Shown here: in pieces, positions 1-40,089 of the stretch | Numbering within the stretch: the first letter of the stretch is position 1 | Layout: every line of letters starts with the position of its first letter | Source: an uncultured Planctomycetia bacterium | GTDB taxonomy: Bacteria; Planctomycetota; CAYHQZ01 | Length of the DNA stretch: 40,089 nt | Assembly (NCBI GenBank): GCA_964358555.1 | Contig: CAYHQZ010000002.1 | Coordinates: 1-40,089, forward strand | Reading direction: 5' to 3' | The notes under the pieces: generated by a model | What the model was told of the DNA's origin: nothing | Database searches by the model: none | Seen by the model: the letters and a program-made list of their open reading frames with translations, nothing else | Made by a program: the position numbers and the translations under genes

Positions 1-232
1 TGACGAGGACGTAGACGGGGGGGCGGGACGCGGCGTCCGCCGGGGCGGGAGGCGGGGGCGGGGCGGGGGCCGGGGCGGGCGAGCCGCCGGCCGGCGGGGG
101 CGGGCCTTCGGGCGCGGGGACGTCGGCGAGCGTGAGGGCGCTCGCGGCCAGGAAGATTGCGACCGCGGCGATCGCGGGGGCGAGCAGCCCGTTCGGGGCG
201 GGCCGGGGCGGTGTCCGTTCTTGTGGCTTCAT
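1..232 (-). CDS. hypothetical signal-anchored Pro/Ala-rich protein, N-terminal part only (gene runs off the left edge)
   Basis: Reverse-strand ATG (CAT at 230-232) opens MKPQERTPPRPAPNGLLAPAIAAVAIFLAASALTLADVPAPEGPPPPAGG... This is a hydrophobic signal/anchor followed by a Pro/Ala linker. The frame stays open to position 1. It is absent from the ORF track because it has no stop in the window. Confidence 0.35.
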   Translation of the reverse strand, partial: MKPQERTPPRPAPNGLLAPAIAAVAIFLAASALTLADVPAPEGPPPPAGGSPAPAPAPPPPPAPADAASRPPVYVLV

Positions 233-314
233 CGTTCGGGGTCTGCGCGGATTATACGGGCGGCGTTGCCGTCGCCGGGAAACCGTCCGGGCCGGCGGGA
301 GAAAATCCTTTCCC

Positions 315-345
315 TTGACCGATGGGGGCCGGGGCGTGGTAGAGT
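315..345 (+). promoter_or_regulatory. candidate sigma70-type promoter for the 381-6898 operon
   Basis: TTGACC (315-320), a rather long 19-nt spacer, then an extended -10 TGgTAGAGT (337-345). It lies 36 nt upstream of the GTG at 381. Confidence 0.25.
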
Positions 346-380
346 GAGCGCCGGCACCGCGGTTTGAACGGAGGTTACGC

Positions 381-3300
381 GTGGCGGTTCGGCTCTGGCG
401 ATGGGCGGCCGCTCTTCTCGCCGCGTTCGCGTTCCTTCCCGGCGGGGCGCTCGCGGCGGACGAGGACGTTCGGAGCGAGCTCTTGAAGCGGATGCCGGAG
501 GATTCGCCCCTCCGCTTCGAGGTCCCGTTCTCGGTGATGTGGTCCTGGCAGCGGGACGCGTCCTGGCCGAAGGCTTCGGCTCTGCCGCCCGAGCCGTTCT
601 TCTTCGGCGCCATCGAGCACCGGATTTCCGAGACGGCGAAAGGCGTCGATTTCGGGACGATCGTCGAGTTGCGCGTCCTCGCGAGGAAAGGCGCGCAGGT
701 TCCGATCCTGCCGGCGGCCGTGGCCTGGAAAAGCGTCACGGTGAACGGCCGGCCGGCGACGATGAGGAAGGACGCAGGCGGCAAGTGGCTCGTCCTCGAC
801 GCGACCGGCCCCGGCGAGTTCCGGATCTCCGCCTCCTCGTCCCTGCCGGCGTCCGCGTTTCCCGCCGACGGGGAGTTGGCGATGCCGTCGGCGCGCGGCG
901 TCCCGACGACGGTCCGGTTCGATTCGCCGGCCGCCCGTCTCGTCCGCGTCTCGGGCTCGCCGATTCCGATCGCGGGGGAGGAAGGGCAGGGGACGCACGG
1001 GCTCGTCGGGACCACGGTCGAGGGCGGCGTGGTCCGGGCCGTCTGGGAGCCTTTGCGCCCGATCGCCGATCGAGCGCCGCTGCTGTCCGCGCGCAGCCTC
1101 GTCGCCTGGCGGATCCGGGACGACGCCCACGAGGGGCGCGCGCGGGTCGATCTCGAAATCGCCGGCGGCCCCGCCGCGGCGATCCGGCTGGACCTGCCCG
1201 AAGGCTTCGACCGGCTCGAGGTGACGGGCCCGGACGTCCGCTCGCATCGGGCCGGCGCCTCCGGCGCGGAGGTGTTCCTCCGGGGCGCGATCCTCGGCCG
1301 GACGCGGATCGGGATTTCCTGCGAGGTTCCGCGGGCGACGCGGACGGGGAAGGTGTCGATGCCTTCGTTTGGCGTTTCGGGGGCGTCGATGCGGGGCGGG
1401 ATCCTCGCCGTCGCCCACCAGGGCGAAGGGGTCCTCCTGGAATCCGACGGCGCGCCGGGCGAGCCGATGGCGCTCTTCGATCTGCCGGACGACGCGAAGA
1501 TGCTCTCGGCCGGGACGCCGGCCTTCGCCCGCGCCTTCGGATCGGGCGGGATCCGCGGCGAGGCGGAGATCGTCCGGATGGACGAGCTCGCGGTGCGCGA
1601 GACGATCATCGACGAGGCGCGCGTGGAGACGTTCCTCGCGCCTTTCGGCGGCCTCGTCCAGAAGGTCGTTTACGAGATGCGCAACGGCGTCCGGCCGTTC
1701 CTTGGGATCTTCCTTCCCGAGGGCGCGATCCTGCTGGAAGCGCGCGTGTCGGACCTTCCCGTGCGTCTCGCCCGCGGGGAGGGCGGGCGGATCCTCGTGC
1801 CCCTCGCGAAGTCCACGCAGACCATCGAGGGCTTGGTCTCGTTCCCGGTGGAAATCGTCTGGGCGATGAAAACCCCGCCGCTCTCGCGGAAGGGGACGCT
1901 CGCGATCCCGCTGGCGCGCGCCGACGTCCCGGCCGCGTACGCGACCTCGGAAAGCTACCTGCCCGAGGGGTTCGCCCCGCGCTCCTGGGCCGGGGGGCTT
2001 TCGCCGGTGGATCGCTACGCCCGCGAGACGGCGACCGTGTCGCTCGACTACGCGCGGGCCTACCGCGACCCGGACTGGAAGGCGGACGAGAAGCCCTCGA
2101 TCGACCCGAAGGCCGCCGCCCGGGAGCTGGCGCGCAACTACTGGCTCTTAGGCGACGAGGCCTACCGCGCGGGCGACATCGCCGAGGCCCGCCGGAACCT
2201 GGACCGGGCGGCCTCCCTCGAGGTCGACTCCCCCGACGTCCGAAACGCGAAGCGCCTGCTTTCGAACATCGAGGTGGCGACGGGCAGGCGCAGCGTGAAA
2301 GAGCGCGAGCAGCGCGCCCTCGCGGAGCAGGCGAAGACCGAGATCCGGCAGAAGTCCGAGGGGCTCGCAAACCGCCAGCGGGAGGCGTTGAGCCGCGCCG
2401 GGCAGGCGGCGGCGGCGGGGCGGTCGGCCGAGGCGGCGGCGGCCCTCGAGGAGGCCGAGACGGCCACCCGCGAGCTCGCCCGGCGCGGGGCCCTCGGCGA
2501 GCGCGAGAAGAACGCCGCCCTCGAATCGATTTCGGAGCAGCGCAAGCCCATCGAGCGGGAGCGGGAAACCGTCGCGGCGCTGCAGAAGCAGCGGGAGGAA
2601 CTGGCGGAGCAGGTGATTCTCAAGGCCCGCAAGGCCGGAGCCGTCGCGGACAAGCCCAGGACCTATGCCGAGCCGCCTCCCGGAGCCCTGGACGGGGTTT
2701 CCCTGGACGAGCCCCGCCTGCCCGCTCGGACGGAGAACGTGTTCGAGGAGGAGCTGGGCCGGAATCTTGCGCGTTCGGGCGGCCGCTCCATCGTCTCGGG
2801 GCTGAACACGCCGCCGAAGCCGAAGGTGCGGACGCGGCCGGCGCCGCGGGAGGACCTCCTGGGCTCCTACTTCGGCGTCCTCTCGCCGGTTTCCCCCGCG
2901 CCGCCGTCCGCCTCTCCGATCGCGGCGTCCTCCTCGATCGACGCCGGGTTCATCTCGAATCGCGGCCCCGTCAAACCCGAAATCCGGGCGCGGACGGAGA
3001 ACGCCCCCGACGCCGCCCGGACGGAGAGCGCCCAGGAGGAGAAGGCCCGCCTCCAGGCCGAGATCTACGCGCTGCAGCAGGCCGGGGAATCGCCGGAGCA
3101 GGCCGCCCGGATTTACTACAGCATCGGTGCGAAAAGCGCCCGACTGGCGGGGGAGCGGGAAAAGGCCGCGGGTGGCGCTACGAAGCCGGGTCTTCCCCCG
3201 GCCGATTCGGGCATGAGCGAGCAGAGCCGGAAGATTTTCGAGGAAGTCACCGCCGAGACCCGGCGGGCCGATGCGCGGACTGAATTCATCGCCCAGCACT

Positions 3301-4886
3301 ACTTCCAGGTCGGCAAGCAGGCCTACGATTCCTTCGACTACGTCACGGCGAGGGAGAACCTGGAGAAGTGCCTCCAGCTGAATCCCAAGCATGGCGAGGC
3401 CCGCCGCTTCCTCGAGCGCGCCCGCGCCAACCTCGGCGAGCGCCATGACGAGACGCGCCTGACGGCCGAACAGGTCGCGGGGGAGGAGCAGGCCAGGAAC
3501 CAAGCGGTCGTTGTCGAAATCGAAAATATCCTCGTCGTGGGTCGGCGGCACTACGAGAAGGAGGAATACAAGCTGGCGATCGAACAGTTCCGGCGGGTCA
3601 AGGACCGGCTGCGGATCGTCCCCTGGGAGATGAGCGTCGAGGGCTACCGCCGCCAGGCGGACCAGCTCATCGACGATTCGATCCGGCTGCAAAGCGAGAA
3701 AAAGGCGCGGATCGAGCGCGAGCAGTATCCAGCCGCCATCCGGATCGCCCAGCGGGAGCAGGAAATCGAGGTCCGCCGGCTCGATCCCCGGATCTGGGAT
3801 CTTGCGACCGAGGCGCGGAAGGCCTACGGCTTAAAGCAGTACGAGAAGGCCGAAGCCCTGTCCGACGACATCCTGAAACTCGATCCCTACAACAGCGACG
3901 CGAGCCGGATGCGGGACATGGCGATCGAGGCGCGCCACGAGCGTGATCGGCTCAACGTGAGCCTGGTCGATCGAGAGGAATTCGAGAAGGAGATGGAGGA
4001 AAAGCCTGCGATTCCGGATGTTCAGATGCGCTTCTACGACATCCGGGACGTCGCGCAGGTGCCGGCGGTGCAGTTCCCCGGCCCCGCGATCACGATGCCG
4101 GTCTTCGGCGGGGCGGACGCGGAAGCGGGCCTCTCGGGCGGTACGGGCCTCGGCTTCGATCTCGGCCCCGAGGCGGGCGGGGACATGTTCTCCGGCGAGA
4201 ACCTCGCCCAGTACATCCGCGACAACATTGCAGCAGGCCGCTGGGGGCCGGGGACGTCCATCGCGTTCCGCGACGGCAACCTCATCATCAACCAGGAGCC
4301 GGACGTTCAGCGGCAGGTCGTCGAGTACCTCAACGCCCTGCGCGAGCGCGTCGTCCGGCGGGTGGGCCTGCGGACCACGGTCCTGCCGCTCTCGGGCGAG
4401 GAGGCCGCCGCCGCGGGAATCGTGTGGAAGGAGACGGACGATGCCCTGCGCTTCGCCGTCTGCGATCGGGCGCAGGCCGTGACGCTGCGCGCCATGGCGC
4501 AAGCCCTCGGCACGCCCGAGGGGCTCTCGCCGCCGGCGCTCGAGACCGAAGCGATCGTGGGCGTGGACGCGAGCCTCCCCGAGGGGACCGAAATCCGCAT
4601 CCAGGGCGCCTCCGAGCGGGCGCTGGACATCCTCTGCCAGGAGCAGCGGATCATCCTGCCGGCAGGCTTCGTCCTGCTCATCGCCGATCGCGCGATCACG
4701 ATGGTCCAGGGCGGGCCGCCCGCGCGCCACGGCGAGACGCTGGCCTGGCCGGAGCCGATCGTGCTGCCCGCGCGCTTCGCGCTCCCGCGGACGGGCCGGG
4801 TGTTCCGTTTCGAGAAACTCTTATGGAATCCGGAGGACGTTCACGAGATTCGTTGCGATTACCGATGGAAAGGAGGAGAGGAATGA
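381..4886 (+). CDS. giant secreted protein: N-terminal beta-rich module, central coiled-coil/TPR region, C-terminal alpha/beta module
   Basis: GTG 381 lies 6 nt after GGAGG (370-374). The signal peptide is MAVRLWRWAAALLAAFAFLPGGALAADE. GC3-rich coding is uniform over 1501 codons. TPR-like units include YWLLGDEAYRAGDIAEARRNLDRAASLE, YFQVGKQAYDSFDYVTARENLEKCLQLNPKH and YGLKQYEKAEALSDDILKLDPYN. Long Ala/Glu/Arg heptad-like stretches lie between them. The stop overlaps the next start (ATGA at 4883-4886). Confidence 0.85.
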   Translation: MAVRLWRWAAALLAAFAFLPGGALAADEDVRSELLKRMPEDSPLRFEVPFSVMWSWQRDASWPKASALPPEPFFFGAIEHRISETAKGVDFGTIVELRVLARKGAQVPILPAAVAWKSVTVNGRPATMRKDAGGKWLVLDATGPGEFRISASSSLPASAFPADGELAMPSARGVPTTVRFDSPAARLVRVSGSPIPIAGEEGQGTHGLVGTTVEGGVVRAVWEPLRPIADRAPLLSARSLVAWRIRDDAHEGRARVDLEIAGGPAAAIRLDLPEGFDRLEVTGPDVRSHRAGASGAEVFLRGAILGRTRIGISCEVPRATRTGKVSMPSFGVSGASMRGGILAVAHQGEGVLLESDGAPGEPMALFDLPDDAKMLSAGTPAFARAFGSGGIRGEAEIVRMDELAVRETIIDEARVETFLAPFGGLVQKVVYEMRNGVRPFLGIFLPEGAILLEARVSDLPVRLARGEGGRILVPLAKSTQTIEGLVSFPVEIVWAMKTPPLSRKGTLAIPLARADVPAAYATSESYLPEGFAPRSWAGGLSPVDRYARETATVSLDYARAYRDPDWKADEKPSIDPKAAARELARNYWLLGDEAYRAGDIAEARRNLDRAASLEVDSPDVRNAKRLLSNIEVATGRRSVKEREQRALAEQAKTEIRQKSEGLANRQREALSRAGQAAAAGRSAEAAAALEEAETATRELARRGALGEREKNAALESISEQRKPIERERETVAALQKQREELAEQVILKARKAGAVADKPRTYAEPPPGALDGVSLDEPRLPARTENVFEEELGRNLARSGGRSIVSGLNTPPKPKVRTRPAPREDLLGSYFGVLSPVSPAPPSASPIAASSSIDAGFISNRGPVKPEIRARTENAPDAARTESAQEEKARLQAEIYALQQAGESPEQAARIYYSIGAKSARLAGEREKAAGGATKPGLPPADSGMSEQSRKIFEEVTAETRRADARTEFIAQHYFQVGKQAYDSFDYVTARENLEKCLQLNPKHGEARRFLERARANLGERHDETRLTAEQVAGEEQARNQAVVVEIENILVVGRRHYEKEEYKLAIEQFRRVKDRLRIVPWEMSVEGYRRQADQLIDDSIRLQSEKKARIEREQYPAAIRIAQREQEIEVRRLDPRIWDLATEARKAYGLKQYEKAEALSDDILKLDPYNSDASRMRDMAIEARHERDRLNVSLVDREEFEKEMEEKPAIPDVQMRFYDIRDVAQVPAVQFPGPAITMPVFGGADAEAGLSGGTGLGFDLGPEAGGDMFSGENLAQYIRDNIAAGRWGPGTSIAFRDGNLIINQEPDVQRQVVEYLNALRERVVRRVGLRTTVLPLSGEEAAAAGIVWKETDDALRFAVCDRAQAVTLRAMAQALGTPEGLSPPALETEAIVGVDASLPEGTEIRIQGASERALDILCQEQRIILPAGFVLLIADRAITMVQGGPPARHGETLAWPEPIVLPARFALPRTGRVFRFEKLLWNPEDVHEIRCDYRWKGGEE

Positions 4887-6898
4887 CCTCTCGTCATGTC
4901 GTGATCGGGTCGGTGGCGTGGTTGTGGCTCGTGGCGGCGGGCGCGTCCGGGCAGACCCCGCCGGCGGCCCAGAACAAAGGGCCGGGCGCGGACGACAAGA
5001 GCCGCGTGAGTCTCGACTGGGAGACCTTCAAGAAGGTCACGGGCTTTACGGAGGACCGGCCGGCGCCGGGGGCGCTGACGATCCCCTGGGCCGAGGTTCA
5101 GGATCTCCTGGGCGTGAAGGTGGATCGGATGGGCGAGGCGAAGGTCACGCTCTCCTGGCAGGAGTTCAAGGCGCTCCTCGAGTGGAGCATCCGCCAGAAG
5201 CCCGACGCGAAAAAGGCCGAGCCGCCGGCCGACTTCATCGTCTCGAGCGCCTCCTACAAGGGCGTCCTCACGAAGGACGGCGCGGACTTCACGCTCGACA
5301 TGAAGATCAACGTTCTCAAGGAGAAGGGCTGGAAGCGGATCCCGGTGCTCGCCTCCCAGGTGGCCGTGCGCTCCGTCTCGCTGCCGCCGGGGGCCTACCT
5401 CGTCGCGGGCGCGGTCTACTACGAGCTCGTGACCGAGCAGGCCGGCGAGATCGACTTCAAGGCCTCGTTCGCCGCCGCCGTCGCCGAGCAGGCCGGGATC
5501 AACCGCGTCTCGTTCCCCCGGATCTCCTCCTCGACCGGCGTCCTCGATCTCGACGTGGACCAGAAGGACGTGGACGTGAAAATCGAGAAGGGCCAGGCCG
5601 TGGCGAAGAAGACGGACGGCGGCCGCACGCGCGTCCTCGCGGCCCTGCCCTCCGACATGCCGCTCGTCTCGATCGCCTGGGAGCGCGCGATTCCGGAGGC
5701 CGAGAAGGTCCCGCCGAAGATCTTCTCCGAGAACCGGACGCTGCTCGCGATCGGCGACGGCGTGATCCTCGGGCGCCAGCGGGTGGACGTCCAGGTCCTC
5801 CACACCGCCGTCCGGACGCTCGATCTCGTCGTGCCCGAGGGGGCGAGCATCCTCGGGGTCTCGGGCGAGCGCGTGCGCGACTGGCGGGTGAAGGACAACC
5901 TGCTCACCGTCCACCTCGCCTCGGAAATCCTCGGGGGCTACTCGCTGGTCGCCACCTTCGAGAAGCCCGCGAAGGCTGCCTCGGTCGAATCCCCGCTGCT
6001 GCGGACGAAGGACTCGGTCCGCGAGACGGGCTTCATCGGGGTTGTGGCCCTGTCGAACGTCGAGATCTCGGCGCCGGCCGCGGCTGGCGCGACGGCCATC
6101 GACGTGCGCGAACTGCCGCCGGACATCATCGCGATGACCGGCCAGCCGATCCTGCTCGCCTTCCGGTATTCCGGCGAGGGCGTGAAGGTGCCGCTCGCGG
6201 TCAAGCGCCACGAGGACGTGGGCGTGCTGCTCACCCTCGTGGACTCGGCCGTCTACACGGCGATGCAGACGAAGGACGGCCGGCGGATCGTGAAGGCCCT
6301 CTACAGCGTCCGGAACAACCGAAACCAGTTCCTGCGCCTCTCGATGCCGAAGGGCGCCGACATCTGGAGCGCGCAGGTGAACGGCCAGCCGACGAGGCCG
6401 GCCAAGGACGAGCAGGGCCGGGTCCTGATCCCGCTCGTGCGCTCGGATCGCGGATCGAGCGACCTCGCCGCCTTCCCGGTGGAGCTGGTCTACGTGGAGA
6501 AGGGGGCCGAGCCCGGCGTGAAGGGCAGGATGAAGGTGGAATTCCCCACCTGCCTGGAACCCGTGACCCACGCGATGGCGAGCCTGTACCTGCCCGAGGA
6601 CGGATCCTATTCGGGCTTCGCGGGCCCGATGAAAAAGGTGGACGCCTTCACGCGCCTGGGGACGCTTCCGGGCCTCGAGGCCCAGGCGCCCGTCGGGAAC
6701 ATGGAGGAGGCCCAGCAGATGGCGCAGCAGGTGCAGGAGGAGTTCGACAAGCAGGCCACCGCCGCCGGCGTCTCGCCCATCAAGGTGCAGCTGCCCGTGA
6801 ACGGCAAGCCCTGCTTCTTCGAGCGGATCCTCGTCCTCGGCGACGCCCTGTCGATCGAGTTCGACTATTCGTTCAAGAAGGGATTCCTGGGATTCTGA
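4883..6898 (+). CDS. secreted protein, paralogous to the N-terminal module of the preceding gene
   Basis: ATG 4883 lies 6 nt after GGAGG (4872-4876) and overlaps the upstream stop. The signal peptide is MTSRHVVIGSVAWLWLVAAGASGQ. The upstream part of track ORF 4424..6898 is only an open frame inside the previous gene. Shared motifs with gene 381..4886 are described in the findings. Confidence 0.85.
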   Translation: MTSRHVVIGSVAWLWLVAAGASGQTPPAAQNKGPGADDKSRVSLDWETFKKVTGFTEDRPAPGALTIPWAEVQDLLGVKVDRMGEAKVTLSWQEFKALLEWSIRQKPDAKKAEPPADFIVSSASYKGVLTKDGADFTLDMKINVLKEKGWKRIPVLASQVAVRSVSLPPGAYLVAGAVYYELVTEQAGEIDFKASFAAAVAEQAGINRVSFPRISSSTGVLDLDVDQKDVDVKIEKGQAVAKKTDGGRTRVLAALPSDMPLVSIAWERAIPEAEKVPPKIFSENRTLLAIGDGVILGRQRVDVQVLHTAVRTLDLVVPEGASILGVSGERVRDWRVKDNLLTVHLASEILGGYSLVATFEKPAKAASVESPLLRTKDSVRETGFIGVVALSNVEISAPAAAGATAIDVRELPPDIIAMTGQPILLAFRYSGEGVKVPLAVKRHEDVGVLLTLVDSAVYTAMQTKDGRRIVKALYSVRNNRNQFLRLSMPKGADIWSAQVNGQPTRPAKDEQGRVLIPLVRSDRGSSDLAAFPVELVYVEKGAEPGVKGRMKVEFPTCLEPVTHAMASLYLPEDGSYSGFAGPMKKVDAFTRLGTLPGLEAQAPVGNMEEAQQMAQQVQEEFDKQATAAGVSPIKVQLPVNGKPCFFERILVLGDALSIEFDYSFKKGFLGF

Positions 6899-6919
6899 TT
6901 GAGGCTTCCGCCCGCGCTG

Positions 6920-6947
6920 CCCCCGGCCGGTTCGAACCCGGCGGGGG
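6920..6947 (+). terminator. GC-rich imperfect hairpin downstream of the 4883..6898 stop (possible terminator, no U-tract)
   Basis: cccccggccgg-ttcgaa-cccggcggggg. About 9 of 11 stem positions pair around a TTCGAA loop, 22 nt after the TGA at 6898. No T-run follows, so it is not a canonical intrinsic terminator. Confidence 0.3.
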
Positions 6948-6974
6948 AACGGCGCGAAATGCCGCCCCCCGCGC

Positions 6975-7000
6975 CGCCTACGAACGGGATCCGGCTGTAG
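6975..7000 (+). repeat. 26-nt hairpin-forming direct repeat, copy 1
   Basis: cgcctacgaacgggatccggctgtag matches 7648-7673 at 25 of 26 positions. The internal inverted repeat is ctacg...cgtag plus cgg/ccg around a GAT loop. Confidence 0.6.
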
Positions 7001-7010
7001 AATAGCGGGT

Positions 7011-7208
7011 GTGAACCTGGAGACCCTGGTACAGAAGACCGTCGCCAAGGTGGGGCTGCGTCGGCGGAAGAGCGACTTCGCGTACTGGCAGTCGCAGCCG
7101 CCCCAGGCGCGGATCGATGCCCTCGAGGAAATCCGGCGCGATTACCATCGCTGGAAATACCATGCTGAGCCCAGACTTCAAAGAGTTCATTCAATCGTTA
7201 AACGATAG
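7011..7208 (+). CDS. small conserved-looking hypothetical protein, possible partner of the downstream nucleotidyltransferase
   Basis: A GTG-start 65-codon ORF (MNLETLVQKTVAKVGLRRRKSDFAYWQSQPPQARIDALEEIRRDYHRWKYHAEPRLQRVHSIVKR). It overlaps the next gene by 47 nt in another frame. I recall similar small helical ORFs next to nucleotidyltransferase genes, but this is unverified. Confidence 0.4.
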   Translation: MNLETLVQKTVAKVGLRRRKSDFAYWQSQPPQARIDALEEIRRDYHRWKYHAEPRLQRVHSIVKR

Positions 7209-7599
7209 CCGCGTCCGCTATCTTGTCGTCGGCGGATACGCCGTCGCCTTCCATGGGCATCCCCGCTACACGAAGGACATCGATGTCTGGATCGAGAGGA
7301 CGCCTTCGAACGCGGCGAACATCGTCCGGGCGCTGGACCGCTTCGGGTTCGGGTCGCTCGGACTGAAGGAACAGGATTTTCTCGAGCCTGATCAGATCGT
7401 CCAGCTGGGGCAGCCTCCGAACCGCATCGACATCCTGACCACCTTGTCCGGCGTCGAGTTCGGGACCTGCTTCGACTTGCGACAGGATGCCGAAATCGAC
7501 GGAGTGACCGTCTCCTTCATCGGGCTTCAGGACCTGAAGCGAAACAAGAAGGCCTCCGGCCGGCACCAGGACCTGGCCGACGCGGAGAACTTGGAATAA
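7162..7599 (+). CDS. minimal nucleotidyltransferase-fold protein (TA/abortive-infection-like NTase family)
   Basis: MLSPDFKEFIQSLNDSRVRYLVVGGYAVAFHGHPRYTKDIDVWIE... The GG-x-A...HG...R.T.D-I-D pattern is typical of small polymerase-beta-type nucleotidyltransferases. ATG 7162 was chosen over the track start at 7117. The stop is TAA. The local sequence is more AT-rich than its flanks. Confidence 0.75.
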   Translation: MLSPDFKEFIQSLNDSRVRYLVVGGYAVAFHGHPRYTKDIDVWIERTPSNAANIVRALDRFGFGSLGLKEQDFLEPDQIVQLGQPPNRIDILTTLSGVEFGTCFDLRQDAEIDGVTVSFIGLQDLKRNKKASGRHQDLADAENLE

Positions 7600-7647
7600 T
7601 CCGGAACGGAGGACGTATGGACGAGAAGTCAAGTTGCGCGGGGCCGT

Positions 7648-7673
7648 CGCCTACGAACGGGATCCGGCCGTAG
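7648..7673 (+). repeat. 26-nt hairpin-forming direct repeat, copy 2
   Basis: cgcctacgaacgggatccggccgtag. It lies 49 nt after the NTase stop and pairs with copy 1 at 6975-7000. Confidence 0.6.
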
Positions 7674-7724
7674 CGGACGGGCGCTTGGCCGTATCGCGAA
7701 AGGCGAAGCGATTGCATCGGCCGC

Positions 7725-7752
7725 TTGATGCCAAACATGAGAGTGGTATCAT
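7725..7752 (+). promoter_or_regulatory. sigma70-like promoter of the ORF6N gene (probably leaderless transcript)
   Basis: TTGATG (7725-7730), 16-nt spacer, TATCAT (7747-7752). The ATG at 7759 starts 7 nt after the -10 and no SD is present. The same module recurs at 17262-17291. Confidence 0.4.
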
Positions 7753-7758
7753 GCCGGC

Positions 7759-8292
7759 ATGAAGCCGCCCGGTTGCGTGCATGTTCCGGACGAAACCATC
7801 GAGCGCCGGATCTATCTGCTTCGCGGATACAAGGTCATGCTGGACATGGACTTGGCGCGGCTTTATGGCGTTTCAACGAAGGCCCTGAACCAAGCCGTCA
7901 AGCGGAACCTGGATCGCTTTCCCGGGGACTTCATGTTCTCGCTGACATGGGAGGAGAGCGAATCTTTAAGGTCACAACTTGTGACCTTAAAGAAAGGGCG
8001 CGGTCAGCACACCAAATACCTCCCCGGCGTTTTTACCGAGCAGGGCGTCGCGATGCTCTCGAGCGTCCTGCGCAGTCCGCGGGCGATCCAGGTCAATATC
8101 GCGATCATGCGCGCGTTCGTCCGTCTGCGGGCCTTTATCGCCTCCCACAAGGATCTCGCCCGACGTCTCGACGCGATGGAGAAGAAGACCGACGCCAGGT
8201 TCCAAGCCGTCTTCGACGCCATCGAGGCGCTTGCCAATCCTCCGGCTGTCGAGAAGAAGCCTCGGATCGGCTTTGCAGCCCAAGCGTCATGA
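7759..8292 (+). CDS. ORF6N-domain (KilA-N-like) DNA-binding protein
   Basis: IERRIYLLRGYKVMLDMDLARLYGVSTKALNQAVKRNLDRFPGDFMFSLT...KYLPGVFTEQGVAMLSSVLRSPRAIQVNIAIMRAFVRLR is the characteristic ORF6N signature, a family common in phage and mobile contexts. Confidence 0.9.
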   Translation: MKPPGCVHVPDETIERRIYLLRGYKVMLDMDLARLYGVSTKALNQAVKRNLDRFPGDFMFSLTWEESESLRSQLVTLKKGRGQHTKYLPGVFTEQGVAMLSSVLRSPRAIQVNIAIMRAFVRLRAFIASHKDLARRLDAMEKKTDARFQAVFDAIEALANPPAVEKKPRIGFAAQAS

Positions 8293-8359
8293 GGTTGCAC
8301 GGCCGTTTCGGGATTGGATAGGATCCGGCATTCGTGGAATGACCGGAAACGGAGGGCGC

Positions 8360-9433
8360 ATGGACGAGAATGCGGGCGGCGCAGGGCCGGGTCCGACGAT
8401 CGTGGGGCCGAGGCCGGAGGACGGGGGGGCGGGCGCGCGGAACATCCCGCGCGGGATGGAGAAATTGCTGACGCTCGCGGGGATCTCGCCCGAGTGGCGC
8501 GGCGACATTCTCGCCGATCCCGTCGGGGCGGCCCGTTCGGCGGGCATCGCCCTCTCCGAGAGCGAGAAGGCGATCCTCGGATCCGTTCCGCCCGCGACGA
8601 TCTCCGCGATGGCGGATTCGCTCGCCGCCCGCGCGGGCCGGCCCGTCCTCTCCCGCGCCGCCGCCGGCCTCGCCGCCGCGGCGCTGCTGGCGACGAACCT
8701 GACCGGCTGCGACAACCGCCCCGTGAAGGGCGTCCAGCCGGACAGGCCTCCTTCGAAAGCCTCCTACGCGCCTTCCGCGACGGCGCCGATCGAATGGCTC
8801 GGCTCTCTCGACGAGGCCCTCGCGAAGGCGAAGGCGGAAAGCTTGGCGGTGATGGTCGTTGTCCCGCACCCGAAGCCGGGGACATTCGTCACCCGCCTCG
8901 AAAATCCGACGAAGGGGCACAACGGGGATACGCCGAATCCTGGACGCGAGGAGAAAAGCCAGAAGGTCATCCTTTCGGACTCGTCCGAATTCCGGGCGGC
9001 CGTGAAAGCCGCCGCCCTGGTTCCGATCCGCCTCCCGCAGCCTGTCGCGCCGCCGTTGAACGATGGCGCGACGGAAGAGGAGCGGAAGCGCCAGTGGGAA
9101 GCCTGGGAGCGCTACGAAGGCGAGCGGCAGGCCTGGGTGCGAAACCTCGACCGGTGCATCGGGCCTTGGAGACCGGAGATGGGCCCCAGGGACAGATTCG
9201 GCGAAGCCGACAGCCCCTCGAAGGACCTCCCCGCCATCGCCTTCCTCGCTCCCGACGGCTCGATTCTTTCCGTCCTCCGCCAGCCGACGGAGGAATCGCA
9301 ACTGCTCGAAGCCGTGAGATCCGTCCCGCCGCTGCTCGCGAAGTGGATGACGGAGCGGCGCGAGACGCCGCCCATCCCGCCTGTGGTGGCCGGGGAACGT
9401 CCCGATGAGCCGGACCCGGCGTCCGAGGAATAG
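8360..9433 (+). CDS. membrane-anchored or lipoprotein with a thioredoxin-fold-like C-terminal region lacking CxxC
   Basis: ATG 8360 follows GGAGGG; an alternative ATG is at 8456 (MEKLL). The hydrophobic segment AAAGLAAAALLATNLTGC is lipobox-like. WLGSLDEALAKAKAESLAVMVVV and LPAIAFLAPDGSILSVL resemble thioredoxin-like (DUF255-type) strands, but no redox cysteines are present. Confidence 0.65.
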   Translation: MDENAGGAGPGPTIVGPRPEDGGAGARNIPRGMEKLLTLAGISPEWRGDILADPVGAARSAGIALSESEKAILGSVPPATISAMADSLAARAGRPVLSRAAAGLAAAALLATNLTGCDNRPVKGVQPDRPPSKASYAPSATAPIEWLGSLDEALAKAKAESLAVMVVVPHPKPGTFVTRLENPTKGHNGDTPNPGREEKSQKVILSDSSEFRAAVKAAALVPIRLPQPVAPPLNDGATEEERKRQWEAWERYEGERQAWVRNLDRCIGPWRPEMGPRDRFGEADSPSKDLPAIAFLAPDGSILSVLRQPTEESQLLEAVRSVPPLLAKWMTERRETPPIPPVVAGERPDEPDPASEE

Positions 9434-9444
9434 CGGACAGTTCT

Positions 9445-10515
9445 TCAGATCCACCCGACCCGCTCGAGGGCGGCGCGGAGGGGCGCGAGTTCGCTCTCGG
9501 GGAAATCCCTCATTGGCGGGCGGACGCGCGCGCTCGGGAAGATTCCCTTCAACGCCAGCGCCGCCTTCATCCGGGTGTGGGCGTTGATGCCGGGGGCGTA
9601 GAAGAGCTCGACGAGGGGGAACAGGCGGTCGCTCGCGGCGCGGGCGGCGGGGAGATCGCCCTTCCAGACGGCCTCGCAAATCTGCGCGTGGAGGGAGGCG
9701 GCGACGCTGCCCATCCCCGAGACGACGCCGTCGGCGCCGGTCGCAAGATCCGCCAAAAGCCAGCGGCTGTGCGTGGTCCAGACGGCGATGTTGCCGGGCA
9801 TCGCCCGCAGGGCGCGGAGGTGGCGCTCGAAGAGGAGGGGATCGCCGCTGCCCTCCTTCACGGCCGCGACGGAGGGGATCGCGGCGATCCGGAGGAGGAT
9901 TTCGGTCTCGTAGCCGGGGCCGACGCCGACTTTTTGCTGGAAGGCGACCAGCGGGAGGCTCGTGGCGCCCGCGATCCGCCGGAACCGCTCCAGCGCCGCT
10001 TCGCCGTGCGTGCGATTCGCAGACTCGGGCTCGGGGTGGGGGCTCGTCTCGCGCTCCCGGTCTCCGTGCGGTCCACGGAAGGTAGACGAATTCATGGCGT
10101 TGGACCGCACTCCGACAGGTCGCTGCGATCCGACCCCCGTCCCGCGCCCTTCGCCATGTGCCGTTTGCGGTCTTGCCGGCGGAAATACGAGCAACCCCTT
10201 CGCGTCTTGGCGCTCGGCGTCCTTGGCCTGGGCCTCAACGTCGTCGGACGCGCCCGATCCGACGCCCGCGAGGATGGGGACGCGTCCGCCCGTCTCCGCG
10301 AGCGCCTCGGCGAGGGCGGTCCTGCGCTCCTCGAGCGAAAGCGCGCTCGCCTGCGCCGCCTCGCCGTTCACCAGGATCGCCGTGACGCCCTTCGTCGCGG
10401 CGAGGATGGCGACGTGCCGGCGGAAGGCCGCCCGGTCGATCGAGAGGTCGTCCGCGAACGGCATGAGCGCCGCCGGCACGACGCCCCGGAACGGGATTCC
10501 CTTGAGCCTGTCCAC
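9445..10515 (-). CDS. dihydrodipicolinate synthase / N-acetylneuraminate lyase family class I aldolase (divergent, with a 50-aa insertion)
   Basis: GTG start at 10515. Family landmarks are ...VTAILVNGEAAQASALSLEER..., PILAGVGS, LLVFPP, LPLVAF, the Schiff-base-lysine context SVAAVKEGSGD, and VVSGMGSV. The protein is 356 aa against a typical length of about 295, owing to an insert between the PP and LP landmarks. Confidence 0.85.
   Translation of the reverse strand: MDRLKGIPFRGVVPAALMPFADDLSIDRAAFRRHVAILAATKGVTAILVNGEAAQASALSLEERRTALAEALAETGGRVPILAGVGSGASDDVEAQAKDAERQDAKGLLVFPPARPQTAHGEGRGTGVGSQRPVGVRSNAMNSSTFRGPHGDRERETSPHPEPESANRTHGEAALERFRRIAGATSLPLVAFQQKVGVGPGYETEILLRIAAIPSVAAVKEGSGDPLLFERHLRALRAMPGNIAVWTTHSRWLLADLATGADGVVSGMGSVAASLHAQICEAVWKGDLPAARAASDRLFPLVELFYAPGINAHTRMKAALALKGIFPSARVRPPMRDFPESELAPLRAALERVGWI
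10009..10158 (-). other. 150-bp in-frame insertion inside the DapA-family gene, flanked by 10-bp direct repeats
   Basis: CTTCGCCGTG (9999-10008) and CTTCGCCATG (10149-10158) lie exactly 150 nt apart. At protein level this reads ..TAHGE[50 aa]..THGE.. The interior has inverted repeats: ggtcca 10071-76 with tggacc 10101-06, ccgtg 10064-68 with cacgg 10075-79, and tcgcag 10017-22 with ctgcga 10123-28. Confidence 0.5.
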
Positions 10516-10613
10516 GGCGCGAATTCTGCGCCCGCCCCGCCGGAAAGTCGATCCCCCGCGCCGCGACGGGTGCGTTTCCCAGCGGGGTCATGAGGGAAGG
10601 GCGGGGGTGTAGG

Positions 10614-12215
10614 ATGGAGGCAATCCCCCTGTTGTTCAGCCTTCGAAAGGAGGCGCGCGTGACGAGCGCGGCGCCGGCGCTGGCGTTCCTGGGACTTTTG
10701 CTTTGGCCGATGCTTCCCCCCGAGGGCGACCTCGCGTCGCTCGTCGACGAATCCGCGCACCTCGAGAAGAAGGGAATCGAGCGGAGCGCGCCCGCTCTCG
10801 TGCGGTTTCTGGAGGGCGGCGGGGCCGCGGGCGTCGAGAAGTGGATCGCGGACCTCGGCAACGACGACTTCACGACGCGCGAGAAGGCCTCGAGGGAACT
10901 CCGCTCGATCGGGCGGCCGGCGCTGCCGGCGCTTAAGAAGGCCAAGGCCAGCCGGGACCCCGAGGTCGCCGCCCGCGCCGCCGAACTCGCCGACGCGATC
11001 GAGGAGTCCTCGCAGGGCGAGGCGCTGACGCGGATCTGCGCGGTCCGGATGCTTGGGCGGCTGAAGGCGAAGGAGGCGCTGCCCCTGCTGAAGCGGCTCG
11101 CGGGAGAGGGCCCCGATCCCTTCCTGCGCGCCCACGCCGCCCGCGCGATTACGGCCATCGAGGGGACGCCCGCGCCGAAGCCCGCGGAGGCGATGAAGGA
11201 ATCGGAACTTCGGGATCTGATCGCCCGCCTTCCGGCCTCCACCCAGGTGGTCGTCTCGATTCCGCTCGCGCGGGACAAGGACGCACGCAGCCTCCAGGCG
11301 GTTGCGGCGGAGGCGCTTTCCCTCGATTCGGTCCTCGCGGTCTGCCCGAACCGCGACGCGGCGCTTTCAAAGTGGCGCGAGGAATGGAAGGACGCCGACG
11401 ATGGTGTCGAGCGCGCCTTCTCGGAGGTCGGGAACTTCCGGGTGGACGGCGCCGTGCTCGGGGCGTCCTTCGAGGTGATGACGGGCAACGCCTTCGCCGT
11501 GCTTCTGGTCCGGGGGACGTTCGATCGGGAACGGATCGGCGCCTACCTCGCCGGCAAGTTCGGCGCGAAGGCCGTCGAGGACGGCGGGACGAAAACGTTC
11601 GAATGGAAGGACCCGGCCTCCGGCCAGGGGGGAGTGCTTTCGTTCCTGGACGATCGGACGATCCTGGTCGGCGGCGGCATGACGGGGATGGGGATGGCGG
11701 GCGGCGGGGCGGACGCCTCGGTTCGCGGGGTCATCGTCCGCAAGCCCGGCGCGGAGGACGGGATCCTTTCGATCCCGAGGATGGCCGAGCGGATCCGGAA
11801 AGCCCCGCTCGGGTCCGGCGGATGGGTGGCCGTCGAGATTCCGGATTTTCTCAAATCGATCTGGACGTCCCAGCCGGGGATGGCCTGGCTCGAGGGCCTG
11901 CGGGCCTTCACGCTCTCCTTCGCGGGCGAGGAGGGGGAATCCCTCCGCCTCGAGGCGGAATACGATTCGGACGGGCACGCCAAGGCCGCCGCGGATACCG
12001 TCCGCCAGAAAATCAAGGATGCGCGCGGGGCGGGGGGGATCGCCGAACTGCCGGTGCCCGCCGCGGCGCTCGCGAGCAAGGCGCTTGCCTCGATCCAGGT
12101 CCGTTCGGAGAAGAAGCGCGCGTCCGCCGAGGCCCCGAAGTCCCTCATGGGGGCGCTGCTGACCCTGGGGATCCTGCAGTCCTCCGGGGCGCTGGCTCCC
12201 GCGCCGCCGCCTTGA
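10614..12215 (+). CDS. secreted HEAT-repeat-like hypothetical protein
   Basis: ATG 10614 (MEAIPLLFSLRKEARVTSAAPALAFLGLLLWP) has a hydrophobic N-terminus. LGNDDFTTREKASRELRSIGRPALPALKKAKASRDPEVAARAAELADAI and CAVRMLGRLKAKEALPLLKRLA..DPFLRAHAARAI are HEAT/PBS-lyase-type repeats. Coding bias is consistent throughout. Confidence 0.75.
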   Translation: MEAIPLLFSLRKEARVTSAAPALAFLGLLLWPMLPPEGDLASLVDESAHLEKKGIERSAPALVRFLEGGGAAGVEKWIADLGNDDFTTREKASRELRSIGRPALPALKKAKASRDPEVAARAAELADAIEESSQGEALTRICAVRMLGRLKAKEALPLLKRLAGEGPDPFLRAHAARAITAIEGTPAPKPAEAMKESELRDLIARLPASTQVVVSIPLARDKDARSLQAVAAEALSLDSVLAVCPNRDAALSKWREEWKDADDGVERAFSEVGNFRVDGAVLGASFEVMTGNAFAVLLVRGTFDRERIGAYLAGKFGAKAVEDGGTKTFEWKDPASGQGGVLSFLDDRTILVGGGMTGMGMAGGGADASVRGVIVRKPGAEDGILSIPRMAERIRKAPLGSGGWVAVEIPDFLKSIWTSQPGMAWLEGLRAFTLSFAGEEGESLRLEAEYDSDGHAKAAADTVRQKIKDARGAGGIAELPVPAAALASKALASIQVRSEKKRASAEAPKSLMGALLTLGILQSSGALAPAPPP

Positions 12216-12225
12216 GGCCGTCGCG

Positions 12226-12621
12226 TCAGGAGGCCGTCGGTCGCACGACCAGCGGCAGCGAGGCGGCGGGCTTTCCGTTGACGGAGAGGCTCACCTCGTA
12301 TTCCCCGTGGCGCTCCAGCCGCAGGCCCTGGATGTTCAGGACCATGTTGACGACCGAGGACTGCGCCTCCGGCGGAATCGCGACCCGCACGTCCGCGTTG
12401 AGGGGCGGCAGGACGACCCGGCCGTCGGCGTCGATCAGGCGGATGTCGAACTTGTGCTCGCCCGCCTCGTGCTTCGAGAACCGGACCCGAAGCGCGATGG
12501 CGCATTGGGGGTGGGCGAAGGGGAACTTTCCGGCGAAGAGCGTGTCGAACGCTCCGAGAATGTTCAGCTTCCCGCCCGAATCCGTCGCGGCGTCGCAGAC
12601 CGAGAAGATTTCGACTTCCAT
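12226..12621 (-). CDS. small conserved hypothetical protein (beta-rich)
   Basis: The internal ATG at 12621 (MEVEIFSVCDAATDSGGKLNILGAFDTLFAGKFPFAHPQCAIALRVRF...) is preferred over the track start at 12681. The sequence resembles a widespread uncharacterised family of about 130 aa. No clear SD is present. Confidence 0.65.
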   Translation of the reverse strand: MEVEIFSVCDAATDSGGKLNILGAFDTLFAGKFPFAHPQCAIALRVRFSKHEAGEHKFDIRLIDADGRVVLPPLNADVRVAIPPEAQSSVVNMVLNIQGLRLERHGEYEVSLSVNGKPAASLPLVVRPTAS

Positions 12622-12652
12622 GGGGGAAGGAGAAGGGATTGGCGGGAAAGAA

Positions 12653-13399
12653 TCAAGCCGGGGGAGCCGGCGTCCTGTCATCCGGCAAAATGATGGAATA
12701 GAGGCGGGAGAGGCCGATGAGGCCGAGCGACGCGCCGGCGAGTAGCACGAACGTCGTCATCAGGTGGAGGGTGGAGATGATTTCCGATACCTGCGGCGGG
12801 CCGGGTTGCGCGTTGACGTGCATGAAATGACGGCCCAGAAGGTAACTTCCGATGAAGGAGAAGGCGAAGAGGAAGACGCCAATCGATTCGCCGCTCGGGA
12901 ATCCGGATGGGATTTGCCCGTCGAACTCGGGCCAGGAGTCCTTTTTGAAACCGAACCATTCGCAGGCGAACGCGAGAGCCTGGCTGGCGGCAAGGAGCAG
13001 AAAGCCGACGGACGCGAAACGGATCGCGACGAGAACGGATGCGTCGAAGTCCTTTCCTGGCGTGGGACTATGGGTGAGCGCCTGGAACGATGTCGTTCGG
13101 AACACCTGAACACCTCCGAGGCAGACGAGCACGCCGCCGGCGAGGATGGCGAAGCCCGAGGCGCCGGAGAGCGTGCGGGCGAATGTCCCGGAGAGCGTCG
13201 AGCGGGCGTCGGCGCGCCGCTCGATGGTGGCGATGAAAGCGCCGATGGCGAACAGGCAGGCGAGTGCGGCCGCCGGAAGGATGCGGGGGATGCTGTCCTC
13301 GAACATCCCGCTCAGCCGGACGACGGCGGGCCCGAGGAAGGCCAGGCCGGCCGACGCGATAAGTGCGATCCCGGCGCCCAGCCGCCACTGTCCTCGCAT
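12653..13399 (-). CDS. polytopic membrane protein, function unknown
   Basis: ATG at 13399 (MRGQWRLGAGIALIASAGLAFLGPAVV...) with about 6-7 hydrophobic segments. The upstream part of track ORF 12653..13546 (WRIRDSNPRPRECHSRALPTELIP) is merely the antisense reading of the tRNA gene. Confidence 0.7.
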   Translation of the reverse strand: MRGQWRLGAGIALIASAGLAFLGPAVVRLSGMFEDSIPRILPAAALACLFAIGAFIATIERRADARSTLSGTFARTLSGASGFAILAGGVLVCLGGVQVFRTTSFQALTHSPTPGKDFDASVLVAIRFASVGFLLLAASQALAFACEWFGFKKDSWPEFDGQIPSGFPSGESIGVFLFAFSFIGSYLLGRHFMHVNAQPGPPQVSEIISTLHLMTTFVLLAGASLGLIGLSRLYSIILPDDRTPAPPA

Positions 13400-13428
13400 G
13401 GCTCCGGGATGATACCGATGAAACCGGT

Positions 13429-13456
13429 TTGACTCCGAGACGGCTTTCCGTAGGAT
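13429..13456 (+). promoter_or_regulatory. sigma70-like promoter of tRNA-Ala
   Basis: TTGACT (13429-13434), 16-nt spacer, TAGGAT (13451-13456). The mature tRNA 5' end lies 15 nt downstream. Confidence 0.45.
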
Positions 13457-13470
13457 GGGAGCAGATCCCA

Positions 13471-13543
13471 GGGGGATTAGCTCAGTTGGAAGAGCGCGTG
13501 AATGGCATTCACGAGGTCGAGGGTTCGAGTCCCTTATCCTCCA
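13471..13543 (+). tRNA. tRNA-Ala: tRNA-Ala, anticodon GGC
   Basis: Hand-folded cloverleaf. The acceptor is gggggat/atcctcc with the G3:U70 alanine identity pair. The D arm is gctc-agttggaa-gagc. The anticodon stem cgtga/tcacg carries loop atGGCat. The variable loop is aggtc and the T arm is gaggg-ttcgagt-ccctt. The discriminator is A and CCA is not encoded. Confidence 0.93.
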
Positions 13544-13575
13544 CATCCCCCCTGATTCGACGGCGGCTTCCTGGC

Positions 13576-14079
13576 ATGCTCAAGATAATTTCCGGCGGGC
13601 AGACGGGGGCCGACCGGGCCGGCCTCGACGCCGCGATCGCGCTCGGCCTTCCGCATGGCGGGTTCTGCCCGAAGGGGCGGCGCGCCGAGGACGGCCCGAT
13701 CCCGGTGCGATACCGGATGGAGGAGACGGAGACGCCCGACTATCCCGATCGCACCGAGCGGAACGTCGAATCCGCCGACGGGACCGTCGTCTTCACGTCC
13801 GGCGCCCCGCGCGGCGGCAGCGCGCTGACGCTCGCGCTCGCGCGCAAGCACCGCAAGGCCGCGCTGCACGTCGATCTCGGGCGCGGGACGCCGGAGGATG
13901 CCGCCGGGGCCGTCCGCGCCTGGATTTCCGAGAAGGGGATCGCCGTCCTCAACGTCGCCGGCTCCCGGGAGAGCGAATCGCCCGGGATCCACGACGCGGT
14001 CCTTGCCATCCTGCAGGTGGCCCTCCGACCCGGCGCGCCCGCACCCGCCGTTCGGCAGGCGAGGCTGTTTACATCTTGA
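13576..14079 (+). CDS. YpsA-like SLOG-fold protein (family annotated as putative molybdenum carrier)
   Basis: MLKIISGGQTGADRAGLDAAIALGLPHGGFCPKGRRAEDGPIPVRYRMEETETPDYPDRTERNVESADGTVVF matches the SGGQTG.DRA...GG.CPKGR.AEDG...Y...RT..NV..SDGT signature of that family. ATG 13576 lies just after the tRNA. The 3' end overlaps the convergent gene by 11 nt. Confidence 0.8.
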   Translation: MLKIISGGQTGADRAGLDAAIALGLPHGGFCPKGRRAEDGPIPVRYRMEETETPDYPDRTERNVESADGTVVFTSGAPRGGSALTLALARKHRKAALHVDLGRGTPEDAAGAVRAWISEKGIAVLNVAGSRESESPGIHDAVLAILQVALRPGAPAPAVRQARLFTS

Positions 14080-17000
14080 TCTTTCCGATGTCCACGATTT
14101 CCCGCACGTCCTTCAAGCGCACGGTGAGGGTTTTTCGCTCCTCGTTCGCTCTGCCGTAGTTCGTGAAGACGATGGCGCGCAGCGTCGCCGGCCCCACGAG
14201 GGTCTGCTGGCGGCTGCCGTAGTAGTTCGCCTGGATGACGTACTCGCCGGGCATGGTCTTTTTCAGCAGGTAGTCCTCCGGCCCGTAGCCCTGCGTGAAG
14301 TCCTTCGAGATGTGCCCGCCGATGACGGTGTCGGCATGTCCGTAGAAGCACTTCTCGCCGGAGGGCTCCGTGACCCAGAGGTCCACGTCGGTCAAGTCGG
14401 CGTCCCACTGCAGGACGATCCGGACGTCGAGGTCGAGGCGCTTCTCGAGCCGCGGGTCGATGGGGATGCGCTTCAGGCCGGCGGCTTTCGCGAGCGGGAT
14501 CATCCGGTTCAGTTCCATCAGCGCCACGAGCTCGATCTCGGGGAACCTTCCGTCCCAATTGTCGGTGACGACCTTCCAGAGGAGATCCATCGCCCGGTCG
14601 TAGCGCTTGAGCCGCCCGAGGATGAGCGCGAGATCGCGATACGACTGCGGCTCCTCGGGGCGAAGCCGCAGGACCTCCTCGAGGATCCGCGCGGCCCATT
14701 CCAACTCCTCCTCCTGCTCGAGCCTGTACGCGAGGACCCGCAACAGCCCCGGGTTGTCGAGGCCCTGCTCGGCCACGTTCGAAAGCGCCTTCAGGCCCTC
14801 CGCGCGCTTGCCGTTCTTCAAAAGGTAGTCCGCGCAGTCGAAATAGAAGGCGGGGGAGTCCCCGTGCTTCTCCTTCTGCTTGAGATACGCGGCGTACGCG
14901 CCGTCGGGGCCGGCCTCCTTGAGCGCGTCGAGATACGGGGTCTTCGGATCCCAGGGGGCGAGCTGGACGGAAGGGGCGGATTCGGATTCCTCGCCGTCTT
15001 CCTTGTTCTTCGCGTCGTGGCCGTTGGCGAGGGCGCGTTCCGCCCGGATTCCGCCGTTTCCCCCACCCCCGTGGTCGCCCTTGGCCTTCTTCGCCGACGG
15101 CCGGTGCCCCTTCGAGGGCGACTTGGCCGAGGGGGCTTCGGCAGGGGCGAAAGCACGTTCGGGCGCGGCGGGCGGCGGCGGGGCCATCGGCGTCGGGGCG
15201 ATGTCGAGGTGGGGGTTGGCTCTTCGCATCAGCAGCGGCTCATCCGACTCGGGCCGAACTTCATCCGGCGCGATGTCCTCGCCGGGCCGGCCCTCTCCCG
15301 CCACCCTCAAATCCTTCGGATACTTGAATTCCCTCTCCCACCAATCCAGCCGCCCCTTCCACATTGTCGCGACCTGGTTCAGCTTTTCCTCCTTTGTCTT
15401 CGCGACCTGGACCTCCTGCGACTCGATCCTTTTTTCCCACTCGGCCCGCATCGTCGGCAGCGACTTCGGCGGCGGGATCCGGTAGGTGACGTATTGGTCG
15501 AGGTTTTCGAGGACGAGAAGCGACGTCCCCGGCGTCACGAGGCCGAACGTTTTCCCGGTTTTCGTGATTTCGTCGCGGTTCTTCTCGGGCAGGCCGAGAA
15601 GGCCGTCGAGCCGCCGCTGGGCCCAGAGGATGGGCACGACCCCCGTGGAGGCGGCGCCCTTCTTCGAGAGCGTGAATTCCTTCGAGCCCGTCTCCTTCCC
15701 GGCGACGCCGTAGTGCAGCGTGATCTTCGCCTCGTCGGAAAGAAGCCGGCCGGCGAGTGCGAACGAGCCCGAGATCGGCGTCGGCACGGACGGCTCGACG
15801 CTGGAAATCTCCTTCGGATCGAACGTCGCGCGCAAAAACGAGAACGGCGCCGAGCCGATCCCCTTCAGGACGTCCTCGTCGGTCGAGCGGGACAGCGGGA
15901 AGAACGCCCCGCCGGTCTTCAGCGCCAAAAAGCGCAAGAAAGGAGCGTCCGAAATGACGCACGAGGAGAACGCGTAGACGGGGCAGTTCAATCCCTCGGG
16001 CGGCTTCTCGCTGCCGTTCGAGACGCCGTCCGAGAAGAGCAGCGCGTAGTCCGGGGGTTTCGCCGGATCCGTCGCGAGGGGGGCGAAGCGCGTCCCGCCG
16101 TCCATGGGCAGCGCGCGAAGCCGCGCGACCAGCGCCGATGCGTCGCCCTTCTCGACGACGAACGTTTCGGCCCGGTCCGGGGCGTTGGAGAACGCGACGA
16201 CGTCCACGGTCGCCTTCTCGTAGCGCTTGAGGATGCCTTCGAGGAGGCCGGCTTCGCGCTTCATGTCCGCCTTGCCGCGCGAGCCCGACGTGTCCCAGAA
16301 CAGCGCGATCCGGGCCTCCTTCGCAGGCATCACGTCCCTCTTCGGCTCGATGGGCGCGTCGGAAACCGAGAAGTAGAACTCGCCCGATTCGGCCTTCTCC
16401 ACGACCGCGCCGCCCGCGGCCGCGCCCGGCACGACGACCGAGATCTCGCCGTCCGGCTTCCAGTCCTTCGCCGAGACCTCCGCCGCGAAGAGCCCGCCCT
16501 CCGCCGCGAACGCAAGCCCCGCCGGGGCCTTCCCCGCGATCTTGGGGGCTTCCTTCATTCCCGCCGCCTCGATTCGGATATGGGCCGCCGGGATGACGTC
16601 CTTGAACTGGAGCGGAAGGGAAACGGCCTCGTAGTCCCATCCGGGGATCCCTATGTCCTGCCGGCCCTGCCGATGGAATGCCGTGACGTACCGCACCATC
16701 GCTGTCCTCGTTCCCTTCGCCGGGATGGGATAGATCCGCGTCCGGAACACGTTCCCCTTCGCGACTTCCGCGAGCCCGGGGTCGACGCCCTTGCGCACCT
16801 CCTTCTCGAAGATGACGCGCGCCTCGTCCTTCTTCACGACGACGCCGTCCACCATCGTCCCGTTGATGTCGAGGGCGTAGCCCGACACCGTCGCGCCGTC
16901 CGGCAGCGGGAAGAGAAGTTCGCCCTCGAGCGCCCGGTCCATCTCGTTCTTGAACGTCAGCGTCATCCGCACCTCGGCCGCCCCCGCCGCGATCCGTACC

Positions 17001-17179
17001 ACGACGTCGGCCTTCGAGATCCCGAGCGGCACCCCCTTGCCGTCCACCTGCACCACGAGCGCGGGCGAGCCTTCGAAGCCCGCTTCCGCCGGCGCCGCGG
17101 CCCGCGCGGCGGGATAGAAGGCGGCGGCGATAACGAGGAAGGAAAGAACGACGGCGAGCAGAATCCGCTTCGCGTTCAT
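14069..17179 (-). CDS. VIT domain - von Willebrand factor A - TPR-like - DUF2135-type C-terminal domain giant secreted protein
   Basis: AAGGAG SD before ATG 17179. The signal peptide is [27 protein letters not shown]. The VIT-like segment is [57 protein letters not shown]. The vWA MIDAS motif is ALFWDTSGS. The C-terminus [47 protein letters not shown] is typical of the DUF2135-type domain. The stop is TAA. Confidence 0.92.
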   Translation of the reverse strand: [1036 protein letters not shown]

Positions 17180-17263
17180 CGTGGCTCCTTGGGGAAGGGG
17201 TGGTGTTCCCGGATTCTAAGCCATGCCAGGAAACGGGTAGATTGCCGGGCGCATGAAATCGGC

Positions 17264-17291
17264 TTGATGCCAAACATGCGTATGGCATAAT
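17264..17291 (+). promoter_or_regulatory. sigma70-like promoter, second copy of the shared cassette promoter module
   Basis: TTGATG (17264-17269), 16-nt spacer, CATAAT (17286-17291). The 17-mer gcttgatgccaaacatg (17262-17278) is identical to 7723-7739. A second perfect TATAAT lies closer to the gene, at about 17383-17388. Confidence 0.35.
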
Positions 17292-17420
17292 AGTTTTGCC
17301 ATGCCTGTCGCCACGAGCCCCTTCATCCCCTTGCCGTTCTTTTGCGTTCCCGCGCGCTGGGAAGGCCTACCGGCACGGGGCTATAATGTCGCGGATGGCG
17401 ATGGAAATTAAGGATCCCAA

Positions 17421-17690
17421 ATGCCCGAACTCTCCCGGTTTTTCGGCCTTGTCGTGCGTATGTTTCGCGAACTCGGCGCTCCGCATCATGCACCCCATTT
17501 TCACGCCTATTATCAGGAAAGCGTCGGCGTCTTTTCCATCGAACCCGTGGAACTCATTGCGGGCTCCCTGCCAAACCGTCAGCGCCGGTTGGTGGAAGCC
17601 TGGGCCGAGCTCCACCAGCCCGAACTTCGCGCGGATTGGGAACTGTTGATGCAGGGCCAATCCCCGAATCCAATCGAGCCCCTCCGATGA
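17421..17690 (+). CDS. DUF4160-domain protein
   Basis: MPELSRFFGLVVRMFRELGAPHHAPHFHAYYQESVGVFSIE... is the hallmark DUF4160 motif (F.G..i.my..eH.pPHfHa.y.e). AAGGA lies upstream of ATG 17421. The stop overlaps the next start (ATGATGA). Confidence 0.88.
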   Translation: MPELSRFFGLVVRMFRELGAPHHAPHFHAYYQESVGVFSIEPVELIAGSLPNRQRRLVEAWAELHQPELRADWELLMQGQSPNPIEPLR

Positions 17691-18019
17691 TGAATACATC
17701 GCATACGCTTTCGAAGGTCACCGGTTTCCGAAAGGCAGGGGATTACGTTCTGGACATCTCCTTCGATGACGGAACCCGCCAGGTCATTGATTTTCTTCCG
17801 GTATTGCAAGGCGATTTGTTCGGTCCCCTTCGGGACCGTGCCCTCTTCGATCGAGTCGTGATAGATTCCGAATTCCACACGCTCGTATGGCCGAACGGGG
17901 CGGACTTCGATTCCGGAATGCTTCACGACTGGCCGTTGGTCAAGGAAGATTTCATCGCCCAGTGCCAGGGGCTATCCGCGTCCGGCCGCCAGAAGGGCGC
18001 CGGCCGGCCGGTCCGGTAG
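17687..18019 (+). CDS. DUF2442-domain protein
   Basis: The start ATG 17687 overlaps the DUF4160 stop. VTGFRKAGDYVLDISFDDGTRQVIDF...EFHTLVWPNGADFDSGMLHDW is the typical DUF2442 pattern. The DUF4160/DUF2442 gene pair is a recurrent two-gene cassette. Confidence 0.85.
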   Translation: MMNTSHTLSKVTGFRKAGDYVLDISFDDGTRQVIDFLPVLQGDLFGPLRDRALFDRVVIDSEFHTLVWPNGADFDSGMLHDWPLVKEDFIAQCQGLSASGRQKGAGRPVR

Positions 18020-18029
18020 ACTGATTGGG

Positions 18030-18359
18030 ATGAGCGGGCGGATGTCCGGGGCGTGGGCGATGCTCGCGCTTCTTGCCGGTGCGGCGGCCTCCTGCCGGGA
18101 GCCGGCGGCGGTCGGCGTTCCGGCGGAGATGGAGGCGCCGCTTCCGGTGGGCGCCGCGGCTCGGCTCGGGACGCCGAGGCCCTTGACGGACATATCGACC
18201 GGCGAGGACATCGCGGCCCTCCAGGCCCCGTCCGAGATCCTCGGCCTCGCCTTTTCCCCTGACGGTCGCCGGGTCGCGACGGCGCACGCCGATCGGACGA
18301 TCCTGCTCTGGGACGTTCCGAAGCGTGCGAAAAGCGAGTCGCCGGCGCCCGGCCACTAG
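18030..18359 (+). CDS. lipoprotein-signal protein carrying a single WD40 blade (probable gene remnant)
   Basis: MSGRMSGAWAMLALLAGAAASC is lipobox-like. ILGLAFSPDGRRVATAHADRTILLWDV is one canonical WD40 repeat. The ORF ends 14 codons later at a TAG, and no WD40-like sequence follows in the same frame. Confidence 0.5.
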   Translation: MSGRMSGAWAMLALLAGAAASCREPAAVGVPAEMEAPLPVGAAARLGTPRPLTDISTGEDIAALQAPSEILGLAFSPDGRRVATAHADRTILLWDVPKRAKSESPAPGH

Positions 18360-18362
18360 GGG

Positions 18363-18391
18363 TTGCGGTCGGGCGGGAGGGTGCCTACAAT
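18363..18391 (+). promoter_or_regulatory. candidate promoter of top6B-top6A
   Basis: TTGCGG (18363-18368), 17-nt spacer, TACAAT (18386-18391). Confidence 0.3.
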
Positions 18392-18403
18392 CCGCGCGGC
18401 GCG

Positions 18404-20371
18404 GTGGTCGCGCTGGTGCGAGGGGCGGGGCGGCATTCAACACGCTTTTTTATTCCGATGAAATTCCGAATCCGACTCGCACCGACGACCTTTTCGGGCG
18501 GGGCTCCCGCCCAGCGGACGCTGTTTTCCGCTTCCGAATCTTCTCCTGACGCGGGGGGGCGCGCGGAACCTCCGAAGCCGAAGCGCGTTCCGGCCGAGCG
18601 CGCGCTTCCGGGCCGGCCCAAGGCGGCCGCCCCGGCTCCGCGGAAACCCCGCGCCGCCGAGAAACCGCCCTCCGCAAGCGACGATTCCGTCCCTTCCTCC
18701 GACGGCGAGGACGGCGTCCAGACGATCGCCCATGAACTGGCGAAGAAGCAGAAGGAAATCTCCGTCGCCGAGTTCTTCTCGAAGAACCGCCACCTCCTCG
18801 GCTTCGACTCGCCGAAGAAGGCGCTGCTCACCGCGGTGAAGGAGGCGGTGGACAACGCGCTGGATGCCTGCGAGGAGGCCAAGGTCCTGCCGGATATCGA
18901 GGTCGAAATCAAGCAGCTGGAGCAGGAGGATCGCTTCTCGCTGCGCGTCCGCGACAACGGCCCGGGCATCGTCCGCGCCCAGATCCCGCGCATTTTCGGC
19001 AAGCTGCTCTACGGCTCGAAGTTCCACCGCCTGAAGATGTCCCGCGGCCAGCAGGGCATCGGGATCTCGGCGGCCGGGATGTACGGCCAGATGACGACCG
19101 GCAAGCCCGTCCGGATCACGAGCCGGATCTCCGCGCGCCGCCCCGCCCAGTATTTCGAGATCCTCATCGACACCGGCAAGAACGAGCCGGTGGTCGCGAA
19201 GGAGGAGGAGGTCGCCGACCCGGGCTTCTCGCGCGGCACCGAAGTCGAGCTGACGCTGGTCGGGCGCTGGACGAAGGGCCGTGCCAGCGTCGACGAGTAC
19301 CTGGAGCAGACGGCCATCGCGAATCCGCACGTCGAGATGGTCTACACGGCGCCCGACGGGACGAAGCTCAAATTCCCGCGAGGCTCGAAGGTCCTGCCCG
19401 CCGAGCCCACGGAAATCCAGCCCCATCCGCGCGGCATCGAGTTGGGCATGCTCATGAAGATGCTCAAGGAGACGCAGTCGAGGCGCCTCTCGGCCTTCCT
19501 GCACACGGAATTCTCGCGCGTGTCCACGGCGGTCGCGCGGCGACTCTGCCAGACGGCGAATCTTTCCGACAAGGCGCGCCCCAAGCGCGTTTCCCACGAG
19601 GAGGCAGAAAGGCTCTTCCAGGCGATCCAGAACTCGAAGTTCATGAATCCGCCGACGGATTGCCTCTCGCCGATCGGCGAGCCCCAGATCCTCGCGGGCC
19701 TGAAAAAGGAGGTCCGCGCGCACTTCTATACGGCCGTGACGCGTCCCCCGTCGGTCTATCGCGGCCGGCCCTTCCAGATCGAGGCGGGACTCGCCTACGG
19801 GGGCGAGATGACGCCGAAGGAGGGAGAGGAGACCGGCGCCCAGGAGCCGGTGCGGCTCCTTCGCTTCGCGAACCGCGTCCCGCTCATCTACCAGCAGGGC
19901 GCCTGCGGAATCACCGAGTCCGTCATCGATACCGCCTGGCGCTCCTACGGCCTCTCGCAGCACAAGGGCGCGCTGCCCCTCGGCCCCGCGGTCCTCTTCG
20001 TCCACTTCGCCTCCGTCTGGGTCCCGTTCACGAGCGAGTCGAAGGAGGCCATCGCGCACTATCCGGAGCTCACGACCGAGATGAAGCGCGCGCTCCAGGA
20101 GGCCGGCCGGCGGCTCGGGACGTATCTTAGCCGCCGCCGCAACGCCGAAACCCAGATGAAGCGGCGCGCCGTCTTCACCCACTACGTCGGCGAGGTCGCC
20201 TCGAGCGTTTCGCGCCTCACGGGCGAGCCGCGACAGGCCCTGTACGATCAGCTCCTGAAAATCGCCGAGAAGAAGACGAAGGCGGCAGAACTGGCCGACC
20301 GCAAGGTCGCCGACGGCTACGACTCGATCGCGGACCTGCCCAGCACGATCGTCATCGAGGAGGAGAGCTAG
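18404..20371 (+). CDS. top6B: DNA topoisomerase VI subunit B (GHKL/Bergerat ATPase) with a basic Pro-rich N-terminal extension
   Basis: ISVAEFFSKNRHLLGFD, the N-box KEAVDNALDA, the G1 box VRDNGPGI, KLLYGSKFH and the G2 box SRGQQGIGIS are all present. The start is uncertain: GTG 18404 or ATG 18458. Either way about 85-100 residues (..PPKPKRVPAERALPGRPKAAAPAPRKPRAAEKPP..) precede the conserved core. Confidence 0.92.
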   Translation: MVALVRGAGRHSTRFFIPMKFRIRLAPTTFSGGAPAQRTLFSASESSPDAGGRAEPPKPKRVPAERALPGRPKAAAPAPRKPRAAEKPPSASDDSVPSSDGEDGVQTIAHELAKKQKEISVAEFFSKNRHLLGFDSPKKALLTAVKEAVDNALDACEEAKVLPDIEVEIKQLEQEDRFSLRVRDNGPGIVRAQIPRIFGKLLYGSKFHRLKMSRGQQGIGISAAGMYGQMTTGKPVRITSRISARRPAQYFEILIDTGKNEPVVAKEEEVADPGFSRGTEVELTLVGRWTKGRASVDEYLEQTAIANPHVEMVYTAPDGTKLKFPRGSKVLPAEPTEIQPHPRGIELGMLMKMLKETQSRRLSAFLHTEFSRVSTAVARRLCQTANLSDKARPKRVSHEEAERLFQAIQNSKFMNPPTDCLSPIGEPQILAGLKKEVRAHFYTAVTRPPSVYRGRPFQIEAGLAYGGEMTPKEGEETGAQEPVRLLRFANRVPLIYQQGACGITESVIDTAWRSYGLSQHKGALPLGPAVLFVHFASVWVPFTSESKEAIAHYPELTTEMKRALQEAGRRLGTYLSRRRNAETQMKRRAVFTHYVGEVASSVSRLTGEPRQALYDQLLKIAEKKTKAAELADRKVADGYDSIADLPSTIVIEEES

Positions 20372-20374
20372 ACG

Positions 20375-21481
20375 ATGGCGCGAGACAAGGCGAAGGAGGC
20401 GGAGGTCGCGCGGCGCGTGGTGGCGCTCGGCGAAATCGTCGTCCGTGCGGCGGCGGCAGGCGAGGATCCCACGTTCAAGATTCCCATCCGGGCGCTCTCG
20501 AACTCCCGCTGGAACCCGAAACGCTCCATCATCGAACTCGGCGACGCCACGCAGGAGCGATCTCTCTTCGACCTCGGCATGGCGAAGAAGTTCATGCAGT
20601 CCTGCCTTGTCGCCTCCGGCGTGCGGGATCTCCTGAAGGAACAGAAGACCACCAGCATCCGCGATCTCTTCTACATGGTGAAGCACACCATCCCCGGCAC
20701 CGACGAGAACTCGTTTGACGAGCAGGAGGAGTCCGACGCCGTCATCGAGGACCTCGAGGTGACGGTGAACTCGCTCCGGGAGGAACTGCACCTCTTCGCC
20801 GAGAACCGAGGCGCGCTGGTCGGCGAAATCACGATCCGGGATCGCGGCGACATCATCGACGGCCGGAGAATGGGCTCCGGCGGCTGGTCCATCCCGTCCA
20901 TCGTCGAGCCGGAAGTCATCGAGTTCGTGAAGTGCACGGCGAAATACATCCTGCTGGTCGAGAAGGGCGCGGTCTGGAACCGCTTCAACGAGGACAAATA
21001 CTGGGAGCGGGAGAAGTGCATCCTGGTCCACGGCCAGGGACAGCCCCCGCGCGGGGTCCGGCGGCTTTTATCGCGGATGACGAGCGAATTGCGCCTTCCG
21101 CTCTATGTCCTCGTCGACAACGACCCCTGGGGCTACTACATCTACTCCGTCGTCAAGCAGGGGTCGATCAATCTCGCCTACGAGTCCTTGCGGATGGCGG
21201 TCCCCTCCGCCCGCTTCGTGGGCCTCTCCGCGTTCGATCCGGAGAAATACCGGCTCCCGAAGGACGTCCAGATCCGGCTCGATCCCAAGGACGTCTCGCG
21301 CGCCAAGGAAATCATGGCCTACCCCTGGTTCAAGGGCCGCCGCGGCTGGCCGCGCGAAATCAAGAAGATGCTCGACAACGGCTTCAAACTCGAAATCGAA
21401 GCCCTGTCCCGCAAGGGCATCTCGTTTATCACCGAGGAATACCTGCCGAGGAAGCTGAAGGAGAAGGACTGGCTGGAGTAG
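20375..21481 (+). CDS. top6A: DNA topoisomerase VI subunit A (Spo11-type)
   Basis: ATG lies 3 nt after the top6B stop, with GAGGAGGAG upstream. The catalytic-Tyr region is SIRDLFYMVKH. The Toprim glutamate is in ILLVEKGAVW and the DxD is in LYVLVDNDPWGYYIYS. Confidence 0.93.
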   Translation: MARDKAKEAEVARRVVALGEIVVRAAAAGEDPTFKIPIRALSNSRWNPKRSIIELGDATQERSLFDLGMAKKFMQSCLVASGVRDLLKEQKTTSIRDLFYMVKHTIPGTDENSFDEQEESDAVIEDLEVTVNSLREELHLFAENRGALVGEITIRDRGDIIDGRRMGSGGWSIPSIVEPEVIEFVKCTAKYILLVEKGAVWNRFNEDKYWEREKCILVHGQGQPPRGVRRLLSRMTSELRLPLYVLVDNDPWGYYIYSVVKQGSINLAYESLRMAVPSARFVGLSAFDPEKYRLPKDVQIRLDPKDVSRAKEIMAYPWFKGRRGWPREIKKMLDNGFKLEIEALSRKGISFITEEYLPRKLKEKDWLE

Positions 21482-21675
21482 GGGTGGGAAAGCGGCGTTG
21501 GAGCAGGGGGCTTTTCCGGCGCCGCAATCGCTTCTCGGGCAAGGAATTGGGATGAGGGAGGAGGGGGCGGATCTTTTTTCGGAACCGGTTGGGTATTGCC
21601 CCTCCATGCCCGGCATGAATACCATAGGGGGAACCCCCAGAAGGTCGCATCGCTTCTGGAAATGGAGGAAAAGAT

Positions 21676-23376
21676 ATGCTACGGGCGCTGAAGAACTTCG
21701 GGCCGCTTTCGTTGTTCGTCCTCGTGACTCTCCTGGCCGCGGGGGATGCGTTCTCGGCGGCCAAGGGCAAGGGCAAGAAGGCGCCGGAAGCCCCGGCCGA
21801 GGCCCCGCCGGCGGATCCGGCCGCGGTGCCGCCGCCCCCGCCGCTCGCCGAGTACATCGAGGACGCGGCGAATGGCTTCAAGATCCAGCCCCCGAACGGC
21901 TGGACCCGCGAGGACCCGACGGTCGTGACGCTGCCGACGGGGATCGTGATGTCCTACGTCGGGACGCCGTCCGTCGCCGGCACGCGGGCGCCCCGCTATT
22001 ACGTCTTCATCGAGACGAACGCCGATACCCTCGACGCCTACTGGGCCGGCAAGAAGGCCGCCGCCGCGGCCGCGAGCACGACGTTCAAGGAGGTCGTTCC
22101 GCCCGCGCTCGTGAAGCATCCCAACGTGGCCCTCGGCACGCCGGTCCCCGCCGACGAGCCTTCCGAGGCCCTTTACGTCCAGACGGCGGACACCGAGAAG
22201 GAAGCCACCGTCCAGACCCTCGAGGTCTTCTGCGCGTTCCCGGACGGCGCCCGGAAGCTCGTCCTGATCTGCTCCGCCCTCCAGGCGGACTACCCCAAGC
22301 TCTACTCCGACATCTTCGTGCCCTCCTTCAAGACGATGCGGTTCGTCGAGAAGCCGCCGGGCTACGAGGGGCCGGGGCCGGACCCGGGCACGACGACGCC
22401 GCCGCCGGACTCCGGCGGGACCGAGGAGCCGACGCCCCCCGTCGAGGAGCCCGCCCCGAAGACGGGCAAGACCCCCGTGGAGCCCCCGGCGGCCCCGGAG
22501 AACACCCCGCCCGATCTCGGCAAGCTCCCGGCGCAGGTCCGCGTCCCCATCGGCGAGACCGCGACGATCAAGCTCCAGGCGACCGATCCCGACAAGAAGG
22601 AGAGGCTGACCTTCTCCGCGGATCCGGTGCCGGAGGGCGCGACGATCAATCCGAAGACGGGGCTGTTCAACTTCTCGCCCAAGGGCAAGCCCGGCTCGAT
22701 CACGGTGACCTTCACGGTGACCGACTCCCAGGGCGCCTCGGATACGGAGGTCGTCGAGTTCGTCGTCCTGCGGGGCGGCCCGCCGGCGATCACCGTCGAG
22801 GGAAGCACCGAAGGCAAGGCCGGCGAGACGGTCCGGTTCACGGTGACCGCGGCCTATCCGGACGGGACGAAGGTGCCGGTGACCGCCGTCAAGATCCCCA
22901 AGACCGCGAAATTTGCCGCCGGCGTCTTCACGATGAAGTCCCCCGTCGCCGGCGAATTCCCCGTGGTCTTCACCGCGACGGACGCCTCGGGACAGAAGGC
23001 GACGGAGACCGTCACGGTGGCGTTCAAGGCCGTTCGGACGGACCCGCCCAAGATTTCCGTGGAGGGCAGCCGCGAGGCGAAGGTCGGCGAGACGATCCGA
23101 CTGACCGTGAAGGCCGTCCTTTCCGACGGCACGAAAGTGTCCGTGGCTGCCGCGAAGCTTCCCAAGGGCGCCAAGTTCGCCGGCGGCGTCTTCACGATGA
23201 AGTCGAGCCAGCCGGGCGAGCACTCGCTGACCTTCACGGCGCTGGACCCGGCGACGACGCTGAAGGCCACGGAGAGCGTTTCGATCTCGTTCAAGGGAGC
23301 CGCTCCGCCGCCTCCGCCCCCGCCGCCGGACAAGAAGAAGCCTCCCGCCAAGGAGAAAGGAACCACGCCTCCGTGA
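21676..23376 (+). CDS. secreted protein with a cadherin/He_PIG-like Ig domain and two tandem Ig-like repeats
   Basis: GGAGGA SD before ATG 21676. The signal peptide is MLRALKNFGPLSLFVLVTLLAAGDAFSA. IGETATIKLQATDPDKKERLTFSADPVPEGATINPKTGLFNFSP...VTFTVTDSQGASD is a putative-Ig (dystroglycan/cadherin-like) signature. Two 88-aa repeats follow, and the tail is poly-Pro/Lys. Confidence 0.85.
   Translation: MLRALKNFGPLSLFVLVTLLAAGDAFSAAKGKGKKAPEAPAEAPPADPAAVPPPPPLAEYIEDAANGFKIQPPNGWTREDPTVVTLPTGIVMSYVGTPSVAGTRAPRYYVFIETNADTLDAYWAGKKAAAAAASTTFKEVVPPALVKHPNVALGTPVPADEPSEALYVQTADTEKEATVQTLEVFCAFPDGARKLVLICSALQADYPKLYSDIFVPSFKTMRFVEKPPGYEGPGPDPGTTTPPPDSGGTEEPTPPVEEPAPKTGKTPVEPPAAPENTPPDLGKLPAQVRVPIGETATIKLQATDPDKKERLTFSADPVPEGATINPKTGLFNFSPKGKPGSITVTFTVTDSQGASDTEVVEFVVLRGGPPAITVEGSTEGKAGETVRFTVTAAYPDGTKVPVTAVKIPKTAKFAAGVFTMKSPVAGEFPVVFTATDASGQKATETVTVAFKAVRTDPPKISVEGSREAKVGETIRLTVKAVLSDGTKVSVAAAKLPKGAKFAGGVFTMKSSQPGEHSLTFTALDPATTLKATESVSISFKGAAPPPPPPPPDKKKPPAKEKGTTPP
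22780..23307 (+). repeat. 2 x 264-nt tandem coding repeat (88-aa Ig-like modules)
   Basis: PPAITVEGSTEGKAGETVRFTVTAAYPDGTKVPVTAVKIPKTAKFAAGVFTMKSPVAGEFPVVFTATDASGQKATETVTVAFKAV aligns with PPKISVEGSREAKVGETIRLTVKAVLSDGTKVSVAAAKLPKGAKFAGGVFTMKSSQPGEHSLTFTALDPATTLKATESVSISFKGA. The unit starts are at 22780 and 23044. Confidence 0.75.
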
Positions 23377-24110
23377 ACGCGACATCCCGTTTCCTTGCCG
23401 CTGGAGCGATTGCCTGCGCCTTCGGGCTGCTTTCTTTGACTCCCGCGTCGGCCCAGGAGGATCTCGTGGGCCGCCCGCCGGGGCCTTCGCCATCGAATTC
23501 CGATGCGACCCTGCCGGCGCCGCCCGACCCCAAGCAGGACCTCCGGACGTTCGCGAACAAGCTCTTCTCGATCATCGAATTCGGCGATGACCAGGCCGAG
23601 AAGATGCGGTCCCGGGTGAACGAGATGATCCAGGCCCGCCTCGTTCCGGGGCAGAAGGACGCCTTCCAGAAGGCCACCCAGGGCGTCGCCGGGGACGCAA
23701 AGCCCTCCGAGGTCGCCAAGCGCTACGTCCAGATCCTGCTCGACAACAAGGCCGTCGATCTGCTGCCCAGCCAGGCGGTCGGCTTCCTGGAGGATCTCCG
23801 GAAGGCCGCGCAGGAAATCCTGACGCAGGAGCAGCTCGTCGCGATCGGGATGGCGGAGAAGCCCGCCACGCCGGCGGATCTCCCGAAGCCCCCCGCGACG
23901 ACGGGCGGGACCGGCGGAGACACGACGCCTCCGGACGCGGGGACGACGCCCCCGGCGGACGGCGACAAGAAGCCCGCGACCGGCGGCAAGAAGACCCCGG
24001 GCAAGAAGACCCCGGGCAAGAAGACGCCGGGCAAAAAGACGCCGGGCAAGAAGGGCGGCGGGGAGAAGAAGCCGCCGCCGGCGCCGAAGGAAGAGGGCGG
24101 GGCGGAATGA
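23373..24110 (+). CDS. secreted protein with a Pro-rich linker and a (GKKTP)n lysine-repeat tail
   Basis: The GTG at 23373 overlaps the upstream stop (GTGA). The signal peptide is NATSRFLAAGAIACAFGLLSLTPASAQE. The C-terminus is ...GGKKTPGKKTPGKKTPGKKTPGKKGGGEKKPPPAPKEEGGAE. The stop overlaps the next start (ATGA). Confidence 0.7.
   Translation: MNATSRFLAAGAIACAFGLLSLTPASAQEDLVGRPPGPSPSNSDATLPAPPDPKQDLRTFANKLFSIIEFGDDQAEKMRSRVNEMIQARLVPGQKDAFQKATQGVAGDAKPSEVAKRYVQILLDNKAVDLLPSQAVGFLEDLRKAAQEILTQEQLVAIGMAEKPATPADLPKPPATTGGTGGDTTPPDAGTTPPADGDKKPATGGKKTPGKKTPGKKTPGKKTPGKKGGGEKKPPPAPKEEGGAE
23985..24053 (+). repeat. 15-nt tandem repeat, about 4.5 units (ggcaagaagaccccg), encoding GKKTP
   Basis: The units start at 23985, 24000, 24015 and 24030, with a partial unit at 24045. 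Only third-position differences separate them (acc/acg, aag/aaa). Confidence 0.85.
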
Positions 24111-27100
24111 GCGGCCCTCCTTCAAGGGAGGAAGCCGAGACCGGACTTCCGCGCGGGCCGGCCGCCGCCGGCCTGTCGATTGGCTTTGGCGTCGAGACGC
24201 TCCTGCTGCTGGTCTTCTTCCTTGCCTCCGGCGCTTCGGGGCTCATCCTCGAGGTTGTCTGGAGCCGGATGCTTACCCTCGTTTTCGGCTCCACGTCGCT
24301 CGCCTACGCGACGGTCCTCGCCGCATTCATGGGGGGGCTCGCCCTCGGGGCGTGGCTCGCCAGCCGGTACGCAGATCGGATCCGGGATCCCTTGCTTGCC
24401 TACGGGATTCTCGAGGGTGCCGTGGCGGTCTTCGCCCTGCTGCTGCCTTTCTATCTCGACACCCTCGTTCCCCTCTACCAGATGATCTGGCGGGAATGGA
24501 ACCCGTCCTTCCTCACGTTCAGCCTCCTTCGATTTGTCCTCGCGGCCTCCGCCCTGATCCTCCCGACGACGTGCATGGGGGCGACGCTCCCCATCCTGGG
24601 ACGGTATTACGCCGAGCGACGCTCGGGGCTGGGGCTCCAGGTTTCTCACCTCTATGCGGCGAATACATGGGGGGCGTTCGCGGGAACGCTGGCGGCCGGC
24701 TTCGCGCTGCTTCCGCTGCTCGGGGAGTCCGCTACCATCCGCGCCGCCGTGGGGATCAACCTGGCGATCTTCCTCGTCATCGCGGGCCTGCGGCTCGCGG
24801 GGGCGGGGCGCCCAGGGGAGCCCGCCTCGAAGCCCCGGGAGGGGGATGCGCCGCTCCTCGCGCTTTCGCCCCTGCCCCGGAGCGTGGTCCTGGCCGCGAC
24901 GGCGGCCTACTTCGGCTCGGGCCTCGCCGGGATGGCCGCCCAGATCGCCTGGACGCGCTCGCTGTCGCTCCTGATCGGGTCCTCCGTCTACGCCTTCACG
25001 GCGGTCGTGGCGGCCTATCTCGTGGGGATCGCGGCCGGCTCGTCGGTCTACGCCGCATGGGGCCGCCGCGTCCAGCGCGATCCCTCCTGGCTCGCCGGGG
25101 CCCACCTTTGCGCCGGGGCCTGCATGATCGCCGGGATCTATCTCTTCCCGGTCCTGCCCTACCTTTCTTTCGACCTGCATTCAAAGTTCCAGGACTACCC
25201 GCGGATCATCCTGCTCGTCCAGGTTCTGCTCTCGATCCTCCTGATCTTCCCGGCGGCTTTTTTCCTCGGCGGGATCTTTCCCGCAACCGCCAAGATCTGC
25301 GCCCGTTCCCCCGGGCGGGTCGGCCGCGACATCGGCCGGGCCTACGCCGCCAACACCGTCGGCGCGATCGTCGGCTCGTTCCTCGGCGGGTTCATCTTCC
25401 TGTTCGTGGACGCCCTCGGATTCCAGGACGGGCTCTGTCTCGGCCGGCCGATCCTCGTCTGGACGATCGGGCTCGGCGGGCTGTGCCTCTGCCTCGGCGC
25501 GCTCGTCGTGTCGCTCTCGGGGAGCCGCCCCGGCATCGCCCCGGAGGCGCGCGGCGGCGTCCGCCAGATCGCGCTGGCGGCGATCTACCTGCCGGTGCTG
25601 CTGCTGGGGCTCCTGCCCGCCTACATGGAGTCCGGCGAGTTTTCGGACCTCGCGCGCAACCTGGGCCTTACGAAGCGGCCGCCGGGGGAGCGGATCCTCG
25701 TTCTCGTCGGGCCCGAGCGGGGCATTTCCTATCACCTGACGAACGTGACGCCTGCGGATCCCGCGACGCGCCGGGAACGGGACTGGACCATCGGGCGGGA
25801 TTCAAAGAACCGGATCCCGCTCTCCGACCCGTCCGTTCCGGACCGGGCGGCGAAGCTCTTTGTCGAGGGGGATGCCTGGACGATCGAGGCCCTCTCGCCC
25901 GGCGTCCAGGTGGAGGGGCGGCCCCTCGAGAAGGGCTCGAAGAATATCCTGGCGTTCGGGGATCGGATCCTGGTCGGCCGGACGATGCTTGCGTTCGAGC
26001 GGGATCCCGGAGTTCGCTTGTGGGACCCCACGCTCATGTCGAGCGGGGTCTTCTACTACGTGGACAGCGACGATGGCGCGGATCCCCGCCGCGACGACGA
26101 CCCCGTCTTCTACCGCGAGGGCGTCACGACGACCGTCACGGTCTTCCAGGACTCCATCCGCGAGGACAACCTCTACTACCTCGTCGTGAACGGCAAGGTC
26201 GACGCCTCGACCCGGGGCGACATGAAGACCCAGGTCCTCCTCGCGCACCTGCCGATCCTGGCGCACCCGAGCCGCAGCCCCAAGGACGTCCTCGTCATCG
26301 GGTGGGGCTCGGGGACCACGGTCGGGTCCTGCCTCAACTACCCGCCCTCGGAGGTGCGAAAGGTTCTCGCCTGCGAACTGGAGAAGTCCGTGATCGAGGG
26401 GTCGCGCTGGTTCGAGAGCGTGAACTCGAAGCCCCGTGAGCATCTGGCGACCGGCCGCCTCGAGATCCAGGCCAACGACGCCCGGAACTATCTCCTCGCC
26501 ACCGATCGGATGTTTGACGTCGTGATTTCCGAGCCGTCGAACCCCTGGATTTCCGGGGCCGCGAAGCTCTTCACGCGCGAGTTCTACGAGTCCGCCTCCC
26601 GGCGCCTGAATCCCGACGGGATCTGGTGCCAGTGGATCCAGGCCTACGGCCTCAAGCGCAGCGACTTCAAGACGCTGCTCGCGACGTTCCGGGAGACCTT
26701 CCCGCACGTCGCGGTGTTCACGGACTACGAGTCGGACCTCTACGTCCTGGGCTCCAAGTCCCCGCTCGCCTTCGACGTCGCCGCCATCGAGAAGGTCCTT
26801 GCCGACCACCCGGGCGTCTCCGGCGATCTGGCCCGGAAGAACGTCGACATCACCGGCGTCCACGACCTCCTGGCCCACCACATCTTCGGGAGCCGGACGA
26901 TGAACGAGTTCCTCGGGAAGGGCGCGATCGCCCTGAACACGGATGACAACGCGCGCATCGAGTTTTCCACGCCCCTTTCGCTCCTTTCCGACGAGCGTTC
27001 CGAGATCGACAGCGACCTCGTCGGGGCCATCGATCCCGAGGGCGCGCCGTTCAAGACGGATCCGGCCCGGCCCCACTTGAAGGACGAACTCCTGCTCCGC

Positions 27101-27499
27101 ATCGCCGCGTGGCACAGCGCCGAGGCCCGCCACCCCGCGGCGCTCGAGATGCTCAACGGCGTGATCGGCCGGGATCCGACCCTTGCGGGCGCCTACGCGG
27201 AGCGCGCCCGGATCCGGCTCGCGAAGGCGAAGACCGAGAAGCGGACCGCCCTCGAATCGCTCGAGGATCCCGTGGCGCCCTTCCGGCCCGCCGCCGACGA
27301 TCTCGAGGCCGCCCTGGACATCGATCCGACGGACCCGCGCGCGCAGGTCGCCCTCCGGGAATTCCTCAAGACCCTGGGGGCGAACGCGTATCTCTTCGAG
27401 GAACTCAAGCCCTACCTGCCCAAGGAGCCTCCGTCGGAGGAGGAAGCGCCGCCCGCCGCGCCCGGGGATCCCATCGAGGCGCCGAAGGCACCGGAATAG
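24107..27499 (+). CDS. fused polytopic-membrane / spermidine-synthase-like (aminopropyltransferase-fold) protein with an FHA-like insert and C-terminal TPR
   Basis: About 12 or more hydrophobic helices span 24180-25640. An FHA-like segment lies at 25688-26010. The methyltransferase-fold PABS core is DVLVIGWGSGTTVGSCL...VLACELEKSVIE...FDVVISEPSNPWISGAAKLFTREFYESASRRLNPDGIWCQWIQAY. TPR-like helices lie near 27050-27400. Confidence 0.88.
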   Translation: MSGPPSREEAETGLPRGPAAAGLSIGFGVETLLLLVFFLASGASGLILEVVWSRMLTLVFGSTSLAYATVLAAFMGGLALGAWLASRYADRIRDPLLAYGILEGAVAVFALLLPFYLDTLVPLYQMIWREWNPSFLTFSLLRFVLAASALILPTTCMGATLPILGRYYAERRSGLGLQVSHLYAANTWGAFAGTLAAGFALLPLLGESATIRAAVGINLAIFLVIAGLRLAGAGRPGEPASKPREGDAPLLALSPLPRSVVLAATAAYFGSGLAGMAAQIAWTRSLSLLIGSSVYAFTAVVAAYLVGIAAGSSVYAAWGRRVQRDPSWLAGAHLCAGACMIAGIYLFPVLPYLSFDLHSKFQDYPRIILLVQVLLSILLIFPAAFFLGGIFPATAKICARSPGRVGRDIGRAYAANTVGAIVGSFLGGFIFLFVDALGFQDGLCLGRPILVWTIGLGGLCLCLGALVVSLSGSRPGIAPEARGGVRQIALAAIYLPVLLLGLLPAYMESGEFSDLARNLGLTKRPPGERILVLVGPERGISYHLTNVTPADPATRRERDWTIGRDSKNRIPLSDPSVPDRAAKLFVEGDAWTIEALSPGVQVEGRPLEKGSKNILAFGDRILVGRTMLAFERDPGVRLWDPTLMSSGVFYYVDSDDGADPRRDDDPVFYREGVTTTVTVFQDSIREDNLYYLVVNGKVDASTRGDMKTQVLLAHLPILAHPSRSPKDVLVIGWGSGTTVGSCLNYPPSEVRKVLACELEKSVIEGSRWFESVNSKPREHLATGRLEIQANDARNYLLATDRMFDVVISEPSNPWISGAAKLFTREFYESASRRLNPDGIWCQWIQAYGLKRSDFKTLLATFRETFPHVAVFTDYESDLYVLGSKSPLAFDVAAIEKVLADHPGVSGDLARKNVDITGVHDLLAHHIFGSRTMNEFLGKGAIALNTDDNARIEFSTPLSLLSDERSEIDSDLVGAIDPEGAPFKTDPARPHLKDELLLRIAAWHSAEARHPAALEMLNGVIGRDPTLAGAYAERARIRLAKAKTEKRTALESLEDPVAPFRPAADDLEAALDIDPTDPRAQVALREFLKTLGANAYLFEELKPYLPKEPPSEEEAPPAAPGDPIEAPKAPE

Positions 27500-27603
27500 C
27501 CGCCTCCGGTTCTTGTAAACGCCGGGGGCGGGCAACCGTCTAGAATGTCCGGACACGCGGCATGTCCGCAAGGTTCATTCCCGATCGGAAAAGGAGGGGA
27601 CGG

Positions 27604-29478
27604 ATGCGAGTGCTTCTTCGAGGCGGAATGGGGCTGGGGATCTTCGCGGCATTCTGCCTTGTCGGGTCCGGCTGGGCCGGGTGCACGAAGAGGGACGAGA
27701 CCGGCCAGCCGCCCGTCCAGGCGCTGAATCCGGGGGAAACGCCGCCGGACGCGGGCAAGGCGCCTTCGACCCCGAAGCCCCCCGAGACGCCGCCGGTTTC
27801 CGGCCTCGACCCCGCGGGGCGCCCGACGGGCTGGGCCGCGCCCCCGGGCTCGGAGCCGGCGAAGATCCCCGAAACCCCGAAGCCGCCCGAGCCCGCGAAG
27901 ACCGGCCCGACCGGGACGCCGGCGGAACCGCCGCCCGTGACGACGGTTTCCCTCGCCTCGATGAGTCGCGACGAGGCCAAGGCGGCCTTCAAGGCGCGCT
28001 TTGCGAAGGTGTTCGGGGGCGGCAGCGGGATCCAGAGCCCGATGGGCGTGAAAAAGCTCAACGACGCCTGGGAGAAGTCCATGGAGCCCCTCCTCGGCGC
28101 GAAACTCGCGGACTACAAGCAGAAATACGCGACGGCGTCGCCGGAACCCGCCGGAGAAGGCGACACGGGCGGGAAGAAGAAAAAAAAGAAGCGGCCCTCG
28201 AAGAAGGGGGTGGATCCGGCGATCCGGACGACCGTAGAGGAGAAGTTCCTGGCCGTCTTCGATCCCGCGTGGGGGATCGCGGACAAGGATCTCCCGAAAC
28301 TGAACGCGGCCCTGTCGGTCGCGTTTAGGGCCGCGAAGAATCAGGCGCTCGAGGGCGAGGACCCCGCCGACGTCGGCCGTCCCCGTCCCCCCGAGGGGCC
28401 CGTGGGGCCGTCGGATCCGAGCCTGGACCGCGGCGCGCCGGACGGCTTCGGCGCGAAGGCCACGGGCGGCGGGGACGCACAGGTGAAGCGGGCCCACGCG
28501 AATGCCACCTCCATCGCCGCGGCCCTGCAGGGCGGCGGAAACGTCCAGATCGCCAAGGGCGACGTGGACTGCGACTATGGCGAGCTCACGATCGGTAGCA
28601 ACACGACGGTCGACGGCGGGGGCGCGACGCTTTGGTACCCGGGCAAGGATCACAACGGGCGGGGCCTGCAGATGTTCGGCCAGAACATCGTCCTTCGGAA
28701 CATCCGCGTCCGGAACTCCGGCGACGGGCTTTCGATGGGGGGCATGACCTACCGAAAGACCGCCAACGTTCTGATCGAGAACGCCTCGGCCACGGGCAAC
28801 GGGGACGACGGCTTCTCGCCGTCCTACGACTGCAAGGACATCACGTTCCGATGGTCCTTCCTCGCCGGCAACGCCCGCTGCATCTTCTTCAAATACGGCG
28901 GGACGAACCTCACGGTCCATCACAGCGTGCTGACCCACTACTGGATCCGCGGGCCGCTGGTGAACGGGGGCTCCATCGATTTCAGGAACAACCTCGTCCA
29001 GAACTGGAGCATGTGGGGCAGCCGGGTCGAGGGCGGCGGCAAGGGCAACTTCGTGGGGAACGTCTGGCGCAAGGGCAGCAGCGGCGGCAAGGCCGACTCG
29101 GCCCTCTACACGGGCGACGGCGGCGGCACGATCTACCAGGCCGGGAACGTCTTCGAGGGATGCAGCCCGCGGGTGAGCGAGGGCGGCAGCCCCGCCTTCC
29201 AGGCGCCCGCGGTCGCCACCGAGGACGCCAAGGCCGCCCTCGAGAAGATCCTCGACGAGAAGACCGGCGCCGGCTGCATGCCGCGCGACAAGATCGACCG
29301 CGACTACCTCTTGAGCACGAAGCGCTGCCCCGGCGGCGACCCGCCGCACGGATTGCAGACCGAGGACACGATCAAGCACCTCAAGGCCCCCCCGGCGCCC
29401 GAGGGCGTCGAGGGCGGCGGCGGGGAGGGAGACGAAAAGAAGGCAGGAGGCGACGAGCCGCCTCCGTCCGAGGAATAG
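27604..29478 (+). CDS. lipoprotein with a Pro-rich linker and a pectate-lyase-like right-handed beta-helix domain
   Basis: AAGGAGG lies before ATG 27604, which is preferred over 27562. The lipobox is LVGSGWAGC. Beta-helix rungs are NIVLRNIRVRNSGDGLSM, VLIENASATGNGDDGFS and ITFRWSFLAGN. HYWIRGPLVNGGSIDFRNNLVQNW resembles the PL1 R.P..R.G...NN motif. Confidence 0.8.
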   Translation: MRVLLRGGMGLGIFAAFCLVGSGWAGCTKRDETGQPPVQALNPGETPPDAGKAPSTPKPPETPPVSGLDPAGRPTGWAAPPGSEPAKIPETPKPPEPAKTGPTGTPAEPPPVTTVSLASMSRDEAKAAFKARFAKVFGGGSGIQSPMGVKKLNDAWEKSMEPLLGAKLADYKQKYATASPEPAGEGDTGGKKKKKKRPSKKGVDPAIRTTVEEKFLAVFDPAWGIADKDLPKLNAALSVAFRAAKNQALEGEDPADVGRPRPPEGPVGPSDPSLDRGAPDGFGAKATGGGDAQVKRAHANATSIAAALQGGGNVQIAKGDVDCDYGELTIGSNTTVDGGGATLWYPGKDHNGRGLQMFGQNIVLRNIRVRNSGDGLSMGGMTYRKTANVLIENASATGNGDDGFSPSYDCKDITFRWSFLAGNARCIFFKYGGTNLTVHHSVLTHYWIRGPLVNGGSIDFRNNLVQNWSMWGSRVEGGGKGNFVGNVWRKGSSGGKADSALYTGDGGGTIYQAGNVFEGCSPRVSEGGSPAFQAPAVATEDAKAALEKILDEKTGAGCMPRDKIDRDYLLSTKRCPGGDPPHGLQTEDTIKHLKAPPAPEGVEGGGGEGDEKKAGGDEPPPSEE

Positions 29479-29492
29479 GGCGCTCGCCCCGG

Positions 29493-30518
29493 CTACGGCG
29501 TAGCCGGCCGGACGGGGCTCTTCGGCCGGACACCCGGGGCGTCGGAGGCGTAGAAGCGGTCGAGGATCTCCTTCAGGCCCTTCTCGCTATTGAGCGCGAG
29601 GAACGCCGCCCGGAGCTCGTCGTGGGCGGGGTGGAACCGGGCGTAGCGGATTCCGAACTTCCGGAAGAACCGCGCCGCGCGGTTCGGCCCGTGGATTCCG
29701 GCCGCGAGGGATGCGTGCTCGGCCACGGCGTCGCGCTGCTCATGCACGGTGGGGGGCTCGGGGAGGAGGCGGCCCTCGAGCAGGGCGCGGGCCTCGCGGA
29801 AGATCCAGGGGTTGCCGATGGCCCCGCGCGCGATCGTGACGCCGTCGACGCCCGTCTCCTTGAGCATCCGGACGGCGTCCTCGGCCGAGAACAGATCCCC
29901 GCTGCCGACGAGCGTGCGCCCGGGGTGGCGTCCCTTCGCCTCCGCGAGCACCCCCCAGTCGCTGAAGCCCGCGTAGCGCTGCCGCACCGTGCGGGGGTGC
30001 AGGATCACCGCGTCGGCGCCCCGCGCGTAGGCGCCGTCGAGAATTTCGAGAAAGCGCTCCCGGCTTTCCGCCGAGTCGTCGAGGCCGCGGCGCAGCTTCA
30101 CCGAGAAGGGGATCCCCGGCGGCACCGCTTCGCGGACGCGCGCCACGATCCCGAGGGCGAGCGCGGGGTCGGAGAGGATCCACCCGCCGCGCTTGCGGCC
30201 CAGCACCTTCGGAACGGGGCAGGCGAAGTTGAGATCGATCGCGTCGAATCCGGCGGAGAGCAGCGCCTTCGCCGCGTCCTCCATCGGCGCCGCCTCGCCG
30301 CCCATGATCTGCGCCCCGACCGGATGCTCGTCGGGATGGATCCCGAGGTGCCGCTTCGGCCAGCGCCCCCCGAAGAGGATCAGCCGATCCAGCGCCGCCC
30401 CCGCGAACGCGAACGGCGCCCCCCGCCTCCGCGCGACGATCCGCATCGAGAGGTCGCTGTATCCCGACAGCGAGGCCTGGAAGAAAGGCGCGTCGAGAAC
30501 GAGCGTGCCGAGGCGCAT
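29493..30518 (-). CDS. tRNA-dihydrouridine synthase (Dus family)
   Basis: GAQIMGGEAAPMEDAAKALLSAGFDAIDLNFACPVPKVLGRKRGGWIL carries the catalytic Cys context. Also present are FSVKLRRG, AVILHPRT and VDGVTIARGAIGNPWIF. Confidence 0.9.
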   Translation of the reverse strand: MRLGTLVLDAPFFQASLSGYSDLSMRIVARRRGAPFAFAGAALDRLILFGGRWPKRHLGIHPDEHPVGAQIMGGEAAPMEDAAKALLSAGFDAIDLNFACPVPKVLGRKRGGWILSDPALALGIVARVREAVPPGIPFSVKLRRGLDDSAESRERFLEILDGAYARGADAVILHPRTVRQRYAGFSDWGVLAEAKGRHPGRTLVGSGDLFSAEDAVRMLKETGVDGVTIARGAIGNPWIFREARALLEGRLLPEPPTVHEQRDAVAEHASLAAGIHGPNRAARFFRKFGIRYARFHPAHDELRAAFLALNSEKGLKEILDRFYASDAPGVRPKSPVRPATP

Positions 30519-30546
30519 GGGGAGGGGGATGGTAAGCGTGGACGGG

Positions 30547-32445
30547 TTACGGCGCCGGCCGGGCCGGCCATCGGGGCTGGGCGGCGAGGTTGGGGGTTTC
30601 GGCGACGATCCGGCTAAACGTTGCGGCGAGGTCGGGGCGCTCGGGCAGGAGGTCGCGCGTCTCGCCGGGGTCGGCGGCGAGGTCGAAGAGGCGATCCCCC
30701 TCGAGCGTCGAGGAGACGAACCGGAAGTCCTTCCAGAGGATTGCGAAAGCGCTTAAGTCCCAGCCCCGGACCGCGTTGACGCTCGTCACGAACAGGAACC
30801 GGTCCTCGGGGACGGCCTGAAAGAGCGAGCGGCCGGGGAGCTCGTCAAGGAGGGCGCGGTTCTTGGGGTCCGCGTCCAGGCCCAGCGCCTCGACGACGGT
30901 CGGCAGGACGTCGAGGTTCGAGACGTTCCGGCGCGCGTTCGCGCGGAGGCGCTCGCGGCGGGACGCGTCGGCCGAAGGCCCCCGCTTCGGCAGCCGGAGC
31001 ATCAGCGGAATCCCGGCGACGTCCTCGTAGGCGTTCTCCGTCCGCGCGACGGCCCGGCGGCGCTCGGAAAAATCCCCGTGGTCGGCCGTGAACACGAGAA
31101 GCGTGTCGTCCAGCCGGCCGGCGCGCCCGAGGGATGCGCGGATCCGGTCGAAAACCTGGTCCATGATCCAGAGGGCGCGGTCGTAGCGGTGGGGGATGGG
31201 CGGCATGTCGGGCAGCCGGGGGCTCGAGCCCTGGAACGGATAATGGGTCGCGTTCGAGTAGTAGATCGCGAAGAAACGTTCGCCGGGCGGCGTGCCCTCG
31301 ATGAGGCTTTCGAGGGCGCGGACGCCGAGCATCTCGTCCTTGCCGAGATCGTTCACGGCGACGCCCGGGATGTCGCGGGCCGTGATCGTCCGATCGGGCC
31401 CCGGCGCCGAGAGCAGGAAGCGGTCGACCCCGGCCCATTCGGCGCGCGACGGGGAGGCGAAATAGCAGTTTCGGATGCCGGCGGCGCGGGCCCAGCCCCA
31501 GAACAGGGGCATCCGGTGGAGCTTCTCGTTGGGCTCCCAGGGCGCGACGCCCGTGACGAGCGACGGCAGGCTCAAGTCCGTGACGGGGGCGTTCGAGTAG
31601 GCCCGGTCGAAGGCGACGAACCGGTCCGGCTCGGCGTCGATCCAGGCGCGCAGGCGAGGCATCGTCTCCTCGGGGTGCCCGAAGCGCTTCAGGCGCGCCC
31701 GGCCCCATGACTCGTTGATGAGGAGGATGACGTTCGGGACGTCCGGTCCGCCCACGGGCGCGGGCGCGATCCGGTCCGGCGAGGGATGGAGGCGCGATCG
31801 TGCGGGTCCGAAGAGGGCGGCGTTCGAGGCCTGCGCGGCGGCCAGGAACGCGCATGCGTCCGGTGCGGCGCGCAGCGGGATCCGGTGCGCGCGGACGGGG
31901 AACGAAAGCCCCGCCGCGAGGGCGGTCGCAGCCGCGGCGACGGCGAGGCGCTCGCGGGCCGGGGGGCGGACGCAGGCATGCCGGGGGCGCCAGAGCCACA
32001 AGGTCAGGCCGACGGCGCCGGCGAACGGGAGGTAGAGCGGCCAGGGGATGTAGGAGGTCAGGTAGTCGCCCAGGAGCCCGGGATTGCCGGCGATGATGGC
32101 CAGGTCGTAGCGAGTCAGGTAGTTGCCCACGGCGCGGCTGACGATGAAGCTCGACGCGAGCGTCAGCAAAAAGCCGGTCGAGACGAGGCCCGCGGCGGGC
32201 CAGGCGAGCGCCCGGGGAAGCGACTGGACGGCGAGCCACAGGAGCGTCCAGCACGAGGCCGCGAAGAGGACCGACGCCGCGTAGGGCAGGAACTCGAAGG
32301 GCTTCCGGAACGGGACCGCGATCTGGCAGGCCGCGTCGAGGGCGACGAAGGCGAGGGCGGAGAGGAGGGGAACACCCAAAAACCGCCCACGGAGAATGTC
32401 CGTTCCGGCCCCGCTGGCGGTTTCAGCCCGTTCGGGTTCGTTCAC
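30547..32445 (-). CDS. membrane-anchored alkaline-phosphatase-superfamily transferase (sulfatase / phosphoethanolamine-transferase / LtaS-like)
   Basis: GTG start at 32445. The N-terminus has about 5 TM helices. The catalytic domain shows PNVILLINESWG (metal site), APVTDLSLPSLVTG (Thr nucleophile context), YYSNATHYPF and LLVFTADHGD. It lies directly upstream of, and co-oriented with, the Dus gene. Confidence 0.85.
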   Translation of the reverse strand: MNEPERAETASGAGTDILRGRFLGVPLLSALAFVALDAACQIAVPFRKPFEFLPYAASVLFAASCWTLLWLAVQSLPRALAWPAAGLVSTGFLLTLASSFIVSRAVGNYLTRYDLAIIAGNPGLLGDYLTSYIPWPLYLPFAGAVGLTLWLWRPRHACVRPPARERLAVAAAATALAAGLSFPVRAHRIPLRAAPDACAFLAAAQASNAALFGPARSRLHPSPDRIAPAPVGGPDVPNVILLINESWGRARLKRFGHPEETMPRLRAWIDAEPDRFVAFDRAYSNAPVTDLSLPSLVTGVAPWEPNEKLHRMPLFWGWARAAGIRNCYFASPSRAEWAGVDRFLLSAPGPDRTITARDIPGVAVNDLGKDEMLGVRALESLIEGTPPGERFFAIYYSNATHYPFQGSSPRLPDMPPIPHRYDRALWIMDQVFDRIRASLGRAGRLDDTLLVFTADHGDFSERRRAVARTENAYEDVAGIPLMLRLPKRGPSADASRRERLRANARRNVSNLDVLPTVVEALGLDADPKNRALLDELPGRSLFQAVPEDRFLFVTSVNAVRGWDLSAFAILWKDFRFVSSTLEGDRLFDLAADPGETRDLLPERPDLAATFSRIVAETPNLAAQPRWPARPAP

Positions 32446-32474
32446 GGAAAAGATTTTATCGAATCAATCCCTAG

Positions 32475-32503
32475 TTGACACCCAACCCCTGGACCCACTA
32501 CCA
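32475..32503 (+). promoter_or_regulatory. sigma70-like promoter of nrdR and the NrdD-like gene
   Basis: TTGACA (32475-32480), 17-nt spacer, TACCAT (32498-32503). A partial palindrome CACTAccatTTGTG overlaps the -10. Confidence 0.4.
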
Positions 32504-32620
32504 TTTGTGCTCGCGCGCCGGTGGTCGGCGCAGGGGTGCGGGTCGATGATCCCATTTTTTCAGGTTCGGAGGGAACTCCCGGCGCGGCCCGATGTTCCGG
32601 GCGGCGAGGATGATGTCGCG

Positions 32621-33127
32621 GTGTGGTGTCCATTCTGCAAAAATTCCGATAGCCGGGTCATCGACTCCCGCAGTCCCGGCGAAGGTTTCATCATCCGGCG
32701 CCGGCGCGAGTGCCTCGCCTGCAAGCGCCGGTTCACGACCTACGAGCGTATCGAGCAGAAGCCGCTCAAGGCGGTGAAGAAGGACGGCACCCGGGTGCCT
32801 TACGACCGCGAAAAGATCCTCTCGGGCCTCCGGAAGGCCTGCCAGAAGCGGCCCGTCTCGGAGGACGCCATCGAGGAGGTCGCCGCCGCTATCGAGGTCG
32901 AGGCCCACGAGCAGCCCGACGGCGAGGTCTCGACCGCCTGGATCGGCGAGCGGATCATGCACCACCTGCGGGGCCTAGACCAGGTCGCCTACGTCCGGTT
33001 CGCTTCCGTCTATCGCGCATTCCAGGATGTCTCCGACTTCGTCACCGAGGTCCGCCCGATGCTGGAGCCGGGCCATCCTCCGGTGCGTGTTTCGGAGGGA
33101 TCTCCCTCGCGTCCCCTCGGGCCCTAA
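32621..33127 (+). CDS. nrdR: transcriptional repressor NrdR (zinc ribbon + ATP-cone)
   Basis: WCPFCKNSDSRVIDSRSPGEGFIIRRRRECLACKRRFTTYERIE is followed by an ATP-cone (VKKDGTRVPYDREKILSGLRKACQKRPV...). GTG 32621 lies 10 nt after GAGGA and gives the canonical M-x-CPFC N-terminus. An upstream ATG at 32546 is the alternative start. The stop is TAA at 33125-33127. Confidence 0.9.
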   Translation: MWCPFCKNSDSRVIDSRSPGEGFIIRRRRECLACKRRFTTYERIEQKPLKAVKKDGTRVPYDREKILSGLRKACQKRPVSEDAIEEVAAAIEVEAHEQPDGEVSTAWIGERIMHHLRGLDQVAYVRFASVYRAFQDVSDFVTEVRPMLEPGHPPVRVSEGSPSRPLGP

Positions 33128-33155
33128 TCCCTTGCCTCCGCACATTTCCCATCCT

Positions 33156-35294
33156 GTGTCGATCATCCAGATCCGAAAGCGAGACGGACGCCTCGTCCCG
33201 TTCGACGGAGCGAAGATCTCGGAGGCGATCTATCGGGCCGCCGTCTCCGTTGGCGGCGAGGATCGCGCGCTGGCCGACGAACTCGGGGGCGTTGTGAAGG
33301 TTTTGCTCGAGCGGGAATTCCGCGATCGGGTCCCCGGGATCGAGGACATCCAGGACCTCGTCGAGAAGGTCCTGATCGAGACGGGCCACGCGAAGACCGC
33401 GAAGGCCTATATCCTCTACCGCGATCGCCGGGCGCGGATTCGCGAGACCCTCTCCGTTCGCAAGGAGCGCCCCGCCCTCGAGGGCCCCCGGGTCGAGTCC
33501 GCCAGCCGATCCGAGGTCCGCCCCTGGAACAAGGCCCGGATCGTGGACGCCCTCGTCGCCGAGGCCGACCTGCCCCGCCCCGAGGCGGAAGAGGTCGCCC
33601 GCGAGGTCGAGGACCGGATCTTCCGTGCGGGGCTCCAGAAGCTCTCCACCTCGCTCGTACGGGCGCTCGTGGACAACGTCCTGCTCGAGCGGGGACTGGA
33701 AAACCGCCTCGCCCGCCAGCGCTCCATCGGGCTGCCGAAGTTCGACGTCCGGGAGATACTGAAGGGAAAGGGGGTCGCACCCACGGGCCGATCCCCGTCG
33801 GCCCGGGACGCCTCTGCGCGAATCGCGGGCGCCATCCTCGGGGCCCACAACCTCGAGGAGGCGTTCAGCCCGGAGGTTCTCGAGGCCCATCGGGAGGGGC
33901 GCATCGATCTCGGGGACGCGGCGTCCATCGCCCCATCCAGGCTTCGCACGATCCCGCTCAAGACCCTGCTCGCCCCCGAGGCGAACGCCTCCTGGGCCCG
34001 GCCGCCCCGCGTGCCGGGCGATTTGCCTTCGATGCTGCGGGCCATCCTCGACGCCGTGGAAGCCCTCGGGGCCGCCGGCGTCCCCGCCGTCGCGATCCCG
34101 CTCCTGGATGCGTTCCTTTCGCCCTGGGCGGAATCCGCGGAGCGGCGCGACGTCTCCCGGTTTGCTTCCGGGCTTCTCGATGGCCTGGAGCGGATCTGCC
34201 GGCTCGGCGGCCCCCGGGCCGAAATTCATCTCTGTGCGTCGATGCCCGCCGACGTCCGGGCCCTTCCCGCCTGCGGGACCGGCGGGGCGCCGCTGCCCAA
34301 GCCCTACGGGGCCTGCGAGGAGTCCGCCCGCTCGCTCGCCCGCGCGATTTTGGCCGCCTACGGGGAGCGCAATGCCGCCGAGCGCGCCCTCGACGCCCCG
34401 CGCGTGGTCCTGCGGGTCGCTCCCGAGGACCTCGAGCGCGCCGACTCTCTTGCCCTCGTCGAATACGCGGCCGTCATCGTCGAGGACAACGGGGGTCCGA
34501 TCTTCTCTCTCGCCGGGATCCGTTCCGCGGGGATTCCGGGCCTGCCTTCGCCTTCGGGAGAGGGCTTCCCGTTGTGGGACCGGCCGGTCTCGGTCTTGGA
34601 GGGCGTTTCGCTGAACCTCCCGCTTGCGGCCCTGGAGGCCGGAGGCGAAGAGGGGCGGCTCTACGAGGCCCTGGAAAGCCGGCTTTCGCTTGCGACCCGG
34701 GCGCTCACCGAGCGGCGGGCATTCCTGCGCGAAATCGGGCTTTCCGCCTCCGGCGTCGCCCCGGCCGCCCTCGAGGTCTTCCCCGTGGCCCTCGTCGGGC
34801 TGCCCGAATGCGCAGCCGCCCTCTTGGGTCCGGGCCCCGAGGCCGCGCGCGCTTCGCGGATCCTGGCGTTCCTGTCCGCGCAGGCAAAGACCGCGGCCGC
34901 CGGCGCGGCGAGCGGTGTTCTGCGGTCCGGCGAGCGGACGGCCGTCGCCGCCCGGTTCGCCCGGACGCTTCGCGACCGCGGCTCGATCTCCTCCGTCTCG
35001 CGCGGGATCCTGCGCGAGGGGGATCCGGAGTGGCTCGCCGCCGCGCCCCGCCTCGCCCCGTTCCTTTCGGAAGGGCCCGTCCGCCGGGTCCGCTCGTCCG
35101 CGGAGCCGGTGGATCGGGAGATTGTCCAGGGGATGCTGCAGTCGCTGCTCCGGAGCGGCGGCTTCCGCGGCCTGGCCGTCCTGCCGGAGGGCTCGATCTG
35201 CCACGGCTGCCGGGACTTCGTCCCGGAGGGCCGTGCCTGCCCCCGTTGCGGCCCCGGCGCCGCGACCTCGGTTCCGGAGCTGGAGTTCGAATGA
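33156..35294 (+). CDS. divergent NrdD-like (class III ribonucleotide reductase-like) protein with two ATP-cones and a C-terminal zinc ribbon, no visible glycyl-radical motif
   Basis: GTG 33156 lies 28 nt after the nrdR stop. ATP-cone 1 is IQIRKRDGRLVPFDGAKISEAIYRAA...YILYRDRRARIRE. ATP-cone 2 is VRPWNKARIVDALVAEADLPRPEAEEVAREVEDRIF...LVDNVLLERG. AHREGRIDLGD resembles the NrdD aH..G.ihiHD segment (from memory). The protein ends ..GSICHGCRDFVPEGRACPRCGPGAATSVPELEFE. Confidence 0.7.
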   Translation: MSIIQIRKRDGRLVPFDGAKISEAIYRAAVSVGGEDRALADELGGVVKVLLEREFRDRVPGIEDIQDLVEKVLIETGHAKTAKAYILYRDRRARIRETLSVRKERPALEGPRVESASRSEVRPWNKARIVDALVAEADLPRPEAEEVAREVEDRIFRAGLQKLSTSLVRALVDNVLLERGLENRLARQRSIGLPKFDVREILKGKGVAPTGRSPSARDASARIAGAILGAHNLEEAFSPEVLEAHREGRIDLGDAASIAPSRLRTIPLKTLLAPEANASWARPPRVPGDLPSMLRAILDAVEALGAAGVPAVAIPLLDAFLSPWAESAERRDVSRFASGLLDGLERICRLGGPRAEIHLCASMPADVRALPACGTGGAPLPKPYGACEESARSLARAILAAYGERNAAERALDAPRVVLRVAPEDLERADSLALVEYAAVIVEDNGGPIFSLAGIRSAGIPGLPSPSGEGFPLWDRPVSVLEGVSLNLPLAALEAGGEEGRLYEALESRLSLATRALTERRAFLREIGLSASGVAPAALEVFPVALVGLPECAAALLGPGPEAARASRILAFLSAQAKTAAAGAASGVLRSGERTAVAARFARTLRDRGSISSVSRGILREGDPEWLAAAPRLAPFLSEGPVRRVRSSAEPVDREIVQGMLQSLLRSGGFRGLAVLPEGSICHGCRDFVPEGRACPRCGPGAATSVPELEFE

Positions 35295-35349
35295 TTCCAT
35301 CGTTCACCCAAGAACGGCCGGCAAGCGCCGGCCCAGGAGCGTCGTCGCC

Positions 35350-35679
35350 GTGCGCCTGAAGTCCCTCGATCTCTACGGATTCAAGTCCTTCGCCGATCGC
35401 ACCGAGTTTTCCTTCGACCGCGGGGTCACGAGCATCGTCGGCCCGAACGGCTGCGGGAAGTCGAACGTCGTCGACGCGATCAAGTGGATCCTCGGCGAGC
35501 AGTCGGCCAAGAGCCTCCGCGGGTCCGAGATGGCCGACGTCGTGTTCAACGGGACGGACAAGCGAAAGCTCCTGCCCTTCGCGGAGGTGACGCTTTCGTT
35601 CGTGAACGGCGCGAACGGCGGCGGCGAGGAGGAGGTCCGGATTACGCGCCGGGTCTACCGGGACGGGACCGGCGAATAA
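35350..35679 (+). CDS. smc: SMC N-terminal head fragment (Walker A), terminated by an in-frame TAA
   Basis: The GTG start gives M/V-RLKSLDLYGFKSFADRTEFSFDRGVTSIVGPNGCGKSNVVDAIKWILGEQSAKSLRG...ITRRVYRDGTGE, followed by TAA at 35677-35679. Confidence 0.85.
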   Translation: MRLKSLDLYGFKSFADRTEFSFDRGVTSIVGPNGCGKSNVVDAIKWILGEQSAKSLRGSEMADVVFNGTDKRKLLPFAEVTLSFVNGANGGGEEEVRITRRVYRDGTGE

Positions 35680-35904
35680 CGCCGGAACGGCGAGCCCTGC
35701 CGCCTGAAGGACATCAAGGAACTCTTCCTCGACACGGGCTCCAGCCTCGACTCGTTCGCCATCGCCGAGCAGGGCCGGATCGACGCGATTCTCAACGCCA
35801 GCCCCCAGGAGCGCCGCGGCATCCTCGAGGAGGCGGCCGGGATCAGCCGGCTCAAGTCGAAGAAGAAGGAAAGCCTCGCGCGTCTCGATCGCGCCGGCCA
35901 GAAC

Positions 35905-38900
35905 TTGGAGCAGCTCCGGGCGGTGCTCCAGGAAATCGAACGCTCGCTGCGATCCGTGCGCGTCCAGGCGGGCAAGGCGCGTTCCTATCAGGCCCTCGTC
36001 GGCGAGCAGCGCGAAAAAAGAGTCCTCCTGATGCTTCGCCAGCGATCCGACGCCGTCGAGCGGGTCCGGCTGGCCCGGGAGGCCAGGACCGGCGCCGAGC
36101 GCGTCCGCAACGAAGCGGGGGCCGCGTTGGAGGCGGCCGAGACGGCCCTCCGGTCCGCCGAGGAAGCCTTTGAATCGATCCGCGCCGAGCGGGAGGCCGC
36201 CCGGGCGGAGCTGCTCACGCGGGAAGGGGAGCGGATGGTCGCCCTCGAGCGTCTCGAAAACGCCCGCGCCCGCTTCGTCTCCCTAGAAGTCCGGATCGCG
36301 GAAGCCTCCGATCGCGCCGCGGCCGAGGCGGCCCGCCAGGCCGCCCGCGCCATCGAGGTCAAAACCGCGATCGAGGCCTGCGCCGCCGCGGAGGCGGCCG
36401 TCCGGGAGGCGGCTGTTCGCGAGCAGGAGGCGAACGGCCGGCTCGAGGACGTCGAGTCCGCGATTCGCGAGATCGAGGCGGCGGCCGCGGAGGCCCGCCG
36501 GCATGCGTTCGAGGCGGCCGAGTCGGCGGCTCGGGCCGCGTCCGACGAGTCTGCGGCCCGGACCGAGGAGCAGACCCACGAATCCCGCCTCCGCCGGTTC
36601 CGCGAGCGCCAGGAGGAGGTCGAGAAGCGGGCGGCCCGCCACCAGGCCGACCTGGAACACATGGCCGCCCGGATCCGGGCGCATGCGGAGAGCCTCGGGA
36701 TCCTCGAGGGGGACTGGAAGGAGCACTCGGAGATGGAGGCCGCGGTCCAGGCCTCCCGGAGCCAGATCGCGGAGGCCCACCGCAAGATGTCCGAGCAGCG
36801 GGCGGCCCTTTCGTCCCGGCTCGAGATCCTCGAGGACCTCGAGCGCCGCCACGAGGGAATCGCGGCCGGCGCGCGCGCGATCCTCGATCGGGGATCGGAT
36901 CGGATCGAGGGGATCGTCGGGATCCTCGCGGAGCGGATCGACGCCCGTTTTGAGGACGCCCGCGCGGTCGAGGCGCTTCTCGGGGAGTTCGTGTCCGCCC
37001 TCGTCGTCCGGGAATCCTCCGCCGCCTGCGCGGCCGCCGCGTTCCTGCACGAATCGAACGAGGGGCGCGCCCTCATGCTGCCGCTCGATCGATTCGGGCC
37101 GGGCGCGGAGGCGCCCGCGGCGATGCCGGCCGGGACCCGGCGCGCCCTGGACTCCGTGACCGCCCCGCCCGAACTCGCAGGCGTTCTGGCCCGGCTTCTC
37201 GGATGTGCCGCCCTCGCGCCTTCGCTGGAAACGGCGCTTGCGCTCGCGGCCGCCTCGCCTCCGGGCTGGGCGTTCGCGACCCCGGACGGCGAGGTCGTCC
37301 GATCCGACGGATGCGCCCTCGTGGGCGGGACCGGCGTCGAGGGTCCGCTGACCCGTCGCATGGAGATCCGGCGCCTGCAATCGGTCATCGGCGAGGTCGG
37401 CGCGGAGATGGACAGGCTTTCGGACGATCTCTCCGAGCACGAGCGGAAGGCCGCCTGGATCGAGGCCGAGAAAAAGCAGCTCCGCACCCGGATCTACGAC
37501 GAAAACGTCCTGAAGCAGGAAGCCGAGGGGGCGCGCAAGGCGACGGAGGCGGCGCTGATCGCGGCGAGGGACGAGGAGCGGATCCACCGCTCCGAAATCG
37601 AGGAGGCCGAGCGAGGCCTCGGGGAAGCCCGACAGCGGCGCGAGGCCGCCGACGCCGCGCGCAAATCGCACGACGCCGAGCGGGCGGCCGGCGAGGCGGC
37701 CATCGCGGAAGCCCTGCTGCGCCGCGAGGCGCTCGGGGCCGAGCGGGCGGCGGCCGTTTCGGAACTCACGTTCGCCCGGACGGTCCTCACGCGCGCCCAG
37801 GCCGACGCCGAGTCCGCCGAGGCGCGTGTTGCAACCGCCCGGCGGGCGGAGGAGGAAGGCGCCCTCGTCCTCGGGACGCTGCGCTCGGACGCGGATCGCG
37901 CCCGGGCCGAGCGCGAAACGAGCGCTTCGGAAATCGAGCAGGCGGGAGGCGTCGTCGCGACGCTGGAGCGTTCCATCGGGGAGACCTCCGAACGGCTCGC
38001 CCGCCTCGAGACCGGCGAGGGCGGCGCCCGGACGGCGCGGGAGGCCGCCGACGCCTCCGCGCGGACCGCGCGCGAGGACCTCCAGTCCGCCGAGGCCGTC
38101 CGGGCCGGGGCTGTCGCGGAGGAGGCGGGGCGGGAGGGGGAGCTTAAGGGGCTCGAGGAGCGCGCCCGCGAGGAGCTGGATTCCGACCTCGAATCCGTCG
38201 CGGCGGCCCGGCCGGCCGGCGAGGAGATGCCGCCGGAGTCCGAGCTCAAGAGCGCACTCGAGACGCTCAAGCGGAAAATCGAGCACATGGGCCAGGTAAA
38301 CCTGAACGCCATCGCCGAGCAGGAGGAGCTGGAGGCCCGCCACACGAGCCTCTCCGCCCAGGAGCAGGACGTGCTCAAGGCCAAGGCCGACCTGGAGGCC
38401 ATGATCGAGGAGATCAATCGGGTCAGTCGCGACCGCTTCGCGACCACGTTCGCGGCCGTCCGCGAGAATTTCCAGGAGGTCTTCCGGAAGCTCTTCGGCG
38501 GCGGCAAGGCCGACATCCTCCTCGAGGAGGGCAAGGACGTGCTCGAGGCCGGGATCGAGATCGTCGCCCGCCCGCCGGGGAAGGACCTTCGCACGATCTC
38601 GCTTCTGTCCGGCGGCGAGAAGACGCTGACGACGCTGGCGCTGCTGTTCGCCGTTTTCCGCACCCGTCCGTTCCCCTTCACCGTCCTCGACGAGGTGGAC
38701 GCGGCGCTCGACGAATCGAATATCGATCGGTTCATCGGGATGCTCAAGGAGTTCTCGAAGACCTCCCAGTTCATCATCATCACGCACAGCAAGAAGACGA
38801 TGGCCTCCGCGGACGTCCTTTACGGCATCACGATGCCGGAGGCGGGCGTCTCGAAGAAGGTCGAGGTCCGGATCGAAGAGGTGGAGAGGGTCCTCGAGGA

Positions 38901-38922
38901 AGTCCCGGCCGCTTCGCGGTAG
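35905..38922 (+). CDS. smc: SMC remainder (coiled coils, hinge, signature motif, Walker B); homology actually resumes at 35680 in the same frame
   Basis: The frame is the same as 35350..35679. Codons 35680-35904 read RRNGEPCRLKDIKELFLDTGSSLDSFAIAEQGRIDAILNASPQERRGILEEAAGISRLKSKKKE, which includes the Q-loop region. The hinge is GIVGILAERIDARFEDARAVEALLGEFVSALVV. The signature motif is LSGGEKTLTTLALLFA and the Walker B is FTVLDEVDAALD. The TTG at 35905 is only the first possible start codon after the stop. Confidence 0.85.
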   Translation: MEQLRAVLQEIERSLRSVRVQAGKARSYQALVGEQREKRVLLMLRQRSDAVERVRLAREARTGAERVRNEAGAALEAAETALRSAEEAFESIRAEREAARAELLTREGERMVALERLENARARFVSLEVRIAEASDRAAAEAARQAARAIEVKTAIEACAAAEAAVREAAVREQEANGRLEDVESAIREIEAAAAEARRHAFEAAESAARAASDESAARTEEQTHESRLRRFRERQEEVEKRAARHQADLEHMAARIRAHAESLGILEGDWKEHSEMEAAVQASRSQIAEAHRKMSEQRAALSSRLEILEDLERRHEGIAAGARAILDRGSDRIEGIVGILAERIDARFEDARAVEALLGEFVSALVVRESSAACAAAAFLHESNEGRALMLPLDRFGPGAEAPAAMPAGTRRALDSVTAPPELAGVLARLLGCAALAPSLETALALAAASPPGWAFATPDGEVVRSDGCALVGGTGVEGPLTRRMEIRRLQSVIGEVGAEMDRLSDDLSEHERKAAWIEAEKKQLRTRIYDENVLKQEAEGARKATEAALIAARDEERIHRSEIEEAERGLGEARQRREAADAARKSHDAERAAGEAAIAEALLRREALGAERAAAVSELTFARTVLTRAQADAESAEARVATARRAEEEGALVLGTLRSDADRARAERETSASEIEQAGGVVATLERSIGETSERLARLETGEGGARTAREAADASARTAREDLQSAEAVRAGAVAEEAGREGELKGLEERAREELDSDLESVAAARPAGEEMPPESELKSALETLKRKIEHMGQVNLNAIAEQEELEARHTSLSAQEQDVLKAKADLEAMIEEINRVSRDRFATTFAAVRENFQEVFRKLFGGGKADILLEEGKDVLEAGIEIVARPPGKDLRTISLLSGGEKTLTTLALLFAVFRTRPFPFTVLDEVDAALDESNIDRFIGMLKEFSKTSQFIIITHSKKTMASADVLYGITMPEAGVSKKVEVRIEEVERVLEEVPAASR

Positions 38923-38946
38923 GCTTTCCAGGCTAGAATCCGGGGG

Positions 38947-39609
38947 ATGAGACCGCTGGCCTCGTTTTGGCTCCTTTCGGCGGCCCTCGCCGCCGCCCTT
39001 CTCGCCGCCGACGGGGGAGCCCCGCCGGCGCCTTCTTCGCCGCCCGCCGAGGCGAAGGCGGCTCCGGAGGCCGGCAATGCGGCGGATTCCTCCAGCGCCC
39101 GGCGGGCGGCGGAGGAATTCTCGAAGCGCATCCTCGCGCTGGAACTGGCCGACGAGCAGTGGGAGGGCCTCGCGGGAGCCGCGGTCGAGGCGATCTCGCG
39201 GATCCTGTCCGAATCCGAGCGGCCCGCGTTCGAGCGCGCCCTGCCGGACGCCGCCGCGGGAGGCCGCGCGCGCCTCGAGGCCGCCCTTCGGCGCATCGCC
39301 GCCCGCGTCGACCTCACCGACGTCCAGTCGAGGCATCTCAAGGAACGCCTGTTGTCGTTCTGCCGGGGGAATCTCACGGAGGCCCAGCAGGCCGGGATCG
39401 GGGCTTTGCAGCCCGGCAAGGAAATCGAGCAGCCCAAGACCGTTCCCTACGCGGGCGGGGCGGCTCCTTCGGGCGGGGGGGCGGCGCCGGCCGCCGGCGA
39501 CGGGCTGGCGCCTCTTCCGGACGCCGACGCTCCTTCCGAGCCATCCGGAGGGGGCGGGGCCGGGAAGGGCAAAAAGGCCGGCGGGGCGAAAAAGAAGAAA
39601 AAGAAGTAG
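38947..39609 (+). CDS. secreted hypothetical protein with a Gly/Pro linker and a poly-lysine tail
   Basis: The signal peptide is MRPLASFWLLSAALAAALLAADG. A helical middle region follows. The C-terminus is ...GGGGAGKGKKAGGAKKKKKK. Confidence 0.7.
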   Translation: MRPLASFWLLSAALAAALLAADGGAPPAPSSPPAEAKAAPEAGNAADSSSARRAAEEFSKRILALELADEQWEGLAGAAVEAISRILSESERPAFERALPDAAAGGRARLEAALRRIAARVDLTDVQSRHLKERLLSFCRGNLTEAQQAGIGALQPGKEIEQPKTVPYAGGAAPSGGGAAPAAGDGLAPLPDADAPSEPSGGGGAGKGKKAGGAKKKKKK

Positions 39610-39692
39610 CCCGAAGGCAACTTTCCCCTCTCCGGAGACGTTCGTACGGGGTGGAGGCCGGAGATCCCGGCCGGAGAGCCGGCGACTCTTCG

Positions 39693-39722
39693 TTGACAGG
39701 GAAAAATGAAGCAACCTACAAT
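39693..39722 (+). promoter_or_regulatory. sigma70-like promoter for the last, partial gene
   Basis: TTGACA (39693-39698), 18-nt spacer, TACAAT (39717-39722). Confidence 0.4.
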
Positions 39723-39762
39723 CCCGCCTTCCGGGCGCGGGGCTGTCCCGGGAACGGCCATC

Positions 39763-40089
39763 ATGAAATCCGATAATTCAAAGCTCCCCCCTGGAAGAGG
39801 ATCCGGTCGTTTCCCACCCCCTCCGCCCGAACCCGAGCCCCAGCCCGAGGAGGAGCTGCCCCCCGAGGAGGAGCCCGCTCCCGACGAGGGCGCCTTCGAG
39901 GAGGAAGCGCAGGAGGAGATCGACCTTGGCGAGCCTCCGGCGGAGGAGCCTTCTTCCGAGGAAGCCCCCCAGGAGGAAGAAGCGCCCCCGGAAGAGGTTC
40001 CCGCCCCGAAGCCGCGGGCCCTGGGCTCCTCGGGCGTCCGCCGGGGCCTCGGCTCCTCGGGTGCGTTCAAGGCCGAGGGTGCCCGCAAC
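39763..40089 (+). CDS. acidic Pro/Glu-rich hypothetical protein, N-terminal part only (runs off the right edge)
   Basis: ATG 39763 lies downstream of the promoter above. MKSDNSKLPPGRGSGRFPPPPPEPEPQPEEELPPEEEPAPDEGAFEEE... stays open to the window end and is GC3-rich. No clear SD is present. The antisense track ORF 39447..40088 is Ser/Gly shadow sequence. Confidence 0.4.
   Translation, partial: MKSDNSKLPPGRGSGRFPPPPPEPEPQPEEELPPEEEPAPDEGAFEEEAQEEIDLGEPPAEEPSSEEAPQEEEAPPEEVPAPKPRALGSSGVRRGLGSSGAFKAEGARN

Follow-up and report, generated by a model that had tools for sequence, protein, structure and literature searches.

A membrane-fused spermidine-synthase-like protein co-encoded with two orphan exported proteins in an uncultured Planctomycetia bacterium: a candidate N-methyltransferase-like enzyme of the cell envelope

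Introduction

The genome of an uncultured Planctomycetia bacterium (GCA_964358555.1) carries, in a 40,089-nt stretch of contig CAYHQZ010000002.1 (positions 1–40,089, the window), two genes for exported proteins with lysine-rich tails, followed by a gene for a polytopic membrane protein fused to a spermidine-synthase-like domain. This raises the question of what the fused enzyme does, and whether the tails are its substrates. A sequence-only reading had proposed that it makes polyamines or aminopropylates the tails.

Gene order and start sites

Genes 1–3 are co-directional and chained by 4-nt start/stop overlaps, as read directly from the sequence.

21676..23376, + strand: gene 1, exported 566-aa protein (ORF and translation)
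23373..24110, + strand: gene 2, orphan 245-aa protein (translation, from GTG 23373)
24107..27499, + strand: gene 3, 1130 aa, fused MFS/spermidine-synthase-like protein of NF037959 (132.6 bits; cut-off 40)

Both overlaps named in the sequence-only reading were confirmed by direct reading: GTGA at 23373–23376 (gene 1 stop and gene 2 GTG start) and ATGA at 24107–24110 (gene 2 stop and gene 3 ATG start). Shine-Dalgarno-like sequences occur together with the overlaps in genes 1–3, and GGAGG lies 7 nt ahead of the gene 1 ATG. The proposed anatomy, a coupled operon encoding exported proteins and an enzyme fused to a polytopic domain, was right.

The GTGA overlap hinges on the choice of GTG 23373 as the gene 2 start. 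In the public gene call, gene 2 has 214 aa and starts at V32 (GTG 23466), with neither an overlap with gene 1 nor a signal peptide. The three-gene chain would then be partly an annotation artefact, with gene 2 cytoplasmic and clear of gene 1, and the remaining gene 2/gene 3 overlap devoid of special meaning. Apart from the public call, this is favoured by the position of AGGAAG approx. 6 nt ahead of 23466, compared with AAGGAG 17 nt ahead of 23373, and GC3 in 23390–23480 gives no discrimination between frames. However, 4-nt start/stop overlaps can work without a well-spaced Shine-Dalgarno sequence, and we prefer 23373 because it is the sole start giving a canonical signal peptide (n-region Arg, R6; 16-residue hydrophobic core; ASA|QE). 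An artefact is considered improbable.

Exported proteins and their lysine-rich tails

Gene 1 (GC3 = 0.93) encodes, in this order, a signal-peptide-like N-terminus, KGKGKK, an orphan N-domain (residues ~55–235), a Pro-rich linker, three Ig-like domains and a poly-Pro/Lys tail.

22528..23271, + strand: Ig-like region of gene 1 (Pfam: PF05345, E=9.4e-15; PF17963, E=1.9e-12; PF00801, E=7e-8)
23305..23373, + strand: C-terminal tail of gene 1, PPPPPPPPDKKKPPAKEKGTTPP (translation)
23985..24053, + strand: 15-nt tandem repeat of gene 2, GGCAAGAAGACCCCG x 4.6, encoding (GKKTP)4 (TRF score 117, 94% matches)

Pfam places a He_PIG/Big_9 Ig domain at residues 285–364 and two weaker PKD/Big_13/filamin-like Ig-like repeats at residues ~371–448 and ~463–532, while a homology search with the N-domain found no homologue anywhere. 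The KGKGKK behind the signal peptide and the Lys-rich C-terminus, both noted previously, are present in the translation.

The GC3 of gene 2 is 0.89, as in the neighbouring genes, and it is therefore coding. Its product consists of a signal peptide cleaved at ASA|QE, six helices that form a small domain (residues 53–157) and a disordered Pro/Thr/Gly/Lys tail with the C-terminus GGKKTPGKKTPGKKTPGKKTPGKKGGGEKK. In the single-sequence AF2 model the helices of residues 53–157 have a pLDDT of 74–85 and the tail one below 50; a fold search with this model gave no match, and no homologue was found in 5.8 billion clustered proteins or 1.84 billion representatives. The four GKKTP units described earlier are encoded by the 15-nt repeat, whose copy number is identical in a second assembly (L050).

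Lysine clusters were said to stand out at this locus, which holds for composition but not for the locus itself. In a crude ORF set for the genome (n=2361), 65 ORFs contain at least 8 Lys in 30 residues; in 19 of the 65 these are K/G/P/T/A/S low-complexity stretches, and 18 of the 19 lie on other contigs. Tails rich in Lys, Gly and Pro were found on at least 18 other contigs, mostly on exported-looking proteins. Lys-rich tails are not special to the gene 1–3 locus. Purely as an analogy, the bacterial precedent that comes nearest to modified Lys tails would be mycobacterial HbhA, with mono- and di-methyl-lysine in its Lys-rich C-terminal repeats (PMC8467707). In this surface protein, heavy post-translational modification falls on the Lys/Pro/Ala-rich C-terminal tail, yet neither gene 1 nor gene 2 is similar to it in sequence.

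Family and architecture of gene 3

Gene 3 is a typical member of NF037959, a named family of very large size, save for an inserted degenerate FHA-like module. It has 534 homologues at ~35–45% identity and is at most ~46% identical to any relative. Hundreds of relatives occur in Myxococcota, Acidobacteriota, Planctomycetota, Poribacteria, NC10, Binatia, Obscuribacterales and others; NF037959 is an annotation family, and no characterised member was found in the searchable literature. The previously noted fusion of a polytopic domain to an aminopropyltransferase-fold domain is borne out by the matches to NF037959 and to PF01564 (Pfam; residues 710–871, E=2.4e-19). The AF2 model (mean pLDDT 79, pTM 0.80) and profile searches delimit four regions.

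24191..25630, + strand: membrane domain, residues 29–508, 12 MFS-like helices and a 13th helix (AF2 model, 13 long helices)
25775..26002, + strand: FHA-like insert, residues 557–632, between helix 13 and the catalytic domain (PF00498, 28.3 bits, cut-off 20.7; PF16697, 37 bits, cut-off 33.2)
26021..26986, + strand: spermidine-synthase-fold domain, residues ~639–960 (PF01564; phmmer; Foldseek)
27074..27415, + strand: C-terminal helical, weakly TPR-like region, residues ~990–1103 (AF2 helices; TPR_19/TPR_9 sub-threshold)

Gene 3 has the full family architecture (13 helices, SpeE-fold domain and TPR-like tail) together with the signature motifs GxGSG, S(E/Q)PSNPW and NTDD. A YEVxWxR-type motif stands at the start of each half of the membrane domain, and MFS_1 scores 29.7 bits, under its Pfam cut-off. 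Clear TPR arrays in many relatives suggest protein or peptide clients. Gene 3 differs from the relatives examined in a ~130-residue insert holding the FHA-like module, and in being co-translated with two orphan secreted proteins; the insert and the orphan partners are what is new at this locus. Aligned with 57 homologues, gene 3 alone carries the FHA-like region, PF00498 is absent from the 120 best homologues, and the modelled pLDDT of the region is below 50. By direct reading, it retains GR, while the Ser and His of SxxH and the Asn of NG are replaced.

The active site and polyamine chemistry

The catalytic domain matched SpeE structures in the PDB by phmmer (E=1e-16 to 1e-9), and its top Foldseek matches were 1UIR, 7XIF, 2O06 and 1JQ3 (TM (target) 0.63–0.75). 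With canonical SpeE (PF01564; PDB 1UIR, 2O06, 1INL/1JQ3, 3O4F) it shares the N-terminal beta-hairpin domain, the Rossmann-fold domain and the residues for the cofactor ribose and adenine (E757, D791, D804; G-x-G-x-G). The domain keeps the nucleoside-cofactor pocket, with G732, G736, E757, D791 and D804 invariant. It scores 83–104 bits against SpeE equivalog models, far under their cut-offs of 250–472, and two motifs set it apart.

26300..26314, + strand: motif I, G732-W-G-S735-G736, with Ser for the Asp/Glu of GxG(D/E)G (alignment to 2B2C, 6BQ2 and 2E5W)
26528..26548, + strand: motif IV, S808-E-P-S-N-P-W814, against (T/V)-D-S-S-D-P of SpeE (alignment)

By the GxG(D/E)G rule, the acidic residue binds the aminopropyl amine of decarboxylated SAM (dcSAM; PMC10349129). 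Relatives have Ser here in 99 of 102 cases and Asp or Glu in none. S(E/Q)PSNPW occurs in 93 of the 102, with Gln instead of Glu in about a third, and P810, S811, N812, P813 and W814 are nearly invariant. Whereas SpeE has GGGDG and DSSDP, gene 3 has GWGSG and EPSNPW; the dcSAM-selecting acidic residue and both putrescine-handling aspartates are replaced, which argues that gene 3 is not a polyamine synthase or aminopropyltransferase. Unlike canonical SpeE, it is also joined to a membrane domain, with a predicted outward orientation. A search of its genome (85.6% complete) detected no AdoMetDC (PF02675) and no stand-alone SpeE, and none of the three PF01564 genes there, all membrane-fused, has the acidic residue.

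The sequence-only reading had the enzyme use dcSAM to make polyamines, or to aminopropylate the Lys tails of the co-encoded secreted proteins in a silaffin- or hypusine-like manner, yielding a polycationic matrix. The SpeE fold, the co-translation with Lys-tailed exported proteins and the predicted outward orientation, which would place enzyme and tails in one compartment, agree with it, and Li et al. (2019, Biochem J 476:2579) reportedly proposed that membrane-fused SpdSyn-like proteins clustering with AdoMetDC aminopropylate an unknown non-putrescine substrate. Against it stand the altered active site, the missing AdoMetDC and SpeE, the genome-wide Lys-rich tails away from any SpdSyn-like gene, and the neighbourhood: among 102 loci of homologous fused genes, none has a comparable Lys-rich secreted neighbour and no partner gene recurs, so that the expected conservation of this gene pairing was not borne out, gene 2 and the gene 1 N-domain having no homologues at all. 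Gene 3 is tied to the Lys tails by adjacency alone, and we regard aminopropylation as very improbable.

Gene clusters of membrane-fused SpdSyn-like proteins, class 1b AdoMetDC and DUF350 were reportedly described by Li, Kurihara, Kim, Liang and Michael (2019) and are also noted in PMC11237479, and the fusion membrane domain in DUF350 operons is a 7TM transporter-like domain according to the PSP paper. They resemble gene 3 in the fusion of a SpdSyn-like domain to a polytopic membrane domain and in a proposed role outside polyamine synthesis. A dcSAM donor is plausible for these clusters, which bring their own AdoMetDC gene; in contrast, no AdoMetDC, DUF350 or DUF4178 gene was found near gene 3 or detected, and its acidic residue is absent.

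Membrane topology

In 58 aligned family members each of the 13 helices is hydrophobic, and K+R averages 18.4 in even (cytoplasmic) loops compared with 2.9 in odd loops; the loop ahead of helix 13 is basic and the segment behind it is not. Given this strong family-wide positive-inside bias, the catalytic domain probably lies on the outer, periplasm-facing side of the cytoplasmic membrane. It is thus predicted on the same side as the exported proteins, which leaves room for its modifying exported material.

Should this prediction be wrong or helix 13 be re-entrant, the domain would instead methylate a cytoplasmic or inner-leaflet substrate under regulation by the FHA-like module, and its place behind two secreted-protein genes would have no functional meaning. 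SAM is cytoplasmic, gene 3 homologues occur in unrelated contexts, and the Pfam matches to FHA and YscD-type domains argue for an inward-facing domain, FHA domains being normally cytoplasmic. However, the last argument is weakened because the phosphothreonine-contacting Ser, His and Asn are replaced. The insert is also absent from the relatives examined, and with the helix and charge pattern against it as well, we consider a cytoplasmic domain unlikely.

Proposed activity and analogues

We tentatively favour (probability about 0.45) gene 3 as an outward-facing, SAM-type N-methyltransferase-like enzyme acting on an exported or envelope substrate, with the co-encoded secreted proteins as candidate clients, by analogy with enzymes of the same fold. 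N-methyltransferases bear (D/N)PP(Y/F/W), and the invariant S-N-P-W of gene 3 lies at this site. To our knowledge, only two characterised spermidine-synthase-fold enzymes lack the acidic residue, fungal NHMT and the C-domain of human METTL13, and both are protein N-methyltransferases. Methyl transfer to nitrogen is judged most likely. In the arrangement that we infer, which covers outward orientation, cofactor identity, N-methyl chemistry, the role of the MFS domain and the link to genes 1 and 2, helix 13 would place the spermidine-synthase-fold domain, together with the TPR-like tail, on the outside of the cytoplasmic membrane. There the domain would transfer a methyl group from a SAM-type donor to a nucleophilic nitrogen of a substrate that is exported or belongs to the envelope, the MFS-like domain would bring cofactor or substrate across the membrane, and the products of genes 1 and 2 would be candidate clients by their adjacency. 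Some points count against this: we know of no periplasmic SAM pool; the motif IV Glu of gene 3 is Gln in a third of relatives, so that this residue may not be catalytic; and the operon partners are orphans, with the same gene pairing seen in no relative.

Fungal NHMT and METTL13 are the closest analogues of gene 3. NHMT (A. nidulans AN4663) and the SpdS-like C-domain of human METTL13 are SAM-dependent protein N-methyltransferases, and NHMT, which has a polytopic membrane anchor, modifies secreted proteins once the signal peptide is removed (PMC10349129). Both share with gene 3 a spermidine-synthase fold without the GxG(D/E)G acidic residue, and NHMT also a polytopic membrane domain; however, the NHMT domain is a fungus-specific 7TM domain as opposed to the MFS-like 13-helix domain, NHMT has Ile where the gene 3 family has Ser, and the relationship shown is that of the shared fold.

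Another possible explanation is that gene 3 is mainly a transporter and that its SpeE-fold domain, without catalysing a reaction, binds a ligand or presents a cofactor. The protein might, for example, export SAM or a related metabolite or present it to other envelope enzymes. An intramembrane Glu conserved in helices 1 and 7 of the MFS-like core and the variable motif IV Glu/Gln are consistent with this, but family conservation is among its highest at S735, P810–W814 and the NTDD motif (944–947), a pattern more typical of catalysis than of binding alone, and Pfam detects no exported SAM enzyme in the gene 1–3 operon. We find a mainly transporting role rather improbable.

Downstream lipoprotein gene

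Genes 1–3, and possibly the gene that follows, may form a lineage-specific operon for envelope proteins.

27562 (or 27604)..29478, + strand: gene 4, lipoprotein with right-handed beta-helix (pectate-lyase-like) (ORF; PF13229, E=1.4e-9)

Gene 4 starts 62 nt (or 104 nt) downstream of gene 3 with no terminator-like site between the two, and may be on the same transcript. By direct reading it has the lipobox GWAGC, and the Lys cluster reported for its linker is present (GGKKKKKKRPSKKG; KKKKKKRPSKK).

Organisation of the operon

The source genome is a metagenome assembly of 4.1 Mb in 469 contigs (85.6% complete), and its closest relative among the genomes compared is related at the level of phylum only. 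Four co-directional genes lie between the topoisomerase VI genes, which end at 21481, and a convergent minus-strand gene (29493-30518):

Gene 1: 21676-23376, + strand; exported Ig-domain protein of 566 aa, with a GGAGG box at the right spacing upstream
Gene 2: 23373-24110, + strand; orphan secreted protein of 245 aa; GTG start overlapping the stop of gene 1 (GTGA)
Gene 3: 24107-27499, + strand; membrane-fused enzyme of spermidine synthase (SpeE) fold, 1130 aa; ATG start overlapping the stop of gene 2 (ATGA)
Gene 4: beginning 62 nt (or 104 nt) 3' of gene 3, + strand; lipoprotein with a right-handed beta-helix and a KKKKKKRPSKK linker

We consider all four genes to be coding because GC3 is 0.89-0.93 in each frame. 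The sequence-only reading was right on the anatomy of the locus, i.e. an operon of exported proteins with a polytopic domain fused to an aminopropyltransferase-fold domain, and its coupled three-gene chain was confirmed with both overlaps, that between genes 1 and 2 depending on a gene 2 start at 23373. The public gene call starts gene 2 at V32 (23466), which leaves neither an overlap with gene 1 nor a signal peptide, and would make the gene 1/gene 2 junction an annotation artefact. The 23373 start gives a signal peptide and is for that reason preferred here, though not proven; an artefact is in our view distinctly unlikely, and would be compatible with the other readings of the locus.

The gene 1 product comprises, in order, a signal-peptide-like N-terminus, KGKGKK, a domain of ~180 residues without Pfam match, a Pro-rich linker, an Ig part with one clear He_PIG/Big_9 domain and two weaker PKD-like repeats (Pfam), and a tail translated as PPPPPPPPDKKKPPAKEKGTTPP. 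No homologue of the N-terminal domain was found in a homologue search, and a suspected likeness to PsbP/DUF1795 was dropped, a Pfam scan with E up to 10 giving nothing usable. The gene 2 product has a textbook signal peptide (ASA/QE), a six-helix domain at residues 53-157 (single-sequence AF2 model, pLDDT 74-85) and a disordered C-terminal tail, the last part of which, (GKKTP)4-GKKGGGEKK, is a 15-nt tandem repeat in the DNA. Foldseek returned no match to this model below E=0.8. The same permissive Pfam scan offered nothing usable for a Spy/CpxP-type LTXXQ protein, suspected from 'LTQEQL' in the helical domain of gene 2, nor a usable weak match to the N-terminal half of gene 4.

The topoisomerase VI B/A gene pair (18404-21481) is directly upstream of the operon, in the same order in a second assembly. 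ARAGORN reported a 91-nt tRNA-Arg(TCG) at 22401-22491 (-), within gene 1 and antisense to it; no tRNA was found there with Rfam, and this is most likely a false positive.

Gene 3 in the fused MFS/spermidine synthase family

Gene 3 scored 132.6 bits (cut-off 40, E=1.7e-38) against NF037959, the NCBIfam model 'fused MFS/spermidine synthase', and fell below the cut-offs of the SpeE equivalog models TIGR00417, NF002010 and NF002956 (83, 93 and 104 bits against 250, 260 and 472, respectively). Judged from these scores, it belongs to a family that is known but uncharacterised; no characterised or assayed protein of this 13-helix type was found in the searchable literature. What is new at this locus is an FHA-like insert in gene 3, together with the co-translated orphan secreted proteins. 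Thirteen helices (residues 29-508) and PF01564 (710-871) occur in one polypeptide, which could be aligned over its full length with 57 relatives. In 5.8 billion protein clusters, 534 relatives with ~35-45% identity were found, and a genome scan with the two most conserved family peptides detected at least 594 loci of the fused family across many phyla, among them Myxococcota, Acidobacteriota, Planctomycetota, Poribacteria, NC10, Binatia, Nitrospinota and Obscuribacterales.

The AF2 model of gene 3 (58 sequences; mean pLDDT 79, pTM 0.80) has 13 long helices (29-508), then an insert of low model quality (520-636), followed by a domain of SpeE type and by helical repeats at the C-terminus. Its top Foldseek matches in the PDB were aminopropyltransferases only (1UIR, 7XIF, 2O06 and 1JQ3, TM (target) 0.63-0.75; probability 1.00 for 1UIR, 7XIF, 2O06 and 6BQ6), and the beta-hairpin N-domain and Rossmann domain of the SpeE fold are both present in the model. 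The C-terminal tail is TPR-like, and many relatives have clear TPR arrays.

Active-site motifs and polyamine chemistry

It had been proposed from the sequence that gene 3 makes polyamines or aminopropylates exported Lys-rich tails, giving a polycationic component of the envelope or matrix. Residue-by-residue alignment with SpeE structures speaks against either activity. Motif I, GxG(D/E)G in SpeE, reads GWGSG (732-736), with Ser735 in place of the Asp of GGGDG, and motif IV, (I/V)-D-S-S-D-P in SpeE, is replaced by SEPSNPW (808-814), the catalytic Asp and the distal-amine-binding Asp aligning to E809 and N812. In spermidine synthases, binding of decarboxylated SAM (dcSAM) requires an acidic residue, D or E, in GxG(D/E)G (PMC10349129). 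Among the parsable relatives the fourth GxGxG position is Ser in 99/102 and Asp/Glu in none, while the two motif IV positions hold E or Q and then N, with S(E/Q)PSNPW in 93/102. Gene 3 carries both family signatures, GxGSG and S/N-E/Q-P-S-N-P-W, and S735 and P810-W814 are nearly invariant in the family alignment, from which we read these changes as characters of the family and not as decay. The nucleoside-binding residues G732, G736, E757, D791 and D804 are invariant, and a SAM-like cofactor is therefore likely still bound.

No match to PF02675, the model for AdoMetDC, the source enzyme of dcSAM, was detected in the source genome, the control being positive in 7 reference genomes; this fits gene 3 not being an aminopropyltransferase, and at 86% completeness is not proof of absence. 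The alternative spermidine route, nspC (TIGR01047), gave sub-threshold matches only. With the acidic residue and both Asp lost, no AdoMetDC detected and a neighbourhood that is not conserved, aminopropylation is extremely unlikely, and we conclude from the aligned residues that gene 3 is not an aminopropyltransferase. Across thousands of genomes, proteins of NF037959 are labelled spermidine synthases, and the locus adds to the evidence against this annotation.

Each of the three PF01564 genes of the source genome (gene 3 and the paralogues on contigs C124 and C279) encodes a membrane fusion lacking the acidic residue. The paralogue at C279:3-2465 (-) is MFS-like, with GLGTG and a motif IV, S-E-P-L-P-P-Y, resembling an NPPY-type motif; that at C124:2044-3795 (-), a shorter protein, has GCGGGS, reads D-A-Y-H at motif IV and contains PPPGDKGKGKGKD as an internal insertion.

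Two spermidine-synthase-like proteins that act as protein N-methyltransferases, the fungal N-terminal histidine methyltransferase (NHMT) and the C-domain of METTL13, have lost the acidic position of GxG(D/E)G (PMC10349129; fungal LPMO histidine methyltransferase paper). Gene 3 likewise combines a spermidine synthase (SpdS)-like fold with a non-acidic fourth position in GxGxG. Sequence and profile searches of the PDB with gene 3 placed only SpeE enzymes and TPR proteins on top, METTL13 not being among the 60 matches listed.

Membrane orientation and the FHA-like insert

All 13 helices were aligned and hydrophobic in 58/58 family members. On family average, Lys+Arg number 18.4 in the loops lying on the N-terminal side of the membrane, versus 2.9 in the alternate loops; helix 13 is preceded by a basic loop and followed by a segment that is not basic. 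By the positive-inside rule, the N-terminus of gene 3 is predicted to be cytoplasmic and everything past helix 13 to be placed outside the cytoplasmic membrane. Helix counts by Kyte-Doolittle alone ranged from 8 to 14 across relatives and were too noisy to use; an 'extra helix 12' seen in the query only arose artefactually from an insertion of 10 residues within the aligned window, the relatives having helix 12 as well.

FHA-like insert of gene 3: 25775-26002, + strand, residues 557-632; PF00498 28.3 bits (cut-off 20.7), PF16697 (Yop-YscD_cpl) 37 bits (cut-off 33.2)

FHA domains work in the cytoplasm, and the insert is hence the main counter-argument to an outward orientation. A cytoplasmic catalytic domain, which it would favour, is nevertheless unlikely given the helices and charge bias shared across the family, and given that the insert is degenerate and was seen in none of the 120 listed matches, 57 of them aligned. 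Direct reading of residues 566-610 shows that GR is kept (TIGRDS), that S-x-x-H has become P-D-R-A and that S-x-N-G has become S-P-G, i.e. three residues in contact with phosphothreonine (Ser, His and Asn) have been replaced, so a role as phosphopeptide reader appears unlikely. AF2 is unreliable over the insert (pLDDT below 50). Stand-alone FHA proteins are its closest matches among the relatives searched, one of them from the source genome itself (C306:1708-1938, 41% identity); the comparison suggests a recent domain insertion.

Putative function

Our composite reading, to which we assign a probability of roughly 0.45, is that of an envelope-protein operon in which gene 3 is an outward-facing, membrane-anchored SAM-type transferase, most probably N-methylating. 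The enzyme would methylate a nitrogen nucleophile outside the cytoplasmic membrane, the MFS-like domain would carry cofactor or substrate across it, and the co-translated secreted products of genes 1 and 2 would be candidate clients, linked to it by adjacency in one lineage only. Class I methyltransferases acting on amino groups carry (D/N)PP(Y/F/W), and the invariant S-N-P-W of the gene 3 family would, by analogy, sit at this position. To our knowledge, every SpdS-fold enzyme characterised so far that lacks the acidic residue is a protein N-methyltransferase, and the TPR-like tail suggests protein or peptide clients. A role mainly in transport or cofactor presentation we regard as improbable.

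We know of no supply of cofactor (SAM) in the bacterial envelope; if the outward orientation is real, NF037959 proteins would bring SAM-type chemistry there. A narrower version of the N-methylating reading makes gene 3 an outward lysine or N-terminal methyltransferase whose MFS-like domain exports its own SAM, with clients including the co-translated Lys/Pro/Gly-tail proteins (HbhA-like methyl-lysine tails) and perhaps similar tails genome-wide. The Lys-rich tail of mycobacterial HbhA is methylated (PMC8467707), a precedent for the tails of genes 1 and 2 as targets. This version is very unlikely as a whole; if true, it would constitute a periplasmic SAM-dependent protein-modification system. 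The operon offers a possible enzyme-client pair, two small secreted proteins being translated with the enzyme, and since this pairing is without comparative support, in an uncultured lineage without close relatives, the locus alone is of modest value.

Li et al. (2019) reportedly found that membrane-fused spermidine synthase-like proteins clustered with AdoMetDC failed to complement an E. coli spermidine synthase deletion, and are said to have proposed a non-polyamine aminopropyl acceptor for them. A later study described 7TM transporter-like fusions of spermidine synthase-like proteins in operons with DUF350. The present locus differs from both in having neither AdoMetDC nor DUF350.

Lys-rich tails and gene neighbourhoods

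The (GKKTP)4 repeat and the other Lys clusters noted earlier are present, but the suggestion that they stand out did not survive a census of a crude GC3-based ORF set of the source genome. A 30-residue stretch with 8 or more Lys was found in 65/2361 ORFs, 19 of which have K/G/P/T/A/S low-complexity stretches like the tails of the operon (e.g. GKGKGKGKGKDKGKGK, KKGGKKGGKKGGKK and GKKPPAPGDPADKKPPTKKKKK), and 18 of these 19 are on other contigs. By a crude signal-peptide rule, a signal-peptide-like N-terminus was assigned to 12/19, versus 26% of all ORFs by the same rule. Lys-rich tails and linkers are thus a genome-wide habit of the mostly exported proteins of this organism, and two near each other at the operon are unremarkable. 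Tails and linkers rich in Lys/Gly/Pro, such as (GK)n, (KKGG)n and KKPP, occur on at least 18 other contigs of this 69% GC genome; examples of carriers from the crude ORF set are:

C319:1717-2616
C147:6396-6707
C225:3367-4692
C81:10286-12295

Beyond gene 2 itself, no homologue was found in 5.8 billion clusters (word-indexed) or in 1.84 billion representatives (exhaustive phmmer); two low-complexity matches, (PAKKT)n and (PGQQT)n, were repeat-on-repeat and not homologues. The only other copy of the operon, 99.93% identical, is in the second assembly (locus L050), which derives from the same population and therefore provides no independent evidence of synteny.

Co-occurrence of fused genes with Lys-repeat secreted proteins was not borne out at 102 loci (20 from genomes of the same phylum, 2 around the closest homologues of metagenomic origin, whose neighbours were annotated with Pfam, and 80 spread over many phyla), none of which has a comparable Lys-rich secreted neighbour. 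Lys-rich neighbours numbered 19/755, and in no case did a secreted protein with a low-complexity tail adjoin the fused gene. Two K-rich candidates (G014:C90 and L101) were TPR membrane, HEAT-repeat and FmdB-type zinc-ribbon proteins and not analogous, and no Lys-tail secreted neighbour was found beside the two paralogues of the source genome. Recurrent neighbours at the 80 loci were histidine kinases (12) and sigma-54 regulators (10), both generic, and prepilin-type proteins (10), which are abundant in those phyla; no further family recurred at the loci examined.

Pilin-like neighbours were within 8 kb of the fused gene at 10/80 loci and may be there by chance, such genes being common in these phyla. 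At four loci (L054, L057, L077 and L114), from Obscuribacterales, an unclassified bacterium and NC10, prepilin-type genes with an N-terminal GFTLVELLVV lie, singly or in tandem, just upstream of the fused gene.

Follow-up and report, generated by a model that had tools for sequence, protein, structure and literature searches.

A double-ATP-cone descendant of class III ribonucleotide reductase that lacks catalytic elements and probably senses nucleotides, encoded after nrdR in a planctomycete

The gene directly downstream of nrdR in the window, the whole 40,089-nt stretch of planctomycete DNA analysed here, encodes a descendant of the class III ribonucleotide reductase (RNR) NrdD. The protein has lost the elements of radical catalysis, and its first ATP-cone is far better conserved than its barrel. 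With a probability of about 0.6, the gene specifies a catalytically dead, double-ATP-cone RNR descendant that would bind nucleotides as an ATP/dATP sensor, be controlled by NrdR and possibly exert a regulatory output.

Gene organization of the nrdR locus

The window is one 40-kb contig of even composition. It belongs to a metagenome-assembled genome (MAG) with a 4.1-Mb assembly in 469 contigs, 70% GC, 85.6% completeness and 3.99% contamination. The features of the locus are as follows.

32475–32504, plus strand: promoter-like site TTGACA-18-TACCAT upstream of nrdR, matching 10 of 12 consensus positions
32495–32510, no strand assigned: NrdR-box-like palindrome cCACTACCATTTGTGc with core CACWANNNNTWGTG, overlapping the −10 hexamer
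32621–33127, plus strand: nrdR (168 aa; zinc ribbon and ATP-cone), GTG start, TAA stop; matches TIGR00244, PF22811 and PF03477
33156–35294, plus strand: radical-dead NrdD-like gene (712 aa, P0001), GTG start, TGA stop
33165–33434, plus strand: ATP-cone 1, residues 4–93, well conserved; PF03477 79.9 bits, pLDDT 83–92
33516–33716, plus strand: second, degenerate ATP-cone-like helical domain, residues 121–187; second Pfam ATP-cone stretch
33717–35180, plus strand: diverged NrdD barrel, residues 188–675, from motif-by-motif alignment and Foldseek
34512–34604, plus strand: finger-loop remnant, residues 453–483, Pro/Gly-rich and without Cys; canonical 'ACCRL' aligns with 'GIPGL'
35199–35249, plus strand: zinc ribbon C682-x2-C685-x9-C695-x2-C698, 14 residues before the stop; aligns with the ribbon of working NrdDs

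The nrdR product scores 187 bits against TIGR00244 (cut-off 124.65). The NrdD-like gene starts 28 nt after nrdR, and its stop at 35294 is followed after 55 nt by the GTG start of smc at 35350. No activase gene adjoins it. These features, including the double-cone architecture, the ribbon and the early stop, confirm on the window what the preliminary description had observed. The landmark AHREGRIDLGD is likewise present, at residues 244–254. The neighbouring smc contains an in-frame TAA.

Judged by its sequence features, the 712-aa frame is a real gene and no chance ORF, because homology spans from the ATP-cone to the ribbon and the GC content by codon position resembles that of the neighbouring genes (76, 56–60 and 87–88% at positions 1, 2 and 3 of the gene body). 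The homology markers AH..G, LNLP, GL.EC, R..A..D and the ribbon are spread throughout the gene, and no frameshift occurs in its 2.1 kb or 712 codons. The antisense strand of the gene carries an ORF of 752 aa.

Descent from NrdD

The protein matches the Pfam ATP-cone profile PF03477 in two stretches with a total of 88.5 bits (cut-off 25.8). It also exceeds the cut-off of the NRDD profile PF13597 (31.3 against 26.2 bits), with a match that spans only profile positions 14–325 of 562. With TIGR02487 the score is 36 bits where 326.35 are required, and none of the NrdD equivalog models comes near its cut-off. The Gly_radical domain (PF01228) is found neither in the protein nor anywhere in the assembled genome. 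By these profile scores, the protein is a homologue of NrdD and no equivalog.

Searching the PDB with the single sequence yielded no more than marginal matches (E 0.18). The predicted structure is more informative, although the model is of modest quality (mean pLDDT 62.9, mixed in the barrel; pTM 0.46) and was built from an input alignment in which working NrdDs predominate. Foldseek places solved NrdDs in all of the 26 top ranks, with E values from 1.8e-18 to 1e-10 and TM-scores of 0.5–0.6. The top match is 9d3x (E 1.8e-18), and for 4coj the target-normalised TM-score is 0.61. The model thus contains a predicted 10-stranded NrdD barrel. The relationship to NrdD, recognized earlier from the cones and weak landmarks, extends beyond the cones.

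Conservation of the ATP-cones and loss of catalytic elements

ATP-cone 1 shares 73% identity with the consensus of working Planctomycetota NrdDs and retains 50 of their 52 conserved columns, including K8, R9, D10, G11, F16, K20, I21, V69, E70, H78 and Y85. The second cone shares 52% identity with the canonical consensus and retains 23 of 28 conserved columns; the K-R-D-G hairpin is missing from it, as from the inner cone of working double-cone NrdDs. The near-complete retention in cone 1 makes ATP/dATP sensing by the protein plausible. In this respect the suggestion of a nucleotide-sensing protein stands; the regulatory function that accompanied it is what we infer.

Ala, Leu, Arg, Gly and Pro abound in the barrel, which shares only 25–30% identity with the working-enzyme consensus. 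Among the columns conserved in working enzymes, 27–35% are retained in the barrel (about 30%), as against 96% in cone 1. Aligned to working Planctomycetota NrdDs, the barrel lacks the NxN flap, the strand-A cysteine, the phosphate loop, and the 'YTNSIH' and 'GAIIHAF' motifs. The strand-A segment (VYCSS or PYCSG) is gone through a ten-residue deletion, which removes the second active-site cysteine. The finger-loop remnant retains 2 of 20 conserved columns and is modelled with pLDDT of 26–39. It has no thiyl-radical cysteine (ACCRL or ECCRL), and no cysteine is present across residues 388–551. In place of the NxN flap 'NENSNI' stands 'GVAPTGR', and 'SGERTA' takes the position of the phosphate loop 'ESPAES'; the flap and the loop are substrate-binding elements in NrdD (PMC11226230).

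The zinc ribbon retains all four cysteines. The ribbon and the early stop reported before are both present, with a spacer of nine rather than ten residues and 14 rather than 12 trailing residues. The sequence past C698, GPGAATSVPELEFE, contains no glycyl-radical motif R-[IV]-x-G-[YF] ('RIVGY'), in agreement with the missing radical segment originally noted. Five further cysteines (348, 360, 373, 387, and 552) all lie outside conserved columns of alignment A1. Cys348 belongs to ERICRLGG, formerly a candidate for the finger-loop motif. This assignment is rejected: the segment aligns with canonical 'SQSAFSRGGQ', about 110 residues before the finger loop, and holds no thiyl-cysteine motif.

According to the alignment, the protein cannot function as a class III reductase, since it has neither the glycyl-radical segment nor the two radical cysteines nor the substrate-binding motifs. 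The proposal of a catalytically dead protein is borne out, and the alternative of a new NrdD variant finds no support, the catalytic elements for class III chemistry being lost.

Other RNR genes in the genome

The assembly encodes a B12-dependent NrdJ, split across contigs C310 and C409, which lacks an ATP-cone. No gene in the assembly matches the NrdG model TIGR02495 above its cut-off. As the genome is an incomplete MAG, nrdG is regarded as not found rather than absent. The best tblastn match to NrdG, a radical-SAM gene on contig C162 with 31% identity, was considered as a hidden activase and rejected as QueE-like. A stand-alone NrdD radical tail that could act in trans was not found among the assembly ORFs, nor was any other NrdD-type gene. 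The term paralogue, used at first for the window protein, therefore does not fit: this is the sole NrdD-type gene found in the assembly, and it sits in the ancestral nrdD slot.

Relatives and phylogeny

Apart from the protein itself, the top match among 1.84 billion representative sequences has 31% identity (E 8e-21). A word-index search with the barrel alone, or with a 27-sequence barrel alignment, recovered only the protein itself and one protein of an FCB-group MAG, with Ala-rich words saturating the candidates. Related loci were collected with alignment A5, a search driven by ATP-cone patterns. In 45 of the 49 Planctomycetota loci examined, nrdR lies directly upstream of nrdD or of its dead descendants. 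The nrdR-nrdD linkage is ancestral in Planctomycetota and is standard for working and dead copies alike, so linkage alone is no argument for a regulatory role. The special coupling to nrdR that was once emphasized is thus an ordinary arrangement.

In the tree, the window protein falls inside a radical-less clade of 41 rows (SH-aLRT 99%), a position to which long-branch attraction may contribute. The AU test on a 31-row LG+G4 set drawn from 75 rows rejects its placement with crown working NrdDs (p = 0.0007). Its branch measures 1.2 changes per site, and its relatives share at best 34% identity with it. In nine clade pairs, the barrel dN/dS is 0.33–0.66, indicating weak constraint in the clade; the window protein itself has no close relative.

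The loss of the radical tail is shared by the whole clade, whereas retention of the ribbon is not. All 40 other clade members in the tree lack the zinc ribbon, and the window protein is unusual within the clade in keeping it. Retention of the ribbon is also seen immediately outside the clade, in two radical-less proteins, P0058 and one from genome G014. In subclades f34, f55 and f96, an activase gene is still found downstream, which is not the case for the window gene. Some Planctomycetota NrdDs retain both cysteines but have the radical glycine replaced. No description of the radical-less clade was found in the literature searched.

Promoter and NrdR-box-like palindrome

The promoter-like site upstream of nrdR is the only one on the plus strand in 32300–35450; shuffled sequence has a mean of 0.1 sites. 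The overlapping palindrome matches the classical NrdR box at 10 of 16 positions and occurs as a single box instead of the classical tandem pair. The strict NrdR-box consensus ACACWATATWTWGTGT has no match within 3 mismatches. The core CACWANNNNTWGTG has three exact sites in the 4.1-Mb assembly: in the nrdR promoter, upstream of nrdJ (C310:2241), and on contig C29. Across related loci, sites with at most one mismatch number 9 in 10.7 kb of nrdR upstream regions versus 4 in about 390 kb of the rest, an enrichment of about 80-fold upstream of nrdR.

Proposed function and alternative explanations

With cone 1 nearly unchanged and the radical residues lost, the protein probably senses nucleotides and does not act as an enzyme. 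During its descent from NrdD, it retained the slot downstream of nrdR, the N-terminal ATP/dATP cone and the zinc ribbon, together with a barrel scaffold that is loosely maintained; the two radical cysteines, the substrate flap, the phosphate loop and the glycyl-radical tail were lost. Because the catalytic parts are lost and no activase was found in the assembly, the protein cannot reduce nucleotides, and deoxynucleotides would be supplied by the B12-dependent NrdJ. The gene is most likely co-transcribed with nrdR from an NrdR-repressed promoter. Cone 1 would read the ATP/dATP ratio, and the protein would respond, in the manner of ATP-cones in RNRs and NrdR, by changing its oligomeric state or its binding to a partner; the output would influence the control of dNTP supply. 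The partner could be NrdR, through cone-to-cone contact, or the cone-less NrdJ, which would be regulated in trans.

The gene could instead be decaying. Class III reduction, being oxygen-sensitive, would have been abandoned, and the gene would drift with its frame open only because stops are rare at 70% GC. The very long branch, the low-complexity barrel, the low model confidence in many segments and the failure to find close relatives in any database searched agree with drift, as does the relaxed dN/dS of the clade. The long antisense ORF illustrates how easily frames stay open at this composition, and the TAA in smc suggests that the assembly or the lineage tolerates lesions. However, neutral drift should erode cone and barrel equally, which is at odds with the contrast between them. 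The uninterrupted frame with homology markers along its whole length, the four intact ribbon cysteines and a GC content well lower at second than at third codon positions also speak against decay. In addition, related radical-less genes persist in many Planctomycetota families with dN/dS below 1. On balance, we consider decay unlikely.

An enzyme of a new type, with the radical on another residue or delivered by a glycyl-radical tail or radical-SAM protein in trans, is highly improbable. The idea draws on radical-less relatives that precede an NrdG2-type activase (189 bits in G014, cut-off 131) and on the NrdDs in which only the radical glycine is replaced. The window protein offers no site for thiyl chemistry, having lost both active-site cysteines together with the NxN flap and the phosphate loop; its five non-ribbon cysteines all lie outside conserved columns, and the assembly yielded no NrdG, Gly_radical domain or NrdD-tail ORF. 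Hardly credible is an assembly or binning artefact that truncated a normal nrdD. The MAG is fragmented and somewhat contaminated, and the stop in nearby smc is suspicious, yet the losses are spread across the whole barrel and not just the C terminus, the window is one contig of even composition, and no other frame in the 55 nt before smc codes for a radical tail.

The sensor interpretation can be extended tentatively. Next to RNRs and NrdR, radical-dead NrdDs might constitute a third functional class of proteins with an ATP-cone, acting in trans as stand-alone ATP/dATP sensors, which is possible, if doubtful at present. Such proteins could confer dATP feedback on the cone-less NrdJ, or they could tune NrdR repression via cone-to-cone contacts. 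The ribbon-bearing form in the window would then be an intermediate in the conversion from enzyme to sensor.

Implications for Planctomycetota

In the RNR literature, class III sequences are taken to be glycyl-radical enzymes, and one survey reports only the canonical glycine in class III RNRs (PMC11528403). Among 401 sampled Planctomycetota genomes, a double-cone NrdD(-like) profile is matched in 313, of which the weakest matches may be ATP-cones alone, and an NrdD above the equivalog cut-off is found in only 80. Radical-less NrdD-like genes appear widespread in the phylum. Annotation pipelines therefore overcall anaerobic RNR capacity in Planctomycetota, and an unstudied player in dNTP-pool control may exist. 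The phylum offers a graded series, from the working enzyme through replacement of the glycine, loss of the cysteines and loss of the tail (the window protein) to loss of the ribbon, and is thus a good system for studying enzyme-to-pseudoenzyme conversion.

Comparison with known systems

The closest working relatives of the window protein are NrdDs of Brocadia, Jettenia and Phycisphaerae. Working double-cone NrdDs of Planctomycetota (e.g. Brocadia and Jettenia; P0145, P0111, and P0079; about 810 aa) occupy the same slot directly after nrdR. They share with the window protein a functional-type cone, a degenerate inner cone, a 'STSL(I/V)R.LVDN.L.ERG' helix, the barrel fold and the zinc ribbon, with identities of 32–35% overall and 73% in cone 1. 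Unlike the window protein, which is about 100 residues shorter, they carry VYCSS, ACCRL, the NxN flap, ESPAES and TRIVGY, and usually have nrdG downstream. The radical-less Planctomycetota clade resembles the window protein in its linkage to nrdR, its conserved cone 1 and its lost catalytic residues.

Prevotella copri NrdD (8p23, 8p28) is a structural match with a Foldseek E value of 1e-14. In this protein, binding of ATP or dATP at the cone alters oligomeric state and dynamics (PMC11226230). PcNrdD is active, and the targets of its cone are the NxN flap and the glycyl-radical domain (PMC11226230), both of which the window protein lacks.

NrdR (S. coelicolor 7P37, 7P3F; PMC9110341), like the window protein, combines an ATP-cone with a four-cysteine zinc ribbon and has no catalytic activity. 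It belongs to the RNR control circuit and is encoded in the same operon as the NrdD-like protein. NrdR is about 150 aa long, and its N-terminal ribbon is a DNA-binding element. The window protein, in contrast, has the NrdD ribbon at its C terminus, with about 490 barrel residues between this ribbon and the cones. Pfam detects no DNA-binding domain in the protein.

Archaeal-type fusions of a wHTH domain to a dead NrdD (P0029, P0051, P0060, and P0071; HMMER matches) provide a further parallel, as their barrel lacks the canonical thiyl cysteine and radical glycine. The fusions have their own N-terminal winged-helix domain and form a separate branch of the tree, whereas the window protein is without such a domain and is paired with NrdR. 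In the fusions, the barrel has apparently been reused outside catalysis.

Overall structure and catalytic elements of the NrdD-like protein

The 712-residue protein encoded next to nrdR (P0001) is related to class III ribonucleotide reductases (RNRs), as the preliminary description had proposed. It matches the first half only of the NRDD profile PF13597 (31.3 bits; cut-off 26.2) and contains the two anticipated ATP-cone stretches (Pfam ATP-cone, 88.5 bits). All NCBIfam NrdD equivalog models score far under their cut-offs (TIGR02487, 36 versus 326). A HMMER search of 1.84 billion representative proteins returned no more than 77 matches. The top non-self match shares 31% identity (E 8e-21), which leaves P0001 without a close relative. 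The nearest working enzymes in a profile search, that is, canonical class III RNRs, are double-cone NrdDs of about 810 residues from Brocadia, Jettenia, Phycisphaerae and other Planctomycetota. A protein from one of the related genomes in the same-phylum set is identical to a Candidatus Brocadia entry, which assigns the window's metagenome-assembled genome to Planctomycetota.

The AlphaFold2 model has a mean pLDDT of 62.9 and a pTM of 0.46. Cone 1 is predicted at 83-92, the barrel is mixed, and the finger-loop region falls to 26-39. The 26 best Foldseek matches of the model are all solved class III RNRs, including those of S. thermophilus (9d3x, E 1.8e-18), P. copri, T. maritima and T4, with TM-scores of 0.5-0.6; the underlying alignment consists mostly of working NrdDs, and the model therefore leans towards the NrdD fold.

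Alignment with working Planctomycetota NrdDs reveals extensive loss of catalytic elements. The strand-A cysteine segment ('LGYPTRVYCS') is deleted, and the finger-loop 'ACCRL' is replaced by 'GIPGL' within a Pro/Gly-rich stretch. The NxN flap 'NENSNI', whose substrate role is taken from the description of the P. copri enzyme, reads 'GVAPTGR', and the phosphate-binding loop 'ESPAES' reads 'SGERTA'. The motifs 'YTNSIH' and 'GAIIHAF' are missing in this alignment. The zinc ribbon is intact, formed by C682, C685, C695 and C698. A ribbon just before the stop had been noted earlier; its spacing is x2-x9-x2, with a spacer of nine rather than ten residues, and it is followed by 14 residues rather than 12. 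No R-[IV]-x-G-[YF] motif occurs in these 14 residues, in agreement with the reported lack of a glycyl-radical segment. 'ERICRLGG', suggested as the finger-loop Cys motif, is rejected for that role, since its counterpart in the alignment is 'SQSAFSRGGQ', a segment distant from the finger loop. The protein cannot act as a reductase.

Organization of the nrdR locus

The window has a GC content of about 70%. The elements of the nrdR unit are listed below.

Features of the nrdR locus
32475-32504, plus strand: promoter-like site TTGACA-18-TACCAT, ahead of the two-gene unit and the sole plus-strand site of its kind in the region
32621-33127, plus strand: nrdR, GTG start, TAA stop (TIGR00244, 187 bits versus a cut-off of 125)
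33156-35294, plus strand: NrdD-like gene (P0001), 712 codons, GTG start, TGA stop

The two genes are separated by 28 nt. An alternative in-frame ATG at 33027 would overlap nrdR; 33156 is the likely start, because homologues begin only a few residues ahead of the 'RKRDGR' hairpin. A sulfatase-family gene and dus lie upstream of nrdR, both on the opposite strand, and nrdR and the NrdD-like gene thus form a two-gene unit. The GTG of smc at 35350 is located 55 nt past the NrdD-like stop. A GC-rich hairpin in the spacer (35295-35349), GGCCGGC-AAGC-GCCGGCC, lacks a T-run and precedes an AGGAG; the nrdR operon may share its transcript with smc.

The smc gene (35350-38922) contains a single in-frame TAA at 35677-35679, flanked on both sides by ordinary SMC sequence (SMC_N, hinge). 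The position is presumably a Tyr in other Smc proteins ('..GE[Y]..NG'), and the TAA reflects either an error in the assembly or a nonsense mutation of very recent origin.

The strict NrdR-box consensus has no match within three mismatches in the window. A box-like palindrome, cCACTACCATTTGTGc, lies at 32495-32510, where it overlaps the nrdR promoter's -10 hexamer, and a second copy, cCACTACGGGTTGTGt, is present upstream of nrdJ on contig C310 of the same assembly. In the entire assembly there are just three occurrences of the core, CACWANNNNTWGTG. With up to one mismatch allowed, 9 of 43 nrdR upstream regions contain it, a density about 80-fold that of the remaining parts of these loci. The palindromes are single boxes only. 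These candidate sites fit autoregulation of the operon by NrdR and co-regulation of nrdJ.

A radical-less NrdD clade in Planctomycetota

A double-cone NrdD(-like) profile matched 313 of 401 sampled Planctomycetota genomes (E <= 1e-5; the weakest matches may reflect ATP-cones alone), and only 80 of the 401 encode an NrdD above the TIGR02487 cut-off. Forty loci of intermediate score were inspected. Except for L065 and L067, which are contig-truncated copies of working-type NrdDs, they encode proteins lacking both radical cysteines, the radical Gly and the ribbon. nrdR is the gene directly upstream in 45 of the 49 loci examined, of working and dead copies alike, and in 30 of 33 additional loci taken from named metagenome-assembled genomes (MAGs). 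This makes nrdR-nrdD(-nrdG) the ancestral gene order of the phylum, and the window has inherited its linkage.

A maximum-likelihood tree places P0001 in a radical-less clade of 41 rows (99% SH-aLRT), the sister group of the working Planctomycetota enzymes. Its grouping with the crown working enzymes was rejected by an AU test run with fewer sequences (p = 0.0007); long-branch attraction may affect its position. P0001 is the one clade member that retains the ribbon; the others have lost it along with the radical Gly. Just outside the clade, the radical-less G014 protein (from another genome) and the database homologue P0058 likewise end right after a ribbon.

An NrdG2-type gene lies downstream in 12 radical-less loci (L029, L032-L034, L036-L038, L044, L048, L050, L055 and L066), whose proteins have lost both cysteines, the radical Gly and, except in L066, the ribbon. 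In G014 this radical-SAM activase gene reaches 189 bits (cut-off 131). The window has no downstream NrdG2-type gene, as noted previously.

Ribonucleotide reductases in the rest of the genome

Genome-wide absences refer to an assembly of 4.1 Mb in 469 contigs that is 85.6% complete. Within it, no second PF13597 match, no Gly_radical domain, no NrdB, no NrdG match reaching the cut-off and no ORF resembling a detached NrdD radical tail were found. The best radical-SAM look-alike is QueE-like and was ruled out as NrdG. The genome encodes a PRK07562-type B12-dependent NrdJ, whose two parts coincide exactly with the ends of contigs C310 and C409. ATP-cones were found only in NrdR and P0001; NrdJ is therefore cone-less. 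On contig C459 an intein interrupts a second NrdJ fragment at its 'NPC|GE' active-site motif; this fragment may represent a second RNR or contamination.

Conservation of the ATP-cone and a proposed role

Regional conservation of P0001 was scored against the consensus of 36 working NrdDs.

Conservation of P0001 by region (identity to consensus; conserved columns kept)
Cone 1 (residues 4-93): 73%; 50/52
Inner cone-like domain (121-187): 52%; 23/28
Barrel (188-675): 25-30%; 27-35%
Finger-loop region (453-483): 10%; 2/20

The main rival explanation is that the gene is a slowly decaying relic. Its long branch (1.2 changes per site) would suit decay, and open ORFs come easily at 70% GC, as an antisense ORF of 752 residues illustrates. 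However, conservation is very uneven, and the cone is spared in a way that neutral decay would not produce. Homology markers extend from the first residue through the ribbon without a frameshift, and barrel GC at codon positions 1/2/3 (76/56-60/87-88%) resembles that of neighbouring genes. The window's copy has no relative near enough to gauge selection on it. Across nine pairs of the radical-less clade, barrel dN/dS is 0.33-0.66, which indicates relaxed constraint with all values still under 1. For the first 185 codons, seven of eight clade pairs yield 0.18-0.56, dS being saturated in the eighth.

Judged by these sequence patterns, selection has clearly kept a cone predicted to bind ATP/dATP, carried on an NrdD scaffold that is loosely maintained and retains its ribbon. 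Given the loss of reductase function and the conservation of the cone, we read P0001 as a nucleotide-sensing pseudoenzyme, probably one of the NrdR regulon. Its output could be modulation of NrdR through cone-to-cone contact or, alternatively, regulation in trans of the cone-less NrdJ.

Comparison with other NrdD variants

No account of radical-less NrdD homologues emerged from full-text searches of the literature. In nine loci of other Planctomycetota MAGs (L075, L078, L079, L083, L071, L072, L074, L009 and L013), the TRIVGY glycyl-radical motif is replaced, and the proteins keep the VYCSS and ACCRL cysteines and the zinc ribbon; most also have a neighbouring NrdG2-type activase. Four of these MAGs share a new tail, 'R[VI]DE[TS][ED]...W.RE...E..R.EL', with Glu aligned to the radical Gly; three of the four (L078, L079 and L083) have a terminal Cys pair (-CC-). 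The motif reads 'ERLDSY' in L071 (Gly to Ser), 'SRIDAS' in L009 (Gly to Ala), 'R.IDY' in L013 and L072, and 'SSNSCC' in L074. A 2024 survey reported the canonical Gly alone among class III RNRs (PMC11528403). The Gly-replaced proteins may be RNRs with a non-glycyl radical, or may stand early in a decay series. In six metagenome HMMER hits (P0029, P0051, P0060, P0062, P0071 and P0078), an ArsR-like winged-helix N-terminus is fused to an NrdD-like body that lacks the canonical double-Cys finger loop and, in most, has an altered Gly motif. These archaeal-type fusions without canonical radical residues suggest that such NrdD bodies are reused in non-catalytic roles.

Follow-up and report, generated by a model that had tools for sequence, protein, structure and literature searches.

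The smc gene is located on the forward strand at 35350–38922 of the window, i.e. the whole 40,089-nt contig analysed here. Its reading frame runs from a GTG at 35350 to a terminal TAG ending at 38922 and contains 1191 codons (1190 plus TAG), with a lone internal stop, TAA, at codon 110. GGAG is found at 35336–35339, 9–10 nt upstream of the start codon. Translation confirmed the claim of an earlier note on this DNA that a single in-frame TAA breaks a full-length smc, and the motifs assigned there to one frame (Walker A, Q-loop, hinge, LSGGE and Walker B) were all present. The N-terminal part contains the Walker A motif GPNGCGKSN (residues 31–39, 35440–35466), the arginine-finger segment KSLRG (35509–35523) and the Q-loop AEQG (35764–35775, with Q141 as the glutamine). 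The hinge segment GIVGIL is encoded at 36910–36927; the C-terminal head carries the signature motif LSGGE (residues 1086–1090, 38605–38619), Walker B VLDEVD (residues 1112–1117, 38683–38700), the D-loop DAALD (residues 1117–1121) and the H-loop ITH (residues 1144–1146, 38779–38787). The motif set of an ABC-type ATPase, from Walker A and the Q-loop glutamine to the H-loop, is complete. With X placed at codon 110, the conceptual product scored 895.7 bits against the TIGR02168 (SMC_prok_B) profile, the cutoff being 567.35, and residues 2–1175 were aligned to profile positions 1–1181 of 1181, that is, end to end. Pfam matches were SMC_N and SMC_hinge. The TAA keeps the polypeptide from being encoded by one uninterrupted ORF, and the gene as written is a disrupted member of the bacterial SMC family (TIGR02168). 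The ORFs of the 40-kb contig gave no match to ScpA or ScpB.

In length (approximately 1190 aa) the product resembles Bacillus subtilis Smc from the Smc-ScpAB condensin (structures 3ZGX and 5XG3), whose structures are matched by its N-terminal head with E = 1e-60. The plan is also the same: an N-terminal half-head with Walker A, the Q-loop, a long antiparallel coiled coil, the hinge, and a C-terminal half-head with the signature motif, Walker B, D-loop and H-loop. The differences are the stop at codon 110 and lineage-specific residues at normally conserved positions (R112, S131, S132, A139, Q188, A191, Q220, F1108 and I1175).

The TAA occupies 35677–35679 in the local sequence ACC GGC GAA TAA CGC CGG AAC, so the base following it is C. 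The corresponding alignment column contains Tyr in 239 of the 239 nearest homologues and a stop in none, and B. subtilis Smc has Phe there; the position is indeed the canonical Tyr/Phe, as had been proposed. Tyrosine is encoded in the window by 157 TAC and 38 TAT codons (81% TAC), and within smc by four and one, respectively. Since the column is invariantly Tyr and TAC is the usual Tyr codon, a single C-to-A change is sufficient to produce the stop, and the lone TAC-to-TAA change suggested in the earlier note accounts for it well.

The stop leaves an N-terminal ORF of 109 aa (35350–35679, GTG start) that retains Walker A and KSLRG and matches Pfam SMC_N at residues 3–107. It is followed by 75 codons (35680–35904) free of in-frame ATG, GTG and TTG, which hold CRLKDI, DTG and the Q-loop. 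The longest downstream ORF (35905–38922, TTG start, 1005 aa) comprises the coiled coil, hinge, LSGGE, Walker B and H-loop. The public gene call on the contig, P0001, is a 999-aa C-terminal piece that starts with MLQEIER at GTG 35923; the hinge between two long coiled-coil arms is matched in it by Pfam SMC_hinge (PF06470, E = 1.4e-18, P0001 residues 329–442). Because the first in-frame start after the stop is TTG 35905, the allele as written loses 75 core residues (codons 111–185) including Q141 and the Q-loop, in agreement with what had been expected of a two-piece product. As written, it is a null allele.

The coding sequence around the stop is otherwise well preserved. GC content at codon positions 1, 2 and 3 equals 0.65, 0.45 and 0.93 in 35680–35904 versus 0.60, 0.44 and 0.92 upstream of the stop, and there is no frameshift in the gene. 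The intact catalytic motifs and the third-position GC bias retained on both sides indicate that the lesion is either recent or artefactual. Invariant residues N113, R118, D121, G130 and E140-Q141-G142 are all kept, so the codons after the stop were translated until recently. An old, decayed pseudogene was therefore rejected. That 1190 codons contain a single stop does not point to selection: with a GC content of about 70%, the antisense strand also stays open, with a frame of 1143 aa at 36283–39714. Bypass of the stop by frameshifting was rejected as well, given that SMC sequence is absent from the +1 and −1 frames after the stop, with CRLKDI and the Q-loop both encoded in the 0 frame. A hop from the GGC of codon 108 to the GGC of codon 114 would leave out the conserved EYxIN strand, which is at odds with the conservation of N113.

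No sister sequence of smc was found in the protein, GTDB genome, JGI metagenome or locus searches. The closest full-length database SMC has 40% identity, and for the N-terminal 227 aa nothing was nearer than 62%. The best match in the GTDB genome scan had 57% identity, with all matches coming from Planctomycetota and other MAGs; the hinge-based locus search yielded relatives at 31–34% only, and a synonymous-degenerate DNA pattern for GTGE[Y/*]RRNGEPCR had no match in JGI metagenomes. Isolation is equally marked for nrdD, the gene upstream, whose product has 32–37% identity to its best match. By these comparisons, the host lineage is very isolated. A chimeric contig, with the N-terminal piece derived from a more typical organism, is not supported, given the equal isolation of nrdD and the uniform composition along the contig.

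We regard the lesion as an ordinary one-base change and give a consensus error and a genuine null allele of recent origin about equal odds. The reading we tentatively prefer, at just short of an even chance, is that of an ordinary bacterial smc from a deep-branching, Planctomycetota-like organism, in which the TAA is a single wrong consensus base. TAC (Tyr110) would have been written as TAA through a base-call or assembly error, or through a minority allele taken into the contig; the organism would make a normal full-length SMC ATPase, and codon 110 would be in no way special. That the mistake lies in the deposited sequence and not in the organism's own DNA is our inference. Given the steady third-position GC and the absence of frameshifts, the lesion has left no trace of decay; moreover, an error is blind to function, while a real nonsense allele in so conserved a gene should be selected out in most bacteria. 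Re-assembly experiments demonstrated that, among the "pseudogenes" with internal stops in bacterial assemblies, many arise artefactually from coverage, platform and assembler (Cooley & Wright 2024, PMC11017572). The smc gene is similar to these cases in that a conserved, otherwise intact gene is called as two fragments on account of one in-frame stop. The published cases were separated into artefacts and real pseudogenes using near-identical genomes or re-assembly of reads, whereas smc is without a close relative in the collections searched. Several observations speak against an error. The overall error rate of the contig is not obviously high, since 19 of the 20 gene models lack an internal stop, smc being the exception, and no frame switches were found in the 40 kb. 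Of all single-base changes in smc, just 2.9% would yield a stop codon, which makes a lone nonsense error a rare draw. The atypical residues following the stop, considered below, could hint at longer-standing relaxation. If the base is an error, the consequence is a correction of the annotation, with two fragments to be merged into one smc, and a MAG contig with at least one base error.

The competing explanation is a substantial possibility to which we assign somewhat less than half of the probability: the TAA is real, having arisen recently by a nonsense mutation that is now fixed or dominant in the population sampled and inactivates smc. The products would then be a 109-aa N-terminal stub and, at most, a piece of about 1000 aa without a head; the cell would do without Smc-ScpAB and might depend instead on ParABS, FtsK, Topo VI/IV or a further condensin with its genes elsewhere. 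The clean state of the contig with respect to stops and frames speaks against sloppy assembly and hence in favor of this explanation. Such an allele is biologically possible, because smc is dispensable in some bacteria: PMC11898615 reports deletions without growth defect, and dispensability in Corynebacterium glutamicum. Residue conservation also bears on the matter. The SMC contains 28 residues unseen in relatives at conserved columns, compared to a median of 2 in homologues. The protein is most atypical in residues 111–150, directly behind the stop (z = −6.9), with the conservation of the C-terminal head being normal (z about −0.8 to −1.4). Among conserved columns, a rare residue is found in 13 of 93 downstream of the stop and in 2 of 83 upstream (Fisher p = 0.006). 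This surplus is equally well explained by a very long isolated branch, as suggested by the identity level of NrdD and by other homologues that reach 25–33 unseen residues; besides, general decay is not expected to spare residues 1–50. The intact motifs, C-terminal head and codon-position GC, together with the lack of a frameshift or second stop, count against inactivation and imply that, if it did occur, it is very young. A real allele would mean that smc has been knocked out naturally in a deep-branching, uncultured lineage, which would add one more bacterium that tolerates the loss of Smc-ScpAB and leave the understanding of condensins unchanged.

Decoding of a real TAA is improbable. Here an amino acid, probably Tyr, would be inserted by tRNA-Tyr acting as a near-cognate or by a suppressor tRNA with its gene elsewhere in the genome. 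This would yield small, possibly regulated amounts of full-length SMC, perhaps as a means to hold its level down, the remodelled residues 111–150 being part of the arrangement. A C after the stop is the weakest 3' context in E. coli termination, a cell needs only few SMC complexes, and the 75 codons 3' of the stop keep their coding signature and invariant motifs. In contrast, both release factors recognise UAA, and no other bacterial stop is as tight. Four of the 20 window genes end in TAA, followed by clear non-coding sequence or further stops: the DUF6036 nucleotidyltransferase gene (7597–7599, followed in frame by more stops at about 7727 and 7739), the VIT gene (14069–14071, minus strand), the sulfatase gene (30547–30549, minus strand) and nrdR (33125–33127). 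None of the 19 other gene models contains an internal TAA. Genome-wide reassignment of TAA was rejected on these grounds, as in the earlier note, to whose list of genuine terminators the sulfatase gene is added. No suppressor tRNA was found in the window, where ARAGORN predicted tRNA-Ala and a dubious tRNA-Arg only and the Rfam scan gave tRNA-Ala and nothing else. For the 141 nt that surround and follow the stop, the predicted fold is no better than those of shuffled sequences (z = −0.17). Programmed readthrough or suppression shares with smc an in-frame stop in a conserved ORF with a coding-like downstream part; smc differs in having TAA instead of the leakier TGA, in lacking a stimulatory structure and a suppressor tRNA in the window, and in that the stop is not conserved in relatives. 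Thus, of the three options left earlier (error, recent pseudogenisation and readthrough), the first two stand, and readthrough became less likely given the normal use of TAA as a terminator and the negative searches for tRNA and structure. Wider interest would arise only if this unlikely scenario were true.

A split gene, in which the 109-aa N-terminal piece and a C-terminal piece (from a non-canonical start after the stop, TTG 35905 or GTG 35923) form a working head, is highly improbable: head halves of SMC and Rad50 can be reconstituted from separate chains in vitro, two-chain head constructs are present among the PDB matches of the N-terminal head, and conservation drops sharply exactly after the stop, but a product initiated at 35905 or 35923 lacks the Q-loop and core strands, the only SD-like sequence ahead of them (GAAGGA, 35706–35711) has no start codon at a usable distance, the invariant residues from N113 to G142 are kept, and no homologue among the protein-search matches is split at this site.

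According to RNA folding, the TAA is located in the loop of a perfect 6-bp hairpin, CCGGCG-AATAA-CGCCGG (35669–35685, forward strand). Such hairpins are common, covering 6.3% of bases in the window and 11% in smc, and this placement is therefore not significant. A quasipalindrome-templated mutation does not account for the stop: it could give the CTG-to-CGG change at R112 but cannot give the loop base 35679. The 3' arm of the hairpin encodes the unusual residues R111-R112.

The smc gene, encoding the bacterial condensin ATPase, occupies a single frame on the plus strand from GTG 35350 to TAG 38922 (1191 codons) with one internal stop, the TAA of codon 110 (35677–35679), where the sequence reads ...ACC GGC GAA TAA CGC CGG AAC GGC.... 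Walker A GPNGCGKSN (35440–35466), the Q-loop AEQG (35764–35775), LSGGE (38605–38619) and Walker B VLDEVD (38683–38700) are all encoded in this plus-strand frame, as are the hinge, the D-loop DAALD and the H-loop ITH. The first in-frame ATG, GTG or TTG 3' of the stop is TTG 35905, hence residues 111–185 cannot be encoded from the allele as written. The observation of the earlier note, that a single-frame SMC gene is broken by one TAA with no early restart, is confirmed in every detail.

The conceptual product was scored with X placed at codon 110. It matches the curated equivalog profile TIGR02168 (SMC_prok_B) with 895.7 bits (cutoff 567.35), residues 2–1175 aligning to profile positions 1–1181 of 1181. 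Pfam identifies SMC_N in both the N- and the C-terminal fragment, the latter also having SMC_hinge, and the N-terminal head matches the solved structures of Bacillus subtilis Smc heads (3ZGX, 5XG3) with E = 1e-60. The beginning of the protein, MRLKSLDLYGFKSF, lines up with homologue N-termini, and GGAG is located about 10 nt 5' of the GTG. The start assignment is sound, and the gene is a canonical bacterial condensin ATPase.

An alignment of 239 homologues was formed from the best matches of full-length and N-terminal searches. Codon 110 had been proposed to replace a conserved aromatic residue; indeed, the column contains Tyr in 239/239 homologues, and Phe in B. subtilis. Tyr is encoded by TAC rather than TAT in 157 vs 38 cases in the window genes and in 4 vs 1 in smc. 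Given the all-Tyr column and the prevalence of TAC, a single C-to-A change from TAC to TAA is the simplest origin of the stop. A perfect hairpin, CCGGCG-AATAA-CGCCGG (35669–35685), carries the stop in its loop, and its 3' arm codes for R111-R112, R112 being found in 0/239 homologues. Since such hairpins cover 6% of bases in the window and 11% in smc, this placement is not significant. Quasipalindrome correction could give the CTG-to-CGG change (R112) and cannot give the stop.

Either the lesion arose very recently or it is not real. GC content at codon positions 1/2/3 is 0.60/0.44/0.92 upstream of the stop vs 0.65/0.45/0.93 in the next 75 codons, and the frame plot of the whole window demonstrates no frame switch in smc or other genes. 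All catalytic motifs are kept, as are the invariant residues just 3' of the stop (N113, R118, D121, G130, E140-Q141-G142). The lack of further stops in smc is uninformative, because at approximately 70% GC even the antisense strand has an open frame of 1143 aa.

Among database proteins, P0001 alone is identical to the window; it is a 999-aa gene call for the C-terminal piece on the same 40089-bp NCBI contig. The second-best SMC match has 40% identity over the full length and 62% over the N-head, and the scan of GTDB genomes yielded at most 57% identity, in Planctomycetota MAGs. Searches of JGI metagenomes, one by a synonymous-degenerate pattern for the stop region and one by the hinge, retrieved nothing close; thus, no sister sequence of smc was found in the protein databases, GTDB genomes or JGI metagenomes searched. 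The adjacent class III ribonucleotide reductase likewise has only 32–37% identity to its best match; the whole contig hence comes from a very isolated lineage, which also disfavours a chimeric join at smc.

The explanations of the stop were weighed by judgement-based estimates, which leave a small share of the odds unassigned. There is close to an even chance that the TAA is a consensus error in the deposited sequence: errors strike regardless of gene importance, and it is documented that low coverage, the platform and the assembler give rise to internal-stop pseudogenes (PMC11017572). Somewhat more doubtful, though a serious possibility, is a real stop forming a very young null allele. The contig is otherwise clean, smc being alone among the 20 gene models of the window (picked by codon-position GC) in having an internal stop, and just 2.9% of single-base changes in smc create stops. 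Some bacteria can also lose smc with no effect on growth (PMC11898615).

The sequence after the stop is also compatible with mild relaxation in a null allele. Each sequence was scored position by position against the homologues, and z was calculated by segment. Residues 1–50 (z = −0.3) and the C-terminal head, 1051–1150 (z = −0.8 to −1.4), are normal, while residues 111–150 (35680–35800) form the most aberrant segment (z = −6.9), a value below that of each of the 119 homologues. Low scores extend to the head-proximal coiled coil (z = −4.9 for 231–300 and −4.0 for 901–1000); these unusually divergent arms lie at 35905–36250 and 38050–38350, the Walker A and Walker B regions being normal. Residues found in less than 1% of homologues in the 239-sequence alignment occupy 2/83 conserved columns before the stop vs 13/93 after it (Fisher p = 0.006), with 7/33 within 111–150 (p = 0.002), and an equally large drop from before to after the stop is seen in 0/239 homologues. 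These residues are R112, S131, S132, F136, A137, A139, N149, L168, A177, Q188, A191, S199 and Q220. Several require two nucleotide changes and hence are evolutionary changes rather than read errors. Conservative and large-to-small substitutions account for many of them, F136 is the same residue as in B. subtilis Smc, and other divergent homologues have 25–33 such residues. We read the asymmetry as probable lineage-specific remodelling along a very long branch. Its clustering beside the stop slightly nudges the odds towards a real lesion.

Readthrough or suppression at codon 110 is very unlikely. As the earlier note held, TAA is a genuine terminator here: it ends 4/20 gene models, namely the DUF6036 nucleotidyltransferase gene (7597–7599), the VIT gene (14069–14071, minus strand), the sulfatase gene (30547–30549, minus strand) and nrdR (33125–33127), and two further same-frame stops lie between TAA 7597 and the next gene. 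TAA thus works as a stop in the source organism. ARAGORN reported only tRNA-Ala(GGC) and a 91-nt tRNA-Arg in the window, of which the Rfam scan confirmed tRNA-Ala and no other tRNA; folding of the 141 nt that surround and follow the stop is no better than that of shuffled sequence (z = −0.17). Given these results, reassignment, a local suppressor and a readthrough element are each without support. The tRNA-Arg(TCG) (22401–22491, minus strand) lies in a plus-strand ORF with Ig/PKD domains, Rfam is silent there at the gathering threshold, and it is probably a false positive. A split or re-initiated smc is the most improbable explanation, there being no in-frame start before TTG 35905.

The locus belongs, as a disrupted member, to the ordinary bacterial SMC family and does not represent a new type of system. 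Single internal stops within conserved genes of draft MAGs are a well-known phenomenon. In practice, the locus should be annotated as one smc gene or pseudogene.

Upstream of smc, nrdR (32396–33127) is followed by the class III (anaerobic) ribonucleotide reductase gene with an ATP-cone (33156–35294); this NrdD has 712–755 aa vs about 800–815 aa in homologues. ORFs 381–4886 (1501 aa) and 4904–6898 (664 aa), both large, carry a strong coding signature, with GC3 of about 0.8–0.9, and match nothing in Pfam or NCBIfam. The DUF6036 nucleotidyltransferase-like gene (7117–7599) adjoins an ORF6N-domain gene (7759–8292) in a region of locally lower GC (0.64), and the pair could form a small module of a mobile or toxin-antitoxin-like type. 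An NHLP-clan (Os1348 family) RiPP-precursor-type domain is matched weakly by the 400-aa ORF 8231–9433, at 31 bits and below the cutoff of 40. The gene at 24107–27499, whose ATG overlaps the stop of the preceding ORF (ATGA), encodes an 1130-aa protein combining an MFS-like membrane region, FHA and a spermine/spermidine-synthase-like domain. Adjoining genes for topoisomerase VI subunits B (18404–20371; Topo-VIb transducer and HATPase) and A (20375–21481; TP6A_N and Toprim) stand in this otherwise Planctomycetota-like bacterial contig.
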